Shown here: in pieces, positions 1-64,000 of the stretch
Layout of the letters: each line of letters starts with the position of its first letter
Position numbering within the stretch: the stretch's first letter is position 1
Source of the DNA: Candidatus Omnitrophota bacterium
GTDB lineage: Bacteria > Omnitrophota > Gorgyraeia > Gygaellales > Profunditerraquicolaceae
Length of the DNA stretch: 64,000 nucleotides
Direction of reading: 5' to 3'
NCBI GenBank assembly: GCA_043814315.1
Contig: JBDRKE010000010.1
Span: 66,896-130,895, forward strand
The notes under the pieces: model-generated
The model's database searches: none
What the model was told of the DNA's origin: nothing
What the model saw: the letters and a program-made list of their open reading frames with translations, nothing else
Translations under genes and position numbers: made by a program

Positions 1-17
1 TACCAGGGAGGGATGTC

Positions 18-419
18 ATGCCAAACAAAAAAGGATATTCCTTGCTCGAGGTGATTATTGCCGTAGTCATCGTCAGTATCATAGCCGCTTTATCTTTGAC
101 CTATTATAATAACATAAAAGAAGCTACGTTGGACAAACAGGCCAAAGCGGATTTGAAGCTGTTGCGATCCGCTCAAATGAGCTATAAGATGGATAATAAT
201 AACGTTTATTATCCATCAGGCGGCAGCAGCTCAAATCTAGGTGATATTAATAATAATTTGAAAGTGAACCTTCCGACGGCTGCTACCCGGGCCTGGAATT
301 TTCGGGTTTGGTCAAGCGGATGCAACAGGGCCACCAGAAATGGAGACAATGGAAGGAGCTGGTATCTTACAATAAATGATGCTGACGGAGAACCCGATGC
401 GGGAGCAGGATGCCCATGA
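18..419 (+). CDS. type IV pilin / pseudopilin-like protein
   Basis: The N-terminus MPNKKG|YSLLEVIIAVVIVSIIAA has a short basic leader, a Gly, then a hydrophobic helix with Glu at +5. The C-terminal half resembles ORF 30418..30831 (NNNLKVNLP vs NDNLKVLLS; both end in CP). Its stop overlaps the argG start. Confidence 0.75.
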   Translation: MPNKKGYSLLEVIIAVVIVSIIAALSLTYYNNIKEATLDKQAKADLKLLRSAQMSYKMDNNNVYYPSGGSSSNLGDINNNLKVNLPTAATRAWNFRVWSSGCNRATRNGDNGRSWYLTINDADGEPDAGAGCP

Positions 420-1600
420 TGAAAAAAGTTATCTTAGCCTATTCGGGGGGTTTAGACACATCCTGTGCCATACGGTGGCTTAAGGAGCAAGGACTTGAGG
501 TTATTTGTTTTGTGGCTGATTTGGGTCAGGGGTTAAGCCAGGGAGAAGATTTTGAGGAGATCGAGGCGAGAGCCTTGGCTGCCGGTGCTTCAAAAGTCTA
601 TATTAAAGATCTTCAGGATGAATTCGTGGAAGATTTTATTCTGCCGGCCCTTAAGGCCCATGCGGTCTATGAAGGAAAATATTTATTGGCCACAGCCTTG
701 GGCAGGCCTTTGATTGCCAAATACCTGGTTCAGATAGCCCATAAGGAAAAAGCGGATGCCGTGGCCCACGGATGCACCGGAAAGGGGAATGATCAGGTGC
801 GGTTTGAGGTTACGGCAGGGATTCTGGATCCCAAACTGGAGGTCATCGCGCCTGTACGGGAGTGGGAGTTTAAATCCAGAGAAGAGGAGATAGAGTACGC
901 CCACATGTATAATATTCCCATAGATGTCACTAAGAAGAAACCCTATAGCATTGACAGAAATATCTGGGGTATCAGCATTGAAGCGGGTATCTTGGAGAAT
1001 TTAGAGCAGGAGCCTCCGGAGGATGCCTATCTTATCACGAAGAGCCCGACTTCCCAGTCGACTTACCCGAAATATATCGAGATTTATTTTGAAAAGGGTG
1101 TGCCCAAAAAGGTGGATGGCAAAACCTATAGATTAAAAAATTTGATCAACCATCTTAATGAGTTAGGAGGTTCCCACGGCGTGGGAAGAACCGACCTTGT
1201 GGAGAACAGGTTGGTGGGAATCAAATCCAGAGAGATTTATGAAGCGCCCGGGGCCACCATCCTTTATGCGGCGCATAAGGAATTAGAGAGCCTGGTCCTG
1301 GACAGAGAGCTCGCGCACTTCAAGGAGATAGTTTCGCTTAAATATGCGGAGTTGGTCTACTACGGGCTCTGGCATTCACCCCTTAAGGAAGCCCTGGATA
1401 AATTTGTGGATGCGACGCAAAAACACGTGACAGGTTCCATAAAACTAAAATTGTTTAAGGGAAATTGCGTGGCTGCGGCAAGAAAATCCAAACACTCCCT
1501 TTACAAAAAGGAATTAAGCACCTACGGGAAAGCGGATAAATTCGACCAGAAATTAGCAGAGGGATTTATTAAGTTGTGGGGGATGCCGTATAAAAGATAA
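410..1600 (+). CDS. argG: argininosuccinate synthase
   Basis: 396 aa with the AYSGGLDTS ATP-binding motif and the conserved blocks GCTGKGNDQVRFE and NRLVGIKSREIYE. The start could instead be the ATG at 416 or 419. Confidence 0.95.
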   Translation: MPMMKKVILAYSGGLDTSCAIRWLKEQGLEVICFVADLGQGLSQGEDFEEIEARALAAGASKVYIKDLQDEFVEDFILPALKAHAVYEGKYLLATALGRPLIAKYLVQIAHKEKADAVAHGCTGKGNDQVRFEVTAGILDPKLEVIAPVREWEFKSREEEIEYAHMYNIPIDVTKKKPYSIDRNIWGISIEAGILENLEQEPPEDAYLITKSPTSQSTYPKYIEIYFEKGVPKKVDGKTYRLKNLINHLNELGGSHGVGRTDLVENRLVGIKSREIYEAPGATILYAAHKELESLVLDRELAHFKEIVSLKYAELVYYGLWHSPLKEALDKFVDATQKHVTGSIKLKLFKGNCVAAARKSKHSLYKKELSTYGKADKFDQKLAEGFIKLWGMPYKR

Positions 1601-1637
1601 ATCCAAAATTCAAAATCCAAAACTAAAGAGGAGTAAA

Positions 1638-2927
1638 ATGGCGAAGAAATTATGGGGAGGTAGATTCAGTAAAAAGGCTCATCCCCTGACGGAAGAGTTT
1701 ACAAAATCCATTTCGTTTGATTACAAACTGTTACATTATGATATTGCAGGGTCTCTGGCGCACGTAGGTATCCTGAAAAGCGCGGGAATCATTTCAGCTG
1801 TGGAGGCTGCAAAGATTTCCCAGGGGCTTAAGTCCATCAAGTTCGACTCTAGGCTTGCGGATTATCAAGAGGATGTCCATACTTTCATTCAGAACCAATT
1901 GCATAGGAGAATCGGGAAACTGGCGTTGAAATTACACACAGCACGCTCAAGAAATGATCAGGTCGTCTTTTCCACGAAAATGTATTGCAAGGATAACCTT
2001 AAAAAGCTAATACAGGAGATCGATGGTTTTAGCAGCGCTTTAGGAACTCAGGTGAAGAAGCAAGCTCAGCTTATTCTCCCCGGGTTTACCCATTTGCAGC
2101 ATGCTCAGCCGGTTTACCTGAAGGACTATCTGAATGCTTACGCGTTGATGCTTAACCGGGACAAAAAAAGACTGGAGCTCATCCAAAAGAATGAGAAAGC
2201 GACATTAGGAGCCGGTGCCCTTGCCGGTACACCTATTGCCGCTTTAAAATACGCTAAGTTCGCTACGGCCAATTCATTGGATGCCGTAAGCAATAGAGAT
2301 TTTGTCTTGGAAATCATCAGCGCCTTGTCTATCCTAGCCATGCATTTATCAAGGTTGGCTGAAGATTTGATTATTTGGTCCACCAAGGAATTTGACTTCG
2401 TGGAGATTGACGAGGCTTTTTGCACAGGCAGTTCTCTGATGCCACAGAAGAAAAATCCTGATGTGCTGGAGTTGGTGAGAGGCTATGCAGGAAGGCTTTA
2501 TGGTAATCTGGTAAGTGTTCTAACGATGATGAAGGGGTTACCGCTGACTTATAACAGAGATATGCAATTGGATAAGGAACCTTTGTTTGATTCATTTGAA
2601 ATCGTTTCCAGGGAATTAAAAGTATTAACCGGGCTCATCGAGACGCTTAAATTCAATGAGAAGAAAATAAAAGAACACTTAAAGGATGAGTCTTTATATG
2701 CCACTGATTTAGTGTATTATCTTGTCGATAGAAAGATTCCCTTTAAAGAGGCGCATACGGCTATCGGCAAATTAGTGAAATATTCTCTGGATCATGGAAT
2801 CCAGATCAAAGACATGCCGGAAAGTTTATTGAACAAGTTTTCGAATAAAATTGTTAAAAAAGAAATAATAAAATTATTCGATCCGTTAGTTTCTGTCAGG
2901 TCGAAAAAGTCAATTAAGAGGAAATAA
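1638..2927 (+). CDS. argH: argininosuccinate lyase
   Basis: 429 aa. N-terminus LWGGRF, the lyase-family signature GSSLMPQKKNPD, and adjacency to argG. Confidence 0.93.
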   Translation: MAKKLWGGRFSKKAHPLTEEFTKSISFDYKLLHYDIAGSLAHVGILKSAGIISAVEAAKISQGLKSIKFDSRLADYQEDVHTFIQNQLHRRIGKLALKLHTARSRNDQVVFSTKMYCKDNLKKLIQEIDGFSSALGTQVKKQAQLILPGFTHLQHAQPVYLKDYLNAYALMLNRDKKRLELIQKNEKATLGAGALAGTPIAALKYAKFATANSLDAVSNRDFVLEIISALSILAMHLSRLAEDLIIWSTKEFDFVEIDEAFCTGSSLMPQKKNPDVLELVRGYAGRLYGNLVSVLTMMKGLPLTYNRDMQLDKEPLFDSFEIVSRELKVLTGLIETLKFNEKKIKEHLKDESLYATDLVYYLVDRKIPFKEAHTAIGKLVKYSLDHGIQIKDMPESLLNKFSNKIVKKEIIKLFDPLVSVRSKKSIKRK

Positions 2928-2959
2928 GTAGCGGGTGGCTTGGACTGATGAGTATAAAA

Positions 2960-3192
2960 ATGCACCTGGCGAGGTGCGAGCGAATGGAGCTTTTAGCAAG
3001 AGGAGCTTGAGCATTTGAGGGAATCTCGAGGTCAACGCGAAGCGTTGGCAATCTCGGGACGGCTGTGGGTGTCTGAGCGACGAGCGAGAGCGCGAGGAGC
3101 GAGTTCCGCAGACGCCGAAAATGCGAAAGAACTCTTGCGTCCTGAGCGAAGCGAAGGAAAAGCGACCTGAGCGAGCAGCTTGGCAGGTGCAT
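2960..3192. repeat. 233-bp GC/purine-rich intergenic element bounded by a short inverted repeat
   Basis: Left end atgcacctg (2960..2968) is the reverse complement of right end caggtgcat (3184..3192). The interior is full of gagcgaagcgaagg / gagcgacgagcgag motifs related to the cores at 15996..16024 and 18648..18690. Confidence 0.6.
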
Positions 3193-3221
3193 GTAACCGT
3201 CAAATAGTTTGGTAAGATTCC

Positions 3222-4499
3222 ATGCACGACTTTAAATATAAAAACAATCAGCTTTATTGCGAACAGGTTAAAGTCGAGGATTTAGCCAGGAAATTCGGCA
3301 CGCCTCTTTACGTCTACAGTTACCGTACTTTGATAGACCATTTCCTTAAACTGCAACATGCTTTTAAGAGCATAAATCCCCTGATCTGTTTCTCCGCAAA
3401 ATCCAATTCCAATCTGGCTATCCTGAAAGCCCTGGTGGATAAGGGGGCGGGCCTGGATATCGTTTCGGGGGGTGAGCTTTACAGGGCGCTTCGCGTGGGT
3501 TGCCCGCCCGAAAGAATCGTCTATGCTTCCGTCGGGAAAACCGAGCGCGAGATAGAAGAGGCTATCCGCCGAAGGATCCTTTTCTTTAATGTAGAAAGCA
3601 CAGCGGAATTGGAAAATATCAACCGTATAGCCAGAAGACTCAAACGGATTACGCGCCTGGCCATACGCATCAACCCGGATGTTGAGCCAAAAACCCACAG
3701 GTATATTACCACGGGAAAATTGACCAATAAATTCGGCATAGATTTCAGAAGCGCCTATCAGATTTTAATGGTGCGCCAAGCCCTCTCGCATGTGAAAATA
3801 TCCGGTTTGCATATCCACATCGGCTCTCAGATAACAGAAAGTGCTCCTTATGTTGCCGCTATGACCAAAATGGCAGCGTTTATTGAAAAACTGAGGAAGA
3901 AAGGAATAGGCCTTGAGTATCTTAATATCGGGGGCGGCCTGGGTATTGTCTATAATCACGAAACTCCGCAAACAGCCGTCCACTTTGCCGGTAAGGTCTT
4001 GCCTTTGCTTAAAAGGACAGGTTTAAAGATTATCTTAGAGCCAGGCAGATTCATTGTCGGCAATGCCGGTATCCTGGTTACAAAAGTGTTGTATCTTAAA
4101 TCGAGCCCTAGAAAGAAATTTGTCATTGTCGATGCGGGAATGAATGACTTGATCCGGCCTGCTTTGTATAACGCCTATCATCAGATTCTGCCCTTACGCA
4201 ATACGCAATACGCAATACGCAATACGCAGAAAGTCGATATAGTGGGCCCGATATGCGAAAGTGGCGATTTCTTTGCCAAAGAAAGGCCATTGCCTCAAGT
4301 CAAAGAAGGCCAGTATCTGGCAGTCATGAGTGCGGGCGCTTACGGTTTTAGCATGGCCTCTAATTATAATTCGCGAAAGAGGCCGCAGGAAATCATGGTC
4401 TTAAAGAATAAGTCCTTTGTCATAAGAAAAAGAGAGAACGAAAAAGATTTGGTTTGTAACGAAGTCATCCCGTCTTTTCTGTTTAAGGATACAGTATGA
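3222..4499 (+). CDS. lysA: diaminopimelate decarboxylase
   Basis: 425 aa. Conserved blocks GTPLYVY, FSAKSNSN and GPICESGD, within a lysine-operon context. Confidence 0.9.
   Translation: MHDFKYKNNQLYCEQVKVEDLARKFGTPLYVYSYRTLIDHFLKLQHAFKSINPLICFSAKSNSNLAILKALVDKGAGLDIVSGGELYRALRVGCPPERIVYASVGKTEREIEEAIRRRILFFNVESTAELENINRIARRLKRITRLAIRINPDVEPKTHRYITTGKLTNKFGIDFRSAYQILMVRQALSHVKISGLHIHIGSQITESAPYVAAMTKMAAFIEKLRKKGIGLEYLNIGGGLGIVYNHETPQTAVHFAGKVLPLLKRTGLKIILEPGRFIVGNAGILVTKVLYLKSSPRKKFVIVDAGMNDLIRPALYNAYHQILPLRNTQYAIRNTQKVDIVGPICESGDFFAKERPLPQVKEGQYLAVMSAGAYGFSMASNYNSRKRPQEIMVLKNKSFVIRKRENEKDLVCNEVIPSFLFKDTV
4196..4228 (+). repeat. heptanucleotide tandem repeat (acgcaat, about 4.7 copies) inside lysA
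   Basis: Read directly: acgcaat x4 followed by acgca. It is translated in frame as RNTQYAIRNTQ, just upstream of the conserved VDIVGPICESGD block. Confidence 0.9.
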
Positions 4500-5335
4500 A
4501 AAAAATAGAGTTTACCAAGATGGTCGCTTCCGGGAATGATTTCGTTGTTGCTGAGAAAAAACAACTATCCGCTATCCGCTATCCGCTATCCGCTATAGCT
4601 AATCAGATATGCAATAGGAAGTATGGTATAGGCGCTGACGGGTTGCTTATTCTTGAGAAAACAAAGGCAGCGGATATCAGGATGCGCGTGTTTAACGCCG
4701 ATGGTTCAGAAGCCGAGATGTGCGGGAATGGGGCAAGGTGCGTCGCCCTGTGGTTGAGTTCAAAGTTCCTGCCTGCCCGGCAGGCAGGCAAAGTTCATGG
4801 TTTAGAGTATAAAATCCAAACAAAAGCCGGCATCATTAAAGCCCAAGTCAATGGCGCATTAATAAGAATAAAGCTGACTGACCCCGCCGCTATAAAATTA
4901 AACGTACCCATCAGGATAAACAAGAAAATGCTGCACGTTAATTTTGTCAACACGGGGGTTCCTCATGCCGTGATATTTGTGGAGGGGTTGGATAAAATAG
5001 AAGTTGTAAGTTTGGGCAGGCAGGTGCGTTTCCATAAGGCGTTCTCGCCCGCAGGGGCCAATGTGGATTTTGTGGAAGCCTTAAATGATCATACTCTCGG
5101 ATTGAGAACATATGAGAGGGGTGTTGAGGATGAAACTCTGGCCTGCGGCACAGGAGCGGTTGCCTCGGCTTTAGCATACGTTATGCGCTACGCGCGAAAC
5201 GCCAAACAAATAAGAGTGCATACCCAGGGCAAGGAGATATTAAAAGTCTATTTTGAGAGAACAGGCCATAAATTAAAGAATGTTTGGTTAGAAGGAAAAA
5301 CGAAGGTTATTTGCAAAGGAGCGTATTATGTTTAA
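4496..5335 (+). CDS. dapF: diaminopimelate epimerase
   Basis: 279 aa. Contains SGNDFVV and the catalytic-Cys contexts MCGNGARC and ACGTGA. Confidence 0.9.
   Translation: MKKIEFTKMVASGNDFVVAEKKQLSAIRYPLSAIANQICNRKYGIGADGLLILEKTKAADIRMRVFNADGSEAEMCGNGARCVALWLSSKFLPARQAGKVHGLEYKIQTKAGIIKAQVNGALIRIKLTDPAAIKLNVPIRINKKMLHVNFVNTGVPHAVIFVEGLDKIEVVSLGRQVRFHKAFSPAGANVDFVEALNDHTLGLRTYERGVEDETLACGTGAVASALAYVMRYARNAKQIRVHTQGKEILKVYFERTGHKLKNVWLEGKTKVICKGAYYV
4565..4596 (+). repeat. heptanucleotide tandem repeat (ctatccg, about 4.5 copies) inside dapF
   Basis: Read directly: ctatccg x4 followed by ctat. It is translated in frame as LSAIRYPLSAI. Confidence 0.9.
4768..4788. repeat. 21-nt palindrome cctgcctgcc-c-ggcaggcagg inside dapF
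   Basis: The 10-bp arms are identical to the intergenic perfect palindrome at 10562..10581. It is flanked by the direct repeat caaagttc (4761..4768 and 4789..4796) and encodes part of FLPARQAGK. Confidence 0.85.
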
Positions 5336-6203
5336 AGGCTCGATGGTCGCCATCGTGACACCGTTTAAGAACGGGAAAGTAGACGAAAAGAAACTCAGGG
5401 ACCTAATTGACTTTCATATTAAGAGCGGCACAGCGGGGATTGTGCCTTGCGGCACAACCGGAGAATCCGCCACTTTGTCTTTTGAGGAACACGACCATGT
5501 TATTGAGGCTACCATTGATCAGGTAAGTCGCAGGGTCCCGGTCATTGCCGGCACAGGTTCCAATTCCACGGAAGAGGCGGTTATGCTGACGCGTCATGCC
5601 GCCAAAGCAGGCGCGGATGCGTCTTTGCAGGTGTCTCCTTATTACAACCGCCCCACACAGAAAGGCCTTTATGAACACTTTAAAGCTGTTGCGGATTCGG
5701 TTTCTATCCCGATCCTGCTTTATAATATCGCTTCAAGAACCGGGGTTAACATAGAGCCCGAGACAATAGCCAGGCTCACCCGTGATTGCAAAAATATTGT
5801 TGGCGTCAAAGAGGCTTCAGGAAGCCTGGATCAGATGTCGCGCATAAAATGGTTGTGTAAAGAGAATTTTGATCTTATCTCAGGAGATGACAGCCTGACT
5901 CTGCCCGTATTAAGCATTGCAGGCACAGGTGTTATTTCCGTCGTTGCCAATATTGTACCCAAAGATGTCGCTGGGCTGGTTCTTGAGTTTGAGAAAGGTA
6001 ATGTTAAAAGAGCCCAGGAGATCCATTTCAAATTATTACCCTTGATTAAAGCCATGTTTTTAGAAACAAATCCTATACCCGTTAAAACGGCTATGGGGCT
6101 ATTAGGGATGTGTGAACCGGATTTGAGGCTTCCCATGTGCCCCATGTCCGAGGAGAATCTGGAGAAACTGAAGGCAGCGCTGAAAGATTATGGATTACTG
6201 TGA
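5328..6203 (+). CDS. dapA: 4-hydroxy-tetrahydrodipicolinate synthase
   Basis: 291 aa. N-terminus GSMVAIVTPF, GTTGES, and the active-site Lys context GVKEASG. Confidence 0.93.
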   Translation: MFKGSMVAIVTPFKNGKVDEKKLRDLIDFHIKSGTAGIVPCGTTGESATLSFEEHDHVIEATIDQVSRRVPVIAGTGSNSTEEAVMLTRHAAKAGADASLQVSPYYNRPTQKGLYEHFKAVADSVSIPILLYNIASRTGVNIEPETIARLTRDCKNIVGVKEASGSLDQMSRIKWLCKENFDLISGDDSLTLPVLSIAGTGVISVVANIVPKDVAGLVLEFEKGNVKRAQEIHFKLLPLIKAMFLETNPIPVKTAMGLLGMCEPDLRLPMCPMSEENLEKLKAALKDYGLL

Positions 6204-6206
6204 GAA

Positions 6207-6364
6207 GCGTAAAACGCAAAGCGAAAAGCGTAAAACTAAAGCGGAAAACTTCCCGTTCGGCTATTAAATTTATTGCGGGATCCCGCTTTTCAGAAAATAG
6301 CTTAGCGGGAAAAACGTTTTGAGCTTACAACTTTAACTTTACGCTTTGCGCTTTGAGTTTTACG
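6207..6364. repeat. modular hairpin element (cgtaaaac/gcaaag arms, gcgggatcccgc core)
   Basis: The left arm gcgtaaaacgcaaagcgaaaagcgtaaaactaaagcg is roughly the reverse complement of the right arm ...ctttaactttacgctttgcgctttgagttttacg. The core holds the 12-nt palindrome gcgggatcccgc (6285..6296) and gcgggaaaaa. Confidence 0.8.
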
Positions 6365-6383
6365 TTAAAGCGAGGTGCTTGAT

Positions 6384-7094
6384 ATGATTAAGCTAGGTGT
6401 AGCCGGTGTTTGCGGAAGAATGGGGAGGCGTATATTTGAGTTGGCCTCTGTGGATAGGGATTTTGAGTTGACCCTTGCCCTTGAGAAAAAAGGTACGCCC
6501 ATGATTGGCCGGGATATGGGTAAGCTTAAGATATCCTCCAGTCCCGACGGCCTATTCCTTATTGATTGTTTTATAGATTTTACTACTCCCGAGGCAAGCG
6601 AGATTCATCTAGGGTATGTGGCAAAATACAAGAAACCCGTTGTCCTGGGCACAACCGGATTAAACGAAGCTCAATTAAAAGAAATAGAAGAGGTATCTAA
6701 AGTTGTCCCCGTGGTATTCTCACCGAATATGGCTGTCGGTGTAAACGTTTTGTTTGCCCTTTTGCCTGAAATAGCTAAGAGATTAGGTTTGGATTACAGC
6801 GTGGAGATCATAGAGGCCCACCATAAGGCGAAAAAAGACGCTCCTTCAGGAACGGCCAAGAAGCTGGGGCAGATTTTAGCGGATACCGCTAAAAAAGAAA
6901 TTCCTATCCATGCCATCCGGCTGGGGGATATTATCGGTGACCATACGGTCATATTCTGCGGTAACTCTGAGCGCATCGAAATAAAACATCAGGCGCACTC
7001 ACGCGATTTGTTCGCCCTGGGTGCTTTAAAGGCAGCGAAATGGATTGTTGGTAAACCTGCCGGTTTGTATTCGATGCAGGATGTGTTAAGATAG
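6384..7094 (+). CDS. dapB: 4-hydroxy-tetrahydrodipicolinate reductase
   Basis: N-terminus MIKLGVAGVCGRMG (Rossmann fold), EAHHKAKKDAPSGTA and HQAHSRDLFALGAL. The ATG at 6384 is preferred over the GTG at 6375 because of the upstream gcgagg Shine-Dalgarno (SD) sequence. Confidence 0.85.
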   Translation: MIKLGVAGVCGRMGRRIFELASVDRDFELTLALEKKGTPMIGRDMGKLKISSSPDGLFLIDCFIDFTTPEASEIHLGYVAKYKKPVVLGTTGLNEAQLKEIEEVSKVVPVVFSPNMAVGVNVLFALLPEIAKRLGLDYSVEIIEAHHKAKKDAPSGTAKKLGQILADTAKKEIPIHAIRLGDIIGDHTVIFCGNSERIEIKHQAHSRDLFALGALKAAKWIVGKPAGLYSMQDVLR

Positions 7095-7165
7095 CGTAAA
7101 GTGCAAAGTGAAAAACGCAAAACTAAAACGCTTTAAGTTCTAACTTTACGCTTTGAGCTTTACGT
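7095..7165. repeat. coreless hairpin element (cgtaaag/gcaaag-type arms)
   Basis: gcgtaaagtgcaaagtgaaaaacgcaaaactaaaacg is followed directly by the imperfect complement ctttaagttctaactttacgctttgagctttacgt. Confidence 0.75.
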
Positions 7166-7184
7166 ACAACTTATAGGATAGAAT

Positions 7185-8345
7185 ATGTTTGAACTGTCAC
7201 AGAAGATTCAAAGTCTGCCTCCGTATCTTTTCGCGGAAATCGATAAGGCGAAAAGAAAGGCCCGGGCCGAAGGCAGGGACATCATTGACTTAGGCGTGGG
7301 GGATCCTGATACGCCGACGCCAAAACACATTATTCAGGCTTTGTGTCAGGCCGCACAGGATCCTGTTTGTCACCGATATGCTTTGGACCAGGGGATGCCG
7401 GCTTTACGACAAGCTATTCAGCGTTGGTACAAAAAAAGATTCAACGTGGATCTTAATCCTGATACAGAAATCCTGCCATTGATTGGTTCCAAGGAGGGGC
7501 TGGCTCACTTTCCGTTGGCATTCCTGAATAAAGGGGATTATTCTTTGGTACCTGATCCCTGTTATCCTCCTTATAAAGGCGGAACGATTCTTGCCGGAGG
7601 CAGGCCCTTTTCTTTACCGCTTCTTGAGCAGAATTCGTTTTTACCGGACCTGAAAAATATACCCTCTTCTATCCGAAAAAAAGCCAAGCTCATATATATC
7701 AATTATCCTAATAACCCTACTTCTGCGACCGCAGAAAAGGATTTTTTTAGCGCAACTGTAGCATTTGCTCTCAAAAATAAAATAGGGATTTTATCAGACT
7801 TAGCCTATTCGGAGATGGCTTATGACGGCTATAGGCCCTCTAGCGCCCTGGAGGTCGAAGGGGCCAAGGAAGCCGTTGTAGAATTTCATTCCCTGTCCAA
7901 GACTTTTAACATGACCGGTTGGCGTATCGGCTGGGCGTGCGGTAATGAAAAAGCGATAGCTGCCCTGGCCAAGGTCAAATCCAACATGGATTCAGGGATA
8001 TTTTCTGCGATTCAATTAGCCGGCGTGGCTGCCCTGGAAGGGCCCCAGGCGCATATCAAGGATATGTGTCAGTTGTATCAGCAGCGCAGGGATATTCTCA
8101 TAAAAAGTTTACATTCCCTGGGTTGGCCGGCAGATTCTCCCAAGGCCACTTTTTACGTCTGGATGAAAGTTCCGCGTAAGACCGATTCCATAACATTTGC
8201 TCAAGTCCTGCTGAAAAAGGCCGATATTGTTGTCACCCCCGGTGTAGGATTCGGCAGATACGGAGGCGGTTTTATCCGCATGGCCCTGACCGTGCCTGAA
8301 GAGAGGATAGAAGAAGCCATACGGCGCTTAAAAAAAATTCTATGA
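7185..8345 (+). CDS. dapL: LL-diaminopimelate aminotransferase (class I aminotransferase)
   Basis: 386 aa. N-terminus LPPYLFAEID...DLGVGDPD, the PLP-Lys context SLSKTFNMTGWRIGW, and position directly after dapA/dapB/dapF/lysA. No dapD/dapC/dapE genes are in the window. Confidence 0.7.
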   Translation: MFELSQKIQSLPPYLFAEIDKAKRKARAEGRDIIDLGVGDPDTPTPKHIIQALCQAAQDPVCHRYALDQGMPALRQAIQRWYKKRFNVDLNPDTEILPLIGSKEGLAHFPLAFLNKGDYSLVPDPCYPPYKGGTILAGGRPFSLPLLEQNSFLPDLKNIPSSIRKKAKLIYINYPNNPTSATAEKDFFSATVAFALKNKIGILSDLAYSEMAYDGYRPSSALEVEGAKEAVVEFHSLSKTFNMTGWRIGWACGNEKAIAALAKVKSNMDSGIFSAIQLAGVAALEGPQAHIKDMCQLYQQRRDILIKSLHSLGWPADSPKATFYVWMKVPRKTDSITFAQVLLKKADIVVTPGVGFGRYGGGFIRMALTVPEERIEEAIRRLKKIL

Positions 8346-8746
8346 TGGCCATCTGTTATTTGGGAATAGGTTCGAACTTAGGCAATAGAAAAAAGAATAT
8401 TAGGATGGCCGTTAAAAAGATCAACGCCTTGGAAGAAACGAAGGTTATCAAATTATCCCGCCTCATGGAAACGGCGCCACTTAACGGCCCCACCAGCCAG
8501 AGAAAATTCCTGAATGCTTGCCTTAAGATCAAAACAGATATCAGCCCGTTTCATCTCCTTAAGAAACTTAAACAAATAGAAAAAGAGCTGGGTCGTAAGC
8601 GCACGTTGCGTTTCGGCTCCAGGACGATAGACTTAGATATATTGCTTTACCAGGATAAGGTTATAAACAGCAGGAATCTTAAAATTCCTCATCCGAGGAT
8701 GTTTGAGCGTAAATTTGTTTTAAAGCCCCTATCAGAAGTTGTATGA
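8342..8746 (+). CDS. folK: 2-amino-4-hydroxy-6-hydroxymethyldihydropteridine diphosphokinase
   Basis: 134 aa with the HPPK blocks YLGIGSNLGNR, RTIDLDILLY and PHPRMFERKFVLKPL. Confidence 0.85.
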   Translation: MMAICYLGIGSNLGNRKKNIRMAVKKINALEETKVIKLSRLMETAPLNGPTSQRKFLNACLKIKTDISPFHLLKKLKQIEKELGRKRTLRFGSRTIDLDILLYQDKVINSRNLKIPHPRMFERKFVLKPLSEVV

Positions 8747-9597
8747 GAATTGTCCGTAACATAAAAGAAATGGTCCGCTTCGCCCAAAAAGTGAGGCTTA
8801 AAGGGGATTCCATCGGATTTGTGCCGACTATGGGCGCCTTGCATCTTGGGCATCTGAGCTTAATCAGGCGTTGCCATAGAGAAAATGATTTTACGGTAGT
8901 CAGTATATTTGTTAATCCTATCCAGTTCTTGCCCCGCGAAGACTACAATAAATATCCGCGGGATCTCAAGCAGGATGCCGAGGTTTGCAGGAAGGAAGGA
9001 GTGGATATTTTATTTTATCCTGATGTCAAAGATATGTATCCGCAACCTTTGAGAACCACTGTTGATGTAAAGGGCCTAAGCGAGGTGTTATGCGGGCGCT
9101 TTCGGCCCGGTCATTTCAGAGGCGTTACGACGGTAGTCGCGAAACTTTTCCATATCGTTTATCCTGATAACGCTTATTTTGGCCAAAAGGACGCTCAACA
9201 GGCTGTCATTATCAAAAAGATGGTAGAGGATCTCAACTTCCCTGTTCAAATAAAAGTCATGCCTATCGTGCGGGAGCCAGACGGCCTGGCGATGAGTTCA
9301 AGGAATAAGTATCTTAATGAAGAGGAAAGAAGAGACGCGGCAGTTCTTTATCATGCCTTAAATCTGGCCAGGCGCTCTGTGGCCATGGGAGAAACGAGCG
9401 CATCCAAGATCATCAGTTTCATGCGGGAGCTTATTCAAAAGAAAAAAAGCGCGAAAATTGATTATATTTCCGTCATGGATTTACAAAATCATAAGCCTTT
9501 GAATAAAATAAAGGGGAAGGCCCTGATTGCCCTGGCGGTGCGGATAGGCAAGATCAGACTTATTGATAATATAATCGTGTCTGTCAAATATCGATGA
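8743..9597 (+). CDS. panC: pantoate--beta-alanine ligase
   Basis: 284 aa with PTMGALHLGHLSL, FVNPIQF, GQKDAQQ and MSSRN. Confidence 0.92.
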   Translation: MRIVRNIKEMVRFAQKVRLKGDSIGFVPTMGALHLGHLSLIRRCHRENDFTVVSIFVNPIQFLPREDYNKYPRDLKQDAEVCRKEGVDILFYPDVKDMYPQPLRTTVDVKGLSEVLCGRFRPGHFRGVTTVVAKLFHIVYPDNAYFGQKDAQQAVIIKKMVEDLNFPVQIKVMPIVREPDGLAMSSRNKYLNEEERRDAAVLYHALNLARRSVAMGETSASKIISFMRELIQKKKSAKIDYISVMDLQNHKPLNKIKGKALIALAVRIGKIRLIDNIIVSVKYR

Positions 9598-9620
9598 ATA
9601 TTAAGGTAAGTAATGACCTA

Positions 9621-9643
9621 TTTTGAATTTTGACATTTGAATT
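9621..9643. repeat. single G/T-rich repeat arm (ttttgaattttgacatttgaatt)
   Basis: Matches the reverse complement of 35101..35123 (aattcaaatgtcaaaatccaaaa) at 22 of 23 positions by eye. Confidence 0.7.
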
Positions 9644-9651
9644 GTAAAGGT

Positions 9652-10476
9652 ATGGCTAAGTTATTAAAAATTGGCATTGTCGGCTGCGGCGCTATCGGAA
9701 GCTCATTAGCCAAAACAGTCATTAAGGATTTTCAGAAGGAAGCGAAATTAACGTCGCTTTATGACATCGATAAAGAAAGGTCTGCAGTGCTTTCGAAGTC
9801 GGTCTTTGAGACGCGCAGGCTCCATGTGCATAGCCTTAAACAATTGATTTGTAAATCTGATTTGGTGATTGAGGCCAGCTCTGCCCGGGCTTCCTTCGGC
9901 ATAGCGCAGAAAGTATTGGCGCGAGGCAAGGGTGTCATGATCATGAGTGTTGGCGGAGTCGCCGGTCATATAAAGACGCTGGCCGCTTTAGCCAAGAGGC
10001 GGGGCGGCCGAGTCTACATTCCCAGCGGCGCTGTTTCGGGTATAGACGCTTTAAAAGCGGCAGGGTGTGCAAGGTTAAAAAAGGTTTGCCTGACGACGTA
10101 CAAGAATCCCGCATCTTTCAGGGGGGTAGATATCATCAACAGGAAGAAAATAGATCTGGATAAGATAAAAAAGGATACGGTCATATTCTGTGGTTCCGCA
10201 AGAGAGGCGATTCGGTTGTTTCCGCAGAATATCAATGTGGCAGGACTCCTGAGCATCGCCGGTGTCGGTCAAGACAGGACGACGGTCAAAATCATTGCAT
10301 CGCCTGCGACAAAGAAAAATATACACGAGATCCACATAGAGTCCTCGGCAGCCACAATTATGACGCGCACGCAGAATATTTTGCACCCTGATAATCCTAA
10401 GACGAGTTACCTGGCGGTGCTATCCGCGGTGGCCATGTTAAAACAGATATTAGAGCCAGTTAAAATTGGTACTTGA
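9652..10476 (+). CDS. nadX: aspartate dehydrogenase-like NAD(P)-binding protein
   Basis: N-terminus MAKLLKIGIVGCGAIG (Rossmann fold). About 275 aa, with length and layout typical of L-aspartate dehydrogenase. Assigned from family resemblance only. Confidence 0.55.
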   Translation: MAKLLKIGIVGCGAIGSSLAKTVIKDFQKEAKLTSLYDIDKERSAVLSKSVFETRRLHVHSLKQLICKSDLVIEASSARASFGIAQKVLARGKGVMIMSVGGVAGHIKTLAALAKRRGGRVYIPSGAVSGIDALKAAGCARLKKVCLTTYKNPASFRGVDIINRKKIDLDKIKKDTVIFCGSAREAIRLFPQNINVAGLLSIAGVGQDRTTVKIIASPATKKNIHEIHIESSAATIMTRTQNILHPDNPKTSYLAVLSAVAMLKQILEPVKIGT

Positions 10477-10486
10477 AATCAAAATA

Positions 10487-10610
10487 AGGTTTCATAAGGT
10501 TGCCTAAGGTTACATAATGTTCCATAAAGTTACGCCTTTGGTAACCTTACGTAACATTATGCCTGCCTGCCGGCAGGCAGGGAACCTCATGGTACCTTAT
10601 GTAACTTTAA
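10487..10610. repeat. modular hairpin element (cataaggtt-type arms, cctgcctgccggcaggcagg core)
   Basis: The left half is made of 9-10-nt units (tcataaggtt, cctaaggtt, acataatgtt, ccataaagtt). The right half holds their complements (aaccttacgt, aacattatg, aacctcatggt, accttatgt). A perfect 20-nt palindrome lies at 10562..10581. Confidence 0.8.
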
Positions 10611-10647
10611 TAATAAAATTAATAAATGAGAGGAGGTGAATTCGAAT

Positions 10648-10890
10648 ATGGCAGAAAAAGTAGTGAAGTTGGGCATCAAAAGGGAGAAAGGTTATCTCTA
10701 TTACATCGACAAAAAAGGAGATGTTTCTTGCGCCAAGATGGCTAGAGGCAAGAAAAAAGGCGGTAACCCGAAAAAAGTCGCAAAATGCGGCATCAAGAGA
10801 AAAGAGGGATACCTTTATTTTCTTGATAAAAAAGGGGATGTCTCCTGCGCCAAGATGAAAAGAGGCGGAAAAAAGAAGAAAAAAAGATAG
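10648..10890 (+). CDS. small, very basic protein made of two tandem ~38-aa repeats
   Basis: A strong SD (aggagg) lies upstream of the ATG at 10648. Repeat 1 is VKLGIKREKGYLYYIDKKGDVSCAKMARGKKKGG and repeat 2 is VAKCGIKRKEGYLYFLDKKGDVSCAKMKRGGKKKKKR. A clear terminator follows. Confidence 0.7.
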   Translation: MAEKVVKLGIKREKGYLYYIDKKGDVSCAKMARGKKKGGNPKKVAKCGIKRKEGYLYFLDKKGDVSCAKMKRGGKKKKKR

Positions 10891-10906
10891 TAAGAGAGAA
10901 AAAAGA

Positions 10907-10974
10907 GGGGGGGTCAGATCTATTCTTCTGACTCCGTTTCTAAAAAGAAAATAGATCTCACCCCCTTTTTTTTT
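10907..10974 (+). terminator. rho-independent terminator
   Basis: gggggtcagatctatt pairs with aatagatctcaccccc (one mismatch), followed by a run of nine T. Confidence 0.8.
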
Positions 10975-10992
10975 GCAAAAAGGACAAAAGCC

Positions 10993-11754
10993 ATGCTGGA
11001 AGGTAAGAAGGTTGTGGTGGTCATGCCTGCCTACAATGCGGAGAAGACTTTAGAGCAGACCTTTCGAGAAATCCCCAGGGATATCGTTGATGACATATTG
11101 GTGGTGGATGACAATAGCAAGGACAAGACCCTTGCAGTAACCAGGCGTTTAAATTTAGAGGTTTTTGTCCATGATAAAAATAAGGGTTACGGCGCCAATC
11201 AGAAGACTTGTTATACAGAGGCCCTTAAGAAAAAAGCGGATATCGTTATCATGCTCCATCCGGATTATCAATATCCGCCTAAACTGATCACGGCAATGGC
11301 AGGCTTGATCTGTTCCGGCATGTTTGATATCGTTTTGGGGTCAAGAATCCTTGGGGGAATGGCCCTTAAGGGTGGAATGCCTTTATATAAATATATAGCT
11401 AATAGGATTCTTACCCTTTTGGAGAATATCCTACTGGGGCAGAAGTTGTCAGAGTATCATACCGGCTACAGGGCTTTTTCAAAAGAGGTGCTTATGAATC
11501 TGGCGCTCCTTGAGAATTCAGATGATTTTGTTTTCGACAACCAGGTTATTGTTCAAGCGGTGTACGCCGGTTACAGGATAGGTGAAATCACCGCGCCTTC
11601 CCGGTACACCCAGGAGTCATCCTCCATTTCTTTCAAAAGAAGCGTTGTCTATGGCTTCGGGGTGCTCTGGACGGCCGTAAAATTCATCCTGCAAAAGATG
11701 AGTGTAGCGAAATTTTCAATTTTCGATAGAAATGGAAAAAAGATCGATCTCTAA
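10993..11754 (+). CDS. family 2 glycosyltransferase (polyprenol-phosphate sugar synthase-like)
   Basis: 253 aa. Contains VVMPAYNAE, VVDDNSKD and a C-terminal amphipathic region, which is the Dpm1/GtrB-like layout. Confidence 0.8.
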   Translation: MLEGKKVVVVMPAYNAEKTLEQTFREIPRDIVDDILVVDDNSKDKTLAVTRRLNLEVFVHDKNKGYGANQKTCYTEALKKKADIVIMLHPDYQYPPKLITAMAGLICSGMFDIVLGSRILGGMALKGGMPLYKYIANRILTLLENILLGQKLSEYHTGYRAFSKEVLMNLALLENSDDFVFDNQVIVQAVYAGYRIGEITAPSRYTQESSSISFKRSVVYGFGVLWTAVKFILQKMSVAKFSIFDRNGKKIDL

Positions 11755-12946
11755 CTTTTTTACGGACAAGCGTGTGTTCGTTTTTTTAGGCCTGTTTCTT
11801 GTTTCTTTCGCCCTCATCCAACTGAGTCTAAAGAACATAAACTTCGTCATCCTGGCCGATGAAGGATGTTACTTGAAATACGCTACGTTCATAGGGGATC
11901 ACGGCATAAGAGGATTCAAGAAATTATTTGAGCTTTATACGCAGGATCAAAGTAATTTCTTTCCGAACCCGCTGCGGGTAGGTTTTATCCTACTGTCGGT
12001 CTTTTGGTTGAAGGCCTTCGGGTACTCTTTTCTCGGGTTGGCCTACCTGTCTTTATTCTCATTTTTGGCCTTCTTATGCGTCAGTTATTATTTTTCCAGT
12101 AAGTATTTCGATAAAGACACAGGCTTATTCTATGTGGTCCTTCTTGCCTTTTCACCGCTTGCCTTAGGCTTTGCACGGCGCGCCATGTTGGAAAGTACGC
12201 TCCAGTTGTTTGTGGCCCTTTCCTTTTGGCTGTTCTGGAGCCTTATCCAGGAAAGAAGTTCCTTAAAGTCTGTTGTTTTCATCCTGGTTTTTAGCTTGGC
12301 CATCCTGATGAAGGAGACAGTCGTTTTGTTATCGCCAATCTTTGTTATTTTCCTTTTGCTGAACAAACTTTTATTTAAAAAAGAAGTTCGGCTCATGGAT
12401 TTTTTGACTGTTTCGGTTTTTCCTTTTTTGATCGTTGGGCTTATTTATATATCCGTGGGCGGGCTAACGAACACCCTCCAGACCATCAGGATTATCCTCC
12501 ATTCGCCGAAAACCAATCCCTACCCGATAGCCTTTGGCCAGGGGCCGTGGTTTCGTTATATCGTTGACTATATGCTGTTTTCTCCCTGGGTCCTGCTGTG
12601 TTCCGTCGGTTTTATATTTTCTTACTTTGTATCTGATAGGCGCCAAGACCTCCAGGCCTATTTCCTGGTTATGGCCATCATGAGTCTTGTGCTTTTTAAT
12701 TTTTTTACCAAGAATATACGATATGTGATGGTATTGGATATCCCCATGAGATTATTTACGGTCCTTATGTTAAAGGAGATTGTTTTTAAAAGAGTATCCA
12801 GGCACGCCACGGCGGTCCTTGCCTTGCTGGTTTTAGGGATAGCCTTGTCGGATTATCTCAATTTCTATGATTTATTCTTAAAGCAGGGAATTTATGACCC
12901 CGTCAGCTACGTACTTCTTAAATCCAAACGATTCATCCCGTTTTAA
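11732..12946 (+). CDS. polytopic membrane protein, GT-C (ArnT/PMT_2-like) glycosyltransferase candidate
   Basis: About 400 aa with 10 or more hydrophobic segments. It overlaps the upstream GT2 gene, a pairing typical of lipid-linked sugar donor plus GT-C transferase. Confidence 0.5.
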   Translation: MEKRSISNFFTDKRVFVFLGLFLVSFALIQLSLKNINFVILADEGCYLKYATFIGDHGIRGFKKLFELYTQDQSNFFPNPLRVGFILLSVFWLKAFGYSFLGLAYLSLFSFLAFLCVSYYFSSKYFDKDTGLFYVVLLAFSPLALGFARRAMLESTLQLFVALSFWLFWSLIQERSSLKSVVFILVFSLAILMKETVVLLSPIFVIFLLLNKLLFKKEVRLMDFLTVSVFPFLIVGLIYISVGGLTNTLQTIRIILHSPKTNPYPIAFGQGPWFRYIVDYMLFSPWVLLCSVGFIFSYFVSDRRQDLQAYFLVMAIMSLVLFNFFTKNIRYVMVLDIPMRLFTVLMLKEIVFKRVSRHATAVLALLVLGIALSDYLNFYDLFLKQGIYDPVSYVLLKSKRFIPF

Positions 12947-12980
12947 ACAAAAGACAACTTTTTTGAAAGCGAGCGTTCCT

Positions 12981-15854
12981 ATGCATAATCATGACGCTAT
13001 TGTTATCCATGGTGCTAAAGAGCACAACCTTAAAAATATAAATCTTATCCTACCGCGCCAGAGACTGATTGTTGTTACAGGGTTATCTGGTTCGGGTAAA
13101 TCAAGCCTCGCCTTTGATACCATCTACGCGGAAGGCCAGCGTCGATTCGTGGAGAGCCTTTCCAGCTACGCGCGTCAGTTTTTAGAACAATTACAGAAGC
13201 CCGATGTCGAATATATCGGCGGATTATCGCCGACCATTGCCATTGAACAGCGTACAGCAGGCGGCAATCCGCGTTCCACGGTAGCCACCCAAACCGAGAT
13301 CTACGATTATTTAAGATTGCTTTTTGCCCGCATCGGAAGGGTTTATTGTTATCGGTGTCAACGGCCGATCAACAGACAAAGTTCCCAAGAGATTGTTGAT
13401 AGAATCATGGCCATGCCGGCCCAGACAGAGATGCAAATACTAGCTCCTGTTATCTCAGGAAGAAAAGGGGAATATAAAGAGATCTTCAGTTGGATTCAAA
13501 AATCAGGGTTCCTGCGTTGTCGCGTTGACGGTAAGATTTACGAATTGCCGTTAGATTTAAAGTTAGCAAAATATAAAATGCATCATATCGAGGTGGTCGT
13601 AGATAGATTAGTCCTAAGCCCGCAAGTAAAGAAAAGACTTACGGATTCCATCGAGACGGCACTTAAAGTAGGCAAAGGCACGGTTATTATTAGCCAGCTA
13701 GCCAGTTACCCAATTACCCTATCGAACCGGCAAACCGGCCAATCGGCCAACCGGCCAACCGGCAAACCGGCAAATCGGCCAACCGACTTAGTCTTCAGCG
13801 AACAGTACGCCTGCACAAAATGCGGGATCAGCTATGCACAAGTCCAGCCGCGCAATTTTTCTTTTAATTCACCCTACGGCGCCTGCCCGGAGTGCCACGG
13901 CCTTGGCACAAAACTAGAGTTTGATCCTGACTTAGTTATTTCGGACAGAAGCAAATCCATCCAGGAAGGAGCGCTTGAGCCCTGGAAGAGGGGAGGCAGG
14001 GGCTACATCCTCTATTATCGCTGGCTCATCCGGGAGCTGTCTTACAAGATGCATTTTGATTTAGACACTCCGTTTAAGAACCTGAGAAAGGAAGTGCAGA
14101 AGGCCGTACTTTTTGGGACGGATGAAGAGGTCAACGGCAAGCCCTTCGAAGGCGTGATTCCCCATCTGGAAAGGTTATTCCGGGAAACGGATAGCGATTA
14201 TTTAAAAGAAGAGATATCCAAATTCATGTCGAGCCTGAGTTGTTCCTTGTGCCAGGGGGCCAGACTTAAAAAGGAAAGCTTGTCTGTGAAGATTCAAGGC
14301 AAGAATATTTGGCAGATCGCCCAGATGTCTATCAAAGAAGCCAGAGGCTTCTTTAAAGGTCTGGATTTAAGCGAAAAAGAAAAAACGATTGCGCATCAGG
14401 CCTTGAAAGAGATTGTCCAGAAATTACAGTTTTGCGTGGATGTGGGGTTGGAGTATTTAACGCTGGACAGAAGAAGCTCGACGCTTTCCGGCGGAGAGGC
14501 GCAGAGGATTCGCCTGGCCACTCAGGTTGGATCCGGCCTTGTCGGAGTGTTGTATGTATTGGATGAGCCCAGTATCGGCCTGCACCAAAGGGACAACAAT
14601 AAATTGCTTTCGACATTGGAGGCGTTACGGGATCTGGGCAACACGTTGATTGTTGTGGAGCACGACGAGAGTACAATTCTTTCCTCTGACTATATCGTGG
14701 ATTTGGGGCCGGGAGCTGGCCGGCACGGCGGGGAAGTCGTATTCTGTGGCACAAAGGAAGAATTATTAAGGCATCCGGAGTCGCTGACGGCGAAATATTT
14801 AAGGCGCGAATTAAAGATCGAGATCCCTAAGAAGAGAAGGCCCTGGCAAGACAGGAAATTCCTTGTGGTTACCGGAGCCAGAGAGCACAATCTTAAAAAC
14901 ATAGAAGTGAAATTTCCTCTGGGTCTTTTTATCTGCGTGACGGGAGTTTCTGGTTCGGGCAAGTCCACTCTGGTCGATGAGATCCTGTTCAGAAGCCTCG
15001 CGCAAAAACACTACAAATCCAAAGATAAACCGGGGCTTCACGATAAGATTACAGGTATAGAGCTTATCGATAAAGTGATTGTCGTGGATCAGTCTCCCAT
15101 AGGCAGGACTCCCCGCTCGAATCCCGCAACCTACACAGGAATGTTTGGCCCTATCAGGGATTTATTCAGCAAGCTTCCCGAAGCCAAGGTGCGCGGATTT
15201 AAACCCGGCAGATTTTCTTTTAACGTAAAAGGGGGCCGTTGCGAGGCGTGCTCCGGGGATGGCATCAAGAAAATCGAGATGCATTTTCTTCCGGATGTGT
15301 ATGTGAAGTGCGATATCTGCAAGGGGAACAGGTTCAACGAATCCACCCTGGAAGTCAAATTCAAAGGCCAATCCATAGCGGATGTCTTAAGGATGACCGT
15401 AGAGGAGGCCTTGGACTTATTTGGCAATGTGCCAAAGATAAAGAACACGCTGGGCTATCTTTATGACGTAGGCTTGGGGTATATGACGCTGGGGCAGGCC
15501 GCCACAACGCTTTCCGGCGGAGAGGCACAGCGCATTAAGTTATCTAGCGAGCTGAGCAAGCGCTCTACGGGAAAGACCCTGTACATTTTGGATGAGCCGA
15601 CAACGGGATTGCATTTTGCCGATGTAGACAAGCTGCTTTGCGTGCTCCAAAGGTTAGTCGACAAAGGCAACACCGTGGTCGTTATCGAACATAACTTAGA
15701 AGTCATTAAATGTGCTGATTATATTATCGATCTTGGGCCTGAGGGGGGAGATAGAGGCGGAGAATTGGTGGTAGCGGGGACTCCCGAAGCGTTGCTTCGC
15801 TGCAAGGCGTCGTTTACGGCCGATGCCCTGAGAAAGGTGTTGAAGAGGCGCTGA
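12981..15854 (+). CDS. uvrA: excinuclease ABC subunit A
   Basis: N-terminus MHNHDAIVIHGAKEHNLKNI, two Walker A motifs (GLSGSGKSS and GVSGSGKST), two LSGGE signatures and zinc-finger Cys pairs. The ATG at 12981 is preferred over the longer ORF from 12894. Confidence 0.95.
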   Translation: MHNHDAIVIHGAKEHNLKNINLILPRQRLIVVTGLSGSGKSSLAFDTIYAEGQRRFVESLSSYARQFLEQLQKPDVEYIGGLSPTIAIEQRTAGGNPRSTVATQTEIYDYLRLLFARIGRVYCYRCQRPINRQSSQEIVDRIMAMPAQTEMQILAPVISGRKGEYKEIFSWIQKSGFLRCRVDGKIYELPLDLKLAKYKMHHIEVVVDRLVLSPQVKKRLTDSIETALKVGKGTVIISQLASYPITLSNRQTGQSANRPTGKPANRPTDLVFSEQYACTKCGISYAQVQPRNFSFNSPYGACPECHGLGTKLEFDPDLVISDRSKSIQEGALEPWKRGGRGYILYYRWLIRELSYKMHFDLDTPFKNLRKEVQKAVLFGTDEEVNGKPFEGVIPHLERLFRETDSDYLKEEISKFMSSLSCSLCQGARLKKESLSVKIQGKNIWQIAQMSIKEARGFFKGLDLSEKEKTIAHQALKEIVQKLQFCVDVGLEYLTLDRRSSTLSGGEAQRIRLATQVGSGLVGVLYVLDEPSIGLHQRDNNKLLSTLEALRDLGNTLIVVEHDESTILSSDYIVDLGPGAGRHGGEVVFCGTKEELLRHPESLTAKYLRRELKIEIPKKRRPWQDRKFLVVTGAREHNLKNIEVKFPLGLFICVTGVSGSGKSTLVDEILFRSLAQKHYKSKDKPGLHDKITGIELIDKVIVVDQSPIGRTPRSNPATYTGMFGPIRDLFSKLPEAKVRGFKPGRFSFNVKGGRCEACSGDGIKKIEMHFLPDVYVKCDICKGNRFNESTLEVKFKGQSIADVLRMTVEEALDLFGNVPKIKNTLGYLYDVGLGYMTLGQAATTLSGGEAQRIKLSSELSKRSTGKTLYILDEPTTGLHFADVDKLLCVLQRLVDKGNTVVVIEHNLEVIKCADYIIDLGPEGGDRGGELVVAGTPEALLRCKASFTADALRKVLKRR
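13725..13786 (+). repeat. degenerate octanucleotide tandem repeat (cMaaYcgg, about 7.5 units) inside uvrA
   Basis: aaccgg caaaccgg ccaatcgg ccaaccgg ccaaccgg caaaccgg caaatcgg ccaaccga, translated as NRQTGQSANRPTGKPANRPT. The same unit occurs non-coding at 51302..51332 and flanks the mtaB insert. Confidence 0.9.
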
Positions 15855-15874
15855 AGAAATGATATAGTTTAAAC

Positions 15875-18520
15875 ATGGGTAAATCACAAATCCCAATTTC
15901 CAAATCCCAAACAAATCCAAAATTCAATGCTTCGACTGCGCTTGCCATTGACACCGAGGCGGCCCTTCGTTTCGTTTCACTCGCTGTGGGTCGTCCCGAG
16001 CGAAGTCGAGGGACGAAGCCGAGGTGCCAAATCCAAAAAATTCAAATTGGCAGATTACTTGTTGTTTTTTTTGTGCTTGTATTTGCTTCGAACTACGAAC
16101 TTCGAACTCCGTACTTTGCTTATGCCCAGGATCCCAAAGAGGAAGAGGCACTCTTCGTTGCAAAGAAAGCCTTTGATGATGGTTTCTATGATGTCAGTCA
16201 GAACTTATTAGAGCGATTCCTCATTCAATACCCGCGTTCTTCAAAGACAGCGGAAATTCATCTATTGATGGGGCGTTCTTTTTTTTACCAAAATAGATTC
16301 TTGGATGCGCTTTCCAAATTTGAAGAACTTTTGGGCCAGCCCCAGGCTAAAAACCTTAAAGATGCCCTTTTTTACTGGATAGCCGAAGTCCACTTCAAGG
16401 GCAATAGTTTCAATAAGGCGGCCAGTTTTTACAAAAAGATTATTGATGAATTCCCGTCTTCTTCCTATTTAGGCGCTTCCTATTATTCATTGGCGTGGTG
16501 TTACTTCCAGGAAAGAAAATTTGAAGAGGCCCTCGCTTATTTCAAGATCATCGAAGAAAGGTACCTTCAAGAATCCTCTTTTCAAGATGCACCTTTAAAG
16601 ATCATCGAGTGCCTTTACAATTTAAAAGATTATGAGGGACTCAAAAAAAAGGTGAGGTCTTACTTGAATCTTTATCCCAAGAGCGCAGAGCAATCGCCTT
16701 ACCCCTATTTTTATTTGGCTGAAGCTGATTATTACCTCGGTAATTTTCAAGAAGCGATCGAAGAATATTCTTCGATTCTTAAGAGCAGCCTTGATCCCAA
16801 GGCGCAGGCGCTCTCGAAGATGGGTATGGCATGGTCTTATCTTAAATTGAAAAAATACAAAGAGGCAGAAAGCGCATTTTTGGATATCAAAGAAGGACAC
16901 CTTGAGAAAAGAAGCCAGGAGATCTTGCGGCTGGGTGAGGCTATCCTCATGGTTGAGACGAACCGCGTCAACGAAGCCAAAGGCATTTATGAGCAACTGC
17001 TGAGCCGTTCGGACGATCCCCTTGTTTTAATTCAGGCCTATCTGGGGAAAGCAGACGCCCTTTATAACCTTGCAGAATATCATGAGGCGATCAGCGTATA
17101 TAAAGAGGCCTTGAGTAAGTTTAGCCCCGGGACCGTTCCTCAGGAGATCATGGATAAAATACACTATAGCCTTAGCTGGACCTATTTAAAGCAGGGGGAA
17201 TTCAAGGAGGCCATCAAAGAGTTTCAGAGAATCGTCAAAGAAACAGACGATAAAATCGTTAAAGTCAGCGCGCTTTGTCAAATAGGTGATGCGTATCAGG
17301 ATTCCGGAGATTATACCGAAGCCCAGGAAGCCTATTCCGTCATATTAAAGGATTACCCCGATAATTTCTATAGCGATTATGTGCAATACCAGTTAGGCCT
17401 GACGCTGCTTAAAGCCTCTAACTATGAAGGGGCTATTATGAGCTTTCAGGCCCTCAAAAGAAATTTTCCCCAATCCAAACTTTTAGACGACGCCACGTAC
17501 GCGCTTGGGTTAGCCTATTTCCAAAGACAGGATTATAATTCCAGCCGTGTCCTCTTTGAAAGTTTTGAGCAGGAATTCAAGGATAGTCCACTTAAGCCCC
17601 AGGCCCTTTATCTTCTTGGCACCTGTTTCTATAACCTGCGTGAATTTGCCAAGGCGATTGAGGTGTTTAAGAATGTCATCAGATTGTATAGCCAGGATAC
17701 CGATTTGGTCCAGAAGGCAGAATATGAAATAGCCGATTGTTATGACCAGATGGGAGACGAAAAAGAGGCGGTGAACCGATTCAATATCTTGCGTTCCAAA
17801 TATCCTGATTCGAGCCTGACCCCCGAAGTCATGTGGTGGCTGGGAGAATACTATTACAAACATAACGAATTGGAGTTGGCGCGCCGGTACTTTTCGACCC
17901 TCATCAGAGACTTTCCCAAAAGCCCGCTGGTCGCGGATTCCTATTATGCCGTAGGGACAAGTTTTGAAGAGGAATCCAGGCATGAGGAGGCAATAGAGAA
18001 TTTTCGGAAAGTCATGGATTTGGGCAAAACCGACCTTAATGGCCAGGCTGCTATCGCTATCGCAGACATATACGTCAAACAGGAAAACCTGGAATCAGCC
18101 ATCAAGGCTTATCAGGAGATTAGCAGAGAATATCCGAATCTGACCCATTTGATTTATCCCAAGATGGCCCAGCTTTACTACAAAACTGCAGATTTCAGTC
18201 AAGCTTTAAATTTTTATCGCAAGAGCCTTGATGTGGTATCGGTAAGAGAAATGGGGAATATCCATTTTAAAATAGCCGAAGTGTTGCAAGCACAGGGAAC
18301 TCTGGATGAGGCTATAGAGGAATACCTGAAAGTCGCCTACCTTTATCCAGAGAATGACTTGCTCGCCATTAAGGCCCTTTTAAGAGTAGCTCAGATCTAT
18401 GAAGATAAAGAGAATTTTAAAGAGGCCGCGCGTATCTATGAAAAAATAGTTTCAATAGACGCTGAAGAAGCCAAGTATGCACAAGAGAGGATAGACTGGA
18501 TAAAGGTACACGTAAAATAA
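15875..18520 (+). CDS. large TPR-repeat protein (probably exported); N-terminus uncertain
   Basis: About 800 aa of tandem TPR-like repeats (the YbgF/CpoB-style pattern A..Y..A....g.y.eA). The first ~70 codons of the ORF read through an intergenic repeat element. No canonical start lies just before the hydrophobic LLVVFFVLVFAS segment. Confidence 0.7.
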   Translation: MGKSQIPISKSQTNPKFNASTALAIDTEAALRFVSLAVGRPERSRGTKPRCQIQKIQIGRLLVVFFVLVFASNYELRTPYFAYAQDPKEEEALFVAKKAFDDGFYDVSQNLLERFLIQYPRSSKTAEIHLLMGRSFFYQNRFLDALSKFEELLGQPQAKNLKDALFYWIAEVHFKGNSFNKAASFYKKIIDEFPSSSYLGASYYSLAWCYFQERKFEEALAYFKIIEERYLQESSFQDAPLKIIECLYNLKDYEGLKKKVRSYLNLYPKSAEQSPYPYFYLAEADYYLGNFQEAIEEYSSILKSSLDPKAQALSKMGMAWSYLKLKKYKEAESAFLDIKEGHLEKRSQEILRLGEAILMVETNRVNEAKGIYEQLLSRSDDPLVLIQAYLGKADALYNLAEYHEAISVYKEALSKFSPGTVPQEIMDKIHYSLSWTYLKQGEFKEAIKEFQRIVKETDDKIVKVSALCQIGDAYQDSGDYTEAQEAYSVILKDYPDNFYSDYVQYQLGLTLLKASNYEGAIMSFQALKRNFPQSKLLDDATYALGLAYFQRQDYNSSRVLFESFEQEFKDSPLKPQALYLLGTCFYNLREFAKAIEVFKNVIRLYSQDTDLVQKAEYEIADCYDQMGDEKEAVNRFNILRSKYPDSSLTPEVMWWLGEYYYKHNELELARRYFSTLIRDFPKSPLVADSYYAVGTSFEEESRHEEAIENFRKVMDLGKTDLNGQAAIAIADIYVKQENLESAIKAYQEISREYPNLTHLIYPKMAQLYYKTADFSQALNFYRKSLDVVSVREMGNIHFKIAEVLQAQGTLDEAIEEYLKVAYLYPENDLLAIKALLRVAQIYEDKENFKEAARIYEKIVSIDAEEAKYAQERIDWIKVHVK
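15881..16050. repeat. modular repeat element (aaatcccaaa arm, gagcgaagtcgagggacgaag core)
   Basis: A/C-rich arm at 15881..15927, a GC-rich core with cgaag-periodic inverted segments at 15960..16024, and a second short A/C arm at 16027..16050. Confidence 0.75.
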
Positions 18521-18536
18521 CATATAAGACAACATG

Positions 18537-18731
18537 ATAAATCCCAGATCCAAAATAAATCCCTGCCTGTGGCAGACAGGCAAAATCCCAAATCCAAAAC
18601 TATTTGGGATTTTGAAATTGGCACTTCGGGTTCGCCTCAGTGCCAATGGTGAGCGAAGTCCTGAGCTTGTCGAAGGACGAAGTCGAACCGTGGGATTTGT
18701 TTGGTAGTATTGGTATTATTTGGATTTTGTC
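18537..18731. repeat. modular hairpin element (aaatcccaaa / tttgggattt arms with two GC-rich cores)
   Basis: Left arm ataaatcccagatccaaaataaatcc, a gcctgtggcagacaggc hairpin, aaaatcccaaatccaaaac/tatttgggattttg, the core ggtgagcgaagtcctgagcttgtcgaaggacgaagtcgaac, then gggatttgtttggtagtattggtatt. Confidence 0.8.
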
Positions 18732-18753
18732 TGATTAACAGAGGAGGATAAGG

Positions 18754-19386
18754 ATGGATCTTTACAGGATGAATTTTTTTCAGGTTTTTTTAGCAGGCGG
18801 CCCGGTGATGTGGCCGATACTCTTGTGTTCTATTTTTGCGCTGGCCATAGTGCTGGAGAAGATCTGGTACTTGTATAAAATAAAAATAGACACCCAGGAT
18901 TTCTTGAACAAGATTCTGGATAAGATGAAACGCCATGACACTAAAGAGGCTTTACGCATTTGCGACGGCACAAAGAGCCCCATAGCTAATATTTTGAAGG
19001 CGGGAATTCTTAAATACGACCGGCCGCGCCCTCAGATTATAGAGGGGATCGAAGATGCTTCTTTGTATGAGATACCCCGCATAGAAAAGAATCTTACGAC
19101 GCTGGCAACCATTGCGCATGTTTCTCCGCTCTTAGGACTCTTGGGAACGGTTACGGGAATGGTGAGGTCTTTCCAAATCATCCAGGCGAAAGCCAGCAGT
19201 TTTCATCCTGTTTCTCCGGGAGATTTGGCCGGCGGGATTTGGGAGGCGTTATTAACGACAGTAGCCGGTTTGATTGTGGCCATACCTACTTTTGTAGCCT
19301 ATAATTACCTGGTTAGCCGCATCAATCATTTTATTCTGGAGATGGAAAAAGCCTCAACCGAATTGGTAAATTTTCTTACTGAATAA
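18754..19386 (+). CDS. MotA/TolQ/ExbB family proton channel
   Basis: 210 aa with three TM segments. C-terminal region GDLAGGIWEALLTTVAGLIVAIPTFVAYNYL is typical of TolQ/ExbB. Confidence 0.85.
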   Translation: MDLYRMNFFQVFLAGGPVMWPILLCSIFALAIVLEKIWYLYKIKIDTQDFLNKILDKMKRHDTKEALRICDGTKSPIANILKAGILKYDRPRPQIIEGIEDASLYEIPRIEKNLTTLATIAHVSPLLGLLGTVTGMVRSFQIIQAKASSFHPVSPGDLAGGIWEALLTTVAGLIVAIPTFVAYNYLVSRINHFILEMEKASTELVNFLTE

Positions 19387-19411
19387 AAAAGTTACAGTGG
19401 AGAGCATCGTG

Positions 19412-19440
19412 CTGTTAACTGTTAACTGCAAACTGAGAAC
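19412..19440 (+). repeat. short heptamer-periodic tract (ctgttaa ctgttaa ctgcaaa ctgagaa)
   Basis: Read directly in the tolQ-tolR spacer. It is a single arm with no complementary partner nearby. Confidence 0.6.
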
Positions 19441-19464
19441 TCTTGCGGCTGAAAGGAGCAAGTG

Positions 19465-19866
19465 ATGCGCTTTAAAGGACGAATGGAATTAGAGCACGGG
19501 CTCAAACAAATTGATATCGCGCCTTTGATAGATATCATTTTTCAGCTGTTGATATTTTTTATGCTGACATCAAGCTTTATCATACAGCCGGGCATAAGAA
19601 TTAATTTACCCAAGGCTGTAACTAGTGAAGTCGTCAAAATTGAGAATGTCGAAATCATAATTACCGGCGAGAACATTATTTATTTAAACGGTAAGGTTAT
19701 CACGAGCGCTGAGCTCAAGGGGTTTCTTAAACAGGCCGCTAAAAGGGATCAGGCTATTTTGATTAAATCCGACAGGCGCGCCTCTTTAGGCAGAGTCGTG
19801 GAGATCTGGGATATGGCGCGGGATTTAGGGGTCAGCCAGATCAATATCGCCACAAACCAGGAGTAG
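19465..19866 (+). CDS. ExbD/TolR family protein
   Basis: The sequence IDIAPLIDIIFQLLIFFMLT sits in the single N-terminal TM segment. About 133 aa, located directly after the TolQ-like gene, with the SD aaaggag upstream. Confidence 0.8.
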   Translation: MRFKGRMELEHGLKQIDIAPLIDIIFQLLIFFMLTSSFIIQPGIRINLPKAVTSEVVKIENVEIIITGENIIYLNGKVITSAELKGFLKQAAKRDQAILIKSDRRASLGRVVEIWDMARDLGVSQINIATNQE

Positions 19867-19871
19867 ATTTT

Positions 19872-20516
19872 TTGATTTTTAAGGAATTCATATTCATATC
19901 TTTACTAAGTCATATCACCCTGTTTAGCCTTTTTAGCCTATCGTTTGGCAACAAAATCCCGGTGGCAGATTATACGGCTGTTTCTTTTTTAGGGCAGCTG
20001 CTGTTTTCTTCGCAGGTAGAGCCTGGCACCCTGACCTTAAATGGCGAAGAGCAGGATTCCGGTAGTTTAAAAACCATCTTCAAAAGAAATTCAGGCAAGA
20101 TATTATTGAAAGAAAACAGCAAGGGCATTCCTTATGGTTTCGATTATTATTTTAAACCCGCACTGGAGCCTGGCATGACAGCCCCGGGAAAGGCATCCAT
20201 GTTCTTAGAGACGGTTTTTACGCCCCCGCCTTTAGTCCGCAAAGATCAGACAGTCATATTCCATCCCATACTGCCTTACAGTTTTCCACTCTATTTCCGA
20301 GATAGGCAGGTGGCCCACGTTGAACTCATTTTCAAGATAGCGCCGGCCGGCCCGAGGGATTTAGTACTTATAAAAAGAAAGATTTCCTCGGGTAATCTGG
20401 AGGTTGATCTTTTGAGTATGCGTTATATCGGACGCTACCTTTTTATCCAGCAGAAAGGCTTTGTTCCCACCGACTGGCAGACCGTCAAGATTGACCTTTC
20501 GGCGAGGCAGGAGTGA
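19872..20516 (+). CDS. membrane-anchored protein with a TonB/TolA-like C-terminal region
   Basis: N-terminal TM segment. The C-terminal KRKISSGNLEVDLLSMRYI resembles the TonB_C SSG..LD motif. Its position after ExbB/ExbD-like genes supports the call. Confidence 0.4.
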   Translation: MIFKEFIFISLLSHITLFSLFSLSFGNKIPVADYTAVSFLGQLLFSSQVEPGTLTLNGEEQDSGSLKTIFKRNSGKILLKENSKGIPYGFDYYFKPALEPGMTAPGKASMFLETVFTPPPLVRKDQTVIFHPILPYSFPLYFRDRQVAHVELIFKIAPAGPRDLVLIKRKISSGNLEVDLLSMRYIGRYLFIQQKGFVPTDWQTVKIDLSARQE

Positions 20517-20517
20517 G

Positions 20518-20739
20518 ATGATCAGCATAGATTTTTCTCTGGCCATCGCTTTATTTAATTTTGTCTTTTTGGCTTTGCTGTTAGCGTTCTGGATATTTAG
20601 TAAAAAGCAAAAGGATAAAGATTTAAGCCTTAATCCCAAATTTATCTGGTTCTGCTCTATCTGCACCTACACCTATGTCAATACGAAAGAGGATGTTATT
20701 TCAACATGCCCACGATGCGGGAATTATAATAAGAGGTAA
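20518..20739 (+). CDS. small membrane-anchored zinc-ribbon protein
   Basis: MISIDFSLAIALFNFVFLALLLAFWIF (TM segment) followed by CSIC...CPRCG. The ATG at 20518 lies 1 nt after the upstream stop. Confidence 0.5.
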   Translation: MISIDFSLAIALFNFVFLALLLAFWIFSKKQKDKDLSLNPKFIWFCSICTYTYVNTKEDVISTCPRCGNYNKR

Positions 20740-20831
20740 GTGAGGGGTCGTAATACCGAGGATTTTATCTCAAGTGTATTTTCAAAAAGTGGAGGGGGAT
20801 TAATTCGCAGACGGCTTATTAAAAAAACTAA

Positions 20832-20859
20832 TTGACCCTTATCTTTTTGTTGCTATAAT
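20832..20859 (+). promoter_or_regulatory. sigma70-like promoter candidate
   Basis: TTGACC (20832..20837), a 16-nt spacer, then TATAAT (20854..20859), about 65 nt upstream of the 20926 start. Confidence 0.5.
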
Positions 20860-20925
20860 ATTTTCAACAAACAAAGGTAAAAAAGGGAAACGTCAGTATC
20901 TTACAATCGCATGGAGGGATAAAAG

Positions 20926-21132
20926 ATGATTACAGAAATCGGGATCGTAGCCGGCGATATATGGCATTTTTTGGATCAGCACGGAGAAGTCAGCATATCG
21001 TTTCTTGTGCAAGGGTTAGATAAGCCGCGCGATAATGTGCTTATGAGTTTAGGGTGGCTCGCCAGAGAAGGGCATGTGATTGTCCAGCAGGTTGAGGGAG
21101 AATACAAAATAAGTTTAAGAAAAGATGACTGA
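20926..21132 (+). CDS. small winged-helix protein (DUF2582-like)
   Basis: 68 aa. The pattern GDIWHFLDQHGEVSISFLVQGL...LMSLGWLAREGHV fits the ~70-aa winged-helix family. Confidence 0.55.
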   Translation: MITEIGIVAGDIWHFLDQHGEVSISFLVQGLDKPRDNVLMSLGWLAREGHVIVQQVEGEYKISLRKDD

Positions 21133-21541
21133 TAAGCCAATGCAAAAAAAGGGCGTATTGCTGCTTATCGTGATTACAACTATAGTGATAGCTGTTATTT
21201 TGAGTAATGTTATCTTAAATATAATGCTTAGTCAAGGCCGCCTGACCACCTATGAGCTCAACCGCATCCAGGCCAAATATGCGTGTATGGCAGGCATAAA
21301 CTGGGGTTACGAAAACCTAAGAAGCGGGAATTGGGCAAAGCCTGCAGCCGGGGCTTGCGATAGAAGGCCTCTTACGGATGCTGCTTTTCCTTCCTCTATC
21401 CGTAGTATTGATGTATATGTGGCATCTCCAGGTGCCGTTTGCCAAGATGCAGGTGGCACCCAGGTTACACAACCTTGCAGTCCTCCTGCCGGAGCCGAGG
21501 TTTGTATTAGTGTCATTTCAGACTATCTTTACACCCCCTAA
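21125..21541 (+). CDS. PilX/GspK-like minor pilin-like protein
   Basis: Basic N-terminus plus a long hydrophobic helix (KKGVLLLIVITTIVIAVILSNVILNIM), then AKYACMAGINWGYENL, comparable to the PilX_N A..LAEAG block of ORF 43606. It overlaps the winged-helix gene by 8 nt. Confidence 0.45.
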   Translation: MTDKPMQKKGVLLLIVITTIVIAVILSNVILNIMLSQGRLTTYELNRIQAKYACMAGINWGYENLRSGNWAKPAAGACDRRPLTDAAFPSSIRSIDVYVASPGAVCQDAGGTQVTQPCSPPAGAEVCISVISDYLYTP

Positions 21542-21565
21542 ATATTTCTTAAAATCCTCCCTTAA

Positions 21566-21598
21566 AAAACTATTATAATCTAAGTAAAACTATTATAA
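21566..21598 (+). promoter_or_regulatory. 13-nt direct repeat pair spaced 20 nt (candidate operator)
   Basis: aaaactattataa occurs at 21566..21578 and 21586..21598. The 8-bp inverted repeat atgtataa/ttatacat follows at 21615..21639. Confidence 0.3.
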
Positions 21599-21652
21599 AA
21601 TTATATCATGTAGTATGTATAATTTTATGGTTTATACATTCTCAGCCAGAAT

Positions 21653-21735
21653 CCTTCGGCAGGCTCAGGACACTTCGCCGAAGAATAACCATAGCAAACC
21701 TTAGGCTTTAGACCGAGGTACCCGTAGGTTGATTT
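21653..21735 (+). repeat. two dispersed-repeat modules in the cluster A leader region
   Basis: The hairpin core ccttcggcaggctcaggacacttcgccgaag (21653..21683) recurs at 36989..37020 inside mtaB. The segment ccttaggctttagaccgaggtacccgtaggttgattttt (21699..21735) recurs at 50899..50938 upstream of rplU. Confidence 0.8.
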
Positions 21736-21778
21736 TTCAAATATAAGTAAGTCTAAGTAAATTTATAGCAAAAAATAC

Positions 21779-21807
21779 TTGACAATACTAGAATCTTATG
21801 TTCTAAT
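21779..21807 (+). promoter_or_regulatory. sigma70-like promoter candidate for pilus cluster A
   Basis: TTGACA (21779..21784), a 17-nt spacer, then TCTAAT (21802..21807), about 70 nt upstream of the 21879 start. Confidence 0.5.
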
Positions 21808-21878
21808 TAAGTTCAATATAGTTTATCATGTTTTTTAATAATTTTGCTTTATCTAGTTAGAAACAGGAGTAAAGCCTG

Positions 21879-22079
21879 ATGACGAGATTGATCGATATTA
21901 ATGAATTAGCCGACTATTTACGATTAAAGAAACAGACCATTTATAATTGGCTGCATCAGTCAAAGATTTCTGGTATTAAGGTGGGTGGGGTGTGGAGGTT
22001 TGACCGTAAAGATGTGGATAGTTGGTTGAAAAGCAGAAGGCGATTGTCAAAAGACTTAAAATCCGGAGAAAAGCAATGA
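21879..22079 (+). CDS. excisionase/MerR-type helix-turn-helix DNA-binding protein
   Basis: 66 aa. LIDINELADYLRLKKQTIYNWLHQSKISGIKVGGVWRFDRKDVDSWL is the HTH_17 pattern. Its stop overlaps the next start (ATGA). Confidence 0.7.
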   Translation: MTRLIDINELADYLRLKKQTIYNWLHQSKISGIKVGGVWRFDRKDVDSWLKSRRRLSKDLKSGEKQ

Positions 22080-23644
22080 GTTCGTTAGGAATATATTTTG
22101 GCCCTAAGTTGATAAAGATTGTGGAATGCCAAGGCCACAATCTCAAAAATGTCACCCAGATTCATCAGTCGACAATCTCTGCGGGAGAATTGGAAGAAAA
22201 AGTCCCCGCTGAAGTTAAAACCATTGAATTCGTCGCTCTTTTTAAAGATGAGCTGCGAAGAAACAAAATTGAAGCCAAACAGGCCACGCTCTCTCTTTCC
22301 GGAAGGGATTTGATTATTCGGACCTTTGAGATACCCATGATTCCGCGCGAAGAAATAGAAAGCGCCGTAAATTTTGAAGCCAAAAAATACATCCCCTTTA
22401 AAGTCGAAGAACTGGTAACGGATTTTCAGCTAAAATTTGACAAGTCCAGCCGTACAAATCTGGTTCTTTTTATGGGGTTAAAAAAAGAGACTTTAGATAA
22501 ATATGTTTCTATTCTTAATCAGTTGAACATCAAGATTCATGCCATCGAATATTCGGCTTTTAGCATGATAAGATGTTTGAAGCTTAGCGGCTTAAGCGAT
22601 AGAGGAACTATAGGGATTTTGGGTGCTGACCTGACAGGGGAGGATGAGGTTAATTTTACGGTTTTGGAAGATGGTTTTCCGCTGTTTAGCCGGGATATTT
22701 CTTTGGCAGGAGGACCTGAAAGCTTAGGCAGGCTAAAAGAGACAGGGCCGTTGGAAGCTTTAGAAAAGCTTAAGACGGAGATCCATGTTTCTTTAGATTA
22801 CTACAACCGTAAATACCCCACCAAAAATATCAAGAAAATATTTCTTATTTCCGACCCTGATAATCGCCTGGAATTGGAAGCGTTTATTAAGGAAACGGGT
22901 TTATTGGTTCAATTTGTTAATACGTCTAAATACTCGAAGGAATCCCCGGCTTACTCTTTAAGTTTTTTAAAAGCCTACAGCAGTTCTTTATCTAAAACGA
23001 TAAGGCTGTTGCTGAAGGTCAATCTATTAGCAGCAAAAGAAAAGTTAAAATTAGCAAAAGAAAAAGCTGTTTTCAAGGAGAGGCTTTCCCTATTTGAGAA
23101 CTTAAGGCTGGATTATAGAGTCCTTTTTCTGGGCCTCTTGTTATGCGTGGGCGCTTACGGTTACGGCGTTTATCAAATGCAACCTTTACGTAAGGACCTT
23201 GTTGATATCCATTCCAGAAGATTGGCGGTTTCCAGCGTAAATGCAGGCGGCACTCAAGAAGAATTAACCGATGCCGCTGTCCAGGCTAAAAGGAGGCTTG
23301 GGTCCTTGGAAAACCTTATTAAGGGGCAAGTGTATCTTACGGAAATATTTAATATCCTGCCCCAGGATCTCCCCAGGGGCCTATGGTTCACTAATTTTTC
23401 TCTTGGCAAGAAAGAGGAAACGGGAACCGAGCTTATCCTGGGAGGCAGGGTGGATCTGGGGGATAGCGATGAAGAATTCAAGACCGTAAACGATTTTCTT
23501 TCGAACCTGGAAAGACGCACGGAATTCGTCAAATACTTTAAACAGGTCAGCCTCATCTCCTTAGAGAATGTACAATTAGCGAATGAGCTCTATCCGTATA
23601 CCCAGTTTGTCATTTCTTGTAAAAGTTATTCGACTGAGGAATAG
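22076..23644 (+). CDS. PilM-PilN fusion protein (type IV pilus assembly)
   Basis: The N-terminal ~330 aa are PilM-like (RTFEIPMIPREEIESAVNFEAKKYIPF). These are followed by VNLL, a TM segment (VLFLGLLLCVGAYGYGVY) and a PilN-like periplasmic domain. Confidence 0.75.
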   Translation: MSSLGIYFGPKLIKIVECQGHNLKNVTQIHQSTISAGELEEKVPAEVKTIEFVALFKDELRRNKIEAKQATLSLSGRDLIIRTFEIPMIPREEIESAVNFEAKKYIPFKVEELVTDFQLKFDKSSRTNLVLFMGLKKETLDKYVSILNQLNIKIHAIEYSAFSMIRCLKLSGLSDRGTIGILGADLTGEDEVNFTVLEDGFPLFSRDISLAGGPESLGRLKETGPLEALEKLKTEIHVSLDYYNRKYPTKNIKKIFLISDPDNRLELEAFIKETGLLVQFVNTSKYSKESPAYSLSFLKAYSSSLSKTIRLLLKVNLLAAKEKLKLAKEKAVFKERLSLFENLRLDYRVLFLGLLLCVGAYGYGVYQMQPLRKDLVDIHSRRLAVSSVNAGGTQEELTDAAVQAKRRLGSLENLIKGQVYLTEIFNILPQDLPRGLWFTNFSLGKKEETGTELILGGRVDLGDSDEEFKTVNDFLSNLERRTEFVKYFKQVSLISLENVQLANELYPYTQFVISCKSYSTEE

Positions 23645-23648
23645 CCCT

Positions 23649-24155
23649 ATGGATGCATTTGAATTCATGACCAAGCATAAAAATAGAATTTTCAATCTTT
23701 TATTTTTCGCCTTATCTCTTTTTATTGCCGGCAAGATTTATAATAAGCAACTCAGAGAGGTGGATCTATTAATCGAAAAGAAGAATTTGGAATCGAAAAG
23801 AAATGAAATATTGGAAAGCATCAGCAGCACCGAGAAAAAAATCGATGCCTATAAGAATCTCTTGGAGAGAAGAGACGTAAGCAATGTTATAAACACCATA
23901 AGCGATATTGCCAGCGCAACGGACGTTAGCATCACCTCCATGAGGCCTAACCATCAAGAAAAATATCCTGAATACGTTAAGATTCCTTATAAATTGGAAC
24001 TGGCGACTGAAAGTTATCATAACCTGGGCCGTTTTCTAAGCCGCCTGGAGAGCCATGAGGACGTTTTTATGGTGGATTCTATTGATATAAGGACACAGGA
24101 ACGCTCTGATGGATTAAAGGCCGCTTTAACCTTAAATTTAGTTGTATATAAATAA
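23649..24155 (+). CDS. PilO-like pilus assembly protein
   Basis: N-terminal TM segment, a coiled coil, then YVKIPYKLELATESYHNLGRFLSRLESHEDVFMVDSIDI, which is the PilO signature layout. Confidence 0.65.
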   Translation: MDAFEFMTKHKNRIFNLLFFALSLFIAGKIYNKQLREVDLLIEKKNLESKRNEILESISSTEKKIDAYKNLLERRDVSNVINTISDIASATDVSITSMRPNHQEKYPEYVKIPYKLELATESYHNLGRFLSRLESHEDVFMVDSIDIRTQERSDGLKAALTLNLVVYK

Positions 24156-24159
24156 CCTT

Positions 24160-24705
24160 ATGGTACAAAATCTCATACTTGGCCGCATAAAAGGCTTAAG
24201 ATTCAAAGGAGAGGGAATTTTTCTAATGATATTTGTCTTGACGGTAGGAGGCTTAATCGGGAGAGATTCATTGGCTGCCTCCGCAACTTATGAGGAGATT
24301 CAGGAATTAGAGAAAGATGAAAACATTTCTCCTCCTGCGCGTATCGAAAGGCCCGTTGTCGAATATCGGTCAGGACACTTAAAGGATCCTTTTCAGCGGT
24401 TCAGGAGCAGCAAAAGGACGCAAGGCCCGCAAGACGCCACAGAAGCTAAATCCGCTAAAAAGAAAAGACCCCTTCCGCCTTTGGAGATTCAAGGGGTAGT
24501 CTGGGGAGGGATTTTTCCTCAAGCCGTCGTTGATAATAAAGTTGTAAAAGTTGGAGATACCATAAAGCTTGAGCAGGCGCAAGAAGAGATAAGAATTATC
24601 AGTATCGATAAAGAAGGGATAACGGTATCTTTCGATGAGCAAAATTATAAATTGTCAGCTCCGGCAGGAGGCGACACTTCTTTCAAAATACCTTCAGGAG
24701 GATAA
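24160..24705 (+). CDS. PilP-like small periplasmic protein
   Basis: Signal/TM segment and a C-terminal beta-domain (LEIQGVVWGG..AVVDNKVVKVGD...IISIDKEGITVSF), positioned immediately before the secretin gene. It parallels ORF 46748..47137. Confidence 0.4.
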   Translation: MVQNLILGRIKGLRFKGEGIFLMIFVLTVGGLIGRDSLAASATYEEIQELEKDENISPPARIERPVVEYRSGHLKDPFQRFRSSKRTQGPQDATEAKSAKKKRPLPPLEIQGVVWGGIFPQAVVDNKVVKVGDTIKLEQAQEEIRIISIDKEGITVSFDEQNYKLSAPAGGDTSFKIPSGG

Positions 24706-24706
24706 A

Positions 24707-26284
24707 ATGAAAAAAATCTTTAGGCTGGGTGTATCTTTTTTTATGGTGATTTTTTACCTGTTCCTTCCTAAGCTGAATGCTTATCCAGAGGCCCCTTTGC
24801 TGGAGGCGGATAGTCCTGCGGAAATCTCCATGGATTTCAAGGACGCCAACCTCAAGGATGTCTTAAAAGTATTTTCTATCCAGTCCGGCATGAATTTTAT
24901 CTCTTCTGAAGCCGTGCAAGACAGGAAGATAACCCTCTATCTGGATAAGGTCCCTATCGAACAGGCTATGGATAAACTGTTTAAAGCCAACAATCTTTCC
25001 TATGAATATTACAGGGATTCCAATATATTTATCGTTAAGGAATGGGGAAAATTACAGATTGAAACCCAAACCCGCGTATTTTATCTTAAGCACGCGACGG
25101 TTTCCACCTCTTCTTTAAAACAGGAGATGCACGATATTCTGGTCAGTCAAGATAGCGGTGGAAATGCTGGTGCAGGAAAATGGAAGCAGGAAGAGGCTGC
25201 CGGCATTTCGACGGTCATCAAAAAGTTACTTTCTGACGCAGGCTCCATGATTGAAGATTATCGCACCAACAGTCTTATTATTACGGATACACCCCAACGG
25301 TTGCAGGTTATTGCCGGGGTCATTGCTTCCCTGGATGTGCCTGTTCCGCAGGTCCTCTTGGAAGTGGAGATGTTAGATGTCAGTAAGAATAGCGTGGATA
25401 AATTAGGATTGAAATGGCCTACGACATTAGCGCAGTTGACCGTACCCGGATCCCGTATGACTTCGTTTCCTTTCTCGGGAAATAAAGGAACCTCAGGAAA
25501 TAGCTATACTATTGATCCCAATGAGGGTGCTTTCGGAGGTCCGGGCGACGGATGGGATTTTCCAGCGTGGGGGGCGTCTCATTTCGGTCCGTCAATTCTC
25601 ACTATTATAGGCACAACCCTGACCCTGGATTTTTTAAGAACCCAAACCGACACCAAATTTTTGGCTCGGCCCCGGATCCTGACCTTGAATAATGAAACCG
25701 CGGAGATCCGCATTGCTACGAATGAATCCATCGGCGTAACCACTACCACTACTTCTGCCGGAGGGAACACCGGTTCATCCACAGCCGAGGCAGAAAGAGT
25801 AGAAACCGGGGTGATTTTAAGAGTAACGCCTCAGATCAATCTGGAGACCGGCGAAATCACCATGTTTATTTACCCTAAAGTTTCAGAGGCCGTGCAAGGA
25901 AGCACGATAACCAGCGGAGGTCAGACAAGCAGATTCAGGGATCCGGAAGTGCGCAGCACCAAGTCTTTGGTAAAGGTTAAGGATGGGGAAACGATTGTTA
26001 TCGGCGGGCTTCTGCGCGATGAATTCAGCCAGGTTACGGAAAAATTACCCATTTTAGGGGATCTCCCCTTTATAGGGGCCTTATTCAGGCATAAGGGAGG
26101 CGATAGCGATAAGAATAAACAACGCGAACTGCTTGTTTTTATTACGCCTCATATCATGAAAGATTCGGAAATAAAACTTGTTCAAAGGGAGCAAGTAAAG
26201 TTGTCTGGCAGGGAGCAGAGTACGATTTCAGCACTGAGTCGAGAGGTGGCTATCAATTCCAGCATGAACCGTTTTGATCAATAA
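24707..26284 (+). CDS. secretin (PilQ/GspD family)
   Basis: Signal peptide, an N0-like domain (ISMDFKDANLKDVLKVFS...) and a C-terminal secretin domain (RPRILTLNNETAEI..., VKDGETIVIGGL, LPILGDLPFIGALFR). Confidence 0.9.
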   Translation: MKKIFRLGVSFFMVIFYLFLPKLNAYPEAPLLEADSPAEISMDFKDANLKDVLKVFSIQSGMNFISSEAVQDRKITLYLDKVPIEQAMDKLFKANNLSYEYYRDSNIFIVKEWGKLQIETQTRVFYLKHATVSTSSLKQEMHDILVSQDSGGNAGAGKWKQEEAAGISTVIKKLLSDAGSMIEDYRTNSLIITDTPQRLQVIAGVIASLDVPVPQVLLEVEMLDVSKNSVDKLGLKWPTTLAQLTVPGSRMTSFPFSGNKGTSGNSYTIDPNEGAFGGPGDGWDFPAWGASHFGPSILTIIGTTLTLDFLRTQTDTKFLARPRILTLNNETAEIRIATNESIGVTTTTTSAGGNTGSSTAEAERVETGVILRVTPQINLETGEITMFIYPKVSEAVQGSTITSGGQTSRFRDPEVRSTKSLVKVKDGETIVIGGLLRDEFSQVTEKLPILGDLPFIGALFRHKGGDSDKNKQRELLVFITPHIMKDSEIKLVQREQVKLSGREQSTISALSREVAINSSMNRFDQ

Positions 26285-26286
26285 CC

Positions 26287-28008
26287 ATGCCGAAAGACAG
26301 ATATTTAAGATTAGGGGAACTCCTCATTAAAGAGGGGCTGATCAATACCGGTCAGTTAGAAAAAGCCATCAGCGCCCAAAGGCACGAGGGTGGCCGATTA
26401 GGAGAGGTTTTGGTCAGGTTGGGGTTTATCAGGGAGGACCAGGTCGTTGCTGTTCTGGGCAAGCAACTTAATATTCCTTATTTTTCTTTGGGCACGGGGA
26501 TGTTAAAACCCGCCATGGATCAGGGGCTGGAACGCCTCATCTCCGAGGATTTTGCCCTTAAGAATTCAGTCCTTCCCTTATCGCGCACCTTAAGGTCTAT
26601 TACCGTGGCGATGTCCGACCCCCTGGACCTTATCCTGGTTGATAATTTGAGAAAATTGACGGGGTGCGAAATCAATCCTGTCATTGCCACCAAATCCGAT
26701 ATCGCTAAAGCCGTCGAGGCCTTTTATGGGAAGTCCGCTATGCTGAAAGAGGCGGTGGAGGCCAGTTATGACCTTTCCAAAGTCGAAGCGCCATCGGGTG
26801 ACGCGGAAACCGCTGACCAGGAGCTCTCACTCGATAAATTAATTGCCCGCGCTGAAGAGGCTCCGGTGGTGAAATTGGTAGATTTGATCGTGCGTCAGGC
26901 GATTGATGAAAGGGCTTCGGATATCCATATCGAGCCGTTCAAAGACAGGATTTCGCTTCGGTATCGAGTCGACGGCAAGCTCTATGAGATTCCTCCTCCG
27001 GCCAAACACCTGCACATGCCGATTATATCGCGCGTCAAAATTTTGTCAAAATTAGATATTGCGGAGAAGCGGCTTCCGCAAGACGGTGCCTTCTTAGTCA
27101 GGATAAACGAAAAACCGATAGATATAAGAGTTTCCACCATACCCACCATCTATGGGGAGAAGGTCGTTATGAGAATACTGGATAGGAGCGCCGTAGTTTT
27201 GGATATTAATGTTTTAGGGTTCGGCCCCAAACAACTGGAAGACATGCGCCGCTCGATCAATGCTCCTTACGGACTGGTATTCTTAACCGGGCCTACGGGT
27301 AGCGGGAAAACCACGACCCTTTACGCCATATTAAACGAAATAAAAAATCCCACAAAAAACATAGTGACTGTCGAGGATCCGGTCGAATACAAATTAGAAG
27401 GCATTAATCAAGTCCAGGTCAAGCCTGAGATCGGGCTTACCTTTGCTGCGGCACTGCGCAGTTTCTTAAGGCAGGACCCGGATATCATGTTAGTCGGCGA
27501 GGTAAGGGATTTAGAAACGGCAGAGATTTGCATCCGTTCTGCTTTAACCGGACACCTCGTGCTAAGCACACTGCACACTAATGATGCGCCTTCAGCCGTG
27601 AACCGCCTCATGGATATCGGCATTGAGCCTTACATGCTGGCGCCATCTTTACTGTGCGTAGTGGGGCAGCGTCTCTTAAGGAAACTTTGCCCTGAATGCA
27701 AAGAGGCTTATGAGCCCGCCCAGGAAGAGCGTGACAGCGTAAAGTTAAAAGCAGATTTGATCTACCGGCCGAAAGGCTGTACGAAGTGCAACAATACGGG
27801 GTTTAACGGCCGGGTCTGTATCGCCGAGGTTATGATAGTCAACCAGGAGATTCAGGACTTGATTAACCAGAAGGCGCCTTTTCAGAAAACAAGGGCTGCC
27901 GCCAAGGCGCACGGGATGGAGACGCTTTATGAATCGGCCATAAAGAAGGTCGAACAGGGGGTTACCTCCCTTGAAGAGGCCCTTTCAGTTACGCTGGGTG
28001 CTGATTAA
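26287..28008 (+). CDS. GspE/PilB family type II/IV secretion ATPase
   Basis: 573 aa. T2SSE_N-like N-terminus, Walker A motif GPTGSGKTTT, Walker B/Asp box, His box, and a tetracysteine motif (CPECK...CTKCNNTG). Confidence 0.93.
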   Translation: MPKDRYLRLGELLIKEGLINTGQLEKAISAQRHEGGRLGEVLVRLGFIREDQVVAVLGKQLNIPYFSLGTGMLKPAMDQGLERLISEDFALKNSVLPLSRTLRSITVAMSDPLDLILVDNLRKLTGCEINPVIATKSDIAKAVEAFYGKSAMLKEAVEASYDLSKVEAPSGDAETADQELSLDKLIARAEEAPVVKLVDLIVRQAIDERASDIHIEPFKDRISLRYRVDGKLYEIPPPAKHLHMPIISRVKILSKLDIAEKRLPQDGAFLVRINEKPIDIRVSTIPTIYGEKVVMRILDRSAVVLDINVLGFGPKQLEDMRRSINAPYGLVFLTGPTGSGKTTTLYAILNEIKNPTKNIVTVEDPVEYKLEGINQVQVKPEIGLTFAAALRSFLRQDPDIMLVGEVRDLETAEICIRSALTGHLVLSTLHTNDAPSAVNRLMDIGIEPYMLAPSLLCVVGQRLLRKLCPECKEAYEPAQEERDSVKLKADLIYRPKGCTKCNNTGFNGRVCIAEVMIVNQEIQDLINQKAPFQKTRAAAKAHGMETLYESAIKKVEQGVTSLEEALSVTLGAD

Positions 28009-29237
28009 TGCCAAAATTTTTCTACATTGCCAGGAATAAGCTCGGCAAGAAAGATACCGGAGCCGAAGAGGCTGCCACACAGGAAGAAGCCATTCTTAGG
28101 TTGCAGTCTAGGGATCTGGTGGTCATCAGCATCCTACCTGCCTTTAAAGAATCCGGGGTCAACCAGGAAGTCATATCAAAGGCGAAGTTTAAACCAAAGC
28201 ACTTCCGTATTTCAGGGGAAGACCTGGTTCTTTTCTGCAGGCAGTTAGCCACGCTTTTAGGCGCAGGCGTAACGATCTTGAAGAGTCTGGATATTATTTC
28301 GCAACAGGTATCCAGCCGCAGGCTTTATGAGGTTATCAAAGAGTTACAGAAAAATATGGAAGCAGGATTAAGTTTTCATGAAGCTATATCAAAGCACCGT
28401 TTGATATTTTCTGAATTGTGGGTTAATCTTGTGGAAAGCGGGGAGGCCTCCGGAAATTTAGCCATGGTTTTGAGCCGCCTGGCCAGCTACTTAGAGAGAA
28501 ATGCGGCGTTTAAGAAAAAGATTGTTTCTGCTTTGATTTACCCTACCATCTTGATGCTGGTCGGGACAGGCGCACTTTTGTTCTTGACCGTTAAGATTAT
28601 ACCTACCTTTGCCGTCTTATTTCAGGGTTTCGATGTAAAGATGCCCTTTTTGACATCCGTGCTTATAGCCGTAAGCGGCTTTATGAGAAAATACCTGCTC
28701 ACTATTTTTGTCTTAGGGATTATCGGGTTCTTCATTTTTAAAAATTATATTTCTACAAAGCAGGGCCGAAGAGCCTTTGAGAAAATTTTGTTCAATCTTC
28801 CGGTCTTCGGAGAATTTTTTCGTGTGCTGATTGTGGAGCGCTTCACTTCTGAAATGGCCACTCTCGTTGAAAGTGGCGTGCCCATATTGTATTCTTTGGA
28901 AATCACGGAGCATAGCGTCGGAAATCTGACGCTGGGGGAGATCATCGGCAGAATCAAAGACGATGTGCGCGAAGGCAAACCTTTGTCCCAGCCGCTGGAC
29001 AGAAGCGGATTCTTCGAGCCTATGGCCGTACAAATGGTGACGATCGGAGAAGAAATCGGAGAATTATCCAGTATGTTTAAGAAATTGAATTCTTTTTATC
29101 AGGAATACGTGGATACGTTTTTGACCCGGTTTACGGTCATGTTTGAGCCGATAATGCTTATTTTTATGGGTGTCGTGATCGGCATGATGGTGGTGGGGAT
29201 GTTTTTACCTATATTCCAGCTTGTCCAGATACGCTAG
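28008..29237 (+). CDS. GspF/PilC family platform protein
   Basis: 409 aa with two T2SSF repeats and three TM segments. The start overlaps the ATPase stop. Confidence 0.92.
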   Translation: MPKFFYIARNKLGKKDTGAEEAATQEEAILRLQSRDLVVISILPAFKESGVNQEVISKAKFKPKHFRISGEDLVLFCRQLATLLGAGVTILKSLDIISQQVSSRRLYEVIKELQKNMEAGLSFHEAISKHRLIFSELWVNLVESGEASGNLAMVLSRLASYLERNAAFKKKIVSALIYPTILMLVGTGALLFLTVKIIPTFAVLFQGFDVKMPFLTSVLIAVSGFMRKYLLTIFVLGIIGFFIFKNYISTKQGRRAFEKILFNLPVFGEFFRVLIVERFTSEMATLVESGVPILYSLEITEHSVGNLTLGEIIGRIKDDVREGKPLSQPLDRSGFFEPMAVQMVTIGEEIGELSSMFKKLNSFYQEYVDTFLTRFTVMFEPIMLIFMGVVIGMMVVGMFLPIFQLVQIR

Positions 29238-29257
29238 GTTCCATACGCATAATTTAT

Positions 29258-29285
29258 TTGACTTGATTGTTTTTTGTGATATTCT
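29258..29285 (+). promoter_or_regulatory. sigma70-like promoter candidate (extended -10) for the pilin operon
   Basis: TTGACT (29258..29263), a 16-nt spacer ending in TGa, then TATTCT (29280..29285). This predicts a leader of roughly 275 nt before the pilin ATG. Confidence 0.45.
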
Positions 29286-29401
29286 AAATCAAGAGAGAGG
29301 AGGTGGTAGGTAGAGTAAATTTTTTGTTATTTCGAAAATGGTGTTATTGAAAAGTCGAAGGGCAGGTTTATCCCTCGCACCTGACAAGCCATAGATGGGT
29401 G

Positions 29402-29557
29402 CTCGGGATAATTTGCTGACCCGTAAGAGCGGGCAAATTAATTCGTTAACCCGTTATAGCTGGCGAATAATTTACTGAGCGGTTATAGCGGGGAAATTAA
29501 TCCGCTGACTAGTTATAGCAGACGGATAATTTGCTGACCCGTAATAGCGGGCAAATT
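29402..29557 (+). repeat. tandem array of five ~30-nt hairpin units directly upstream of a pilin SD
   Basis: Each unit has the form aatt-X5-...gtta/tagc...-X5'-aatt, and the outer stems differ between units (ttgc/gcaa, ttcg/cgaa, tccg/cgga). The first and last units (29406.. and 29524..) are identical except for one base. The array ends 1 nt before the aggagg SD. Confidence 0.85.
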
Positions 29558-29568
29558 AGGAGGAAAAG

Positions 29569-29964
29569 ATGAAAAGAGGTTTTACGTTACTAGAACTGAT
29601 CATTGTCATCATCGTCGTCGGTATATTAGCTACCCTTGGTTTTGTCCAGTATACAAGCATGATTGAAAAAGGCCGAAAAGCAGAGGCCAGAAGCATTTTG
29701 GGGACGTTACGTCAGTTAGAGGTTGTGCGGTATCAGGAAACAGGAGCTTATAGTAATTTGGCTGGCTTAAGTACGGGTGTACCTGACGGCGCATGTGCAG
29801 CCACACATTATTTTTTCTACGCCTGCGCCGCTGGAACAGGCACCTGCACAGCTACTAGATGTATAGGTGTTGTAGGTAAACAGCCAGGCGTTCCTGCCGC
29901 AGATGTCTATACCATTACGTTGAGTGTTGACGGAAATTTCAACGGAACAGGCAATTGGCAGTAA
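29569..29964 (+). CDS. type IV pilin-like protein (paralog 1)
   Basis: MKRG|FTLLELIIVIIVVGILA prepilin motif. The C-terminal domain has four Cys. Confidence 0.85.
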   Translation: MKRGFTLLELIIVIIVVGILATLGFVQYTSMIEKGRKAEARSILGTLRQLEVVRYQETGAYSNLAGLSTGVPDGACAATHYFFYACAAGTGTCTATRCIGVVGKQPGVPAADVYTITLSVDGNFNGTGNWQ

Positions 29965-29988
29965 GGATATAAAAAAGACAGCATTATC

Positions 29989-30399
29989 TTGGAGAGAAAG
30001 AAGAAGAAAAAAGGCTTTACAATGTTAGAGCTAGTTATAGTCATTGTGGTCGTGGCTATACTAGTGAGTTTAGGGCTTGTTCAGTTTACTTCCGTGATGG
30101 AAAAGGGCCGTAAAGCAGAAGCCAGAAGCATCCTGGGGACGCTGCGTCAGTTAGAGATTTCGCGATACGAAGAGATGCTCACGTATAGTAATTTAGCAGG
30201 ATTAGGCATAGCTGTACCTGACGGCGCATGTGCAGCCACGCATTATTTTTTCTACGCCTGCGCCGCTGGAACAGGCACCTGCACGGCTACTAGATGTATA
30301 GGTGCTGTAGGTAAACAGCCAGGCGTTCCTGCCGCAGATGTTTATACCATCACGCTGGATGTTAACGGAAATTTCTCGGGAACAGGCAATTGGCAGTAA
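29989..30399 (+). CDS. type IV pilin-like protein (paralog 2)
   Basis: TTG start with leader MERKKKKKG|FTMLELVIVIVVVAILV. The last ~186 nt are nearly identical to paralog 1. Confidence 0.85.
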   Translation: MERKKKKKGFTMLELVIVIVVVAILVSLGLVQFTSVMEKGRKAEARSILGTLRQLEISRYEEMLTYSNLAGLGIAVPDGACAATHYFFYACAAGTGTCTATRCIGAVGKQPGVPAADVYTITLDVNGNFSGTGNWQ

Positions 30400-30417
30400 G
30401 GACAGGAGAAAAAGCCG

Positions 30418-30831
30418 ATGAAGAAAACTGGCGTTACTTTGCTGGAAATGGTGATTACCGTTATGCTCATCGGTATTTTAGGTACACTGGGCTTTATCCA
30501 ATACGGGAATTACCGAGAAGAGGCTTTGGGCAAAGAGGCGCGCGCGAATTTGAGATTGATTATAGCTGCGCAAAGGATCTACAAGATAAAAACAAGCGCT
30601 TACTTCCCTGCTGCCGGAGGTACCGAGAGTAACACAGGCACCATTAATGATAATCTGAAAGTGCTTTTGTCCACTTTAGCGGGTTCTGGCCGGACATGGG
30701 ATTATCTGGTGACCTCTTCAGGCGGTTCAACCTGCGTTCAGGCAACGAGATTTAATGGGCCTGCAAAAACCTGGAGATTCCGCAATAATGAACCTGGCGG
30801 AGATCCTCTTGAAAATGCCACTTGTCCTTAA
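30418..30831 (+). CDS. type IV pilin / pseudopilin-like protein
   Basis: MKKTG|VTLLEMVITVMLIGILG. The C-terminus is similar to ORF 18..419. Confidence 0.8.
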   Translation: MKKTGVTLLEMVITVMLIGILGTLGFIQYGNYREEALGKEARANLRLIIAAQRIYKIKTSAYFPAAGGTESNTGTINDNLKVLLSTLAGSGRTWDYLVTSSGGSTCVQATRFNGPAKTWRFRNNEPGGDPLENATCP

Positions 30832-30836
30832 CCTTA

Positions 30837-31268
30837 ATGCCTATGTGTGAAAAAAGTATAATGGCCTTTACCCCGCACTTCATAAAGCCTCGTCTTAAAT
30901 CCTGCACCCCTCTTGTGCGGAATTTAGGACGATGTGCGGGGTTTACCTTGATTGAAATCTTAGTTTCTACGGTGCTCATTTCTTTGGTTTTAGTTGGGTT
31001 AGGGAATCTTTTTCTGGGCGGAAAAAAATGGATGCAGCACCGCCGCTACCAAATCACTGCCGGCCAAATAGCCAAGGTTTTTTTAGACCCTTTGCAGATG
31101 GATGTCCGTCAGGACCAATGGGGAAGTAACTGTTTAAGCAGCGGCATAGGTTGCCCAGGCACCCAAAATGTGGATGGCATTACCTACACTCCTGTTTATA
31201 ATATTTCGGCTGTTGGGAATTTGCGTCGCGTCCAGTTGACTATTAGCTGGAGCGAGCCCACCTCTTAG
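30837..31268 (+). CDS. minor pseudopilin-like protein with an unusually long leader
   Basis: Contains ..LGRCAG|FTLIEILVSTVLISLVLVGL. The start is uncertain (TTG 30822, ATG 30837 or ATG 30861), which gives a 27-40-aa leader. Confidence 0.6.
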   Translation: MPMCEKSIMAFTPHFIKPRLKSCTPLVRNLGRCAGFTLIEILVSTVLISLVLVGLGNLFLGGKKWMQHRRYQITAGQIAKVFLDPLQMDVRQDQWGSNCLSSGIGCPGTQNVDGITYTPVYNISAVGNLRRVQLTISWSEPTS

Positions 31269-31862
31269 ATGCCCGAAAATAAAAAAATTCCCGGAGTCAC
31301 TCTTATAGAATTAATTATCGCTATTGTCTTGATTTCATTCATTGTCTTAGGGATTGCGAATATTGATACCTTCTTCCATTTTCATGTCCTGAATGCGGAT
31401 CGCCGCATTAAGATTCAATATGAAACCTCCATTTCCTTAGAACACATGACGAAGGAGATGGTAAGGGCCATAGGAGATACCAATAAGCCTCCTGTGACCT
31501 TGCTTTTGCCTTCTGGTTCCATCTACCGCGGCATTAGGGTCTGGGTGGATGAAAACCAAAACGGAATTCAGGATACTTACCCCACGGACCGTGAAATCGG
31601 TTATCTCTACCAACAGGGCTCGAGTACGATTCAGTATTATAACCCCTGCCGAGGCCCGAGCTGCAACTGGGCAGGAAGCCTGCTGAATGAGACCCTATCT
31701 CGACAGATTGCCGAGTGTACCTTTACCTGGTCTGCGAGCACTGGAAACTTCGTTGATGTCAACATCACCTCGCGCCACAATACCTCCGTGGCCTCTTCTG
31801 TGGATAATCCCGAAATGAACATGATCGCCCGTATTCAAATGCCTGCCGTATCTACCCATTGA
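31269..31862 (+). CDS. minor pseudopilin-like protein (GspJ/PilW-like size)
   Basis: MPENKKIPG|VTLIELIIAIVLISFIVLGI. 197 aa. Confidence 0.7.
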   Translation: MPENKKIPGVTLIELIIAIVLISFIVLGIANIDTFFHFHVLNADRRIKIQYETSISLEHMTKEMVRAIGDTNKPPVTLLLPSGSIYRGIRVWVDENQNGIQDTYPTDREIGYLYQQGSSTIQYYNPCRGPSCNWAGSLLNETLSRQIAECTFTWSASTGNFVDVNITSRHNTSVASSVDNPEMNMIARIQMPAVSTH

Positions 31863-32111
31863 TTTTTTTACAAAGCCCCTCTTGGCATCCGCAAGAATTT
31901 ATTTGCCCGCCTGCAGAAACTATGGTAAATTAATATGACGAAAGGGAAATATTCTTGATGAGAAAGAATTTTTTAGTCCTGCGCCCTAGATAAAAGATTA
32001 GGGTGGGCTTAGGACAAAATTTTTCGAATAAAAAAATTTCAGTACTTCCCCCTTAAATAAAAGCTTAAGGTAGGGGAAGTACAAAAAATTCTTGCTCAGC
32101 AAGAATTTTTT

Positions 32112-32187
32112 GGGGCAGTAGCTCAGCTGGGAGAGCGTCGCGTTCGCATCGCGAAGGTCGGGAGTTCGATCCTCCTCTGCTCCACCA
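32112..32187 (+). tRNA. tRNA-Ala (anticodon CGC), CCA encoded
   Basis: The cloverleaf was folded by hand. Acceptor stem ggggcag/ctgctcc includes the G3:U70 Ala identity pair. The anticodon loop ttCGCat and T-loop ttcgatc are present, with discriminator A followed by CCA. Confidence 0.93.
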
Positions 32188-32420
32188 AAATTTTCCAGCC
32201 TCTCGCCCTTTGGGCTCGGGATAATTCGTCGACCGATAAGGTATAACGGGCGAATTAACAAGGAAAATTTTGGTGGCACTTGAACGAGCGCGGGCGAGGC
32301 AGCCCCTCGGCCGTTGGCCTCGGGATAATTCACCGATATGCAATAGCGGGTGAATTAACAAGCGAGGCAGCGAGTGAAAGTGCATACTTCCTTGATTTTT
32401 GATAAGGAAAAATTTGGTGG
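32188..32420 (+). repeat. two ~105-nt repeat units downstream of tRNA-Ala, each with a ctcgggataatt...aattaacaag hairpin
   Basis: The hairpins at 32213..32262 (aattcg/cgaatt stem) and 32318..32366 (aattcacc/ggtgaatt stem) share the ctcgggataatt lead-in seen at 29402. In addition, ggaaaa(a)tttggtgg at 32262 and 32406 is an inverted copy of the tRNA 3' end caccaaaattttcc. Confidence 0.8.
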
Positions 32421-32428
32421 CCTCCTCT

Positions 32429-33532
32429 ATGAAAAATATATTCAGATTGCCTTTGGCTGTTGTTTTATTTTCGGCAATCCTGACGGCCTGTTTCTATTGG
32501 CCGTTGATTTCAGCCGAGGCGCCCCTTAAAGAAGGCCTTTTTTATGAGAAGCTGAAAGGTAATACTGTTCAGTGTCATATCTGTCCCCGTCATTGTATTA
32601 TTCCCGCAGGCAGGCGGGGATTCTGCGGCGTCAGAGAGAATCGCGACGGCATTCTGTACGCCTTATCCTACGGAAAACTGGTTTCCGCCCATATTGACCC
32701 CATTGAAAAAAAGCCTTTGTTTCATTTCTATCCTGCCACTACCGCTTTTTCCATTGCCACGGCTGGCTGTAATTTAAGATGCAAATTCTGTCAAAACTGG
32801 GAGATCTCCCAGAGAAAACCCGAGGAGGTCAATTATAGTTATATTGAGCCCCGGGATTTAATAGAGAAGGTTATGGAATCCGGTTCTCTCACCATTGCCT
32901 ACACGTATACGGAGCCCACCATATTTTACGAATATATGCTGGAGACGGCAAAGCTGGCTAAAAAAGAAGGGATCAAAAATATTATGCACTCCTGCGGGTA
33001 TATCAACGAGCCGCCCTTGCGGGAGTTGATTCCGTATCTGGATGCCGCTAACATTGATTTAAAAGGCTTTAGCGACGATTATTATCAGAAACTTTCGGAA
33101 GCAAGCCTTGAGCCCGTACTTAACACGTTGAGGATATTAAAAGAAGAAGGGGTGCATCTGGAGATAACCAATTTGCTCTTGCCTGGATTTAACGATGATC
33201 CCGAAACGATAGCCAAGATGTGCCTCTGGATAAAAGAAAATCTGGGTGCGGATACGCCGCTGCATTTTTCCCGCTTTTTTCCGATGTATAAATTGTTAAG
33301 CTTAAACCCTACGCCTGTGCAGTCTTTAGAAAGGGCGCGCCAGATCGCGTTGGATAGCGGCCTGAAATACGTCTATATAGGGAATCTGGCAGGGCATCCG
33401 GCTGAGAATACCTATTGCCCCAAATGCAAACAGCTTTTGATTGAACGTAAGGGCTACTTTATCCTGAAAAACAATATTCAGGACGGAAAGTGCAAATACT
33501 GCGGAGAGAAGATTGAAGGAGTCTGGCAGTAA
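32429..33532 (+). CDS. AmmeMemoRadiSam system radical SAM enzyme
   Basis: Contains CHICPRHCIIPAGRRGFCGVRENRDG and the CNLRCKFCQNWE (CxxxCxxC) cluster, and is adjacent to a Memo/AMMECR1 gene. It carries an extra hydrophobic N-terminus (MKNIFRLPLAVVLFSAILTACFYWPLISA). Confidence 0.85.
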   Translation: MKNIFRLPLAVVLFSAILTACFYWPLISAEAPLKEGLFYEKLKGNTVQCHICPRHCIIPAGRRGFCGVRENRDGILYALSYGKLVSAHIDPIEKKPLFHFYPATTAFSIATAGCNLRCKFCQNWEISQRKPEEVNYSYIEPRDLIEKVMESGSLTIAYTYTEPTIFYEYMLETAKLAKKEGIKNIMHSCGYINEPPLRELIPYLDAANIDLKGFSDDYYQKLSEASLEPVLNTLRILKEEGVHLEITNLLLPGFNDDPETIAKMCLWIKENLGADTPLHFSRFFPMYKLLSLNPTPVQSLERARQIALDSGLKYVYIGNLAGHPAENTYCPKCKQLLIERKGYFILKNNIQDGKCKYCGEKIEGVWQ

Positions 33533-33547
33533 AATGAAAACACGGTT

Positions 33548-33686
33548 CAAATCCCAAATCCAAAATCCCAAATCCCAAACAAATCCCAAACACCAATTTC
33601 CAATATTTCAAACTTTAATGTTTCGGTCATTGGTCATTGGGGCATTGGTGCTTATTTGGAATTTGGTGCTTGGTACTTGGAATTTA
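33548..33686. repeat. modular hairpin element (aaatcccaaa.. / ..ttggaatttggtg arms)
   Basis: A/C-rich arm at 33548..33614 and complementary G/T-rich arm at 33626..33686. The right arm lies within the reading frame of the downstream gene. Confidence 0.8.
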
Positions 33687-35090
33687 CATGCGCAAGATAT
33701 TAAAGAACCAAACGTGGCTGGTGCTTTTTATCCGGCTAACGCCGAAGAGTTGTCCCGCATGATAGACGGTTTTCTAGTTGCGGCAACGCCTGAGTTGATC
33801 GAAGGGGACATATTCGTTTTGATTTCTCCTCATGCCGGATATGGTTATTCTGGCCAGACTGCCGCTTACGGTTATAAGTTGGTGAGGGGCAAGCCCTATA
33901 AAACCGTCATTGTTTTAGGCTCAAGCCACCATTATGGTTTTAGCGGTGCCTCTGTATATGCGCAAGGATCATTGCGCACGCCTCTGGGGGATGTGGCCGT
34001 AGATGAAGCATTCGCACAGAAACTCCTTAATAAGACTGAGGAGATATTTTTTGATCCCAGCGCCTTTGAGAAGGAACACTCCGTAGAAGTGCAATTGCCT
34101 TTTTTGCAAAAGGCGCTCTCTGATTTTAAAATCGTTCCCATTGTTATGGGCGATTGCACTCTTTCCACGTGCCAGAATCTGGCAAATCTGCTTAAAGAAG
34201 CCATCGGCGAGCGTCAGGATGTTCTTGTGGTGGCATCCACCGATATGTATCACGGCTACGATTACGATGAGGCAGATTCCGTGGATAATCTGACCCTATC
34301 TTTTTTAAAAAATATGGATGCCCAGGGTTTATATTATGGGTTACGCGAAGGCAAGCTTCAGCTTTGCGGGGGGTTTGGCGTGGTTTCTGCTATGATTTTG
34401 GCCAAAGAGTTAGGCCACCAAAAATTGAGCATTTTAAAACACACAAATTCCGCTATTGTTACCGGTGAAAAGGTTAAAGGACGCTGGACCGTCGGCTATG
34501 TCAGCTGTGTTATAGACCAGGAAAAAGGAGGAGAGGCCTTGCTAAACAAAGACCAGAGAAAACGATTGATTGAGATCGCCAGAAGCTCTATTGAAACATA
34601 CCTAAAAACCAATAAGAAATTGGAAGTCATGGTTCAGGACCCCGCGTTGTCGAAAAATATGGGAGCTTTTGTGACTCTTCATGACCGTGCAGGGTTACGG
34701 GGCTGCATCGGTAATCTTGTCGCAAGGCAGCCGCTTTATCTGACCGTCAGGGACATGGCTGTTCAGGCGGCTGTGGATGACCCGCGTTTTTCTCCTCTTA
34801 CGCTATCGGAACTTGGAGAGGTCGAGATTGAGATTTCAGTATTAACCCCCTTGGAAAGGATAGTTTCAGCAGAGGAAATACAATTAGGCACTCACGGCGT
34901 CCTGGTTATAAAAGGCCCCAACAGCGGCGTCTTCCTGCCGCAGGTCGCCGCAGAGACCGGTTGGTCCAAAGAAGAATTCCTGTCCAACCTTTGTAGTCAT
35001 AAGGCAGGCCTTTTGCCTGATGCCTGGAAGGATAAGTCAACTGAAATCTATACATTCACTGCCGAAGTATTTTCGGAAAGCAATTATTAG
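33618..35090 (+). CDS. fused AmmeMemoRadiSam protein B (Memo-like) and protein A (AMMECR1)
   Basis: The Memo part has AGAFYPANAEEL and ISPHAGYGYSG. The AMMECR1 part has GAFVTLHDRAGLRGCIGN. The start is uncertain: ATG 33618 gives a hydrophobic N-terminus encoded by the repeat arm, and downstream TTG/GTG codons are alternatives. Confidence 0.85.
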   Translation: MFRSLVIGALVLIWNLVLGTWNLHAQDIKEPNVAGAFYPANAEELSRMIDGFLVAATPELIEGDIFVLISPHAGYGYSGQTAAYGYKLVRGKPYKTVIVLGSSHHYGFSGASVYAQGSLRTPLGDVAVDEAFAQKLLNKTEEIFFDPSAFEKEHSVEVQLPFLQKALSDFKIVPIVMGDCTLSTCQNLANLLKEAIGERQDVLVVASTDMYHGYDYDEADSVDNLTLSFLKNMDAQGLYYGLREGKLQLCGGFGVVSAMILAKELGHQKLSILKHTNSAIVTGEKVKGRWTVGYVSCVIDQEKGGEALLNKDQRKRLIEIARSSIETYLKTNKKLEVMVQDPALSKNMGAFVTLHDRAGLRGCIGNLVARQPLYLTVRDMAVQAAVDDPRFSPLTLSELGEVEIEISVLTPLERIVSAEEIQLGTHGVLVIKGPNSGVFLPQVAAETGWSKEEFLSNLCSHKAGLLPDAWKDKSTEIYTFTAEVFSESNY

Positions 35091-35098
35091 AATACTTA

Positions 35099-35243
35099 TA
35101 AATTCAAATGTCAAAATCCAAAAAGAATCCCTGCCTTGCCGGCAGGCAGGCAAGGCAGGGAGGCAAATGTTAAAACAGAAGATTCATCGTTTTGAATTTT
35201 GTGCTTTGTGCTTATTTTGAATTTTGAGCTTTGTCATTTGAAT
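35099..35243. repeat. modular hairpin element (aattcaaatgtcaaaatccaaaa arm, ccctgccttgcc-ggcaggca-ggcaaggcaggg core)
   Basis: A 12-bp palindromic stem core lies at 35129..35160. The right arm ttttgaattttgtgctttgtgcttattttgaattttgagctttgtcatttgaat complements the left arm. Confidence 0.8.
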
Positions 35244-35253
35244 CTTAATTCTT

Positions 35254-35907
35254 ATGTTAAATATCACCTTCAGTCTTTTCCTGACGGGTCTGTTATTCGG
35301 TTCCGGACCGTGCCTGGCCACTTGCGGCCCCATCCTTGTGTCTTATGTCGTGGGTACCTGTAAAGATATCCCGAAGGGGCTTAAAGACTACCTTTTGTTT
35401 TCCTTAGCCAGGATTTTTGTTTACCTCGTGTTGGTCCAAGCAGTCTTTTTTTTAGGTAGCTTTACCCTCCAGAGGATTTTAGGAAGATATGCTCAATATC
35501 TATTAATCCTGGGAGGCATTTTTATTGCATGGATAGGCGTGCTCATGATGCTGGGGAAAAGACCGGAATTCAAGTTTTGGCAGCGCGTCCATAAAAACAT
35601 CGCAGGCCGCGATAAACAAAACCTGATAGGGATGGGTTTAGTCGTCGGGATCCTGCCTTGTGCACCTCTTTTAGCCGTACTTTCCTACATTGGGCTGACA
35701 TCCAAAACCTGGGCCCATAGCCTTCTCTACGGCGTCAGTTTTGGCTTGGGTACATTTTTATCTCCCCTGATAGCCCTCGTTATTCTTGCAGGATTTATTC
35801 CAAGGGTATTAATGTCCCGCAAGGCCGTTTATGAGCGCGTCTTTAGCTTAATCTGCGGTTTTATTATCTTTTTTTTCGGTTTACGATTGATCATCAGTGC
35901 CATTTGA
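35254..35907 (+). CDS. polytopic membrane protein with a CxxxC motif (DsbD_2/CcdA-like candidate)
   Basis: 217 aa with about six TM segments. GSGPCLATCGPIL lies in the first TM segment. Assigned from motif resemblance only. Confidence 0.45.
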   Translation: MLNITFSLFLTGLLFGSGPCLATCGPILVSYVVGTCKDIPKGLKDYLLFSLARIFVYLVLVQAVFFLGSFTLQRILGRYAQYLLILGGIFIAWIGVLMMLGKRPEFKFWQRVHKNIAGRDKQNLIGMGLVVGILPCAPLLAVLSYIGLTSKTWAHSLLYGVSFGLGTFLSPLIALVILAGFIPRVLMSRKAVYERVFSLICGFIIFFFGLRLIISAI

Positions 35908-35911
35908 ACTC

Positions 35912-36640
35912 ATGCGAAGATTTTTTTCTGAAATAGTGGAAGTTTCTCAGGGCCGCATAACGCTTTCTGATAAGGATACGGTGCACCATATAAGGGATGT
36001 TCTGCGCCTGCAAAAAAATGACGGCCTCATTGTCTTTGACAAAACAGGCCATGAATATATCGGCGAGATAGAGAAGTTGTCCGAAAGACACATCATTTTG
36101 AGAGTCAAGGAGAAAAAGGGGGGTAGGTTGCAAAAGACGTTTTCGCTGACCTTTGCCTGCGCTATCCCCAAAAACTCCAGGATGGATGATATCATTGATA
36201 AACTCACGCAGTTGGGCGTAGATAGGATGATACCTTGTAAAACAAAACACACGGTTGTAGCCTTCGACAGGCAAAAAGCCATTGCGCGGCATGAGCGCTG
36301 GAACAAGATTGGCCGCAGTGCAAGCGAGCAGTCCAAGAGAAATACCGTGCCCGTGATTGACCCCGTCAAGGACTTTAGAGAGCTTATTTGTGAAGCAAAG
36401 AATTTTGACCTGAAATTAATACCCACGTTAAGAGGCAGGCGTGTGCGGCTCAAAGATGCTTTGAGGGCCAAGCCGCCAAAAAATATGCTGGTGGTTATCG
36501 GGCCGGAGGGGGACTTTAGCGAGGAGGAAGTTCGGTTAGCCAGGGCCGCCGGTTTTATTCCTGTATCTCTGGGCGAACGGGTGTTACGGGTAGAGACCGC
36601 AGCTGTTGCTGTTGCAAGTTATATAAAATTATCGACATAA
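35912..36640 (+). CDS. rsmE: 16S rRNA (uracil1498-N3)-methyltransferase
   Basis: MRRFF start, a PUA-like N-terminus, and the C-terminal IGPEGDFSEEEV / LGERVLRVETA blocks. Confidence 0.85.
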   Translation: MRRFFSEIVEVSQGRITLSDKDTVHHIRDVLRLQKNDGLIVFDKTGHEYIGEIEKLSERHIILRVKEKKGGRLQKTFSLTFACAIPKNSRMDDIIDKLTQLGVDRMIPCKTKHTVVAFDRQKAIARHERWNKIGRSASEQSKRNTVPVIDPVKDFRELICEAKNFDLKLIPTLRGRRVRLKDALRAKPPKNMLVVIGPEGDFSEEEVRLARAAGFIPVSLGERVLRVETAAVAVASYIKLST

Positions 36641-36645
36641 AAAAG

Positions 36646-37968
36646 ATGCAAACCGTTAAATTTTATACTTTAGGCTGCAAGGTGAATCAGTATGATACGC
36701 AGAACTTGAGGGAGCGTTTTGAGGAGGCAGGATTTAAGGAATTAGAGGACACAGAGGCTGCGGATGTCTGTGTCGTGAATACCTGCACGGTCACGCACAA
36801 GGCGGATGCAGATTCCTTAAACATCATCCGCAAAACCAGAAGGCAGAACCCGAAGGCAAGGATTATCGTCACGGGGTGCCTTACCGAATTAGACGAAAAG
36901 AAGATCAAAGATGCCGGCGCGCGCCTGATTATCAAAAATAAAGATAAAACAAGGATAACGGAGATTTTAAACCGGCAAATGGGCAAATCCTTCGGCAGGC
37001 TCAGGACGCTTCGCCGAAGGGCGCTGAGCGAAAGAGAAGTGCCGGCAAACCGGCAAATGTACAAAGGCATTTCTTTTTTTAAGGGCCACACGCGCGCCTT
37101 CATAAAAATTCAGGATGGTTGCGATAACTTTTGCTCCTATTGCAAGGTTCCCCTGGTTAGAGGTGCTTCGCGGAGCAGGCCGCTTAAGGATGTTGTTGAA
37201 GAGGCTAACAGATTAAGTCAAAACGGTTTCAGAGAGATAGTCCTCACTGGCATATGTTTAGGCTCATACGGTAGGGATTTAAAGCAGAGGGTTTCTCTTG
37301 TCAATGTAATCGATAAGTTGGAAGACATCGACGAACAGTTACGCATCAGACTGAGCTCTATTGAGGCAGGCGATATTTCAGATGGATTAATACATAAGCT
37401 TGCGCATTCTAGAAAATTATGCCGACATCTGCACGTGCCTTTTCAGAGCGGCGATAACGAAATATTAAAAAAAATGAACCGCAGAGATACTTTTGAAGAT
37501 TATTTGAGACTTATCCGCAGGATAAAAGCCGCCATACCAGAAATCGCCATAACTACAGATATCATAGTTGGATTTCCATCAGAAACTGAAGAGAATTTTC
37601 AGAATACCCTTAGCCTGATTAAGCAGACTATGCCTTTAAGAGTGCATATCTTTACATACAGTTTAAGAGAGCCCACCGCCGCAAGTAATTTTAAGGAAAA
37701 TTGTAATCCGGTTATCGTAAAAAAAAGAGTCTCTAAACTTAAAGAAATCTCCCAGAATTGCAGCCTCATTTTTAAAAAGCGATTTCTCAACAGAAAAATG
37801 GAAGTCCTTATAGAAGGCCGGGCAAAAGAAAATAAGGATTACTGGCAGGGTTATACTGGGAATTATATGAAGGTGGAGGTTAAATCCGAACTCGATTTAA
37901 AGAATAAAATGGTTCCCTTACAATTGAAAAAAATATTTAACAGCCATATTCTGGCAGATTTTTATTGA
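36646..37968 (+). CDS. mtaB: MiaB-like tRNA methylthiotransferase (MtaB type)
   Basis: N-terminal MTTase domain (FYTLGCKVNQYD, VVNTCTVT), the radical SAM motif CDNFCSYCKVP and a C-terminal TRAM-like region. It carries a 78-nt repeat insertion in the interdomain linker. Confidence 0.8.
   Translation: MQTVKFYTLGCKVNQYDTQNLRERFEEAGFKELEDTEAADVCVVNTCTVTHKADADSLNIIRKTRRQNPKARIIVTGCLTELDEKKIKDAGARLIIKNKDKTRITEILNRQMGKSFGRLRTLRRRALSEREVPANRQMYKGISFFKGHTRAFIKIQDGCDNFCSYCKVPLVRGASRSRPLKDVVEEANRLSQNGFREIVLTGICLGSYGRDLKQRVSLVNVIDKLEDIDEQLRIRLSSIEAGDISDGLIHKLAHSRKLCRHLHVPFQSGDNEILKKMNRRDTFEDYLRLIRRIKAAIPEIAITTDIIVGFPSETEENFQNTLSLIKQTMPLRVHIFTYSLREPTAASNFKENCNPVIVKKRVSKLKEISQNCSLIFKKRFLNRKMEVLIEGRAKENKDYWQGYTGNYMKVEVKSELDLKNKMVPLQLKKIFNSHILADFY
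36971..37059 (+). repeat. in-frame repeat insertion in mtaB flanked by an 11-bp direct repeat
   Basis: accggcaaatg occurs at 36971..36981 and 37049..37059, exactly 78 nt (26 codons) apart. Between them lies the hairpin core ccttcggcaggctcaggacgcttcgccgaagg (36989..37020), also found intergenically at 21653..21683. Confidence 0.85.
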
Positions 37969-38054
37969 CGCCTAATTATAGGTATGATATAAAAATCACA
38001 AAGGTTCCAAAGGTTCTTTCGCAAAAGGAATGATCACTAAACAAGGAGGCTAAA

Positions 38055-39251
38055 ATGCAGAAAATGAAGCTTTTACTATTTTTCTTAATCTTCTTCGTGG
38101 TTTTTCCTGCTTTTCTTTTTGCTCAAGAAACCCTAACCATCACCACTTATTATCCTAGTCCCTATGGGAGCTATAACCAATTATACGTTGCAGATAGGGT
38201 CGGCATCGGGACGACGGCTCCGCCAGAAAAATTATCTGTTTACAGCAATAATTCCGCCTCCCTGTTAAAACTGCACGGCGCTGGCGACGCATGGAATTTC
38301 TCAGGTATTGCCCTAACTTCAGAGGAAGCGGCGGGTAATAAAAGCTGGGATATTTTACATCGGAAAGTCGCAGGTGAACTCAATAATTTTATCATTCAGG
38401 AATTTGACAACGTTTACACTACGAGATTGACTATCAAACCGGGTGGCAACGTCGGCATCGGCACGGAAAATCCTCAATGGAAATTAGAAGTAGATGGCTT
38501 TGCTGGAGTGGCTAATCAATTAAACATCACGGGCCCGGGGGGATGGGCACAGGTGCAATCAGCAGATGTCGATGTCGATTTGGAATTGAAAACTGTCTCT
38601 GGAACTGGGGCCATCAAGTTCAGTCCAAATGATAACGAAGTCATGACAATAACTTCGACGGGAAGGGTAGGTATCGGGACAGCAGTACCGAATACAAAAC
38701 TCGCAGTTAGCGGGCTTACGTCCAATAATCTATCTAGGAGAATTAGAATGAGTGCATCCGGTAACTTTTATTATTATAGTGCGGCGTTTACAGAATATCA
38801 TTCTTATTTGTCAGACAACCCAGATGTTTTAGGCATCGGGGATGCTGTTTGTCTTGTAAATGGTAAACTTGTCAAATCATCTTCTAAAAGACAGACGAAC
38901 TGTGTTGGAATTGTTGCTTTTAAAGGCATCGGAAGAGGCAATACTGATTCATTGAGCGGGGCCCCTGAAAGTAAAAATTTAATACAGGTGGCCTCTATTG
39001 GAGATAACAGGGAACAGAAGAACGATGTTTCTTTAAAGGGCCGTAAGGTATTGAGAGGATTTAAAGTTTGTAATGAGGGGGGCGCTATTAAAACAGGCGA
39101 CTTATTGTGCACTTCTTCTAAGTCGGGTTTTTTAATGAAACAGGACGATGATATAATGCATAGTTATACTGTTGGTAAAAGCTTGGTCGATGTGTCATTT
39201 GATAAAAATGGCGAAGCAAAGGATGTTTACGGGTATTTACTCTGTAATTAA
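38055..39251 (+). CDS. secreted protein with repeated GIGT..P..KL.V motifs (tail-fibre-like repeat)
   Basis: Signal peptide MQKMKLLLFFLIFFVVFPAFLFAQ. There are three motif copies: RVGIGTTAPPEKLSV, NVGIGTENPQWKLEV and RVGIGTAVPNTKLAV. A good SD (aaggagg) is present. Confidence 0.6.
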   Translation: MQKMKLLLFFLIFFVVFPAFLFAQETLTITTYYPSPYGSYNQLYVADRVGIGTTAPPEKLSVYSNNSASLLKLHGAGDAWNFSGIALTSEEAAGNKSWDILHRKVAGELNNFIIQEFDNVYTTRLTIKPGGNVGIGTENPQWKLEVDGFAGVANQLNITGPGGWAQVQSADVDVDLELKTVSGTGAIKFSPNDNEVMTITSTGRVGIGTAVPNTKLAVSGLTSNNLSRRIRMSASGNFYYYSAAFTEYHSYLSDNPDVLGIGDAVCLVNGKLVKSSSKRQTNCVGIVAFKGIGRGNTDSLSGAPESKNLIQVASIGDNREQKNDVSLKGRKVLRGFKVCNEGGAIKTGDLLCTSSKSGFLMKQDDDIMHSYTVGKSLVDVSFDKNGEAKDVYGYLLCN

Positions 39252-39384
39252 AGCGGCAACGTTGGCATTGGACTACGAGCCTTATCCCAAATCCAAAAAG
39301 TATTTGAATTATGCTTAAGATATGGTATACTTATAAGGTAAGGCTATTTGAAAGAATGGAAAGGGGTTAAAACAGTTTTTATGC

Positions 39385-39413
39385 TTGACAAATCGGAAAG
39401 GAGGTGTTATAAA
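39385..39413 (+). promoter_or_regulatory. sigma70-like promoter candidate for the major pilin gene
   Basis: TTGACA (39385..39390), a 17-nt spacer, then TATAAA (39408..39413). This predicts a leader of roughly 135 nt. Confidence 0.5.
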
Positions 39414-39553
39414 AAAAGAGTTACCCGAAGGGGACAGGCGCTGTTAAAATACCTCTTTAGGAAAATAGAGGTTATAATATATAAATAAGACGGAAAAGAG
39501 GTGGTTAAGAGCGCGACATGTCAATCTGACCTTAGGAAGGAGGCTTTATCAGT

Positions 39554-39976
39554 ATGAAAAATAGAGGTTTTACACTCGTAGAAATCATGATCGTTGTGGC
39601 CATTATCGCCTTGTTAGCTGCCATTGCTATACCGAACCTGTTGACAGCAAGAAGAACGGCTAACGAAGCAGCAGCCAAAGCCACAGTGCGCAGTCTCTCA
39701 ACTGCGGCAGAGACATATGCCACGTCTAATAGTGGCGTGTATCCGTCGGCTGTAGGGACAGCTGGTGCCTCATGTACTCAGTTGGCTTGCTTTATCAGTT
39801 CAGCTGCTAGCTACTGCGCAGATGCAGCAGGTACGCTTAGGGCTGTCCAGGGTTACAACTACAGATGCACCTTGACAACAGGCGGTTACAATTTTGTAGC
39901 TGAGCCTATGACCGTCGGCACAACGGGAAATTTCACTTATACAGCGTCTACAGGAGGCGTGATTACGCCTCTGTAA
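39554..39976 (+). CDS. type IV major pilin-like protein (PilA/GspG-like)
   Basis: MKNRG|FTLVEIMIVVAIIALLAAIAIPNLL is a canonical prepilin N-terminus. The gene has its own promoter candidate, a strong SD (ggaaggagg) and a terminator. Confidence 0.88.
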   Translation: MKNRGFTLVEIMIVVAIIALLAAIAIPNLLTARRTANEAAAKATVRSLSTAAETYATSNSGVYPSAVGTAGASCTQLACFISSAASYCADAAGTLRAVQGYNYRCTLTTGGYNFVAEPMTVGTTGNFTYTASTGGVITPL

Positions 39977-40000
39977 GGTGAGAGTTTTATAACGCTGATA

Positions 40001-40030
40001 AAAGGAGGAGAATCAAATCTCCTCCTTTTA
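40001..40030 (+). terminator. rho-independent terminator after the major pilin gene
   Basis: aaaggaggaga, loop atcaaa, then tctcctccttt, followed by a T/A-rich run. Confidence 0.7.
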
Positions 40031-40069
40031 TATATATACAGCCCTTCACAAAATTCGTTTCGGGCTGTT

Positions 40070-40103
40070 GATTACACAGATTTCTAAAAGATTACACAGA
40101 TTT
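40070..40103 (+). promoter_or_regulatory. 14-nt direct repeat pair spaced 20 nt (candidate operator)
   Basis: gattacacagattt occurs at 40070..40083 and 40090..40103, preceded by the hairpin cagccc...gggctg (40040..40068). Confidence 0.3.
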
Positions 40104-40122
40104 TTCCGTCGAGTCATAACTG

Positions 40123-42138
40123 GTGCAATCTATGATGACACAGACTAAATATAACAGAACAAAATTATTTATCAGTGGTTTTGTCTTAATCATATGTTGT
40201 GTCTTTTTAGTCTATTCAAATAGCCTCAACAGCCCCTTTATCTGGGATGACGAAGCTTTAGTCGTCGCAAACCCCTTAATTAAAGACGGGGGTTCTTTAG
40301 CAAAGATTTTTACCAGCGACCTTTACTACGGCTCGTCCACCGGTTCCAATTTTTATCGTCCCCTTCAGACCTTGACTTATCTGGTCAATTATCATTTCTG
40401 GCAATTAGAGCCTCGGGGTTACCATATCACAAACATTCTCTTACAAGGATTGGTTTCGTTTCTCGTTCTTTTATTGGCCTATTGGCTTTTGGGAGATTTT
40501 GCCGTTTCTTTGGCCGCTGCCTTACTTTTCGCTGTATGCCCTTTGCATACAGAAGCCGTTACCTATATTTCCGGAAGGGCCGAAATGCTCATGGGCCTAT
40601 TTTTAATTTCATCTTTTATTCTATTTCTTAAAAGCCTAGGCCCTAAGACTAAAAACAAAAACAACTTCTTCGGATTTTCCTTAATCTTATTTATTTGCGC
40701 GTTGCTTACTAAAGAATTATCCGTGCTTTTTCCTTTAGTCATTCTTTCCCATATTTTTTATTTTGCAAAAAACAGACTTAAGAAACCCGTGGTTCTTGCT
40801 AAAATCCTCCTGCCTTTCTTTGCGACGGCGGCATCGTACATTATTTTAAGGCTGTTTTTTCTAAACTTTATGACTCTTAGGCCTCCGGCATTAACGAAGT
40901 TTCCGTTCCTATTAAGAATCACGGTTTTTCCTAAAGTGCTTTTAACCTACCTGAAACTTTTGATTTTTCCCGTCGACCTGCACATGTCGAGAGAGTTCAT
41001 CAGGCCCACCACATTCGGGGGGTATTTTATTGCCTGGTTTGCCCTCGGTAGCATCATAGCGGGTGTCTTTTATGCCTTGCGCAATAATAGAGGCCGTAAA
41101 GTTGCCCCGTTTCTGTTATCATGGTTTTTGGTTTTCCTTCTGCCCCAATCCGGATTATTGGCCATAAACGCCTTCGTTGCGGAGCACTTTTTGTATCTAT
41201 CCTCTATAAGTTTTTTTATTGCCGTCGCCTATGTAATGAATAGATACCTGAGGCCTCGGTTATTTATTTTTGCCGTAGTGGGCCTATTGTTTTTTTACGG
41301 GACATTAACTTTTTCTCGTAATTATGAATGGTCGGACCCGGTTATTTTTTACGAGCGCATCTTAAAATTTTCACCCAGCAGTTTCCAGGCCCATAACAAC
41401 CTCGGGATACATTATCAGCGCCGAAGTCTTTATCAACAGGCCATACGGGAATACGAAAAAGCGCTAGAGATTATGCCTGACCTTTTGGAGGCCCGTTCTA
41501 ATTTAGCGGACATCTATTTTAAAATGGGCCGCTTGGACGATGCCAAGAGAGAGTATGCTTTCGTCGAAAAAACAGCGCCCGGAAGCAAGGCAGGCGAGAT
41601 CCAGAATAACATCGCCGCGATTTACGAATCACAAGGTTTATGGGATGAGGCGCTGGATAAATACAAGCTTGCCTTGCAACTGGATCCGGGTTTAGACTTC
41701 ACTCATTTTAATATGGCCAGGGTTTATTTTGTAAAAGGCGATTCTCCTTTGGCGGCACAGGAAATTCTTAATTCCCTTTCAAAATTAAACCTGCCCGAAA
41801 AGGAAGTGCCGATTCTTTTGAAATTGATTGAGGGGTATTTTGATTCAGGCAAGCGTCATACGCGCGCCCTGACCTTTTATAATGATCTGGGAGTGTTATT
41901 CGCGCAGAAAGAGTTTTTTGATGCCAGTATTGTGGCCTTTCAAAAAGTATTAGAACTGGATTTGCGATATAGTGATGCGCATTTTAATCTAGGTTTGGCT
42001 TATTGGAAGAAAGGCCTTAAGGCCAAAGCAGCGCTAGAATTCAAATACGCCCTTAAAATAAATCCCGGCCACGTGCAGGCTAAGGGTATGCTATCCGAGA
42101 TCAAAAAAGAAAATTTTTTTTATAGGATATCCTACTAA
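40123..42138 (+). CDS. polytopic membrane protein with a C-terminal TPR domain (GT-C / TMTC-like glycosyltransferase candidate)
   Basis: About 400 aa with 10 or more TM segments, followed by ~250 aa of TPR repeats (AHNNLGIHYQRRSLYQQAIREYEKALEI...). The start could be GTG 40123 or ATG 40132. Confidence 0.6.
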   Translation: MQSMMTQTKYNRTKLFISGFVLIICCVFLVYSNSLNSPFIWDDEALVVANPLIKDGGSLAKIFTSDLYYGSSTGSNFYRPLQTLTYLVNYHFWQLEPRGYHITNILLQGLVSFLVLLLAYWLLGDFAVSLAAALLFAVCPLHTEAVTYISGRAEMLMGLFLISSFILFLKSLGPKTKNKNNFFGFSLILFICALLTKELSVLFPLVILSHIFYFAKNRLKKPVVLAKILLPFFATAASYIILRLFFLNFMTLRPPALTKFPFLLRITVFPKVLLTYLKLLIFPVDLHMSREFIRPTTFGGYFIAWFALGSIIAGVFYALRNNRGRKVAPFLLSWFLVFLLPQSGLLAINAFVAEHFLYLSSISFFIAVAYVMNRYLRPRLFIFAVVGLLFFYGTLTFSRNYEWSDPVIFYERILKFSPSSFQAHNNLGIHYQRRSLYQQAIREYEKALEIMPDLLEARSNLADIYFKMGRLDDAKREYAFVEKTAPGSKAGEIQNNIAAIYESQGLWDEALDKYKLALQLDPGLDFTHFNMARVYFVKGDSPLAAQEILNSLSKLNLPEKEVPILLKLIEGYFDSGKRHTRALTFYNDLGVLFAQKEFFDASIVAFQKVLELDLRYSDAHFNLGLAYWKKGLKAKAALEFKYALKINPGHVQAKGMLSEIKKENFFYRISY

Positions 42139-42186
42139 CTTAATCTGTATCAAGCAGTTACCTAAAGACCCCACAAAAAAATTCCC

Positions 42187-42215
42187 TTGCGTAACTTGTT
42201 CTTTTGTGATAGAAT
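42187..42215 (+). promoter_or_regulatory. sigma70-like promoter candidate (extended -10)
   Basis: TTGCGT (42187..42192), a 17-nt spacer ending in TGa, then TAGAAT (42210..42215). It overlaps the nominal GTG start (42206) of the ORF track. Confidence 0.45.
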
Positions 42216-42235
42216 CATTCGAGTTAATTAAAAAA

Positions 42236-42655
42236 ATGATGAAAGGCCATGGCGCGAAGAGTTTTGTAACCATCATGATAGTGATTGCTATATCATCGCT
42301 TGTTGCTCGAACCGTGGTGGGCGTCTTCATAGACATGAACATGGGGCAGAATGAATCTAACGCAGAGGGAACCCTCAAACTCATAGCCGCTTCTTTGGAG
42401 AATTACGCCAACGATCATCGCGACAAATACCCGTCCAGTTTCTCTGCCTTGACACAATCCAAGATCGCCTATCTTGATAAAGATTACGTATCCGCTTCTC
42501 CTATAAAAGGTTACCTATACGGCTGTTTAAAGCTTGAGCCTTCTGGATACAATTGCTTTGCCGGGCCTACCCGATGCGGCTTGACTGGAAGAACCACTTA
42601 TAGCGTAACCACAGGAAGTCAGCTTGTTTCAGAGGGTTGCAAAAAGAGCGAATAA
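42236..42655 (+). CDS. atypical pilin-like protein (no Glu5 motif)
   Basis: MMKGHGAKSFVTIMIVIAISSLVARTVVGVF is followed by NAEGTLKLIAASLENYAND, a pilin-like alpha1-C pattern. It has four Cys and lies at the head of the minor-pilin operon. The start is placed at ATG 42236 because of the promoter candidate. Confidence 0.35.
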   Translation: MMKGHGAKSFVTIMIVIAISSLVARTVVGVFIDMNMGQNESNAEGTLKLIAASLENYANDHRDKYPSSFSALTQSKIAYLDKDYVSASPIKGYLYGCLKLEPSGYNCFAGPTRCGLTGRTTYSVTTGSQLVSEGCKKSE

Positions 42656-42667
42656 TAAGGAGAATTC

Positions 42668-43024
42668 ATGAGATTTTCTTATAACGCCTTTTCCTTAGTA
42701 GAATTAATGGTAGGTATAGTCATCTTGATGGTCGTTATCTCCGGATGCCTGCTTACGTATATTTACTGTGTCTTGCTCAACGATACGAGTCATAACATGG
42801 TAGTGGCGGTCAATGATGCCCAGTATGTTTTAGAACAGATTAAGTCCTTGGCGTATGGCGATATTGCCACATATACGGCTCCTGCGTTTAGCAATTTACC
42901 CAGTGAGGTCGTTACATTAAATAGTGCCATGGGGGCTTCGATGGGTACGATTACCGTAAATGTGAGCTGGCAGGAGAGAACGCGCTCAAGAACTCTTTCC
43001 TTGAAGACCTACGTGGCCAAATAA
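42668..43024 (+). CDS. minor pilin-like protein (PilV/GspI-like size)
   Basis: MRFSYNA|FSLVELMVGIVILMVVISG. 118 aa. Confidence 0.7.
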   Translation: MRFSYNAFSLVELMVGIVILMVVISGCLLTYIYCVLLNDTSHNMVVAVNDAQYVLEQIKSLAYGDIATYTAPAFSNLPSEVVTLNSAMGASMGTITVNVSWQERTRSRTLSLKTYVAK

Positions 43025-43025
43025 C

Positions 43026-43613
43026 ATGAAAAACTATTTATCCCAGGGCTGCGGATTCACGATTATTGAAGTTCTTTGCTCAGTTACCGTCGCGAGTTTC
43101 ATTGTTGGGGTTTTGTTTTACGCCTTAAGCAGCGCAGAGTATTCTCGGGCTGCCAGTGCCGCTAAGATCGAGGTGCAATCTGAGGTCAGGCGCAGCATCG
43201 ATTGGATTGTCAAGGACGTGCGTCAGGCCGTCAGTTGGGAAATCGCCGACGCTGACAACAGCCCGTCAAATACACACATTAAATTCCGGAAGGTCGAGGG
43301 TTGGAATACGACGGCAGAGACGTTTCTTTTAAGCGCCGATTACACCGAATACACGTACGATTCCGGTGATGATAGGATCACCCGCAGGCTCAGCGACTCA
43401 GATGATGAGACGAAACAGACATGGTCTTTAAACCATATTCAGCGAGCGCCCTTTTATACTTTGGATGGCTCGGGTAATGTTGTTGCTCTGAATGGCGGTG
43501 ATTTGCTCACCAGTAGAAAGCTGGTTATCGATATTAGGGGCAGTAAGCCCATTAAGGGCTCTTTAAATGCCACCGCAACGCTTATTGAAGAGGTGAAAAT
43601 AAGAAATGAATAA
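43026..43613 (+). CDS. minor pilin-like protein (PilW/GspJ-like size)
   Basis: MKNYLSQGCG|FTIIEVLCSVTVASFIVGV. 195 aa. Confidence 0.7.
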   Translation: MKNYLSQGCGFTIIEVLCSVTVASFIVGVLFYALSSAEYSRAASAAKIEVQSEVRRSIDWIVKDVRQAVSWEIADADNSPSNTHIKFRKVEGWNTTAETFLLSADYTEYTYDSGDDRITRRLSDSDDETKQTWSLNHIQRAPFYTLDGSGNVVALNGGDLLTSRKLVIDIRGSKPIKGSLNATATLIEEVKIRNE

Positions 43614-44478
43614 ACGCAGAGGAATCGTTTTAGTCTTTGCCCTTATGGTCATGCTCGTCCTGTCTATTTTATTGACTTCCTTTTATTTTCAGAGTGCCAA
43701 CGAAGGAAAGCTGGCGATGGTCTATGAAAATTCAACGCGCGCTTTTTGGTTAGCCGAGGCAGGTATGGCCCAGGCCTTGAGCACTTTTAGCGGGCCAACG
43801 TCATTCAGCGGCTTTATAGATGATGCCAATCATGCGTATAACGTGCAGGTGAGTTTTTTGTCAGGTATATACTATACTATTGTTTCTACCGGTACGGTCA
43901 CATCCCCGGCCACAGGAACGACGAATAGGGCTATAAGCGCCACGGTAAGAACAGGAGTGATTGACCCCACGAAATTTAAATATGGCATCGAAACAACCAC
44001 GGATTTGATTATCAAGGGGAGCGTGGATATCAATCCCAGCGGCAGCTGGAAAGAATACTCCACATTGGATTTTGCGGATCTGTTCGGAATAACGAAGGCG
44101 GAGATGAAGGATAATGCCACGCATGTTTATGCATCGGATACTTTCGATGGTCAGCCCGTTGACGGCATCACTTGGGTGGATGTTGATGACTCCATGAATA
44201 TCGCGGGAAATCTCGTCGGTAGTGGTATTTTAGTTATCAACGGAAATGTGCATTTCTCAGGGACCGTTCAATTTAACGGCATCATATATGTCATCGGAAA
44301 ATTGACGATGACGGGAACGGTGGATATATTTGGAAGCGTTCTGGCGGAGAGCAGTACCACCGTAGACACAGAACTCAAAGGAAACGTCGGGATCAATTAC
44401 AGCCTATCGGAGATAACGAATGCCCTAGGTTCCGTTCAATATATAACGAAAGAAATGGTTTCCTGGCAGGAAATATAA
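43606..44478 (+). CDS. PilX/GspK-like minor pilin-like protein
   Basis: MNKRRGIVLVFALMVMLVLSILLTSFY...STRAFWLAEAGMAQAL is the PilX_N pattern. 290 aa. Confidence 0.65.
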   Translation: MNKRRGIVLVFALMVMLVLSILLTSFYFQSANEGKLAMVYENSTRAFWLAEAGMAQALSTFSGPTSFSGFIDDANHAYNVQVSFLSGIYYTIVSTGTVTSPATGTTNRAISATVRTGVIDPTKFKYGIETTTDLIIKGSVDINPSGSWKEYSTLDFADLFGITKAEMKDNATHVYASDTFDGQPVDGITWVDVDDSMNIAGNLVGSGILVINGNVHFSGTVQFNGIIYVIGKLTMTGTVDIFGSVLAESSTTVDTELKGNVGINYSLSEITNALGSVQYITKEMVSWQEI

Positions 44479-44483
44479 TAGTC

Positions 44484-45512
44484 ATGAATATGAAATGGCT
44501 CAATGGGTTTAAGGAAAGAGTCGCCAAAGAAAGATTTACGTTCGGCCTGGATATCGGCAGCCGGCAGATCAAGATCGTCAAGTTGAAATTATTCAAAGAC
44601 GCTATTGAGCTGTGCGGTTTTGAGGTCGTGCCGGTGCAGCTGGATGTGGGAGCGGTTCTTAAAAAGTTCAAGCATTCTTTAGGTATCTCTTATGCCAACG
44701 TCGGCGTCTGCGGTTCCTCAACCGTGATAAGGTATGTGGATTTTCCCCTGATGAATCAGGCCGAGCTAAAACAGGCGTTGCGGTTTGAGGCACAAAAACT
44801 CATCCCTTTTGCCTTGAGTGAAGTCATTATAGACGGCTGCATTTTAAGGGAAAACGTAAAGGATAATAAAATGCTTGTTTTGATTGCAGCGGTCAAAAAA
44901 GACCTGATCCAGCAACGTCTGAAACTGCTGGAAGAGTCAGGATTAAAGGTTAAAATTATTGATATTGATTCGGTTGCGCTGGTTAATACCTTTAATCATA
45001 ATTACGCGCAGGATGAATTTATGAAGAATAAGACGATCGGCCTGCTTAACATCGGGTCTTCTTTAAGCAGCCTCAATATATTGGAAAATGGTGTTCCCCG
45101 TTTAAGCAGGGATATCCAGATAGCCGGTAATAATTTTACCCAGAAACTTGTCGATGCCTTCGGTATTGATTTTAAAGCCGCTGAAGAATTAAAGCTCAAT
45201 CCGGATAACGATAAAAAAGACAAAGTTGCCGTAGGCCTAGAGACGGTGCTGGCCAGCCTGGCAGGGGAAGTCAGGGTGTCTTTTGATTATTACGAAAGCC
45301 AAAACACCACTTCCGTCTCAAAGATTTTCTTAAGCGGGGGCGGCAGCCAGTTCATCGGTTTCAAGGATAGGCTCTCTGACCTTTTGGGGATAGACGTGCA
45401 GTACTGGGACTCTTTAAAACACATAACTATTTCAAATGAAATTGATTCTCAAAAAGTGAATAATCTGTCCGGCCAGTTAGCGGTGGCGGTAGGCCTGGCA
45501 TTGCGGGAGTGA
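44484..45512 (+). CDS. pilM: type IV pilus assembly ATPase-fold protein PilM
   Basis: 342 aa. Contains FGLDIGSRQIKIVKL, LRFEAQKLIPF and LSGGGSQ, the actin-like fold of the PilM family. Confidence 0.88.
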   Translation: MNMKWLNGFKERVAKERFTFGLDIGSRQIKIVKLKLFKDAIELCGFEVVPVQLDVGAVLKKFKHSLGISYANVGVCGSSTVIRYVDFPLMNQAELKQALRFEAQKLIPFALSEVIIDGCILRENVKDNKMLVLIAAVKKDLIQQRLKLLEESGLKVKIIDIDSVALVNTFNHNYAQDEFMKNKTIGLLNIGSSLSSLNILENGVPRLSRDIQIAGNNFTQKLVDAFGIDFKAAEELKLNPDNDKKDKVAVGLETVLASLAGEVRVSFDYYESQNTTSVSKIFLSGGGSQFIGFKDRLSDLLGIDVQYWDSLKHITISNEIDSQKVNNLSGQLAVAVGLALRE

Positions 45513-45554
45513 CGCCGAAAAAATTATTTCAGGGAATTTGGAATAGGTTAAAAG

Positions 45555-46130
45555 ATGATCAAGATTAATTTATTGCCGGAAGAATTCAACGCTAAGGCCG
45601 CAAGTCATAAAGTCAGGGTTGTTATCGAGGTCAAGTATTTAATTTATTTTATACCTCTTACTTTGGTTACCCTGCTTCTTTTTCACTCCTATCTGGGCGC
45701 GTTGCTGGTGGCCAGGTATAATCAGATAGCCGGGCTTAATAAAAAATGGCAAAGCCTCGAACCCGAGAGAAAAAAACTAGAAATTTTTAATAAAGAGAAT
45801 ACCTTGTACACACAGGATTCTTCTGCAGTTAAGACATTAGTTGAGCAGAGGGTAGTTTGGTTCGAAAAATTAAATGCCCTTAGCAATAGCCTTATGCCCG
45901 GTATTTGGTTTACCGAGCTTTCTATCGCTCCCAGAATTTTTACATTAAAGGCCTCGGTTGTTTCTTTGCAGAAAGAAGAGATGGGTATTATCAAGAAATT
46001 TATCGATAATCTAAAAACTGATGCCGCTTTCTTTAAGAACTTTAACAGCCTGGAGTTAAGTTCCGTACAGAGAAGAACTATGGGTAGTTTTGATGTGCTG
46101 GATTTCACTTTAGCCGGGACATTGAATTAA
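45555..46130 (+). CDS. pilN: type IV pilus assembly protein PilN
   Basis: MIKINLLPEE start, a single TM segment and ~190 aa, located directly after pilM. Confidence 0.8.
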   Translation: MIKINLLPEEFNAKAASHKVRVVIEVKYLIYFIPLTLVTLLLFHSYLGALLVARYNQIAGLNKKWQSLEPERKKLEIFNKENTLYTQDSSAVKTLVEQRVVWFEKLNALSNSLMPGIWFTELSIAPRIFTLKASVVSLQKEEMGIIKKFIDNLKTDAAFFKNFNSLELSSVQRRTMGSFDVLDFTLAGTLN

Positions 46131-46131
46131 G

Positions 46132-46746
46132 ATGAAAATAGAACAATTATTGAATGAACCGCGTTTCGTTGCCTTGCGGGATAGGTTACGCATCGATGAT
46201 AGAAAGCTGTCTTTGATCATCGTTATTTTTTTAACCCTGGTGATTTATCTGGATGTGCAATTCATCATGAAAAGACAGTTTGAAGGCCTAGGGAAGTTAG
46301 GGTCGGAAATAGCAAGGTTAAAAACAGATCTGGAGTTTGTAAATAAAAATTTGCCGATTATGCAGAGTTTAGAAGGTAAGCAGGCCCAGCCGCAAGATCT
46401 TACTGCGACGAAAGCCAAGAAGCTCATGCGGGAAGAAGAAATCAATGCTTTGTATCAGGATATTTCCGTGTTGGCCAAAAGAAATAATGTGAGGATTGTG
46501 TTGATGAAGCCGAAACGCGAATCCCCTGCTTCCAAAGTGGAAAAGGCTGCCATATCGGAAAATTACACACCGCTGTTGCTTTCTTTGGATCTGGTCTGTA
46601 ATTATCATCGCCTGGCCGGTTTTATAAATGATTTAGAGAATGGCGAGGCCCTGCTTATCGTGCAGAATATAAAAATCATGCCTCAGCAGGACGATCTCTC
46701 TGGCCAAAAAGTGGATCTGGTGTTAAAGACATATTTAGGGAGATAG
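46132..46746 (+). CDS. pilO: PilO-like pilus assembly protein
   Basis: TM segment, a coiled coil, then YTPLLLSLDLVCNYHRLAGFINDLENGEALLIVQNIKI. Confidence 0.65.
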   Translation: MKIEQLLNEPRFVALRDRLRIDDRKLSLIIVIFLTLVIYLDVQFIMKRQFEGLGKLGSEIARLKTDLEFVNKNLPIMQSLEGKQAQPQDLTATKAKKLMREEEINALYQDISVLAKRNNVRIVLMKPKRESPASKVEKAAISENYTPLLLSLDLVCNYHRLAGFINDLENGEALLIVQNIKIMPQQDDLSGQKVDLVLKTYLGR

Positions 46747-46747
46747 G

Positions 46748-47137
46748 ATGCGTATGTTTAAACCGAAAATAGGAATCAGTATAGCGATTATTTCGTTCTT
46801 CGTTCTTCGTTTTTCGTTCTTCGTTTACAGCCAGGAGAAGAACACCGATGAAACTAAAAGTGCGCGTAATCCCTTTATGCCTTTGGTCACAGCCGATGGC
46901 CGCCTGATCAACCTCGACAAAGATAAGACAAGGGCGGATTTGGTGGTGGAGGGTACGATGTTTGACAAGCATGGCCGTTCCTACGCGATCGTGAACGGTC
47001 TGGTCGTAGAAGTCGCAGATACAATAGACGGTTTCAGAGTCTTGAAGGTCGAACAGGGAAAGGTCACTTTTATGAAGGATGGGCAAACCAGGGTCGTAGA
47101 AGTAAAGAGTGAAGAGAAAAAGGAGGAGGAAAGGTGA
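46748..47137 (+). CDS. PilP-like small periplasmic protein
   Basis: Signal/TM segment and a beta-domain (LVVEGTMFDKHGRSYAIVNGLVVEVADTIDGFRVLKVEQGKVTF), directly upstream of and overlapping the secretin gene. Confidence 0.45.
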   Translation: MRMFKPKIGISIAIISFFVLRFSFFVYSQEKNTDETKSARNPFMPLVTADGRLINLDKDKTRADLVVEGTMFDKHGRSYAIVNGLVVEVADTIDGFRVLKVEQGKVTFMKDGQTRVVEVKSEEKKEEER

Positions 47138-48912
47138 AAAAAATTAAATTCTTATGCCTCGGTGTCTTACTTTGTCTCATCGTATTAGGTTTTTATTTCT
47201 ACGCTTTTGCGCAGCAAAAGGAAACTTCCGTTGATCCTGTCTCGCCCGAGAATCCGAAAGTGCAAGAAGAGGCTTCATCAAAGAGCCAGGATTCGTTTGA
47301 AGAGTCAGATCACTCCTTTGCAGGAGGCAGCTTATCTGCTTCCGAGAACGTGACTCTGGATTTCAAGGAAGCTGATATTCAGAATGTCCTAAAAATCATC
47401 TCTTATAAATCAGGGGTTAACATCGTCAGTACTCCCGACGTTATAGGGAATGTTACCATCAAACTCGTTGATGTCCCCTGGGAGATGGCCTTGGATGTGC
47501 TCTTGAAGACCTACGGCTTTGGTTACCAAAAACAGGGGAATATTATTCTGGTTACTAAATTGGAGAACATATCCAAGATACAGGCGGAGGAAACGTTACA
47601 GACAGAGATTTTTTCGCTCAAATTCCTTGACGCCCAGGACGCTCAGAAGATTCTTATTTCGTTGCTTTCTCCGCGGGGCAAAATCTCCGTCCTCTACACC
47701 CGAGGCATGAAAGGTTGGCAGTTCGGCACTTTCAAGATTGGAAAAGAAACGGCATCCACTACGGGCCTAGCCAGAGAGAGAGAAGAGCCGGTTAAGTCCG
47801 AAACAATTTCCATTGAAAGGACGGCTGAGGGGGATACGGTGTCGCGTAAAGCCGAATTTGAACCCTCCATCAAATCCAAGACATTAGTTATCACGGACAC
47901 AGCCGCTTCTTTGGACAGGATCCGAAATGTTATTCTTCCCATGATTGATAAAAAACCAAAGCAGGTCCTCATTGAAACGAAACTTATAGAGGTCAATAGG
48001 AATAAGTTAAGAGACTTAGGCGTGGATTTCGGCACAGGCGCGACGGGCGCAACATCCAGTTCGATTGAGTATACGCCTGCGGGGAAAAAGTCCGGCATTG
48101 ATACTTCCCAGATAGGCGGACAAGTTTTGGGTTCCCAGTTTAAGCCTTCCATTTTTAGCGCGCTGGAAGGTTCAACCCTGGCGCCGGGGACAGAGCCTTA
48201 CAATTTGGGCGCTGAGCTGGTATTTAGAAAATTGACCGGAACGAATTTTCAGGTTATATTGCATGCCCTTGAAGAGGATGCCAATACAAACACTTTATCC
48301 AGCCCAAAGATATTAACGTTGGATAATCAAGAGGCTTCCATCCTGGTAGGCTTTCATACGCCTATCCTTACTTCTACGGTAACGGCTGGTTCAACCACGG
48401 GAGGAACCGGAGCCACGGTCACGCAGAGCTTAGACTATTATCAGGAAATAGGCATCCGTCTCAATGTCGTGCCTCAGATCAGCGAAGAAGGCTACATCAA
48501 TATGATCATTCATCCCAGCATCACCTCGACGACTTCTAACGTCACGGCGACATCCACGGCCAGCGGTGTGACGACCAGCACAAGTTATCCTGTCATCGAT
48601 GTGCGCGAAGCCCAGACCCAGGTACTCCTGAAAGACGCAGAGACTATCGTCATCGGAGGCCTGCTCAAGGATGTTAAGAGCAAGCAAACCATAGGCGTTC
48701 CTTTCTTAAGCGCCATTCCTTTTCTGGGAGCCTTGTTCAGACGGGATACCTATGATACGGAAAAAGTAGACCTGTTGATATTCATCACCGCCCGCATTAT
48801 TAAAGACGGGGAGTTCTCTCAAGAGGATATTGCGAAATTGCAGAAGAACTTAAGCCCTATCGAGAGCGAAGCCAAAGAGAAAGCTGTTGTCAAGGACAAG
48901 AAGAAAAAGTAG
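47134..48912 (+). CDS. pilQ: secretin (PilQ/GspD family)
   Basis: Signal peptide, an N0-like domain (VTLDFKEADIQNVLKIISY...) and a secretin domain (SSPKILTLDNQEASI, LKDAETIVIGGL, VPFLSAIPFLGALFR). Confidence 0.9.
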   Translation: MKKIKFLCLGVLLCLIVLGFYFYAFAQQKETSVDPVSPENPKVQEEASSKSQDSFEESDHSFAGGSLSASENVTLDFKEADIQNVLKIISYKSGVNIVSTPDVIGNVTIKLVDVPWEMALDVLLKTYGFGYQKQGNIILVTKLENISKIQAEETLQTEIFSLKFLDAQDAQKILISLLSPRGKISVLYTRGMKGWQFGTFKIGKETASTTGLAREREEPVKSETISIERTAEGDTVSRKAEFEPSIKSKTLVITDTAASLDRIRNVILPMIDKKPKQVLIETKLIEVNRNKLRDLGVDFGTGATGATSSSIEYTPAGKKSGIDTSQIGGQVLGSQFKPSIFSALEGSTLAPGTEPYNLGAELVFRKLTGTNFQVILHALEEDANTNTLSSPKILTLDNQEASILVGFHTPILTSTVTAGSTTGGTGATVTQSLDYYQEIGIRLNVVPQISEEGYINMIIHPSITSTTSNVTATSTASGVTTSTSYPVIDVREAQTQVLLKDAETIVIGGLLKDVKSKQTIGVPFLSAIPFLGALFRRDTYDTEKVDLLIFITARIIKDGEFSQEDIAKLQKNLSPIESEAKEKAVVKDKKKK

Positions 48913-48987
48913 CCTGCAGGAAGAGTTTTAGTTTTTTCTTAGGACGCCTTTTTAAGGTGGACGGGAAAAAAGTGCCCATTATTTTTT

Positions 48988-49290
48988 ATGGTCAGAGTGA
49001 AATTCATTTTTACAAAAAAAGGACACATGAGGTTTATCTCGCATCTGGACCTGATGCGCCTATTGATGCGAGCGTTTCGACGCAGCGGTCTGCCTCTTAA
49101 AATGACAGAGGGTTTTAATCCGCATCCGAAGCTCAGTATGCGGCGTGCTTTAAAATTAGGGCTTGAAAGCGACCACGAAGAGGCCGCGATCGTTTTAAGG
49201 GAAGAGTTGGGACTGAAGGAATTTGGTGAGCGTCTGTCAAAACAATTACCCGAGGGAATTCATATAAAAGAGGTTGAAAAAGATGCCTAA
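48988..49290 (+). CDS. short DUF2344 (TIGR03936-like) protein, N-terminal part only
   Basis: The sequence RFISHLDLMRLLMRAFRRSGLPLKMTEGFNPHPKLSMRRALKLG matches the family N-terminus. It is only 100 aa and overlaps the rng start. Confidence 0.5.
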   Translation: MVRVKFIFTKKGHMRFISHLDLMRLLMRAFRRSGLPLKMTEGFNPHPKLSMRRALKLGLESDHEEAAIVLREELGLKEFGERLSKQLPEGIHIKEVEKDA

Positions 49291-50725
49291 AGAAATTTTT
49301 ATAAATGTTGAGCCTCAGGAAAAACGCGTCGCGATTATTTCCGACGCCAGGCTTGAGGAGTTTACCATTGAACGGCCCCAGGATAGGACTATTGTCGGCA
49401 ATATCTATAAAGGTAAAATAGAGGCGGTTATGCCTTCCATAGGCGCAGCGTTTGTGGATATTGGTTTAGCTAAGAAAGGCTTTCTTTATTTATCCGAGAT
49501 AGAATCTGCCTTTGAAGGGCTGGAGCAGCCTAAGGTAGCGGTGAAGCGGGAAATAAAAAAAGGCCAGGAGATACTGGTGCAGGTGGTCAAGGAGTCATTT
49601 GGGACAAAGGGGCCGAGGTTATCGACGCAGATTGGCTTGGCAGGCAGGTGTTTGGTCCTTCTGCCTCATGAGAACCAGATCGGCGTATCCAGACGGATAG
49701 AGGATGAGGAGGAGAGAAGGCGTTTGAAGCTAGTGCTACGCGAGATCAAGCTGCCTAAGAATGTCGGTTATATCGTGCGCACGGCAGCCAGCGGCAAATT
49801 AAAGAAAGACATAGCTCAGGACGCGCAATTCCTCTTTAAGTTATGGAAAAGGCTGGAGCGCATCATCGCACGCAAGAGCGCTCCCAGCCTTATCTACGAA
49901 GAGTACGATTTGACGTTGAGGGCCATAAGGGATTCTTTCACAGACGAGGTCGCCAGGCTGGTCGTTGATTCGAAGCCAGAGTATTATCGGATACAGAATT
50001 TTATGAGGCATTTCTTAAGCCACTTAACGAAAAGAATCGAGTTGTACAAAGGGGATAATTTATTCGAGGATAAGGGGATCGAGAAACAGATCAACAGGAT
50101 TTTTGAAAGCCATGTTTATTTAAAATCCAAGGCCTACCTGATTATAGAGCCTACCGAAGGCTTGGTGGTCATCGACGTCAATAGCGGAGGCTTTAAAAGG
50201 AAGTTCGGCCAGGAAGAAACCGCTTTTAAGGTGAATTGCGAGGCAGCGGAGGAAGCCGCCCGCCAACTGGTTTTACGCGATTTAGGCGGTATCATTGTCA
50301 TAGACTTTATTGACATGGAAAGAGAGCATCACCGGCGGGAGGTTTTGAATATTCTCAAGAACGCTTTGAGCCGCGATAAAGCCAAATACGATATCTTAGG
50401 TATCTCTAAGTTTGGGTTGGTAGAAATGACGCGGGAGCGCGTTCATAAGACCGCCCACATGCTTTCTTATCAGACGTGTTCTTACTGCCACGGCAGGGGC
50501 AAGGTCAAGTCGCCAACGACCACGGCCATCTATACGCTTAAGGAGCTCAAGAGGTTTTTAAAAGAGAAGAAAGTAGAACAGGTGAATCTGACTTTGAATC
50601 CTGCCGTTATAGACGAAATCTTAAATCACAAGGAAAATATTAGACTCATCGAGACAAGGTTTAAGACCAGGGTCAATCTGATTTCAAACCCTCAAGTTCA
50701 CACCGAAGAGATAAAAATCTCCTGA
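49274..50725 (+). CDS. rng: Rne/Rng family ribonuclease (RNase G-like)
   Basis: 483 aa. S1 domain (GNIYKGKIEAVMPSIGAAFVDIG), the catalytic region IIEPTEGLVVIDVNSG, and Zn-link Cys residues (CSYCHGRG). Confidence 0.88.
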   Translation: MKKMPKEIFINVEPQEKRVAIISDARLEEFTIERPQDRTIVGNIYKGKIEAVMPSIGAAFVDIGLAKKGFLYLSEIESAFEGLEQPKVAVKREIKKGQEILVQVVKESFGTKGPRLSTQIGLAGRCLVLLPHENQIGVSRRIEDEEERRRLKLVLREIKLPKNVGYIVRTAASGKLKKDIAQDAQFLFKLWKRLERIIARKSAPSLIYEEYDLTLRAIRDSFTDEVARLVVDSKPEYYRIQNFMRHFLSHLTKRIELYKGDNLFEDKGIEKQINRIFESHVYLKSKAYLIIEPTEGLVVIDVNSGGFKRKFGQEETAFKVNCEAAEEAARQLVLRDLGGIIVIDFIDMEREHHRREVLNILKNALSRDKAKYDILGISKFGLVEMTRERVHKTAHMLSYQTCSYCHGRGKVKSPTTTAIYTLKELKRFLKEKKVEQVNLTLNPAVIDEILNHKENIRLIETRFKTRVNLISNPQVHTEEIKIS

Positions 50726-50898
50726 CCTCCCGGTTATTTTCCTTGATTCCCTCAAGAATTGTGCTAATATATAAATTTAAAGCATTTTCAGCAGGTACGC
50801 GCAGATACTTTTAAAAGAGTTCTTTATACATTCGCGGGCAGAAACCTTGTCCTTCAGGGCAAGGATGAAAAATGGCCGCTTGAGTACCAACCATGACA

Positions 50899-50938
50899 GG
50901 CCTCGGCTTAAAGGCCGAGGTAATCGTAGGTTGATTTT
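50899..50938 (+). repeat. hairpin-containing leader motif shared with 21699..21735
   Basis: ggcctcggcttaaaggccgaggtaatcgtaggttgatttt here, compared with ccttaggctttagaccgaggtacccgtaggttgattttt at 21699..21735. It ends just before the rplU SD (aggagg). Confidence 0.7.
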
Positions 50939-50951
50939 AGGAGGAAAGCAA

Positions 50952-51266
50952 ATGTATGCAGTGATTGAAGTTGGAGCAAAACAGTTTAGCGTAAAAAAGG
51001 ATGATATTATTGAGGTGGAAAAGCAGACCGCCGAAGAAGGTCAAGAGATAAGCCTGGATAAGGTGTTGTTTTTATCCAAGGATAAGAAAATTGAGGTGGG
51101 CCGGCCTTATCTTATCAATGTGTCGCTACGAGCCCTGGTTTTAAAGCATGGAAAAGGTGCAAAGGTCATTAGTTTTAAATATCGCCGAAGAAAGTCTAAG
51201 CATTGGACAAAGGGGCACAGGCAGCAATTGACCCGCCTTAAAATAAAAGATATTATTATAAGTTAG
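50952..51266 (+). CDS. rplU: 50S ribosomal protein L21
   Basis: MYAVIEVGAKQFSVKKDDII start and HRQQLTRLKI C-terminus. 104 aa, with an SD upstream of ATG 50952. Confidence 0.92.
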   Translation: MYAVIEVGAKQFSVKKDDIIEVEKQTAEEGQEISLDKVLFLSKDKKIEVGRPYLINVSLRALVLKHGKGAKVISFKYRRRKSKHWTKGHRQQLTRLKIKDIIIS

Positions 51267-51335
51267 CCTGTTTTCCTGTTAGTCGGTTAGCCTGTGGAAT
51301 TGGCAAACCGGCGAACCGGCCAACCGGCAAACAGC
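51267..51335. repeat. hairpin-type spacer with ccggcaaa-family octamer units
   Basis: cctgttttcctgttagtcggttagcctgt is followed by ggcaaaccggcgaaccggccaaccggcaaac (51302..51332). It fills the whole rplU-obg spacer. Confidence 0.75.
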
Positions 51336-51336
51336 A

Positions 51337-52290
51337 ATGTTCATAGATCAGGCAAAGATATACGTTAAAGCGGGAAGTGGCGGCAAAGGCTGCAATAGTT
51401 TCTATCGCGATAAGTATAGCCGGGGCGGCATTCCGGACGGAGGCAGCGCAGGTGATGGAGCCGACATTGTTATAAGGGCCGATAGAAACCTGCACACGCT
51501 GCTCGATTTTAAATACAACAGGCATTTTACTGGTTCGCACGGAGGCCACGGTTCAGGAAATAACAAAAAAGGTAAAGATGCGCCTCGTATTATCATCCGT
51601 GTTCCCTGCGGCACCACGGTCAAAGATTTAAAGACAGATTGCCTCTTACGCGATTTAGAAAAGGATCAGGATGAGTTTGTCGTGGCTCGTGGGGGCTCAG
51701 GGGGCAGAGGTAATAAACACTGCCGAGAAGCAGAAACGGGTGAGCTCGGAGAAGAGAGGGAGATTTTTCTTGATTTAAAACTCATAGCCGAAGTGGGCAT
51801 TGTGGGTTTTCCCAATGTTGGCAAGTCTACGCTGATTTCCCGTATTTCCAATGCCAGGCCGCAAATAGCCTCTTACCCTTTTACCACGAAATTTCCCGTG
51901 CTGGGGGTGGTTCGTTCCTCGCAGAAGTCTTTCGTTATTGCGGATATTCCCGGCTTGATAGAAGGCTCCTCCCAGAGCAGGGGCCTTGGAGATAAATTCT
52001 TAAGGCACGTAGAGCGCACAAAAATCCTTATCCACGTCGTGGATATGTCAGGGGTTGAAGGGAGAGATCCCCTGCAGGATTACAAGATTATAAACAGGGA
52101 GCTCAAAAGTTATGCCAAAGGTATCGAAAAAAAACCGCAGGTCATTGCAGCCAATAAGATGGATTTAGAAGGAGCCAAAGAAAACCTAAAACGATTCAAT
52201 AAAGCCGTAAGGAAGAAAGTTTATTGTATATCTGCCCTAAAACACGAAGGGCTAAAGGAGCTCGTTGAAACAGTCGCAAGAAAGCTATAA
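51337..52290 (+). CDS. obg: GTPase Obg
   Basis: Glycine-rich Obg fold (GSGGKGCNSF..GGIPDGGSAGDG) and the G domain motifs GFPNVGKST, DIPGLIEG and NKMD. At 317 aa it lacks a C-terminal extension. Confidence 0.92.
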   Translation: MFIDQAKIYVKAGSGGKGCNSFYRDKYSRGGIPDGGSAGDGADIVIRADRNLHTLLDFKYNRHFTGSHGGHGSGNNKKGKDAPRIIIRVPCGTTVKDLKTDCLLRDLEKDQDEFVVARGGSGGRGNKHCREAETGELGEEREIFLDLKLIAEVGIVGFPNVGKSTLISRISNARPQIASYPFTTKFPVLGVVRSSQKSFVIADIPGLIEGSSQSRGLGDKFLRHVERTKILIHVVDMSGVEGRDPLQDYKIINRELKSYAKGIEKKPQVIAANKMDLEGAKENLKRFNKAVRKKVYCISALKHEGLKELVETVARKL

Positions 52291-53332
52291 AAGGATTGTG
52301 ATAAAGGTCGGCAGCAGCCTTTTTTATTCGAAAGGCCACGGCTTTGATTCTCGCGTTTTGCATCAGATCGTCCGGCAGGTGGTTGCCGTGAAGAAAAGCG
52401 GTAAAGAAGTCGTGATTGTTTCTTCGGGAGCCATTGCTTTAGGTATGCATATCCTAAAGTGGTCCCAGCGGCCGAAAGAATTGCACCGTTTACAGGCAGC
52501 GGCGGCCATAGGCCAGAATGAATTGATCGATAAGTATCGCGATTTTTTTAAAGGAAAAGGCATTCATATCGCGCAGGTCCTTTTAACCTGGGATGACTTT
52601 AATGATCGTAAACGTTATTTGAATGCCAAGAATACATTTTGTGAACTCCTGAGGCATTATAATGTGCCGATCGTCAATGAAAATGACAGCGTATCGACGG
52701 AGGAGATCCGGTTTGGCGATAATGATCGGCTTTCTGCTTTAGTGGCCAGTTTGATTTCCGCCGACATGCTGATCATTCTTTCTGACGTGGATGGGCTGCT
52801 AGAAAAAGACAAGAAAACCATCGTCAGGACCGTGGAAGAAATCACCCCTTCCGTAAGAGCCCTTGCGTTTCCTACATCTAAGCATACCTGTAGAGGCGGG
52901 ATGATTTCAAAATTGGAAGCCGCCAAGATGGCTACGGATTCAGGGATGCCTTGCGTGGTGGCTAACGGAAGGAAGAAAAATATTATTTTGTCTGTTTTAA
53001 AAGAACCGCAGGGATTCGGTACCTTATTTTTGCCCAAGAAAGGTCTGGCAGCCAGAAAGCGCTGGATTGCTTTTAGCTCTCAGCCTAAAGGTAAAATCAC
53101 AGTGGATGACGGCGCTCGCAAAGCCCTTATAAGCCAAAAAAGCCTTCTTTCCGTGGGAGTTGTGGCCTGTGCAGGCGATTTTTGCGCGGGAGACATCGTG
53201 AGCCTGGCGGATAAAGAGGGGAGTGAATTTGCAAGAGGCAGGGCCGGAATTTCTCGTAAGGATTTGGAAAAGGTGAAGGGCGCTCGTTACGAAAAAGAGA
53301 TTATCCATCGGGACAACATCGTGATACTTTAA
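52265..53332 (+). CDS. proB: glutamate 5-kinase
   Basis: Contains RIVIKVGSS and VSSGAIA, plus a C-terminal PUA domain. The TTG start overlaps the obg end. Confidence 0.9.
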   Translation: MKQSQESYKRIVIKVGSSLFYSKGHGFDSRVLHQIVRQVVAVKKSGKEVVIVSSGAIALGMHILKWSQRPKELHRLQAAAAIGQNELIDKYRDFFKGKGIHIAQVLLTWDDFNDRKRYLNAKNTFCELLRHYNVPIVNENDSVSTEEIRFGDNDRLSALVASLISADMLIILSDVDGLLEKDKKTIVRTVEEITPSVRALAFPTSKHTCRGGMISKLEAAKMATDSGMPCVVANGRKKNIILSVLKEPQGFGTLFLPKKGLAARKRWIAFSSQPKGKITVDDGARKALISQKSLLSVGVVACAGDFCAGDIVSLADKEGSEFARGRAGISRKDLEKVKGARYEKEIIHRDNIVIL

Positions 53333-53337
53333 TTGCT

Positions 53338-54594
53338 ATGAGCATGAAACAGGAAATCACAGATATAGCCAAGAAGGCGAAGGTCGCATCAAGATATCTG
53401 GCGCAGGTTTCTTCGGGGAAAAAAGACGTTGTTCTTAAAGAGATGGCCGCAGGGCTCCTCAGGCATAAAGATCTCGTGTTGAAAGCCAATAAAAAGGATA
53501 TCATTAAGGCACAGCGTTCTGGCAGGTCAGCAGCTTTTTTGGAGAGGCTCACCCTGAACGAAAAAAGAATTAAAGAGATGGCTGAGTCCTTGATTCAGAT
53601 ATCCAGGTTAAAGGACCCTGTGAACAGCTTGATTAAGGCGTGGGTGAGGCCTAACGGCCTTCGCATACATAAAGTGCGTGTTCCTATAGGAGTCGTGGCT
53701 ATTATCTACGAATCGCGGCCTAACGTAACCAGCGACTGTATCGGACTTTTGTTTAAGTCAGGCAACAGCGTTATCTTAAAGGGGGGTAGTGACGCCTTAA
53801 CTTCAAATCTTGCCATATTTAAGATACTCAGGGCTGTGGCGGTAAAACACCAAATTCCCGACGGGGCCGTTTCTTTGTTGACGGCCATAGACAGGAGATC
53901 GCTAGATTTATTGCTGAAGCAGGATGATTTCGTTGATTTGGTTATGCCCCGGGGAGGAGAAGGATTGATCAGGCGTGTCCTGAATGGTTCGCGTATACCC
54001 GTACTCAAGCATTATAAAGGGATATGCCATGTTTATGTTGATGAAGGAGCGGATTTGAATATGGCGCAAGATATCTGTTTTAACGCCAAGGTCCAAAGGC
54101 CAGGTGTCTGCAATGCCATGGAAAGCATGTTAGTGCATGAAAGGGTAGCCGGGAGGTTTTTACCGGGGATGTTAAGAAAATTCAAGCAGGCAGGCGTAGA
54201 AATCCGCGGAGATGCCTTGACGCAAAGGCTCGCAAAAGACATAAAAAGGGCTAAAGAGAAAGACTATCGCACAGAATACCTTGATCTGATTCTTTCTGTA
54301 AAGGTGGTTAAAGATTTAGAGGAGGCCATCTCCCGTATCAATCATTATGGCTCGCATCATTCCGATGCGATTGTTACGGATCATGAGGCCAGTGCTAAGC
54401 AATTTTTAAGCCGGGTGGATTCTGCCTGCGTTTACGTCAATGCCTCGACGCGTTTTACGGACGGTTATCAATTCGGCCTGGGTGCCGAAATCGGCATATC
54501 TACGGATAAACTGCATGCGCGCGGCCCCGTGGGGCTGGAAGAGTTGACGACGTATAAGTACGTTGTATATGGGAAGGGACAGATAAGGACATAA
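53338..54594 (+). CDS. proA: glutamate-5-semialdehyde dehydrogenase
   Basis: 418 aa. Contains IYESRPNVT, the catalytic-Cys context GVCNAMESMLVH, and NASTRFTDG. Confidence 0.93.
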   Translation: MSMKQEITDIAKKAKVASRYLAQVSSGKKDVVLKEMAAGLLRHKDLVLKANKKDIIKAQRSGRSAAFLERLTLNEKRIKEMAESLIQISRLKDPVNSLIKAWVRPNGLRIHKVRVPIGVVAIIYESRPNVTSDCIGLLFKSGNSVILKGGSDALTSNLAIFKILRAVAVKHQIPDGAVSLLTAIDRRSLDLLLKQDDFVDLVMPRGGEGLIRRVLNGSRIPVLKHYKGICHVYVDEGADLNMAQDICFNAKVQRPGVCNAMESMLVHERVAGRFLPGMLRKFKQAGVEIRGDALTQRLAKDIKRAKEKDYRTEYLDLILSVKVVKDLEEAISRINHYGSHHSDAIVTDHEASAKQFLSRVDSACVYVNASTRFTDGYQFGLGAEIGISTDKLHARGPVGLEELTTYKYVVYGKGQIRT

Positions 54595-54596
54595 AT

Positions 54597-54708
54597 GGTT
54601 AAATCCCTATTTAAAAATCCCAAACAAAACATTTGGATTTGGGATTTGTTTGGTAGTATTGGGATTTTGGATTTGTTTGGGATTTGGGATTTGGAAATTG
54701 GGATTTTC
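54597..54708. repeat. modular hairpin element (aaatccc.. / tttgggattt.. arms)
   Basis: Short A/C arm at 54601..54630 and a longer G/T arm at 54631..54708 that contains gggatttgtttggtagtattgggatt (54641..54666). Confidence 0.8.
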
Positions 54709-54713
54709 CAGGC

Positions 54714-55283
54714 ATGAAAATAGGCATATTAGGGGGGACTTTCAATCCTATCCACATCGGTCATCTGATCCTGGCCGAAGAGGCCAGAGAGAAATTGAGT
54801 CTGGATAAGATACTCTTTGTGCCTACATACCTGCCTCCTCACAAAGAAGATTGCGGGATTGCGCCTGCTAAGGCTCGATTAGCCATGGTGAAGCTGGCTA
54901 TAGCCGGAAATAGGTATTTTAGCGTTTCCGATAAAGAAACCGCAAGGAACGGCCGCTCTTATACTATTGATACGATCAGAGAGCTTAAGAAGGAGCATCC
55001 CGCAGACGAATTATATTTTATTATCGGATCAGACCTGCTTAAATATTTAGAGGACTGGAAAGATTGGGATGAGATCGCGGGAATGGTAAAATTTATTGTA
55101 GCGACACGGCCCGGATATCCGCTGGAGAAGATTCCTTCTTACATCCATACGGTAGCTATCCGCGCAGTGGATGTCTCGGGCTTTCAGATCCGCACCTGCA
55201 TAAAGGAAAACAGGTCCTTCCGGTATCTGGTATCTGACGCCGTATATAAATATATAACCGAAAATAAGCTTTATGAAAATTAA
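54714..55283 (+). CDS. nadD: nicotinate-nucleotide adenylyltransferase
   Basis: MKIGILGGTFNPIHIGH start and the ISS-type motif region (VDVSGFQIR). ATG 54714 is preferred because the longer ORF reads through the repeat arm. Confidence 0.9.
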   Translation: MKIGILGGTFNPIHIGHLILAEEAREKLSLDKILFVPTYLPPHKEDCGIAPAKARLAMVKLAIAGNRYFSVSDKETARNGRSYTIDTIRELKKEHPADELYFIIGSDLLKYLEDWKDWDEIAGMVKFIVATRPGYPLEKIPSYIHTVAIRAVDVSGFQIRTCIKENRSFRYLVSDAVYKYITENKLYEN

Positions 55284-55926
55284 GATTGCTCCTTCCATAT
55301 TATCGGCAGATTTTAGCCGTCTCGCGCAGGAATTAAAAAGGATCGAACGGGCCGGGGCGGATATGGTCCATATAGACGTTATGGACGGACACTTTGTGCC
55401 GAATATCACCATCGGGGCTGTGGTCGTAAAATATATACGGCTAGCGACAAGATTGCCTTTGGATGTGCACCTTATGGTTGCAAACCCCTTGGACTTTATT
55501 GATGCATTTATGGCCTGCGGGTGCGACATGATTACGGTGCATGTGGAAACGATATCCAGGACCGCGCTTATCGGCCTTAGGTCAAAGCTAAAAGCGAAAA
55601 GAGTAAAGCTGGGGATTTCTTTGAACCCGGACACGCCTTTGAAAAAGATTGAAGGCATGCTTAAGTATGTCGACTTTGTTCTAGTTATGTCCGTTTATCC
55701 GGGTTTTAGCGGCCAGCGATTCATCCCATCGGCATTGCCCAAAATAAAGAAACTGCGTTCTTTATTTAAAGGAGACATTGCGGTTGACGGAGGCGTGAAT
55801 GACTCAACTGCCAAACCTCTTGTTCTCGCCGGAGCGAATATTCTGGCCTCTGGCTCTTATATATTCGGCGCCAAGGATGCAAGGAGGGCCATAAAGAAAT
55901 TGAGGCAAGTGTATGATGGAACATAA
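55273..55926 (+). CDS. rpe: ribulose-phosphate 3-epimerase
   Basis: Contains IAPSILSADF, HIDVMDGHFVPN and PGFSGQ.F. 217 aa. Confidence 0.92.
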   Translation: MKIKIAPSILSADFSRLAQELKRIERAGADMVHIDVMDGHFVPNITIGAVVVKYIRLATRLPLDVHLMVANPLDFIDAFMACGCDMITVHVETISRTALIGLRSKLKAKRVKLGISLNPDTPLKKIEGMLKYVDFVLVMSVYPGFSGQRFIPSALPKIKKLRSLFKGDIAVDGGVNDSTAKPLVLAGANILASGSYIFGAKDARRAIKKLRQVYDGT

Positions 55927-57298
55927 GATTAAATTCGGAACAGACGGTTGGCGGGGCATCATTGGAGACACTTACACTTTTAAGAACGTAAGGATTGTTT
56001 CCCAGGCCATTGCGGATTATCTGGGCCCGGGTAAAAGGATAGCCGTGGGTTTTGATACGCGCTTCATGTCAGGTTCATTTGCCAGGGTGAGTGCCGAAGT
56101 CTTGAGCCACAATGGCATTGAAGCGGTGCTCTCCGAAAAGTTTGTTTCAACGCCCATCTTAAGCTTTGCCGTAAAATCAAGAAAGTTCGATTTAGGAGTG
56201 ATGATCACGGCGTCCCATAATCCTGCCGAATATAACGGTTTAAAGATTAAAGATCCCACGGGAGGGTCAGCCTCTCCGGAAATAACCGATAAAATCGAGA
56301 GCCTTTTAGGAAAAAACCCCGTAAAGGAAGCGAACTCTCTATCGGCCCGGATAAAGACAGAAGACCTTTTGGACGATTATGTCAGATTTATCCGTTCCTA
56401 CATTGATTTAAAAAGGATAAAGAACAAAAAGTTTAAAGTTCTGGTGGATGCTATGTACGGCGCAGGAGATAGTTTTATCGCCAAGATCTTAAGCGGCACG
56501 GGGATTCGTTTGGATTTTATGCGTCATGAGATCAATCCTTCTTTTGGAGGTATTCGTCCTGAACCCGTCGAAGAGCATTTGAAAGAACTAAAATCCAGGG
56601 TTAAAGATGAGAAGTTTGATTTGGGTATCGCCCTTGACGGTGATGCCGATAGGATTGCATGCGTAGCCCCCCAAGGAATTTTTATTCATCCGCAAAAGAT
56701 ATTAGGATTATTGGCGCTGCATCTTCATCAGGACCGGCGCCTTTCCGGCGGTATTGTCAAGACTATCGCCGGAACGACCATGATCGACCATATCGCCGAG
56801 TTTCTAAAGATAAAGCTTTACGAGACGCCCGTGGGCTTTAAATACATTTCTAACCTTATGGAAAAGGAGGATATCCTTACGGGAGGAGAAGAGGCCGGAG
56901 GCATTGGGGTCAAGGGGTACATCCCGGAGCGCGACGGCACGGTAGTGGGTCTTTTGCTTCTTGAGATGATGGCGTACCGCAATAAAAATATACTGAAGAT
57001 CTTAAACGAAACCGAGAAACAATTCGGCCGTTATTATTATCTTCGCGAGGAAAGTAAATTGGATAAGAGTATTCGGCTTAAAAGCGAAAAATTACCTCGT
57101 CGATTACTCGGGAATAAAGTTGTGCAGGTTGAGGATTACGATGGGGTCAAGTTGATCTGCGGGGATGAAAGTTGGCTGATGCTTCGGGCTTCCGGCACGG
57201 AGCCGATTGTGCGCATCTATGCCGAATCAAAAAATTTAAATCAGTCAAAGCGGCTTATTGAACTGGGAAAGAATCTCGTAAAAAATCAGACAGGATAG
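55913..57298 (+). CDS. phosphoglucomutase/phosphomannomutase family protein
   Basis: 461 aa. Contains FGTDGWRG, the phosphoserine loop TASHNPAEYNGLK, the metal loop DGDADR, and GEEAGG. Confidence 0.85.
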   Translation: MMEHKIKFGTDGWRGIIGDTYTFKNVRIVSQAIADYLGPGKRIAVGFDTRFMSGSFARVSAEVLSHNGIEAVLSEKFVSTPILSFAVKSRKFDLGVMITASHNPAEYNGLKIKDPTGGSASPEITDKIESLLGKNPVKEANSLSARIKTEDLLDDYVRFIRSYIDLKRIKNKKFKVLVDAMYGAGDSFIAKILSGTGIRLDFMRHEINPSFGGIRPEPVEEHLKELKSRVKDEKFDLGIALDGDADRIACVAPQGIFIHPQKILGLLALHLHQDRRLSGGIVKTIAGTTMIDHIAEFLKIKLYETPVGFKYISNLMEKEDILTGGEEAGGIGVKGYIPERDGTVVGLLLLEMMAYRNKNILKILNETEKQFGRYYYLREESKLDKSIRLKSEKLPRRLLGNKVVQVEDYDGVKLICGDESWLMLRASGTEPIVRIYAESKNLNQSKRLIELGKNLVKNQTG

Positions 57299-57310
57299 AG
57301 GTTTGATGCT

Positions 57311-57895
57311 GTGATATATTGGGTTTCGCGTTTTCTGTGTTTTTTCTTGTTAAAGATACTATGTCATTTGAAAGTGCGGGGAGAAGAGCATATCCCCAAA
57401 AAAGGGGGGTTTATCCTGGCCGCTAACCACGTGAGCTTTCTGGATCCCCTTGCTTTAGGGGCTGTATGCCCCAGAAAAATGAATTATATGGCGCGTCATG
57501 ATTTATTTTCTCGACCGGTACTGGGCTGGTGGTTGTTTCAGATAGGTGCTTTTCCGGTAAAAAGGAATTCCGCTGATTTGTCTGCTTTAAAGGAAGCGAT
57601 GAGATGCGTTAAAAAAGGCAGGGGCCTGCTTTTGTTCCCCGAAGGCAGCCGTCAATCCGAAAGCCTTACCGCTAATCCTCAAGCCGGCATCGGTTTTTTG
57701 GCGGCTAAACTCGGCTGTCCCGTGATTCCGGCCTTTGTCAAAGGCTCAGAAATGGCCTTGCCCAAAGGAGCCAGATTTTTGAAGTCCGCAAAGATAACTG
57801 TGCATTTCGGTCAGCAAATTCTTATAGAAAGGAGGATGCCTTATCAAGATATCGCGCAGCTTATCATGGCACGTATCAGGCATCTTTCATGTTAG
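57311..57895 (+). CDS. plsC: 1-acyl-sn-glycerol-3-phosphate acyltransferase
   Basis: Contains the ANHVSFLDP (HX4D) and FPEGSR motifs. 194 aa. Confidence 0.8.
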   Translation: MIYWVSRFLCFFLLKILCHLKVRGEEHIPKKGGFILAANHVSFLDPLALGAVCPRKMNYMARHDLFSRPVLGWWLFQIGAFPVKRNSADLSALKEAMRCVKKGRGLLLFPEGSRQSESLTANPQAGIGFLAAKLGCPVIPAFVKGSEMALPKGARFLKSAKITVHFGQQILIERRMPYQDIAQLIMARIRHLSC

Positions 57896-58022
57896 ATAGT
57901 CGCTTCTTTCCATCCGTTATCCTTTCGTTATCGTCTTTAGATTCAAAAATCTCAAAGTGAAGGGGGGTATATTTTAAAATTCAAAATTAAAAATCCAAAA
58001 TTCAAAAATAAAGGAGAAATAA

Positions 58023-59564
58023 ATGAATGAAACAAAATCAGAACTGGAAGAGCTGTATAATCAGAGTATCAGGCTTATCAAAGAAGGGCAGGTGATAACG
58101 GGCAAGATCGTTACGATAAAGACCAAAGAGGTACTGGTGGATGTAGGATTTAAATCAGAGGGGATCGTCCCGATTGCGGAATTCAGTTCACAGGATCTGG
58201 AAGCCGGCAAGGAACTTGAGTTTTTTGTCGAATCCATAGAGAATGATGCGGGTAACATCGAGCTGTCGCGCGAAAAAGCCATACGCATCCAGGGATGGGA
58301 CAGGATCGTCAAGTTTTCTCAGACCGGCGAGTTGGTGGAAGGCAGGCCTATTAAAAAGGTCAAAGGGGGATTTCTAGTTGATGTGATGGGTATCGAGGGG
58401 TTTCTCCCTTCCTCGCTTTCGGCTTTCAAGGGTGTGGCCGAAAGAGAAATCATGTACAAGCCTTTTAAGTTCAAGATCGTCAAGATAAACAACTTAAGAA
58501 GAAGCATCATTGTCAGCCGCAGGGAGGCGGTGCAGAAAGCAAAAGAGGAGGTCAAGGATAAGATTTGGCAGGACTTGAAGATCGGTAATATTTATCCCGG
58601 CACGGTCAAGGCCATAACGGATTTTGGTGCCTTTGTGGACTTGGGAGGAGTGGATGGCCTCTTGCATATCACGGATATGTCCTGGTCTAAGATCAGCCAT
58701 CCTTCGGAAATTGTGGCCTTGGGAGACAAGATCGAAGTCATGGTGTTGAATTTTGACAAGGAATCGGGAAAGATATCGCTCGGCTTAAAGCAGAGGCTCC
58801 CTGACCCCTGGCAGGATATAGAGAAGAAATTTATCGTCGGTTCCAAAATCAAAGGCAAGGTCGTCAATATCCTTCCTTAAGGAGTATTTGTGGAACTAGA
58901 GAAGGGTATCGAGGGGCTCATCCATGTTTCTGAAATCTCTTGGACAAAAAGGATCAATAATCCGAATGAGATGTTTGCTATCGCAGATATGGTGGAAACT
59001 CAGATCCTTAACGTAGATAAGGATTCCCGCAGGATATCCTTGAGCCTGAAACAGCTCGAGCAGAATCCGTGGCTGGAAGCCGAATCTAAATACCCTGCCG
59101 GAACCAAAATCACGGGAAAAGTGAGAGGATTCACAGATTACGGAGCCTTTGTTGAGTTGGATAGTAACCTGGAAGGGATGATCCATGTATCGGATATCTC
59201 CTGGACAAAAAGGATAGCGCATCCTCAGGATGTTCTTAAGAAAGGTCAGAAGATTGAGGCCATAGTACTCTCTGTGGACAGCCAGAATCGCCGTATCGTG
59301 TTAGGCTTAAAGCAGCTGCAGTCAAACCCCTGGCCCGAGATCGCTGCCAAATATCCTTTAGATACCGTCTTGGAAGCAGAGACTGTCAGTATCACAGAGT
59401 TCGGCGTATTTGTTAAGATAGAAGAGGAACTCGAAGGTTTGGTGTATGCCAGCGAGATAGACAGGGAGACCGTTTCACAATTGAAACCCGGGGATAAGTT
59501 TAAGGTAAAAATAATCAAGGTGGATGTGGAGCAGAACAAGATTGGACTGTCGGCAAAGATATAA
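58023..59564 (+). pseudogene. rpsA: 30S ribosomal protein S1, contiguous frame interrupted by one in-frame TAA (58878..58880)
   Basis: ORFs 58023..58880 and 58890..59564 are in the same frame. Across the junction the translation reads [29 protein letters not shown], where the other S1 repeats of this protein have F/Y-G-A/V-F-V. The label pseudogene is provisional; a sequencing error or a split gene is equally possible. Confidence 0.85.
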
Positions 59565-59567
59565 TGT

Positions 59568-59734
59568 TAAATCCAAAATCCAAATATTACCAAATCCAAA
59601 ATAAATCCCAATCTCTCCCGCATAAGCGGGATCCCGCTAGACGTTACAAGTTGCGCGGGAAAAATCCCAAATAGTTTTGGATTTTGGATTTGGGATTTGT
59701 TTGGTAGTATCGGTATTAGTGGGATTTGGGGTTT
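59568..59734. repeat. modular hairpin element (aaatccaaaa / ttttggattt arms, gcgggatcccgc core)
   Basis: Left arm aaatccaaaatccaaatattaccaaatccaaaataaatccc. The core is cccgcataagcgggatcccgc...gcgcgggaaaaa, with the palindrome at 59626..59637. The right arm is agttttggattttggatttgggatttgtttggtagtatcggtatt. Confidence 0.85.
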
Positions 59735-59762
59735 ATCGGGTCATTTAAGGAAGAGGTTAATT

Positions 59763-60935
59763 ATGGAGATCGATAAACAATTAGCCATTATCAAGCGCGG
59801 CTGCGTTGGCATCATCTCTGAAGACGAGCTAAGAAGAAAATTAGAAGAGAGCCTAAAGTCAAAAAAGCCCTTGGTGATCAAGGCCGGATTTGACCCGACA
59901 GCCCCCGATATTCATTTAGGTCACACCGTTCTCTTAAGGAAGATGAGGCAATTCCAGGATTTAGGCCACCAGGTCATTTTCCTGATCGGGGATTTTACGG
60001 CGCGTATCGGCGACCCTACGGGAAGGTCGGAAAAAAGAAAACCGCTGACCCAGGAAGAAGTTGCCCGATACGCCCCCACCTATAAAAAACAGATCTCTAA
60101 AATACTTGACCTAAAAAACTTGAAGATTGTTTTTAACAGCACCTGGTTCCAAAAGATGTCTGTTCTGGATTTTTTAGAGCTCACTCAACACGCTACCGTT
60201 TCCCAGATGCTGGCCAGGGAGGATTTCAAGAAAAGATTGTTCAAACAGGAGGATATTTCTCTATTGGAATTTATGTATCCGCTTTTGCAGGGTTATGATT
60301 CCGTGGTGTTAAAAGCGGATGTGGAGTTGGGTGGTACGGATCAGATTTTTAATCTCTTGGTGGGGCGGGATATCCAAAAGGATTTTTCATTATCCCCCCA
60401 GGTGGTCTTGACTATGCCGCTTCTGGAGGGGACAGACGGCCAGCAAAAGATGAGCAAGTCCTTTGCTAATTATATCGGTATCCATGAGACTCCTCAGGAG
60501 ATGTTCGGTAAGATCATGTCTGTAACTGATGAGCTTATGCTTAAGTATTATGAACTGTTGACGGATGAGGAGATGGAGGTTGTTAAGTCGCAGCACCCTC
60601 GGCAGGCCAAGATGAATCTGGCCAGGATCATCATTACTCAGTATCATGGCGAGAAAGAGGCGCGTTTGGCCGGGGAAGAATTTGAAAGGGTGTTCAGTCA
60701 GAAGCAGGTTCCACAAGAAATTCCGTCTTACCGATTGGGTTACGAGAAAAGAAATATCCTGGATATCCTCGTTGAGAGCGGTTGTGCGGTCAGTAAAAAC
60801 GAAGCCCGCCGCCTCATCGCGCAGGGTGGGGTGTATCTGGAGAGTGAAAGAATCGATACAGAGGACGCCCTGATAGAAAAAGAAGGGATTCTTAAGGTCG
60901 GCAAGAGGCGTTTTCTAAAATTGGTCAAAAGCTAA
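59763..60935 (+). CDS. tyrS: tyrosine--tRNA ligase
   Basis: Contains the HLGH and KMSKS motifs and a C-terminal S4-like domain. ATG 59763 is preferred because the longer ORF reads through the repeat arm. Confidence 0.93.
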   Translation: MEIDKQLAIIKRGCVGIISEDELRRKLEESLKSKKPLVIKAGFDPTAPDIHLGHTVLLRKMRQFQDLGHQVIFLIGDFTARIGDPTGRSEKRKPLTQEEVARYAPTYKKQISKILDLKNLKIVFNSTWFQKMSVLDFLELTQHATVSQMLAREDFKKRLFKQEDISLLEFMYPLLQGYDSVVLKADVELGGTDQIFNLLVGRDIQKDFSLSPQVVLTMPLLEGTDGQQKMSKSFANYIGIHETPQEMFGKIMSVTDELMLKYYELLTDEEMEVVKSQHPRQAKMNLARIIITQYHGEKEARLAGEEFERVFSQKQVPQEIPSYRLGYEKRNILDILVESGCAVSKNEARRLIAQGGVYLESERIDTEDALIEKEGILKVGKRRFLKLVKS

Positions 60936-60998
60936 GATTATCCTTTTGCGCTATTTTACCCATTTGTCAGCATATGATTTTTCTGGCGGAGTCAAATA

Positions 60999-62237
60999 GT
61001 GATAAAAGATTTAAGAGATAGAGACGGGTTCGCTAAAAACGTAGCTTTTGTTTTTCTAGGGACATCAGTCGTTAATTTCTTTAATCTTCTTTATCAACTT
61101 TACGTTGCCCACCGATTGACGCCCCAAGATTTCGCGGCATTCAATTCATTGATTTCGATATACATACTACTTTCCTCCCCCCTCATGACGCTTCAGACAG
61201 CCGTAGGTAAATACGGAGCCCAGTTTCGCGCCTGCGGTGGTATCTCTAAGGTAACTGTCCTGTTAAACGGTTTATTAAAGAGATCTTTGGGATTTGCCCT
61301 GGCGACATTCCTGTTGTTTTTCTTAATCTCCGGTTTAATCTTTCAAAGGCTTAAGATTCCTTCCTCCGCCTCTGGCCTGATTCTGGCTGCCATCATTGCC
61401 TCCAGCTGGCTAACGCCTATCCTGTGGGGTGGACTTCAAGGCCAGGAGCTTTTTTTATGGCTCACTCTTGTCTTGTTAGTCACAGCACTCTTGAAATTGA
61501 TTTTTTCAGTCGTTTTTATCCACTTAGGGATGAATTTTTCAGGTGCCCTGCTTGCCCTTCTCTTGGCATCTTGCGTAGGCATCGCGTTATCTCTATTAGG
61601 ACTCAGGCGTTTTCTTCGCAAGCCCCCTGGAAAAGAAGATGTTAACTTTCGGGAGATTTTTATCTATGGTTTACCTGTGGCCGTGGCCTTTTTCTTATTT
61701 ATGAATCTGGTCAACATGGATATGATATTGGTGAAATATTTTTTTACGCCCAAGGCAAGCGGTTTTTATTCGTTGGCGCAGATGATAGGAAAGGTCTTTC
61801 TGTATCTGCCTTTGGCTATCAGCATGGTATTGCTTCCCAGGGCAAGCGCCCTTCATGCGCAAAGATTAGATACAGCCGCTATATTGAAAAGATCGCTTTT
61901 GTATGCATCGCTTTTGTGCGTTTTGGCCCTCCTTTTATTCAATCTTTTCCCGACATTCACTCTAAAGGCGCTGACCGGAAAGGCGTTTGCCGAATCTGTT
62001 TTTTTAGGCAGGCTGTTTGGCCTCTCCATGACCTTTTTTACGCTCCTCTACTTGCTCATCACGTATTTCCTTGCCATCAAGGACCTGCGTTTCATTAAAT
62101 ATCTCGTCATAGGCTCGTTAGCGCAATTCTTTGGCATCGTTTTTTTCCATCAAAATCTTGTTCAGGTTCAGGCGGTCCTGTGCGTGAATGCCATGTTTTT
62201 ATTCGGTATTCATCTGGCACTCGTTTTTAAGAAATGA
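60999..62237 (+). CDS. polysaccharide flippase-like polytopic membrane protein (MOP/Wzx-like)
   Basis: 412 aa with about 12 TM segments, followed by two GT2 genes. Confidence 0.6.
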   Translation: MIKDLRDRDGFAKNVAFVFLGTSVVNFFNLLYQLYVAHRLTPQDFAAFNSLISIYILLSSPLMTLQTAVGKYGAQFRACGGISKVTVLLNGLLKRSLGFALATFLLFFLISGLIFQRLKIPSSASGLILAAIIASSWLTPILWGGLQGQELFLWLTLVLLVTALLKLIFSVVFIHLGMNFSGALLALLLASCVGIALSLLGLRRFLRKPPGKEDVNFREIFIYGLPVAVAFFLFMNLVNMDMILVKYFFTPKASGFYSLAQMIGKVFLYLPLAISMVLLPRASALHAQRLDTAAILKRSLLYASLLCVLALLLFNLFPTFTLKALTGKAFAESVFLGRLFGLSMTFFTLLYLLITYFLAIKDLRFIKYLVIGSLAQFFGIVFFHQNLVQVQAVLCVNAMFLFGIHLALVFKK

Positions 62238-63028
62238 AAGGTCTCAAAGAAAAAGTCAGCGTCATCATGCCCGCTTTTAATGAGGGCAACCGCATCCAGC
62301 AGAGCATAAGGGAGACGGCAGGAGTCTTTTCGTCCGCAGGCTGTACGTGGGAACTTATTGTGATGGATGACGGATCTAGCGACGATACATTTGAAAAAGC
62401 CAACGCGCTCCTCAAAGAGTATCCTGAGAACCTCATGGTTAAAAAGAATCCTATGAATCTCGGCAAGGGTCGGGCGCTTAAAAAGGCGATTCATTATGTC
62501 AAGGGAGAATATGTTGTGTTTCTTGACGCCGATATGGATTTGCATCCACTTCAGATCGAAACCCTTTTTGACATGATGCAGCTCAATAATTCCGACATCG
62601 TCATCGGATCCAAGCTGCATCCGAATTCCAAGGTGGATTATCCGCTCTGGCGTAAGCTCATGAGCTTCGTTTATTATTGTCTGGTCAAATTTTTATTCAA
62701 TCTGCCCTGTCATGATACCCAGACAGGACTCAAGGTCTTTCGAGCCGAAGTGCTGCACCGTGTTTTCCCCCGTCTTTTGGTCAAACAATTCGCCTTTGAT
62801 TTGGAGCTTCTTGTGAATGCGCATCACCTGGGGTACAAAATATCCGAGGCGCCCATCGTATTGAATTCTCAGAGATACCACGGCCGGATAGGCTTTCAGT
62901 CAGCCTATTCCACGTTTTTGGATACGCTGGCCATATTTTATCGCTTGCGCATTATAAGATACTATGACCGTATCGATTATTATCGTCACAAAAACATGGC
63001 AAAAGAATTTAGAAGAGTGCGTCGCTAG
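62234..63028 (+). CDS. family 2 glycosyltransferase
   Basis: Contains VIMPAFNEG, VMDDGSSD and LDADMD. Confidence 0.8.
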   Translation: MKGLKEKVSVIMPAFNEGNRIQQSIRETAGVFSSAGCTWELIVMDDGSSDDTFEKANALLKEYPENLMVKKNPMNLGKGRALKKAIHYVKGEYVVFLDADMDLHPLQIETLFDMMQLNNSDIVIGSKLHPNSKVDYPLWRKLMSFVYYCLVKFLFNLPCHDTQTGLKVFRAEVLHRVFPRLLVKQFAFDLELLVNAHHLGYKISEAPIVLNSQRYHGRIGFQSAYSTFLDTLAIFYRLRIIRYYDRIDYYRHKNMAKEFRRVRR

Positions 63029-63941
63029 GTGTCAGGAACTGAATTTTTCTGATTTTGAGATTCTCGTTTTTCCTGATAATGAGCTTACGCCAAGCGATTG
63101 TTCTCGGATGAGGTTAGAGTCTGTCCGTGTTTTTCCTACGGGGCCGGTGTGTCCTGCGGACAAGCGTGATATGGCCCTGAAATACGCCAAAGGAGGGATC
63201 ATCGCCTTTATTGATGATGATGCATATCCTAGTAGGGATTGGCTCAGGAATGCCGAGATCCATTTTAAAGATGAAAAAGTGGCGGCGGTCGCAGGGCCGG
63301 CTATGACAGCGCAGGAAGATAATCTTCGGCAAAAAGCAAGCGGTGCGGTTTATGCCTGTTTTTTAGTCAGTGGCCCGTACACCTACCGCTATGAGCCAAA
63401 GGAAAAGAGGGAAGTGGATGATTTTCCCAGTTGTAATTTTTTGGTGCGTAAATCCGTGTTGCAGAAATTAGACGGTTTTCATACCCGTTTCTGGCCGGGA
63501 GAAGATACCAGATTATGCGCGGATATCACTAAGAAGTTAGGTAAAAAAATTATTTATGATCCGCTAGTTTACGTCTGGCATCACCGCAGGCCCTTATTTA
63601 TTTCTCATCTTAGACAGGTTTCGCGTTATGCCCTTCACAGGGGGTATTTTGCAAAAAGATACCCAGAGACCTCCCGCAAGTTCGCTTACTTTATGCCTAC
63701 AGCTTTTGTAATAGCCATATTAACAGGAGGTATCCTGTCTATGTTTTTCCCTTTCTTAAGAGGGCTTTACTTCCTGGGTTTGTCGTTTTATGTTTTTTTA
63801 GTTTTTATCTTTAGCATTTCTAAAGAGTTGCGTTTGATTCCTTTGGTTTTTTCTGGTATAATACTTACTCATATTGCCTACGGGATTTATTTTTTAACAG
63901 GCATGTTTTCAAAAAGATTAAGGGAAGAGGTTAGGCCATAA
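62964..63941 (+). CDS. family 2 glycosyltransferase with C-terminal membrane segments
   Basis: Contains SIIIVTKTW, FIDDDAYP and WPGEDTRLC, followed by three hydrophobic C-terminal helices. Confidence 0.75.
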   Translation: MTVSIIIVTKTWQKNLEECVARCQELNFSDFEILVFPDNELTPSDCSRMRLESVRVFPTGPVCPADKRDMALKYAKGGIIAFIDDDAYPSRDWLRNAEIHFKDEKVAAVAGPAMTAQEDNLRQKASGAVYACFLVSGPYTYRYEPKEKREVDDFPSCNFLVRKSVLQKLDGFHTRFWPGEDTRLCADITKKLGKKIIYDPLVYVWHHRRPLFISHLRQVSRYALHRGYFAKRYPETSRKFAYFMPTAFVIAILTGGILSMFFPFLRGLYFLGLSFYVFLVFIFSISKELRLIPLVFSGIILTHIAYGIYFLTGMFSKRLREEVRP

Positions 63942-64000
63942 AAATAAGGATTTCTGATAGGTGAAAGTTTTAATTTCTTATCCTCCCATTTCAAGTATTA

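Follow-up and report, generated by a model that had tools for sequence, protein, structure and literature searches.

The 64,000-nucleotide stretch of Omnitrophota DNA analysed here (the window) was found to carry a gene cluster, 21879..29237, that is most likely one operon for a type IV filament machine of the T4aP/T2SS-like kind and that opens with a gene for a 66-aa HTH_17 protein, followed by a gene for a PilM-PilN fusion (PilMN). The interpretation somewhat favoured here, which draws on analogy, is that the HTH protein would be the operon's own BldC/Xis-like autoregulator, acting via phased repeats, and that PilMN would be a GspL-like scaffold. No member of the Omnitrophota has been cultured; most of these bacteria are ultra-small, and they probably depend on hosts. 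Their type IVa pili are considered to have a central part in attachment or predation (PMC10066038), and we know of no account of how these pili are controlled. The features of the region are listed below.

20926..21541, + strand: conserved upstream neighbours, both syntenic in 64 loci
20926..21132, + strand: DUF2582 winged-helix protein, 75% median identity, overlapping the next gene by 8 nt
21125..21541, + strand: 138-aa protein with a PilX/GspK-like N-terminus and a C-terminal DYxYTP
21566..21603, + strand: distal repeat element, AAAACTATTATAA twice (21566-21578 and 21586-21598), on either side of CTAAGTAAA
21745..21764, + strand: proximal tandem direct repeats, candidate HTH operator, AAGTAAGTCT at 21745-21754 and AAGTAAATTT at 21755-21764
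21779..21807, + strand: promoter core, -35 TTGACA at 21779-21784, 17-nt spacer, TG-extended -10 TGTTCTAAT at 21799-21807
21879..22079, + strand: HTH_17 gene, leading cistron of the operon, 66-aa ORF with ATG start and TGA stop
22076..22079, + strand: ATGA stop/start overlap (translational coupling), HTH TGA on pilMN ATG
22076..23644, + strand: PilM-PilN fusion gene, 522 aa, PilM_2 at residues 5-212 and PilN at residues 424-516
About residues 1-305 of the fusion: actin-like PilM module
Residues 314-318 of the fusion, nt 23015-23029: KVNLL junction motif
Residues 347-366 of the fusion, nt 23114-23173: transmembrane helix
Residues 421-516 of the fusion: ferredoxin-like PilN domain, preceded by a coiled coil (predicted model)
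23649..29237, + strand: remaining operon, tightly packed
23649..24155, + strand: PilO
24142..24705, + strand: T2SSB-like protein in the PilP position
24707 (probable start)..26284, + strand: secretin
26287..28008, + strand: PilB ATPase with MshEN-type N-terminus
28008..29237, + strand: PilC/GspF platform

A survey of gene neighbourhoods, which the sequence-only reading had proposed as a check on the HTH gene, was carried out among relatives. A PilMN relative was encoded in 278 species genomes, and the best 80 of the 278 loci, whose PilMN matches were all full length, were inspected. The fusion was present in all 80 of these species-level Omnitrophota loci, and the HTH gene lay directly upstream of it in 79, the exception being a contig end; one MAG carried a second copy with identical HTH-PilMN synteny. 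The linkage persisted at HTH identities of 59% and 55% and was gone at 54% or below. The order uvrA-TPR-exbBD-...-DUF2582-orf138-HTH-pilMN was the same in the chromosomes of related genomes, and the locus L206, from which DUF2582 was absent, retained HTH-PilMN. The only Rfam match was a tRNA-Ala gene located 10 kb downstream; the leader region had none. In the literature, no paper was found that ties an excisionase-family or HTH_17 protein to pilM, and neither the fusion nor the HTH gene was found described in Omnitrophota.

The HTH gene has an AGGAG Shine-Dalgarno sequence at 21865-21869. Nucleotide identity among 78 orthologs was 0.84, 0.91 and 0.50 at codon positions 1, 2 and 3, respectively; therefore, the gene is real, and its reading as a spurious small ORF was rejected. 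Judging from this alignment, the gene is under strong purifying selection. The median identity of the HTH protein (78.8%) was equal in level to that of the PilB ATPase (77.1%) and far above that of PilMN (45.7%). The 66-aa ORF and its ATGA overlap with the next gene, both described in the sequence-only reading, were confirmed from the ORF coordinates and from the family scores: the protein matched PF12728 (HTH_17) with 57.2 bits (cutoff 27) and TIGR01764 ("excise") with 50.8 bits (cutoff 28.8). The ATGA overlap was found in 52 of 80 sequences (79 loci and the window), and a TAATG overlap was found in most of the others; in L204, a 79-nt gap separated the two genes, with no overlap. Overlaps of the ATGA type are common in bacterial operons and mean little alone. 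The pilMN Shine-Dalgarno sequence, GGAGA, sits within the final HTH codons (S-G-E-K).

The HTH protein is a single-domain winged helix with a pI of 10.2, and most of its homologs are 64-89 aa long. In an AF2 model (pLDDT 81.5), a basic C-terminal helix, residues 43-61, lay outside the HTH core. The best Foldseek matches of this model in the PDB were the BldC-DNA complexes 6ama and 6amk (rmsd 1.5-1.9 A; TM 0.71-0.80, normalised to target), followed by RacA, the GIsul2 excisionase, Pukovnik Xis and RdfS; CbpM (3ucs) and DafA (9dvi) were also among the fold matches. By the model, the protein would be of the BldC type, namely, a single wHTH domain of MerR-like fold without a coiled coil or an effector domain. 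Its score for the BldC family itself (NF033787) was 17.2 bits, under the cutoff of 77, and that for the MADS defence protein MAD1 (NF047737) was 65.9 bits, under the cutoff of 80; the context here is a pilus operon instead. A PDB sequence search with the protein or its profile gave no significant match, Pukovnik Xis (E of about 0.07-0.09) and chance antibody chains being all that appeared.

The promoter was identified by comparative alignment, and its conservation at the DNA level is a new finding of this work. The 78-nt promoter core had a mean pairwise identity of 72%, compared with 26% in a control stretch, and the anchored alignment gave the consensus taAGTAAGTnTaaGTAAgtnTAtAtAAAAAAACACTTGACAAaaTaAgtntnTTATGTTTTAATTaA. 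The arrangement TTGACA-N17-TyTAAT was common to 67 of 72 loci, and the core of the window had a unique exact match within the window. Its -35 box is perfect and the TG extension is present; the -10 box is non-consensus, with T or C at position 2. Transcription is predicted to start near 21814. A consensus promoter scanner did not list this promoter because the scanner demands an A as the second base of the -10 hexamer. An A-tract lies immediately upstream of the -35 box.

Upstream of this core, the repeat AAGTAAGTnT was found with an exact spacing of 10 bp, phase-locked at 23 and 33 bp upstream of the TTGACA -35 box. In the window, the RGTAAR cores of the proximal repeats begin 33 and 23 bp upstream of the -35 T; across loci, the units were located at 23, 33 and 43 bp from the -35 box. 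The distance between adjacent units was exactly 10 bp in 62 of 86 pairs, and the rest were mostly longer gaps between proximal and distal units. The distal element matches the phylum consensus (C)TATTATAATCTAAGTAAGTCTATTATAA (families D1-D3), and in 49 of 67 loci a GTAAGTnTATTATAA-like unit preceded the -35 box by 80-130 bp. In the whole 64-kb window, TAAGTAAG was found once, at the proximal repeats; when 762 kb of loci were scanned, 76 of the 93 tandem-motif matches fell within 400 bp upstream of an HTH gene. The repeats were absent upstream of DUF2582 and elsewhere in the window, and they were essentially absent elsewhere in the 762 kb of loci. A scan of metagenome contigs for AAGTAAGTNTRAGTAAG was uninformative on the regulon: among the at least 120 stretches listed, eight were HTH promoters, and the other matches listed were mostly (AAGT)n microsatellites or chance.

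The repeats are assigned to the HTH protein because of adjacency, co-conservation and analogy. The protein would form a head-to-tail array on the 10-bp-spaced AAGTAAGTnT repeats abutting its own -35 box, with related units located about 100 bp further upstream, and binding at its own promoter would make the operon autoregulated. Such binding could repress transcription by occluding the UP/-35 region or could activate it in a face-specific manner; negative feedback is slightly favoured as the sign of regulation. Considering that HTH and pilMN overlap and that the pilMN Shine-Dalgarno sequence lies in HTH codons, the output of the regulator is tied to production of the machine, and this coupling could act as a built-in feedback on operon dosage. 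Covariation between the protein and the repeats was not informative because hardly any variation exists in either the recognition helix or the repeats. The only hints came from two lineages: in the divergent L204, both were changed; in L206, the recognition helix was kept and the AAGTAAGT units were degenerate.

The sequence-only reading had suggested a dedicated autoregulator, and this suggestion was strengthened by a candidate operator and by a structural precedent in the BldC/Xis-like fold; the repeats could also be occupied by another factor. It is fairly unlikely, yet worth weighing, that DUF2582 or a global regulator binds the repeats and that the HTH protein has other DNA targets or an architectural role. 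DUF2582 is a second conserved winged helix, located 750 bp upstream and as widely syntenic and conserved as listed above; the recognition helix of L206 was retained despite its degenerate units; and small HTH_17 proteins lead unrelated housekeeping operons elsewhere, for example, ACP-SMC. However, a position directly before the HTH gene is the usual site for an autoregulator, the lack of repeats upstream of DUF2582 and elsewhere in the loci and the window argues for the HTH protein, and 10-bp direct repeats fit the binding mode of its nearest structural relatives. For DUF2582 in particular, the retention of HTH-PilMN in L206, which is without DUF2582, speaks against such a role.

An autoregulator is usually needed in far fewer copies than a structural subunit. 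The coupling of the HTH gene to pilMN, together with a conservation above that of a typical operon-specific regulator, may leave room for a role of the protein as a partner of other proteins. At its strongest, this would mean that the HTH protein is mainly a stoichiometric partner at the pilus base, which binds the degenerate PilM or tethers the machine to DNA, and no classical transcription factor; this was judged distinctly unlikely. The conserved translational coupling, the PilB-like level of conservation far exceeding that of PilMN and the basic helix outside the HTH core are all consistent with it, as is the presence of RacA, CbpM and DafA among the fold matches: CbpM and DafA, which have MerR-like folds, bind chaperones, and RacA tethers the chromosome. 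However, it leaves the conserved phased repeats at the HTH protein's own promoter unexplained, and it fits poorly with the strongly basic character of the protein and with the gap in place of an overlap in L204. Moreover, among the homologs listed (PilMN 503-531 aa; most HTH proteins 64-89 aa), there was no Rosetta-stone fusion of HTH with PilMN.

The two roles could conceivably be combined. The HTH protein would then be both the regulator and a stoichiometric partner of the PilM that is without an ATP site, and assembly of PilMN would titrate the HTH protein off the repeats; this proposal is speculative and is considered quite improbable. If it were true, the pilus operon would be transcribed according to how far the machine had been assembled, a checkpoint of the FlgM/sigma-28 or partner-switching kind. 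We know of no earlier description of such a checkpoint in type IV filaments.

The HTH_17 family is broad, and chromosomal regulators, BldC among them, belong to it; "excisionase" is therefore a family name only. The label excisionase-like given in the sequence-only reading holds as a family match, and, in agreement with that reading, no mobile-element context was found around the gene. It is very improbable, and effectively refuted, that the HTH gene was left behind by a mobile element inserted upstream of the pilus genes, as the remnant of an excisionase (recombination directionality factor): the family name TIGR01764 "excise", the weak Pukovnik Xis match and the tRNA-Ala gene downstream point that way, but the annotated neighbours, which span about 15.9-31.9 kb of the window and, in related loci, the 6 kb preceding HTH, include no integrase or mobile-element gene, the chromosomal synteny is identical in related genomes, and the gene is under strong purifying selection with its coupling to pilMN conserved. 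The context does not fit a functional excisionase either, the annotated neighbours being uvrA, TPR, exbBD, DUF2582 and pilus genes, with no integrase among them.

The second gene of the operon proved to be a PilM-PilN fusion, in agreement with its original description, by its PilM_2 and PilN matches and by its fold, for which PilM structures were the best matches. The Pfam PilM_2 profile (PF11104) gave 50.7 bits (cutoff 27), covering only the first 212 of 340 profile positions; the score for TIGR01175 (PilM) was 70.9 bits, below the cutoff of 133, and that for PF05137 (PilN) was 23.0 bits, barely over the cutoff of 22.8. The PilN part has the KVNLL motif, one transmembrane helix and, in the model, a beta-alpha-beta domain at residues 421-516. 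In a Foldseek search, the fusion model matched the PilM structures 3jc8_Ma, 5eou and 2ych best (E of 5e-18 to 6e-17), and GspL/EpsL structures matched more weakly (1e-8); the predicted actin-like (ASKHA) fold thus appears nearest to solved PilM structures.

A second cluster in the same window (cluster B) has PilM and PilN as separate genes and no preceding HTH cistron. The fusion aligned to both of these split proteins (E of 8e-6 in the PilN region). The N-terminal PilM-binding motif of PilN was kept exactly at the junction, where the fusion has KVNLL and cluster B PilN has MIKINLLP, and the junction sequence LKVNLLAAKEK was conserved among fusion homologs. Therefore, the PilM-PilN contact is hard-wired in the fusion, as had been supposed.

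That the fusion originated from an assembly or frameshift error of the contig, a doubt raised with its first description, has a practically negligible probability: it was only a prior suspicion, to which the separate genes of cluster B could be added, and it is refuted by at least 120 protein clusters that are full-length fusion homologs (97-100% coverage, with Omnitrophota names where named), by the conserved junction and by an ORF that was uninterrupted in 120 independent clusters (503-531 aa) and in the genome loci (507-533 aa), one locus being cut at a contig end.

The loss of nucleotide-binding motifs from the PilM module had not been mentioned in the sequence-only reading. Where PilM has LDIGS (phosphate-1 DxG), the fusion has IYFGP, in which Y7, F8 and G9 are invariant in the family; where PilM has GGGS (adenosine GGG), it has SDPD, a position that varies within the family. 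Compared with split PilM, the module also has a 23-residue deletion. In this motif-level comparison, the canonical ATP-binding signatures (DxG and GGG) were absent from the PilM module of the fusion. Apparently, ATP binding was lost. The replacement of DxG and GGG makes the fusion GspL-like; GspL itself is not known to bind nucleotide. PilMN joins an actin-like module of the PilM type to a full PilN, with its NLL anchor motif and transmembrane helix and its predicted coiled coil and ferredoxin-like domain. Like GspL, it would serve as a scaffold that works without nucleotide and is permanently attached to its periplasmic partner.

The system forms a compact and testable module, comprising a 66-aa protein, a promoter of about 70 bp whose repeats are phase-locked and an operon as its defined output, which is amenable to study in vitro or in a heterologous host without cultivation of the organism. 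If the analogy is correct, the BldC/Xis-type class of small wHTH proteins, which bind direct repeats head-to-tail, would gain a member in another phylum and a pilus machine as a target. The fusion, a natural PilM-type protein with GspL architecture and an apparently lost nucleotide site, bears on the divergence of the T4P and T2SS platforms.

Among known systems, the nearest to the HTH protein is Streptomyces BldC (68 aa, MerR-like wHTH), which is likewise single-domain, of the same size and without a dimerisation or effector domain. On direct repeats of 9 bp, BldC assembles head-to-tail into cooperative multimers (PMC5859096), and the tandem 10-bp repeats found here appear to fit this mode of binding. 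However, the two proteins share only about 25% of their residues, and their sites differ, AATTxxxx(C) for BldC and AAGTAAGTnT here. Furthermore, BldC controls development pleiotropically through many targets, and its gene does not head its target operon, whereas the HTH gene leads its operon. Excisionases (lambda-type Xis, Pukovnik Xis 4j2n, RdfS and Apl) share the HTH_17/TIGR01764 domain, the fold and the direct-repeat spacing with the HTH system. RDFs bind direct repeats that are spaced by one turn of the helix (PMC7498355), and Apl of phage 186 doubles as a transcriptional regulator. Unlike excisionase genes, the HTH gene has no integrase or mobile element in the neighbourhoods examined and is inherited with a chromosomal pilus operon across the phylum.

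The sequence-only reading had stated that PilM and PilN are normally separate. This holds for cluster B, but a single chain has precedents in GspL and, apparently, in the Amuc_1101 family. In a review, PilM plus PilN was equated with GspL (PMC4471445). Like the fusion, GspL is a single chain in which an actin-like domain in the cytoplasm is linked through a transmembrane helix to a ferredoxin-like domain in the periplasm, the part that pairs with GspM/PilO. However, the fusion is nearer to PilM/PilN than to GspL in sequence and fold, it retains the PilN-type NLL motif at the junction, and no GspL/T2SSL family was among its Pfam or NCBIfam matches. The Amuc_1101 family of Akkermansia (NF045709, 608-aa model) is apparently another single-chain PilM plus PilN of the PVC group: cluster B PilM matched its positions 68-348, and cluster B PilN matched positions 355-474, weakly (E of 7e-4). 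The fusion itself scored 48.4 bits against NF045709, for which the cutoff is 650; therefore, the fusion and Amuc_1101 are different families. We know of no report of a leading HTH gene in the Amuc_1101 cluster. Finally, the split PilM and PilN of Thermus (2ych), of Pseudomonas (5eou) and of cluster B have the same domains and the same PilN docking motif, whereas in the fusion these are covalently joined; those of cluster B stand without an HTH cistron, whereas the fusion is preceded by one.

The HTH gene and its ATGA overlap with a PilM-PilN gene, both claimed in the sequence-only reading, were present in the sequence. The HTH ORF (21879..22079) starts with ATG, preceded by AGGAG at 21865-21869, and its TGA stop shares bases with the ATG of pilMN, the fusion gene (ATGA at 22076..22079). 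The 66-aa product scored 57 bits against Pfam HTH_17 (cutoff 27) and 51 bits against TIGR01764, "excisionase family DNA-binding" (cutoff 28.8); in the profile search, it scored under the curated cutoffs of the MAD1 and BldC families. The genes downstream of PilMN in this operon (cluster A) follow nearly without gaps between them:

Genes of cluster A downstream of PilMN
23649..24155, PilO
PilP position, between PilO and the secretin, T2SSB-like protein
probable start 24707, secretin
26287..28008, PilB/GspE-type ATPase
end 29237, PilC/GspF platform protein

PilB and GspE models gave similar scores for the ATPase, each under its own cutoff, and no PilT was found within cluster A, which may thus be either a T4aP or a T2SS-like system. 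The N-terminus of the ATPase carries an MshEN-type cyclic-di-GMP-binding motif (NF053729, E 5.5e-18), which points to second-messenger control of this machine. PilC is followed by five prepilin-type genes and then tRNA-Ala (32112..32187). The first two, tandem paralogous pilin genes of 131 and 136 aa (29569..30399), start after a 330-nt gap behind pilC and have nearly identical C-terminal halves (…ACAATHYFFYACAAGTGTCTATRCIG.VGKQPGVPAADVYTITL…GNWQ); the other three lie downstream.

A genome scan with one genome per species detected PilMN relatives in 278 genomes, and the best 80 loci, all essentially full-length matches, were examined in detail; all related sequences used for comparison came from metagenomes. 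The sequence-only reading had proposed a neighbourhood survey as the check on HTH synteny, and in 79 of the 80 loci an HTH ortholog was found directly upstream of PilMN on the same strand; in the sole exception, L044, the contig end falls inside PilMN. The stop-start overlap was ATGA in 52 of 80 sequences (79 loci and the window) and TAATG in most others, and the S/T-G-E/D codons conserved at the end of the HTH gene contain the pilMN Shine-Dalgarno sequence, GGAGA. The same long-range synteny surrounds a second copy, found in the WOR_2 SM23_72 bin (uvrA, TPR protein, exbB, exbD, orf214, DUF2582, orf135, HTH, PilMN, PilO, T2SSB-like, secretin).

HTH protein residues 1-55 were nearly invariant. 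Median identity to the window protein was 78.8% for HTH, 77.1% for PilB, 50.6% for the secretin, 45.7% for PilMN and 34.6% for PilO. Nucleotide identity in the HTH gene was 0.84/0.91/0.50 by codon position, so purifying selection acts on the encoded protein rather than on the nucleic acid as a DNA or RNA element. The wider HTH_17 family comprised 4931 representatives at E<=1e-3. The next gene still encoded a PilM_2 protein (522 or 510 aa) for relatives at 59% and 55% identity, whereas no PilM_2 gene followed those at 54%, 51% and 44% (three neighbourhoods checked); thus, the limit of the PilMN-linked orthogroup lies at roughly 55% identity. Another lineage (L209/L210, 3001..3487) encodes an 80-aa HTH_17 protein with 44% identity to that of the window, and its gene runs into the start of an acyl-carrier-protein gene that precedes SMC; the arrangement, a small HTH_17 gene translationally coupled as the leader of a housekeeping operon, may occur more widely.

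When upstream regions were aligned on the -35 hexamer, a promoter consensus common to 67 of 72 loci was obtained, taAGTAAGTnTaaGTAAgtnTAtAtAAAAAAACACTTGACAAaaTaAgtntnTTATGTTTTAATTaA. Its tandem AAGTAAGTnT units and an A-tract precede a perfect TTGACA, which a 17-nt spacer separates from the TG-extended -10 box, TyTAAT. The window has these elements at the following positions:

Promoter and repeat elements upstream of the HTH gene
21566-21603, distal repeat element
21745-21754, proximal repeat unit AAGTAAGTCT
21755-21764, proximal repeat unit AAGTAAATTT
21779-21784, -35 box
21799-21807, TG-extended -10, TGTTCTAAT

Mean pairwise identity was 72% in the 78-nt promoter core, compared with 26% in a control stretch 170-250 bp upstream and 50% at third codon positions of the HTH gene. 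The RGTAAR cores begin exactly 23, 33 or 43 bp before the T of TTGACA, the closest one at 23 bp in 48 loci and 33 bp in another 13. Neighbouring units are spaced by exactly 10 bp in 62 cases, and displaced arrays shift by one helical turn. The promoter pattern is unique within the 64-kb window, where TAAGTAAG occurs once. The related loci, 762 kb in all, gave 93 tandem matches: 76 fell in the 400 bp before the HTH gene, and the remaining 17 were degenerate; in a metagenome scan with the repeat pattern, microsatellites swamped the matches. In 49 of 67 loci, a related distal element, (C)TATTATAATCTAAGTAAGTCTATTATAA, precedes the -35 box by 80-130 bp, and in the window it accounts for the direct repeats noticed earlier from the sequence.

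Many loci (e.g. L007, L009, L011, L060, L063) share a short GC-rich motif, TTyCCGWCGn, whose distance to the proximal AAGTAAGT repeats downstream is nearly constant (~25-30 bp), within AT-rich, otherwise unconserved DNA; its closest match in the window is ACCGAGGTACCCGTAGG (~21700-21720). A different factor may bind there. At about 140 nt, the stretch separating the distal from the proximal repeats (21604..21744) is longer in the window than in most relatives (about 60-80 nt), possibly owing to an insertion, and holds a 10-nt inverted repeat, ATCCTTCGGC/GCCGAAGAAT (21651-21660 / 21677-21686), without a T-run behind it.

The AlphaFold model of the HTH protein (pLDDT 81.5) consists of a strand, two helices, a two-stranded wing and a C-terminal helix. 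Its nearest fold is BldC in DNA complexes (6ama, 6amk; rmsd 1.5-1.9 A), followed by RacA, GIsul2 excisionase, Pukovnik Xis and RdfS. BldC, a 68-aa MerR-like protein, forms cooperative multimers head-to-tail on 9-bp direct repeats (PMC5859096), and recombination directionality factors such as Apl have as binding sites direct repeats spaced by one helical turn and can double as transcriptional regulators (PMC7498355). The HTH protein, single-domain and basic (pI 10.2), is of this kind and therefore probably acts as a repeat-binding autoregulator. It would autoregulate the operon by head-to-tail polymerisation along the 10-bp repeats that adjoin its promoter's -35 box, perhaps with a bridge to the distal element, and translational coupling would tie its production to that of the machine.

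Another factor might bind the repeats, the obvious candidate being the DUF2582 winged-helix protein, which is co-syntenic with the HTH operon; moreover, L206 retains the HTH recognition helix despite its degenerate repeats. L204 differs in recognition helix and repeats alike, a single case where protein and DNA site may have changed together. Two loci are too few to argue from covariation either way. L204 (3960..4300), from a GC-richer divergent lineage, has ELNIYTWL instead of KQTIYNWL, no AAGTAAGT repeats and a 79-nt gap between HTH and pilMN in place of the overlap. Alternatively, the HTH protein could be chiefly a protein partner of the PilM module, in keeping with translational coupling, extreme HTH conservation and fold matches to CbpM, DafA and RacA; however, this leaves the phased repeats unexplained, and no HTH-PilMN fusion was seen among the homologs listed. 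A relic excisionase is effectively refuted by the fixed place in the operon and by annotated neighbours that include no integrase or other mobile-element genes, the wider context being housekeeping genes.

Autoregulation by the HTH protein from the 10-bp repeats is therefore, we infer, the best-supported reading. The dedicated autoregulator of the sequence-only reading gains from the phylum-wide leading position, the phased repeats at its own promoter and the BldC/Xis-like fold, while repeat binding is presumed from adjacency, co-conservation and analogy. The operon promoter has a strong -35 box, TG extension and A-tract, yet a conserved non-consensus -10 box; the DUF2582 promoter of the window uses TATAAT. 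We lean slightly towards negative feedback.

DUF2582 (68 aa) is a second small winged-helix protein, and its gene overlaps by 8 nt that of a 138-aa protein whose N-terminus resembles PilX/GspK and whose C-terminus carries DYxYTP (window 20926..21541, also L081-L083 and L204). Median identity of DUF2582 across loci is 75%, and in 64 loci the HTH promoter closely follows the pair, so that two small wHTH genes, both coupled to a gene for a pilus component, are neighbours. A near-consensus TG-extended promoter, TTGACC-16-TATAAT, lies at 20832-20859. Between ExbBD/TonB-like genes and DUF2582, a 92-aa ORF (20461..20739), whose start overlaps the preceding ORF, has a zinc-ribbon-like CxxC…CxxC C-terminus and a weak LITAF-like match, and is kept in 31 loci (61% median identity).

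The PilMN ORF (22076..23644, 522 aa) matched Pfam PilM_2 at residues 5-212 and PilN at 424-516. The best 120 homologs were 503-531 aa long with 97-100% query coverage (95% for P0101), and almost all named entries were Omnitrophota/Omnitrophica. Residues 70-257 aligned to PilM (E 7e-19) and 409-497 to PilN (E 8e-6) of cluster B, the second pilus cluster. The junction is conserved (consensus LKVNLLAAKEK). The N-terminal peptide of PilN docks on PilM in solved complexes; since KVNLL (residues 314-318) corresponds to the N-terminus MIKINLLPEE of cluster B PilN, the join falls exactly at this docking peptide. The AlphaFold model (pLDDT 79) comprises the following modules:

Modules of the PilMN model
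residues 1-305, actin-like module
then, in order, linker helix, transmembrane helix and coiled coil
residues 421-516, ferredoxin-like domain

The best fold matches were PilM structures (3jc8, 5eou, 2ych; about 1e-17 to 1e-18), and GspL/EpsL cytoplasmic domains matched more weakly (1e-8). The fusion, for which a frameshift or sequencing error had been named as the possible refutation, is genuine: full-length homologs, full-length genome loci and the conserved junction rule out an artefact.

Cluster B (43026..48912) has canonical separate PilM (44484..45512, DIG and GGG motifs intact) and PilN (45555..46130), then PilO, a small protein and a secretin. It lacks both the HTH gene and the AAGTAAGT repeats and serves as an internal control for the fusion. 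Aligned with this PilM as reference, the fused family has IYFGP (Y7, F8 and G9 invariant) instead of the phosphate-1 motif LDIGS, a variable SDPD-like stretch instead of the adenosine motif GGGS, and lacks a 23-residue segment; the sequence-only reading did not mention these changes. Because LDIGS and GGGS mark the nucleotide-binding signatures of ASKHA ATPases, the PilM module is probably now a nucleotide-independent scaffold, and the predicted nucleotide independence together with the single chain would make PilMN GspL-like in its working.

Nearly all Omnitrophota carry type IVa pilus clusters (PMC10066038). In the literature search, no report was found of a leading HTH gene, promoter repeats or the fusion in Omnitrophota, nor any paper connecting excisionase-family or HTH_17 proteins with pilM. 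The HTH locus offers a clean, testable module for an uncultured phylum and does not overturn expectations. Berry and Pelicic (PMC4471445) treat the PilMN complex as the orthologue of GspL, which resembles the fusion in its single-chain architecture, but PilMN stays PilM/PilN-like in sequence and fold. Amuc_1101 (NCBIfam model, 608 aa) apparently also holds PilM plus PilN within one chain, with positions 68-348 matched by cluster B PilM and 355-474, weakly, by cluster B PilN; PilM-PilN fusions therefore have precedents. Both components thus belong to recognised classes, namely small wHTH proteins of the BldC/Xis type and single-chain platform proteins of the GspL type; new are the operon-leading, translationally coupled, phylum-wide putative regulator of a pilus machine, its phase-locked, very strongly conserved operator-like array, and the degenerate nucleotide motifs in a PilM-type module.

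Follow-up and report, generated by a model that had tools for sequence, protein, structure and literature searches.

The window, by which we mean the whole 64-kb stretch of DNA analysed here, contains a type IV pilus cluster in which genes for a secretin, a PilB-type ATPase and PilC precede five pilin-like genes. A protein from a Candidatus Omnitrophota MAG matches PilC at 100% identity, and PilC homologues at 67-86% identity, which number in the hundreds, belong to Omnitrophota wherever they are named; an exact-protein look-up of the window's PilC and pilin gave no record. The first pilin gene is duplicated in the window (29569-29964 and 29989-30399); relatives have one. Its orthologues match PF07963 (N_methyl), a match that is marked weak. 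The locus is arranged as follows.

24635-26284, secretin gene of the type IV pilus cluster
26287-28008, PilB-type ATPase gene of the same cluster
28008-29237, pilC of the same cluster
29258-29285, plus strand, predicted sigma-70-like promoter of the pilin genes (TTGACT, 16-nt spacer, TATTCT, TG before the -10 element)
29293-29315, plus strand, purine-rich SD-like box at the leader start, GAGAGAGGAGGTGGTAGGTAGAG, read from the sequence and predicted only
29558-29563, plus strand, SD of the first pilin gene (AGGAGG), with the start codon at 29569-29571, both read from the sequence and orthologous to the SD and start of relatives
29569-29964, plus strand, first pilin gene (131 aa, N-terminal GFTLLELIIV), from the ORF list
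29569-31862, five pilin-like genes of the type IV pilus cluster

Between positions 28900 and 30100, we detected no promoter-like site besides that at 29258-29285 and no terminator-like site, and this promoter is conserved in every orthologous locus that was read. We infer that the hairpin array described below is transcribed from this conserved promoter, within a leader of ~280 nt, in agreement with the initial annotation, which had placed it inside the predicted leader of the pilin genes. The leader contains six consecutive hairpins.

29370-29409, plus strand, U0, G+C-rich 'type 2' partner hairpin (CCCUCG-stem ... stem-CUCGGGA, UC/UC internal loop), -16.5 kcal/mol
29409-29440, plus strand, U1, canonical SD-type unit, 45.9 bits with the covariance model, -10.4 kcal/mol
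29439-29469, plus strand, U2, degenerate 31-nt unit with a TTCG/CGAA stem, 20.3 bits, -5.6 kcal/mol
29468-29499, plus strand, U3, unit with one A·G mismatch in the stem, 41.8 bits, -4.8 kcal/mol
29498-29528, plus strand, U4, degenerate 31-nt unit with a TCCG/CGGA stem, 21.6 bits, -12.1 kcal/mol
29527-29558, plus strand, U5, canonical SD-type unit abutting the SD, 51 bits

Tandem Repeats Finder recovered the array at 29408-29558 with periods of 29 (5.1 copies) and 59 (2.6 copies), and a second repeat search returned the identical 59-nt register; the coordinates of U1-U5 given above follow the register of the wider motif family. Folded singly, every one of the five units forms a hairpin (-4.8 to -12.1 kcal/mol), and the covariance model recognizes them with E-values from 1.5e-10 to 0.025. 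The five consecutive units of ~30 nt proposed in the initial annotation are therefore present by repeat detection, folding and model search alike. In the 64-kb window the model finds only two further copies besides these five, which, together with its scores, indicates that the array is more than a chance pattern. The units are all direct, scoring 20-51 bits on the plus strand against 12-20 bits on the minus strand, and adjacent units have their outer TA in common, an overlap of 2 nt. Their outer stems differ and yet stay complementary, as had been noted (TTTGC/GCAAA in U1 and U5, TTCG/CGAA in U2, TCCG/CGGA in U4), apart from the mismatch in U3, and the reported one-base difference between the first and last units was confirmed as position 29427, a G in U1 that is T at the matching position of U5. 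The two-unit blocks of 59 nt are 76% identical to each other, and, measured against the family consensus, U2 and U4 are degenerate. U0, detected as an inverted repeat directly 5' of the array, has an apical part like the unit loop and starts ~85 nt past the predicted -10 element, which ends at 29285. At the other end, U5 closes with an A (29558) that also opens AGGAGG. The predicted cost of opening the 6-nt SD was ~0.3-0.6 kcal/mol for the wild-type leader and for U0+U5, compared with 2.3-2.8 kcal/mol in two constructs without U1-U5 and an erratic 4-10 kcal/mol in truncated constructs, values that are unstable.

The array did not fall into a known class. With Rfam 15, the whole window yielded only tRNA at gathering thresholds, the interval 29200-29620 gave only chance-level matches at E up to 10, and four tRNA-spacer loci gave only tRNAs, a group I intron and one chance-level match. 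A CRISPR array was ruled out, as the units abut and share 2 nt with no spacers, and so was an intrinsic terminator or attenuator, given that 28900-30100 holds no terminator-like site and the units end in AAUUA. By eye, the 14-nt loop is without the nucleotides required, in place, for a K-turn, a hammerhead core, preQ1-I, tRNA T- or D-loops, or group II intron domain V. Nor did we find a credible small ORF running through the array, whose 29-30-nt period is not a multiple of three. Literature searches on Omnitrophota with hairpins, tRNA, RNA motifs or pilin returned no account of the motif, and the main genomics paper does not mention it.

The spacers between pilC and the pilin gene were read in related Omnitrophota (L013-L019, L020-L024 and L121, with PilC 75-86% identical). 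At least 12 distinct orthologous spacers keep the promoter and the SD and contain zero hairpins. They span 121-225 nt, compared with 331 nt in the window, and retain the promoter (TTGAC..TGnTAnnCT) just after pilC, followed closely by a purine-rich box, together with an A/T run and the SD; the boxes (AAGGGGGTGGGAG, GGCGGTGAGAGGG and similar) are equivalent to that at 29293-29315 and occupy the matching position. A covariance-model search of the pilC-pilin spacers of L013-L024, L048, L063, L078 and L121 (PilC 67-86% identical) gave no match, not even to a single unit. This absence indicates that the array is a lineage-specific insertion of ~190 nt located exactly 5' of the orthologous SD, and, since it extends to all close relatives, that the array is dispensable for pilin expression. 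The initial annotation had regarded the array as a device of the pilin operon. This part of the proposal did not survive the comparison, as neither the array nor a single unit occurs in any orthologous spacer examined, and like units adjoin tRNAs and the SDs of unrelated genes across Omnitrophota.

The two further copies in the window, which the initial annotation had also counted, lie ~3 kb from the array, downstream of a tRNA-Ala gene, and were found with a profile of the array units.

32112-32187, plus strand, tRNA-Ala(CGC), called by ARAGORN and matching Rfam tRNA with 62 bits
32182-32276, plus strand, post-tRNA helix CCACCAAAATTTTCC/GGAAAATTTTGGTGG, predicted by folding, enclosing a G+C hairpin (32199-32221) and X1
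32222-32257, plus strand, X1, 25.3 bits with the covariance model
32303-32325 and 32326-32357, plus strand, G+C hairpin followed by X2 (50.6 bits), enclosed by GCACTT/AAGTGC

The window thus contains 7 copies at 2 loci in 64 kb. The G+C hairpins before X1 and X2 end in CUCGGGA, like U0. The X2 cassette is flanked on both sides by a 9-nt direct repeat, GCGAGGCAG (32294-32302 and 32362-32370), which recurs next to copies in other loci and is thus probably part of the architecture, not a target duplication. Copies at the tRNA-Ala site reach relatives with PilC as low as 67% identical: a single unit lies between tRNA-Ala and a radical-SAM gene in L013, L016-18, L020, L048, L063 and L068, and none was found at this site in L019 and L021. 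The post-tRNA helix CCACCAAAAUUUUCC/GGAAAAUUUUGGUGG carries a plain GACAA loop in L019 and L013, and the G+C hairpin plus unit in the window and L020.

To obtain the wider family, we scanned metagenomes with the pattern TAATTNNNYGANNNNNNATAGCNNGNNAATTA, which returned 96 stretches. A search of the loci with covariance model R1 (32 positions, 9 bp) gave 100 matches in 84 loci, 91 of them distinct when the flanks are included. The motif, of which metagenome contigs contain ~90 distinct copies, is 32 nt long, with the consensus UAAUUyrcYGA..AUAGCgGGyrrAAUUA. Elsewhere, copies are irregularly spaced, at least 68 nt apart where checked, and some are nested within the loops of other modules. Among the fetched loci the covariance model detected no back-to-back tandem array besides that of the window, and a two-unit pattern run against 185,579 representative genomes found only unrelated simple tandem repeats and no second back-to-back array. 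The scan pattern had no match in 2.9 million viral contigs.

Each unit consists of a 9-bp A/U-closed stem and a conserved 14-nt loop (UAAUUyrcY-GAyanGnnAUAGCg-GGyrrAAUUA). Stem pairs 1-5 do not vary (UAAUU/AAUUA). At 6-27, 60 copies have C-G and 23 have U-A; at 7-26, G-C occurs in 40 copies and A-U in 36. Position 8 pairs with 25 as C-G, and 9-24 is U·G in 41 copies and C-G in 29. The U·G pair at 9-24 is strand-specific, since the opposite strand would carry a C·A mismatch. The scan pattern leaves stem positions 6-8, 26 and 27 free and matches 83 distinct cores in the fetched loci; the three free stem pairs are all Watson-Crick in 61 of these 83, whereas 2000 shuffles averaged 15 and never exceeded 27. 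In the alignments, 98% of the cells are paired, with 57-60 double changes compared with ~21 in shuffles; one of these alignments was filtered for pairing and the other was fitted to the model, which makes the unfiltered test on 83 cores the cleaner of the two approaches. When the stem register is slid, pairing falls to 14-52%. The loop sequence sets the orientation (45-51 bits sense, ~20 bits antisense). The partner G+C hairpin, in the form CACCGCGC-UUCG-GCGCGGUG or CCCUCG..CUCGGGA, has UUCG and GNRNA-like loops and compensatory variants of its own (CGCGC/GCGCG, CGCAC/GUGCG, CGUGC/GCACG, UGCAC/GUGCA), and closing helices such as GGCACUC/GAGUGCC turn the hairpin pair into nested three-way junctions. 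Taken together, the covariation, the U·G pairs, the loop polarity, the partner-hairpin variants and the closing helices point to selection on RNA structure, and the units almost certainly fold as RNA hairpins. The compensatory stem change that was originally proposed from 5 units thus holds on ~90 distinct copies.

The copies show a distinct genomic distribution. A same-strand tRNA lies within 400 nt of 53 of the 91 distinct copies, and no copy is near only an opposite-strand tRNA. All copies are outside ORFs and co-oriented with the neighbouring genes, apart from one that is inverted at an SD (12 sense and 1 inverted at SD sites). Seven copies end 0-2 nt before the 5' end of a tRNA, namely tRNA-Leu(UAA) (four), tRNA-Gly(UCC) (two) and tRNA-Pro (one). 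Twelve end 0-1 nt before an SD, with an ORF following in 11 cases. The genes concerned are mutually unrelated and, as read from their translations, encode acetyl-CoA synthase, the acetolactate synthase small subunit, rpmE, clpP, a response regulator, an HU/IHF-like protein, a glycosyltransferase-like protein, yqeY, a secreted protein and, twice, rho; none of these 12 other SD-abutting copies has a pilin gene downstream. Homology confirmed the identity of rho, whose close named homologues are from Omnitrophota, and the L111 rho-leader locus is itself Omnitrophota. For rpmE, a PF01197 match was obtained in L122 and L123. The unit before the glycosyltransferase-like gene in L091 is identical to U5.

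The order of CCCUCG..CUCGGGA hairpin, unit and SD is common to the rho leaders L109 and L111, the HU/IHF-like leader L087 and the pilin leader of the window, and hairpins of the U0 type (CCCTCG..CTCGGGA) also lie directly 5' of units in many tRNA spacers. Between the two rho leaders, L109 and L111, the cassette is retained while compensatory changes affect its outer as well as its inner stem; L122 and L123 lack the cassette, and their rho overlaps coaE. At the rpmE site, the loop in L120 is inverted relative to that in L041. Copies abutting an SD or a tRNA carry an all-A/U lower-stem sub-type in 16 of 19 cases, compared with 8 of 72 internal copies (Fisher p = 2e-9), and U1, U3 and U5 are of this sub-type. 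We found no constant promoter-to-cassette distance in the SD-type copies, implying that transcripts do not regularly begin with the cassette.

The reading to which the array first gave rise is that of a dedicated riboregulator or protein-binding platform of the pilin operon, in which a pilus-related factor would bind the five loops and control translation or mRNA stability. The place of the array in the predicted leader, with its last unit against the SD, its conserved loops and covarying stems, and a copy number suited to cooperative binding would all agree with this. All orthologous pilin leaders nevertheless lack the array, units that are the same or nearly the same stand before rho, clpP, rpmE, the HU/IHF-like and glycosyltransferase-like genes, other genes and tRNAs, and the other SD-abutting copies do not precede a pilin. 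A pilin-specific riboregulator appears largely refuted by these comparative data, and we consider it very unlikely. A more serious contender, although we rate it below even chances by a good way, is that the motif is selfish or neutral, small palindromic mobile DNA of MITE- or REP-like type, inserted where it is tolerated and raised to five copies by replication slippage, with no RNA role. This would account for presence and absence at orthologous sites (the pilin leader; the GACAA loop of L019 and L013 versus the window and L020; the coaE-rho junction of L122 and L123 versus L109 and L111), for the nested insertions, the inverted loop at the rpmE site, the direct repeat around X2 and the degenerate U2 and U4, and for the absence of the array from all relatives. 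It fits poorly with the nearly constant sense orientation (53 to 0 at tRNAs, and the single inversion among the SD sites), the strand-specific U·G pairs, the variation of the stem sub-type with context, and the retention of the cassette, with compensatory changes, where the surrounding orthologous spacers have diverged. Moreover, we found no transposase linked to the motif, and the repeat around X2 is found beside other copies too.

Action at the level of DNA, as iterons, operators or a promoter, would be suggested by direct repeats with a conserved core at ~30-bp spacing. The loop, TAATT..CTGAC..TATAG, also has some likeness to promoters of single-subunit phage RNA polymerases (T7, SP6; TAAT..GAC..TATAG), the candidate start presumably being the G of AUAGCGGG. 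A phage-type promoter was rejected on the lack of any match in viral contigs, on stem covariation beyond the would-be start and on the U·G pairs. These same observations, namely covariation, which involves pairs 6-27 and 7-26 and extends past any would-be start site, the U·G at 9-24 and zero viral matches, also count against DNA-level elements in general, as do the irregular spacing of units elsewhere and the lack of a sigma-70-like site within the array, and we regard such elements as highly improbable. A DNA-level protein-binding platform is likewise unlikely in view of the covariation, the U·G pairs and the coherence of strand. Least probable of all, to the point of being scarcely credible, is an assembly artefact of the metagenome-assembled genome through a collapsed or expanded repeat. 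Short tandem repeats are prone to mis-assembly and U1 and U5 differ by only one base; yet the five units are mutually distinct, as the divergence of the blocks attests, their register is regular and the flanks are colinear with those of relatives.

We consider it reasonably probable, and favour the reading, that the array arose when a small structured-RNA repeat, dispersed in Candidatus Omnitrophota, was amplified locally in tandem, and that it is a generic cis RNA module and not a pilin-specific switch. The cassette, a G+C-rich hairpin followed directly by the 32-nt hairpin unit, is insertion-polymorphic, sense-strand, structure-conserved and not confined to pilin genes. In this genome, one cassette (U0 plus a unit) would have entered the pilin leader immediately 5' of the SD, and the unit would then have been duplicated to five copies, probably as a 59-nt two-unit block, as the block identity and the one-base difference between U1 and U5 suggest. 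If the cassette acts, it would do so in cis as RNA, most plausibly as a barrier or boundary to decay or processing that would shield or insulate the ribosome-binding site that follows; in the insulator variant, it would keep that site clear of upstream structure. Five copies might reinforce the barrier effect on an abundant pilin mRNA. Three features suggest that the RNA matters: copies lie tightly against SDs and tRNA 5' ends, the stem sub-type depends on context, and cassettes at orthologous sites are retained with compensatory change. On this reading, control of pilin translation or mRNA stability is possible only as a generic property of the repeat. The degeneracy of U2 and U4 suggests relaxed constraint inside the array, and since no other back-to-back array was found, the amplification itself could be a neutral product of slippage.

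A further, rather speculative reading, to which we give little weight, is that a phylum-specific factor for RNA processing or translation initiation recognizes the cassette, which would mark tRNA +1 positions and the SDs of selected highly expressed mRNAs. The all-A/U stem would then be tuned for this purpose, and the array would be a dosage device for the pilin mRNA, with the pilus implicated in attachment to a host.

The favoured dispersed repeat resembles several known systems in kind. Like BOX elements of Streptococcus pneumoniae, modular boxA-boxB(n)-boxC repeats for which both RNA folding and an influence on co-transcribed genes are predicted (PMC3049150), it is a small, dispersed, intergenic modular repeat in which one internal hairpin module can be absent or tandemly repeated. 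This likeness is one of architecture only, as a G+C hairpin plus one unit at most sites compares with U0 plus five units in the pilin leader. The Omnitrophota unit is far shorter (32 nt), has a strongly conserved loop and belongs to another phylum, and a relationship in sequence is not expected; BOX elements are not described as favouring tRNA spacers or as directly abutting SDs or tRNA 5' ends. The RAYT-associated REP and BIME sequences are similarly imperfect palindromes of 20-40 nt in transcribed extragenic spacers, which may cluster, and REPs can serve as exonuclease barriers. The Omnitrophota units differ in starting with TAATT, without a GTAG or GGAG head, in being direct within the cluster where REP/BIME units alternate in orientation, in their modest density (the seven window copies), in that no RAYT gene is known to accompany them, and in lying 5' of the SD of the downstream gene, not 3' of the gene before it. 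As with ompA-type 5'-UTR hairpins and STAB-SD, a stable structure ahead of the SD could shield a highly expressed mRNA from 5'-end-dependent decay. Those known elements act at the very 5' end of the transcript, whereas the first hairpin here is ~85 nt from the predicted -10 element, so that a classic role as a 5'-terminal stabiliser would need prior processing.

Correia elements of Neisseria and ERIC elements change the expression of neighbouring genes through RNA structure or RNase cleavage (PMC2649163; PMC3049150). They share with the motif described here the nature of small insertion-polymorphic repeats that are incorporated into mRNA leaders; they are 100-150 bp long with terminal inverted repeats and defined target duplications, as opposed to a 32-nt hairpin with a partner hairpin. 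The presence/absence polymorphism expected of a MITE was observed at the pilin leader, the post-tRNA loop and the coaE-rho junction, but the only inverted repeats are the stem arms, and the sequence flanking X2 recurs beside copies in other loci. Iterons and operator arrays need no complementarity within the unit, in contrast to the covarying stems found here. On these structural traits, the motif is like the BOX, REP/BIME, Correia and ERIC families in kind but a member of none of them. It is distinguished by the 32-nt unit with its conserved 14-nt loop, by an obligatory partner hairpin, by its preponderance in tRNA spacers and by a near-zero distance from SDs or from the 5' ends of tRNAs. The best reading is that it is a previously undescribed, insertion-polymorphic structured-RNA cassette.

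The phylum Omnitrophota is uncultured, and its cells are very small; many are predicted to depend on a host (PMC10066038). What appeared to be a local, riboswitch-like story of a pilin operon gives way to a broader, unannotated and covarying hairpin cassette in this phylum, and the motif is a ready candidate family for Rfam. If it is merely a tolerated repeat, the cassette is still a useful marker and a caution for the annotation of leaders in these genomes. If the cassette is functional, it would represent a lineage-specific means of defining or protecting the 5' boundaries of RNAs.

The first pilin gene of the window has undergone a tandem duplication (29569-29964 and 29989-30399), and the two copies are nearly identical in their C-terminal halves. 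Relatives carry only one 130-aa pilin at the position of this pair, indicating that the window's pilin locus has experienced more than one local duplication. Directly after the predicted pilin promoter lies a purine-rich, SD-like box, GAGGAGGTGG (29293-29315). Similar boxes occupy the equivalent place in all relatives and, judged from sequence, this box may be a candidate STAB-SD-like or standby element.

The pilus loci of two relatives contain insertions of their own. In one (L022), an ORF of 82 aa encoding a GIY-YIG domain is inserted between pilB and pilC (2752-3000); this ORF is absent from the locus of a second relative (L023), which is otherwise identical. In the other (L024), the pilin promoter is preceded by an insertion of approximately 100 nt (region 4231-4455), with a duplicated TTGACA-containing sequence at both sides and a hairpin, GUGACCCCGUAACUUCGGGGUC, within it.

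The spacer 3' of tRNA-Ala(CGC), at 32182-32383, is predicted to fold into nested three-way junctions, formed by two helices that each enclose one of the downstream copies of the hairpin unit, X1 or X2:

32182-32196 paired with 32262-32276, first helix, which includes the 3' CCACCA of tRNA-Ala itself and encloses a G+C hairpin and X1
GCACTT/AAGTGC, second helix, which encloses a G+C hairpin and X2

The sequence GCGAGGCAG is found on either side of X2. At another locus (L108), an Omnitrophota-like tRNA cluster includes an apparent tRNA-Tyr gene that is interrupted at 697-915 by a group I intron, scoring 107.6 bits against Rfam RF00028. An ORF of 226 aa (98-778) lies immediately upstream and overlaps the 5' end of the intron.

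The window is also characterized by extreme co-orientation (1-64000): of its 61 non-overlapping ORFs that reach 120 aa or more, 60 are on the + strand. The heptamer CAAATCC/AAATCCA, like its complement, forms arrays in numerous short spacers or at the extreme start of predicted ORFs, and other heptamers form perfect or near-perfect tandem repeats within predicted ORFs:

1599-1622, 15881-15922, 33548-33603, 57976-58007 and 59569-59602, CAAATCC/AAATCCA arrays
54631-54706 and 59675-59698, inverse copies of these arrays
4195-4228, TACGCAA, 4.9 copies, in a predicted ORF
4565-4596, CTATCCG, 4.6 copies, in a predicted ORF
46792-46825, TTCGTTC, 4.9 copies, in a predicted ORF

The CAAATCC/AAATCCA arrays look like a second dispersed repeat, C/A-rich and unstructured, at gene boundaries. 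A 7-nt period within coding sequence would be frameshift-prone.

At one shared site upstream of rpmE, the loop of the hairpin in L120 (167-198) is reverse-complemented relative to that in L041 (7266-7297), while the stem and flanks have the same orientation in both loci. The difference points to one of two events: a flip between the inverted arms, or insertion that can occur in one orientation or the other.

Follow-up and report, generated by a model that had tools for sequence, protein, structure and literature searches.

The tandem pilin genes and their surroundings

The window (the whole 64-kb stretch of DNA that was analysed) originates from a metagenome-assembled genome (MAG) of a Candidatus Omnitrophota bacterium and contains a type IV pilus operon in which two pilin genes, referred to here as A and B, lie next to each other. 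Upstream of them are located genes for a PilM-PilN fusion (22022-23644) and for PilO (23583-24155), then one ORF without assignment, a secretin gene (24635-26284) and, on the forward strand, the genes for a PilB-type ATPase (26287-28008; Pfam T2SSE, 4e-138) and a PilC-type platform protein (28008-29237; Pfam T2SSF, 5e-56), the last of which stands directly 5' of the pilin stretch. The assembly machinery to which type IV pilins belong is thus encoded together with A and B. Downstream, three more prepilin-like genes were revealed on the forward strand by Pfam N_methyl (30418-30831, 30822-31268 and 31269-31862). The second and third score above the cut-off and the first below it (17.5 bits, E 0.003); all three are probably minor pilin genes. 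They are syntenic in all relatives, the order of the pilus machinery genes around the pilins is the same in relatives, and no terminator was found between the A-B pair and these three genes. The only Rfam match in a scan of the window was a tRNA.

Pilin A (29569-29964, forward strand, 131 aa) is a canonical major type IV pilin according to Pfam N_methyl and its AF2 model. It is 100% identical to NCBI protein P0001, and pilin B is identical to P0002, both encoded on one 133-kb contig. Both proteins pass the Pfam PF07963 N_methyl cut-off of 21.2 bits (A with 26.3 bits, B with 30.5 bits), and both possess a class III signal peptide followed by a hydrophobic segment (KRG/FTLLEL and KKG/FTMLEL, with G(-1), F(+1) and E(+5)). 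The AF2 model of A, for which 119 homologues were used (pLDDT 93.7), has the pilin architecture, with a long N-terminal helix (residues 7-58), a short helix (64-67) and a four-stranded antiparallel beta-sheet (strands 82-86, 93-97, 115-118 and 124-127). The best Foldseek match of this model in the PDB is 5vxx_A (TMq 0.56, probability 1.00), and the best matches are PilE proteins of N. gonorrhoeae and N. meningitidis, at weak E-values (0.009-0.44). Four cysteines, C76, C86, C93 and C98, which may form disulfide bonds, are kept across the close family, and the N half of pilin A is nearly identical to that of the single-copy orthologues.

Several expression signals precede pilin A. A consensus scan detected a sigma-70-type promoter just 3' of pilC (29258-29285, forward strand), composed of TTGACT, a 16 nt spacing and a TG-extended TATTCT, and the pattern TTGAC(T/A)...TATTCT occupies the same position in all related loci. 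The 5' UTR contains five hairpin units of ~29-30 nt each (29408-29558, forward strand; TRF period 29, 5.1 copies), and this array ends at a strong ribosome-binding site, AGGAGG (29558-29563), being part of A's expression unit and not of B's. The predicted RNA fold of the array has a z-score of -3.8, and compensatory stem changes were observed across nine hairpin units of the window and of a related contig, L007. We rejected the idea that the 29-nt unit is a dispersed repeat, since it has no other occurrence in the window. The only Rfam match of the pilin A 5' UTR was at chance level (COG3860 RNA, minus strand, E = 0.68, 14 bits against a cut-off of 42.5 bits). With its own promoter, strong ribosome-binding site and canonical N-terminal helix, copy A keeps the ancestral role of major pilin.

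Pilin B is a divergent tandem paralogue, 81% identical to A overall and separated from it by a junction of 24 nt (29965-29988, forward strand) that represents a remnant of the ancestral tandem duplication. Neither a terminator nor a ribosome-binding site for B was found in this gap. The start codon shared with A has been lost, as the codon in register with the ATG of A is AAG in B (30004-30006), and the former ribosome-binding site of B is degraded. Translation of B must therefore begin either at TTG 29989, which gives a protein of 136 aa (29989-30399, forward strand) and is conserved in the B copy of a related contig, L006, or at the alternative ATG at 30022. Since there is no in-register ATG and no ribosome-binding site, B is probably weakly translated.

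The N-terminal parts of the two proteins differ in a number of peptides, for example SVMEK in B vs SMIEK in A, and LEISRYEEMLTYSNLAGLGIAVPDG. Pilin B of the window deviates from the family at eight N-half positions conserved to 85% or more within it, including G18A, A21V and Y28F. Each of the known B copies (that of the window and two from related lineages described below) has seven to eight such deviations, as compared with a mean of 1.2 and a maximum of five in the 116 other family members. None of the three B copies has retained G18, Y28 or L7, of which G18 and Y28 are conserved in 99% and 100%, respectively, of the 116 other members. G18 corresponds to G14 of well-studied type IVa pilins, a residue in that stretch of the helix which is unwound once the filament has assembled. 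In mature numbering, the near-invariant residues lost by B from the filament-core helix are G14 and Y24, and other changes accompany them.

Distribution of differences along A and B

Genes A and B were compared in ungapped register at an offset of 435 nt. Their identity is 70.0% in the 5' part (29569-29778, 63 differences in 210 nt) and 93.5% in the 3' part (29779-29964, 12 differences in 186 nt). The description in the earlier note, made by eye, was accurate: it had put the differences in the last ~186 nt at about a dozen, those in the helix region at roughly one position in three (64% identity at 29578-29664), and had called a middle block intermediate (88% identity at 29665-29721). That identity is not uniform along the genes, as the note had held, was supported by the maximum chi-square method, which placed a breakpoint at 29778/29779 (chi2 36); none of 5000 permutations reached this value (p<1/5000).

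The segment of high identity, which we interpret below as a converted tract, extends in copy A from codon V71 through the stop codon and 3 nt further (29779-29967, forward strand) and in copy B over the positions in register with it (30214-30402, forward strand); the two are 93.65% identical over 189 nt in blastn. It is itself non-uniform. A core at 29779-29906 contains three differences in 128 nt, and a patch at 29907-29943 contains nine in 37 nt. Past 29943 identity returns and continues up to 3 nt after the stop codon (TAAGGA), where the duplicated unit ends. In the AF2 model, the 5' boundary of the tract falls after the alpha-beta loop, which includes the short helix (64-67), and ahead of the first strand (82-86); the tract therefore spans the whole beta-sheet head.

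Synonymous and non-synonymous divergence (pS and pN, Nei-Gojobori) was estimated for the N half (G4-G70), the C half (V71-Q131) and the core (V71-V113). Between A and B, the N half has a pS of 0.709, which is saturated, and a pN of 0.171, and the C half a pS of 0.127 and a pN of 0.045. Within the core we counted three synonymous differences and one non-synonymous difference (pS 0.089). The synonymous differences are distributed unevenly between the 5' and 3' halves (Fisher p = 8.9e-9). As protein-level selection is unable to remove synonymous differences, this distribution argues for gene conversion and not for protein selection.

Comparison between genomes revealed that the head, corresponding to the C half, evolves fast: pN between orthologues is 0.17-0.26, vs 0.046-0.05 in the A-type N half. 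The heads of A and B also share states that all other lineages lack, among them an insertion of a single codon (IG[V/A]VGKQPG).

It should be mentioned that the middle block, I32-E51 (EKGRKAEARSILGTLRQLE) of copy A (29662-29721, forward strand; partner in B at 30097-30156), follows another pattern, with a pN of 0.022 and a pS of 0.506 between A and B. Its core, EKGRxAEA...L..R, is near-invariant, and E33, R36, E39, L44 and R48 are invariant among the 119 family members. The block is held by purifying selection on the near-invariant EKGRxAEA motif and not by conversion, which accounts for its intermediate identity.

Pilin pairs in related genomes

In most close relatives (L001-L005, L009, L011-L014 and L018), a single pilin gene is located between pilC and a gene encoding a 137-aa protein. 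The same A-B pair was found in two further lineages. The first is represented by short, overlapping contigs from ATLA15-1 metagenomes (L006 and L007/L008), which contain A (P0003), the junction, B (P0013) and the 137-aa gene. In the second (L017; GCA_017973895.1), A (P0009) is followed by a B-like copy. The A-B junction can be aligned among all three lineages (TAAGGA...TCTTG), clearly between the window and L006 and more loosely in L017, and this points to a single ancestral duplication behind the three pairs.

Neighbour-joining trees with 500 bootstraps were built separately for the 5' (N) and 3' (C) halves (win denotes the window genome and atl the L006/L007 pair). In the C-half trees the two copies of each genome cluster together, with a support of 1.00 for (winA,winB), 0.94-0.96 for (atlA,atlB) and 0.90 for (L017A,L017B). 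In the trees of the 5' half, the A copies group with their orthologues and each B lies on a long branch apart from its own A; winB joins atlB (0.66-0.89), and L017A joins the single-copy gene of L009 (0.81). Support for the monophyly of the B-type N halves is moderate, from 0.41 to 0.89 depending on the sites and taxa included, and long-branch effects are possible in these trees because synonymous sites are saturated.

The maximum chi-square method also detected a breakpoint in the L017 pair (p<2e-4), located further 5' at alignment column 61, so the tract boundary is not a fixed hotspot. In the L006/L007 pair the result was not significant (p = 0.15). When only codon positions 1+2 were used, the support for within-genome clustering was 0.54 in the L006/L007 pair and 0.32 in the L017 pair; part of this drop is expected, since conversion is visible mainly at synonymous sites. 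By these results, a recurrence of conversion has good support in the window and in L017; in L006/L007 it is no more than suggested. The similarity of the 3' parts of A and B differs by lineage (96%, 86% and 78%). In L017, the C-half group (L009,L017A,L017B), with a support of 0.93, reveals that the B copy bears an A-type head, and a transfer from A to B is thereby indicated in this lineage.

Between orthologues, the N half of B has a pN of 0.251 vs 0.046 in A, that is, it evolves about five times faster. At the same time, its pN is lower than pS, which is saturated, and only one of the three B ORFs is disrupted, so B is constrained and is not a dead gene. It nevertheless appears dispensable, since L009, a sister lineage of L017, has no B, and the L017 copy is broken by an in-frame TGA where relatives have TCA.

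Searches for further B copies gave little. A profile of the B-type N half, made from two sequences, found no B-type protein beyond these two among 5.8 billion proteins; it also missed the truncated copy of L017 that was already known, so this negative result is weak evidence. A scan of genome contigs with copy B returned an unrelated Sulfurovum pilin as its sole match, and a B-specific degenerate DNA pattern (F-x-x-V-M-E-K-G-R-K-A-E-A) had no match in metagenome contigs.

Tandem pilins of the same family, locus type and layout occur at two other Omnitrophota loci, L015 and L019, with the usual polarity, i.e., identical N halves and diverged heads. In the L015 pair, four differences lie within the first 186 nt, whereas the other 204 nt hold 51. 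The second copy of L019 has an identical N terminus and its own ribosome-binding site and sits after a terminator. Only the A-B pair, accordingly, has the inverted pattern.

Origin of the pattern and parallels in known systems

Most probably, A and B go back to an old tandem duplication of the major pilin gene, and their 3' parts have been homogenised by gene conversion, recently in the case of the window. A recent conversion of the 3' halves had been proposed in the earlier note, and it is borne out by the fall of pS from 0.71 to 0.13 and by the trees, where paralogs of one genome fall together for the 3' half but not for the 5' half. According to the scenario that we propose, an old tandem duplication would have given rise to the canonical major pilin A and to an accessory pilin B with an altered core helix. 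Non-reciprocal homologous recombination between the adjacent copies would then have repeatedly overwritten the 3' part, that is, the beta-sheet head with its four cysteines, and the first ~55-70 codons would never have been part of the converted tract. The last event in the window would be recent relative to the duplication (dS ~0.1 vs saturation in the 5' part) and would have spanned ~190 nt, starting at codon 71 and reaching as far as the duplicated unit does. The patch of nine differences at 29907-29943 needs a second assumption, either that conversion was patchy or that this patch was left unconverted.

In the window, where the shared head carries states unique to this genome, conversion probably proceeded from A to B. 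The 5' limit of the tract may have been set in one of two ways. Convertants that lost the B-type helix may have been selected against, or the 5' halves, which are about 60-70% identical, may have become too diverged to recombine.

As to the role of B, it is plausible that it serves as a low-abundance subunit, whose head must match the fast-changing head of A for both to pack in one filament. Possibly, the same head is placed in this way on a different assembly helix. A further-reading hypothesis, to which we give about one chance in several, is that B represents a distinct, conserved 'core-variant' pilin class, the head of which is kept in step by recurrent conversion from A to B. If so, conversion would keep the surface of a co-assembling or alternative subunit matched, and filament assembly or mechanics would be altered.

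A different history, in which a recent duplication was followed by the replacement of the 5' half of B by a foreign or distant pilin allele, seems improbable to us, yet it survives better than the other alternatives. A comparison of two sequences cannot tell which half was exchanged, the B-type N halves lie on long branches outside the A clade, and L015 and L019 demonstrate 5'/3' mosaics of opposite polarity in the same family. Against it, the same event would be needed at one locus in three lineages, each time together with a matching junction and the substitutions that the B copies have in common; besides the B copies, no donor-like 5' sequence was found among the 5.8 billion proteins; and the 3' similarities of 96%, 86% and 78% are consistent with independent conversions of different ages.

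Less probable still is a very recent duplication of the whole gene, after which the 5' half of B diverged fast under positive or relaxed selection. The fivefold faster non-synonymous change in the N half of B would suit this history, as would the loss or disruption of B in sister lineages. Synonymous saturation of the 5' part (pS 0.71), however, is not a product of protein selection, the B-type substitutions at G18, Y28 and L7 and the junction are present in three lineages, and the 5' half of winB groups with atlB and not with winA.

We give hardly any credence to an explanation without recombination, in which purifying selection fixes the four-cysteine head and the helix region drifts. The four cysteines and several other head residues are indeed conserved across the family, but the fall of pS from 0.71 to 0.09-0.13 is beyond the reach of protein selection, and the lineage-specific derived states shared by A and B, among them the one-codon insertion, are absent elsewhere. 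Strong selection on the four-cysteine domain, which the earlier note had offered as its other explanation, is at odds with the comparison of orthologues, in which the head varies more than any other part (pN 0.17-0.26). The same note had regarded the leader and helix regions as free to diverge. This is true insofar as copy B is accelerated; on the other hand, the 5' halves are those of old paralogues and not newly released sequence, the N half of A is strongly conserved, and in B pN remains below pS.

Finally, a collapsed or chimeric repeat in the metagenome assembly is just as hard to credit: the window genome is represented in databases by one assembly, with the pair on a single MAG contig, and the short contigs L006, L007 and L008 break within the pair, as in a region that is hard to assemble, but 12 differences have been retained, the longest exact run between A and B (44 nt, 29806-29849) falls short of the k-mer lengths given in the names of related contigs (119 and 141), both ORFs are intact and in frame, and the same tandem layout occurs in independent assemblies of two other lineages.

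Partial homogenisation of the kind that we propose for A and B has parallels in other bacteria. In the babA/babB and homA/homB genes of H. pylori, segment 3 clusters within strains and segment 1 diverges, which has been ascribed to intragenomic gene conversion (PMC2795765, citing Pride and Blaser, 2002). These genes, with the same concerted 3' pattern as A and B, are the closest analogue; they differ in that they encode outer-membrane adhesins, are dispersed, and have had their exchange demonstrated experimentally, whereas A and B are adjacent pilin genes with exchange deduced from their sequences.

The pilE/pilS system of Neisseria resembles the A-B pair in that pilin paralogues recombine non-reciprocally and only within the region that codes for the exposed head. 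The donors in Neisseria are silent cassettes that have no promoter and are truncated at the 5' end, and recombination with them diversifies the gene that is expressed. In contrast, A and B are both of full length with leader peptides, their exchange homogenises, and it is their N-terminal parts that diverge. No further copies of the 3' segment were found in the 64-kb window by blastn and tblastn, and no G-quadruplex motif, (G3+N1-7)x3 G3+, was detected on either strand between 28501 and 31000. A silent-cassette system similar to that of Neisseria was therefore rejected: no such motif occurs in the region scanned, the window has no extra partial copies, and B is of full length.

Tandem lpl paralogues of S. 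aureus have incongruent 5' and 3' phylogenies owing to recombination within the cluster (Tsuru and Kobayashi, 2008; PMC2568036). There, crossovers at a central conserved block shuffle the variable ends, whereas in the A-B pair the tract boundary is located 57 nt 3' of the middle block, which is the conserved one, and homogenisation is confined to the 3' part. With respect to function, a likeness can be seen to Thermus thermophilus, in which one machinery serves more than one major-pilin-like subunit (PilA4 in the wide pilus and PilA5 in the narrow one); structures of both Thermus pili (6xxd, 6xxe and 8qqj) were among the sequence matches. By analogy, this two-pilin system may be a model for the helix variant B. 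The Thermus pilins, however, differ throughout, are non-adjacent and are not homogenised, and a filament of its own is only hypothetical for B.

The A-B pair adds one more example of a process already described and belongs to ordinary bacterial gene evolution. Found in three related lineages of an uncultured phylum, it provides a clean case of partial gene conversion with well-defined bounds. The likeness of the heads of A and B is to be read as a signature of recombination and not as functional constraint. A caution follows for similar cases, as a diverged N terminus combined with an identical C terminus need not mean relaxed selection on the helix. If B is expressed, the pair would constitute a natural experiment with one head on two helices, by which the contribution of the helix to the properties of type IV filaments could be tested.

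Start of copy B and state of the B copies

The second gene of the tandem pilin pair in the window (copy B) has a modified start region (29989–30024). A start codon once common to both genes has been lost in copy B, where an AAG triplet at 30004–30006 occupies the place of the ATG of pilin A, and the ribosome-binding site corresponding to that of pilin A is degraded. Two candidate starts are left for copy B, TTG at 29989, which is also kept in L006 (one of the overlapping short contigs of the ATLA15-1 lineage that carry the same pair), and ATG at 30022; the latter would leave the product without any leader peptide.

Peculiarities were also revealed in the B copies of other lineages. In the ATLA15-1 lineage, the residue preceding the prepilin cleavage point (position −1) is Ser instead of the near-universal Gly (…NRS↓FVILEL; L006 179–214), and three independent assemblies (L006, L007 and L008) agree on this residue. 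The B-like copy of a third lineage (GCA_017973895.1, positions 1741–2091 of locus L017) contains an in-frame TGA between the second and third Cys codons, where its relatives have TCA; this copy is either a recent pseudogene or the result of a sequencing error. It should be mentioned that the final ~26 nt of L007 (721–746, TGTAATTATTAAATACCGAGAAAGAA) diverge from L006 immediately 3' of ...CTGATTGT. The point of divergence falls within the B copy, and L008 ends at exactly the same point; the diverging stretch of L007 probably stems from a chimera at the end of the contig or from variation between strains.

Independent pilin duplications in other Omnitrophota

The major pilin was duplicated in tandem independently in two other Omnitrophota lineages, L015 (967–1846) and L019 (133–730), and the polarity of these duplications is the usual one. 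The first 186 nt of the L015 pair contain four differences, as compared with 51 in the other 204 nt (p<2e-4). The second copy of L019 has an identical N terminus, a ribosome-binding site of its own and a strong terminator upstream.

Neighbouring genes of the pilin operon

The operon includes an orf at 22022–23644 encoding a 540 aa protein with a PilM domain (residues 23–230) and a PilN domain (residues 442–534); the same PilM-PilN fusion is present in the 521 aa homologues of the single-pilin relatives L001 and L004. The orf at 30822–31268, as listed, begins with TTG, overlaps the preceding gene by 10 nt and has its prepilin motif at residues 37–60; its real start probably lies downstream of the listed TTG. 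The products found at its place in relatives are 126–136 aa long. The operon is followed by a tRNA-Ala(CGC) gene (32112–32187) and a radical-SAM gene (32399–33532); in relatives, where the synteny is the same, the latter adjoins a Memo/AMMECR1 fusion gene.

Hairpin array in the 5' UTR of pilin A

Five tandem hairpin units of ~29–30 nt precede the pilin A gene in its 5' UTR (29408–29558), and the 3' end of this array abuts the ribosome-binding site. An array of such units is also located at 109–226 of L007. The stems of the units differ by compensatory changes (TTTG/CAAA, TTCG/CGAA, TCCG/CGGA, TTCA/TGAA and TCCA/TGGA): 87.5% of cells are paired, both sides are changed in five out of eight pairs, and none of 500 shuffles matched the observed score. 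The array is confined to the lineages of the window and L007, being found neither in other relatives nor elsewhere in the window, and no credible match to it was revealed in Rfam. It may represent a cis-regulatory or mRNA-stabilising element.
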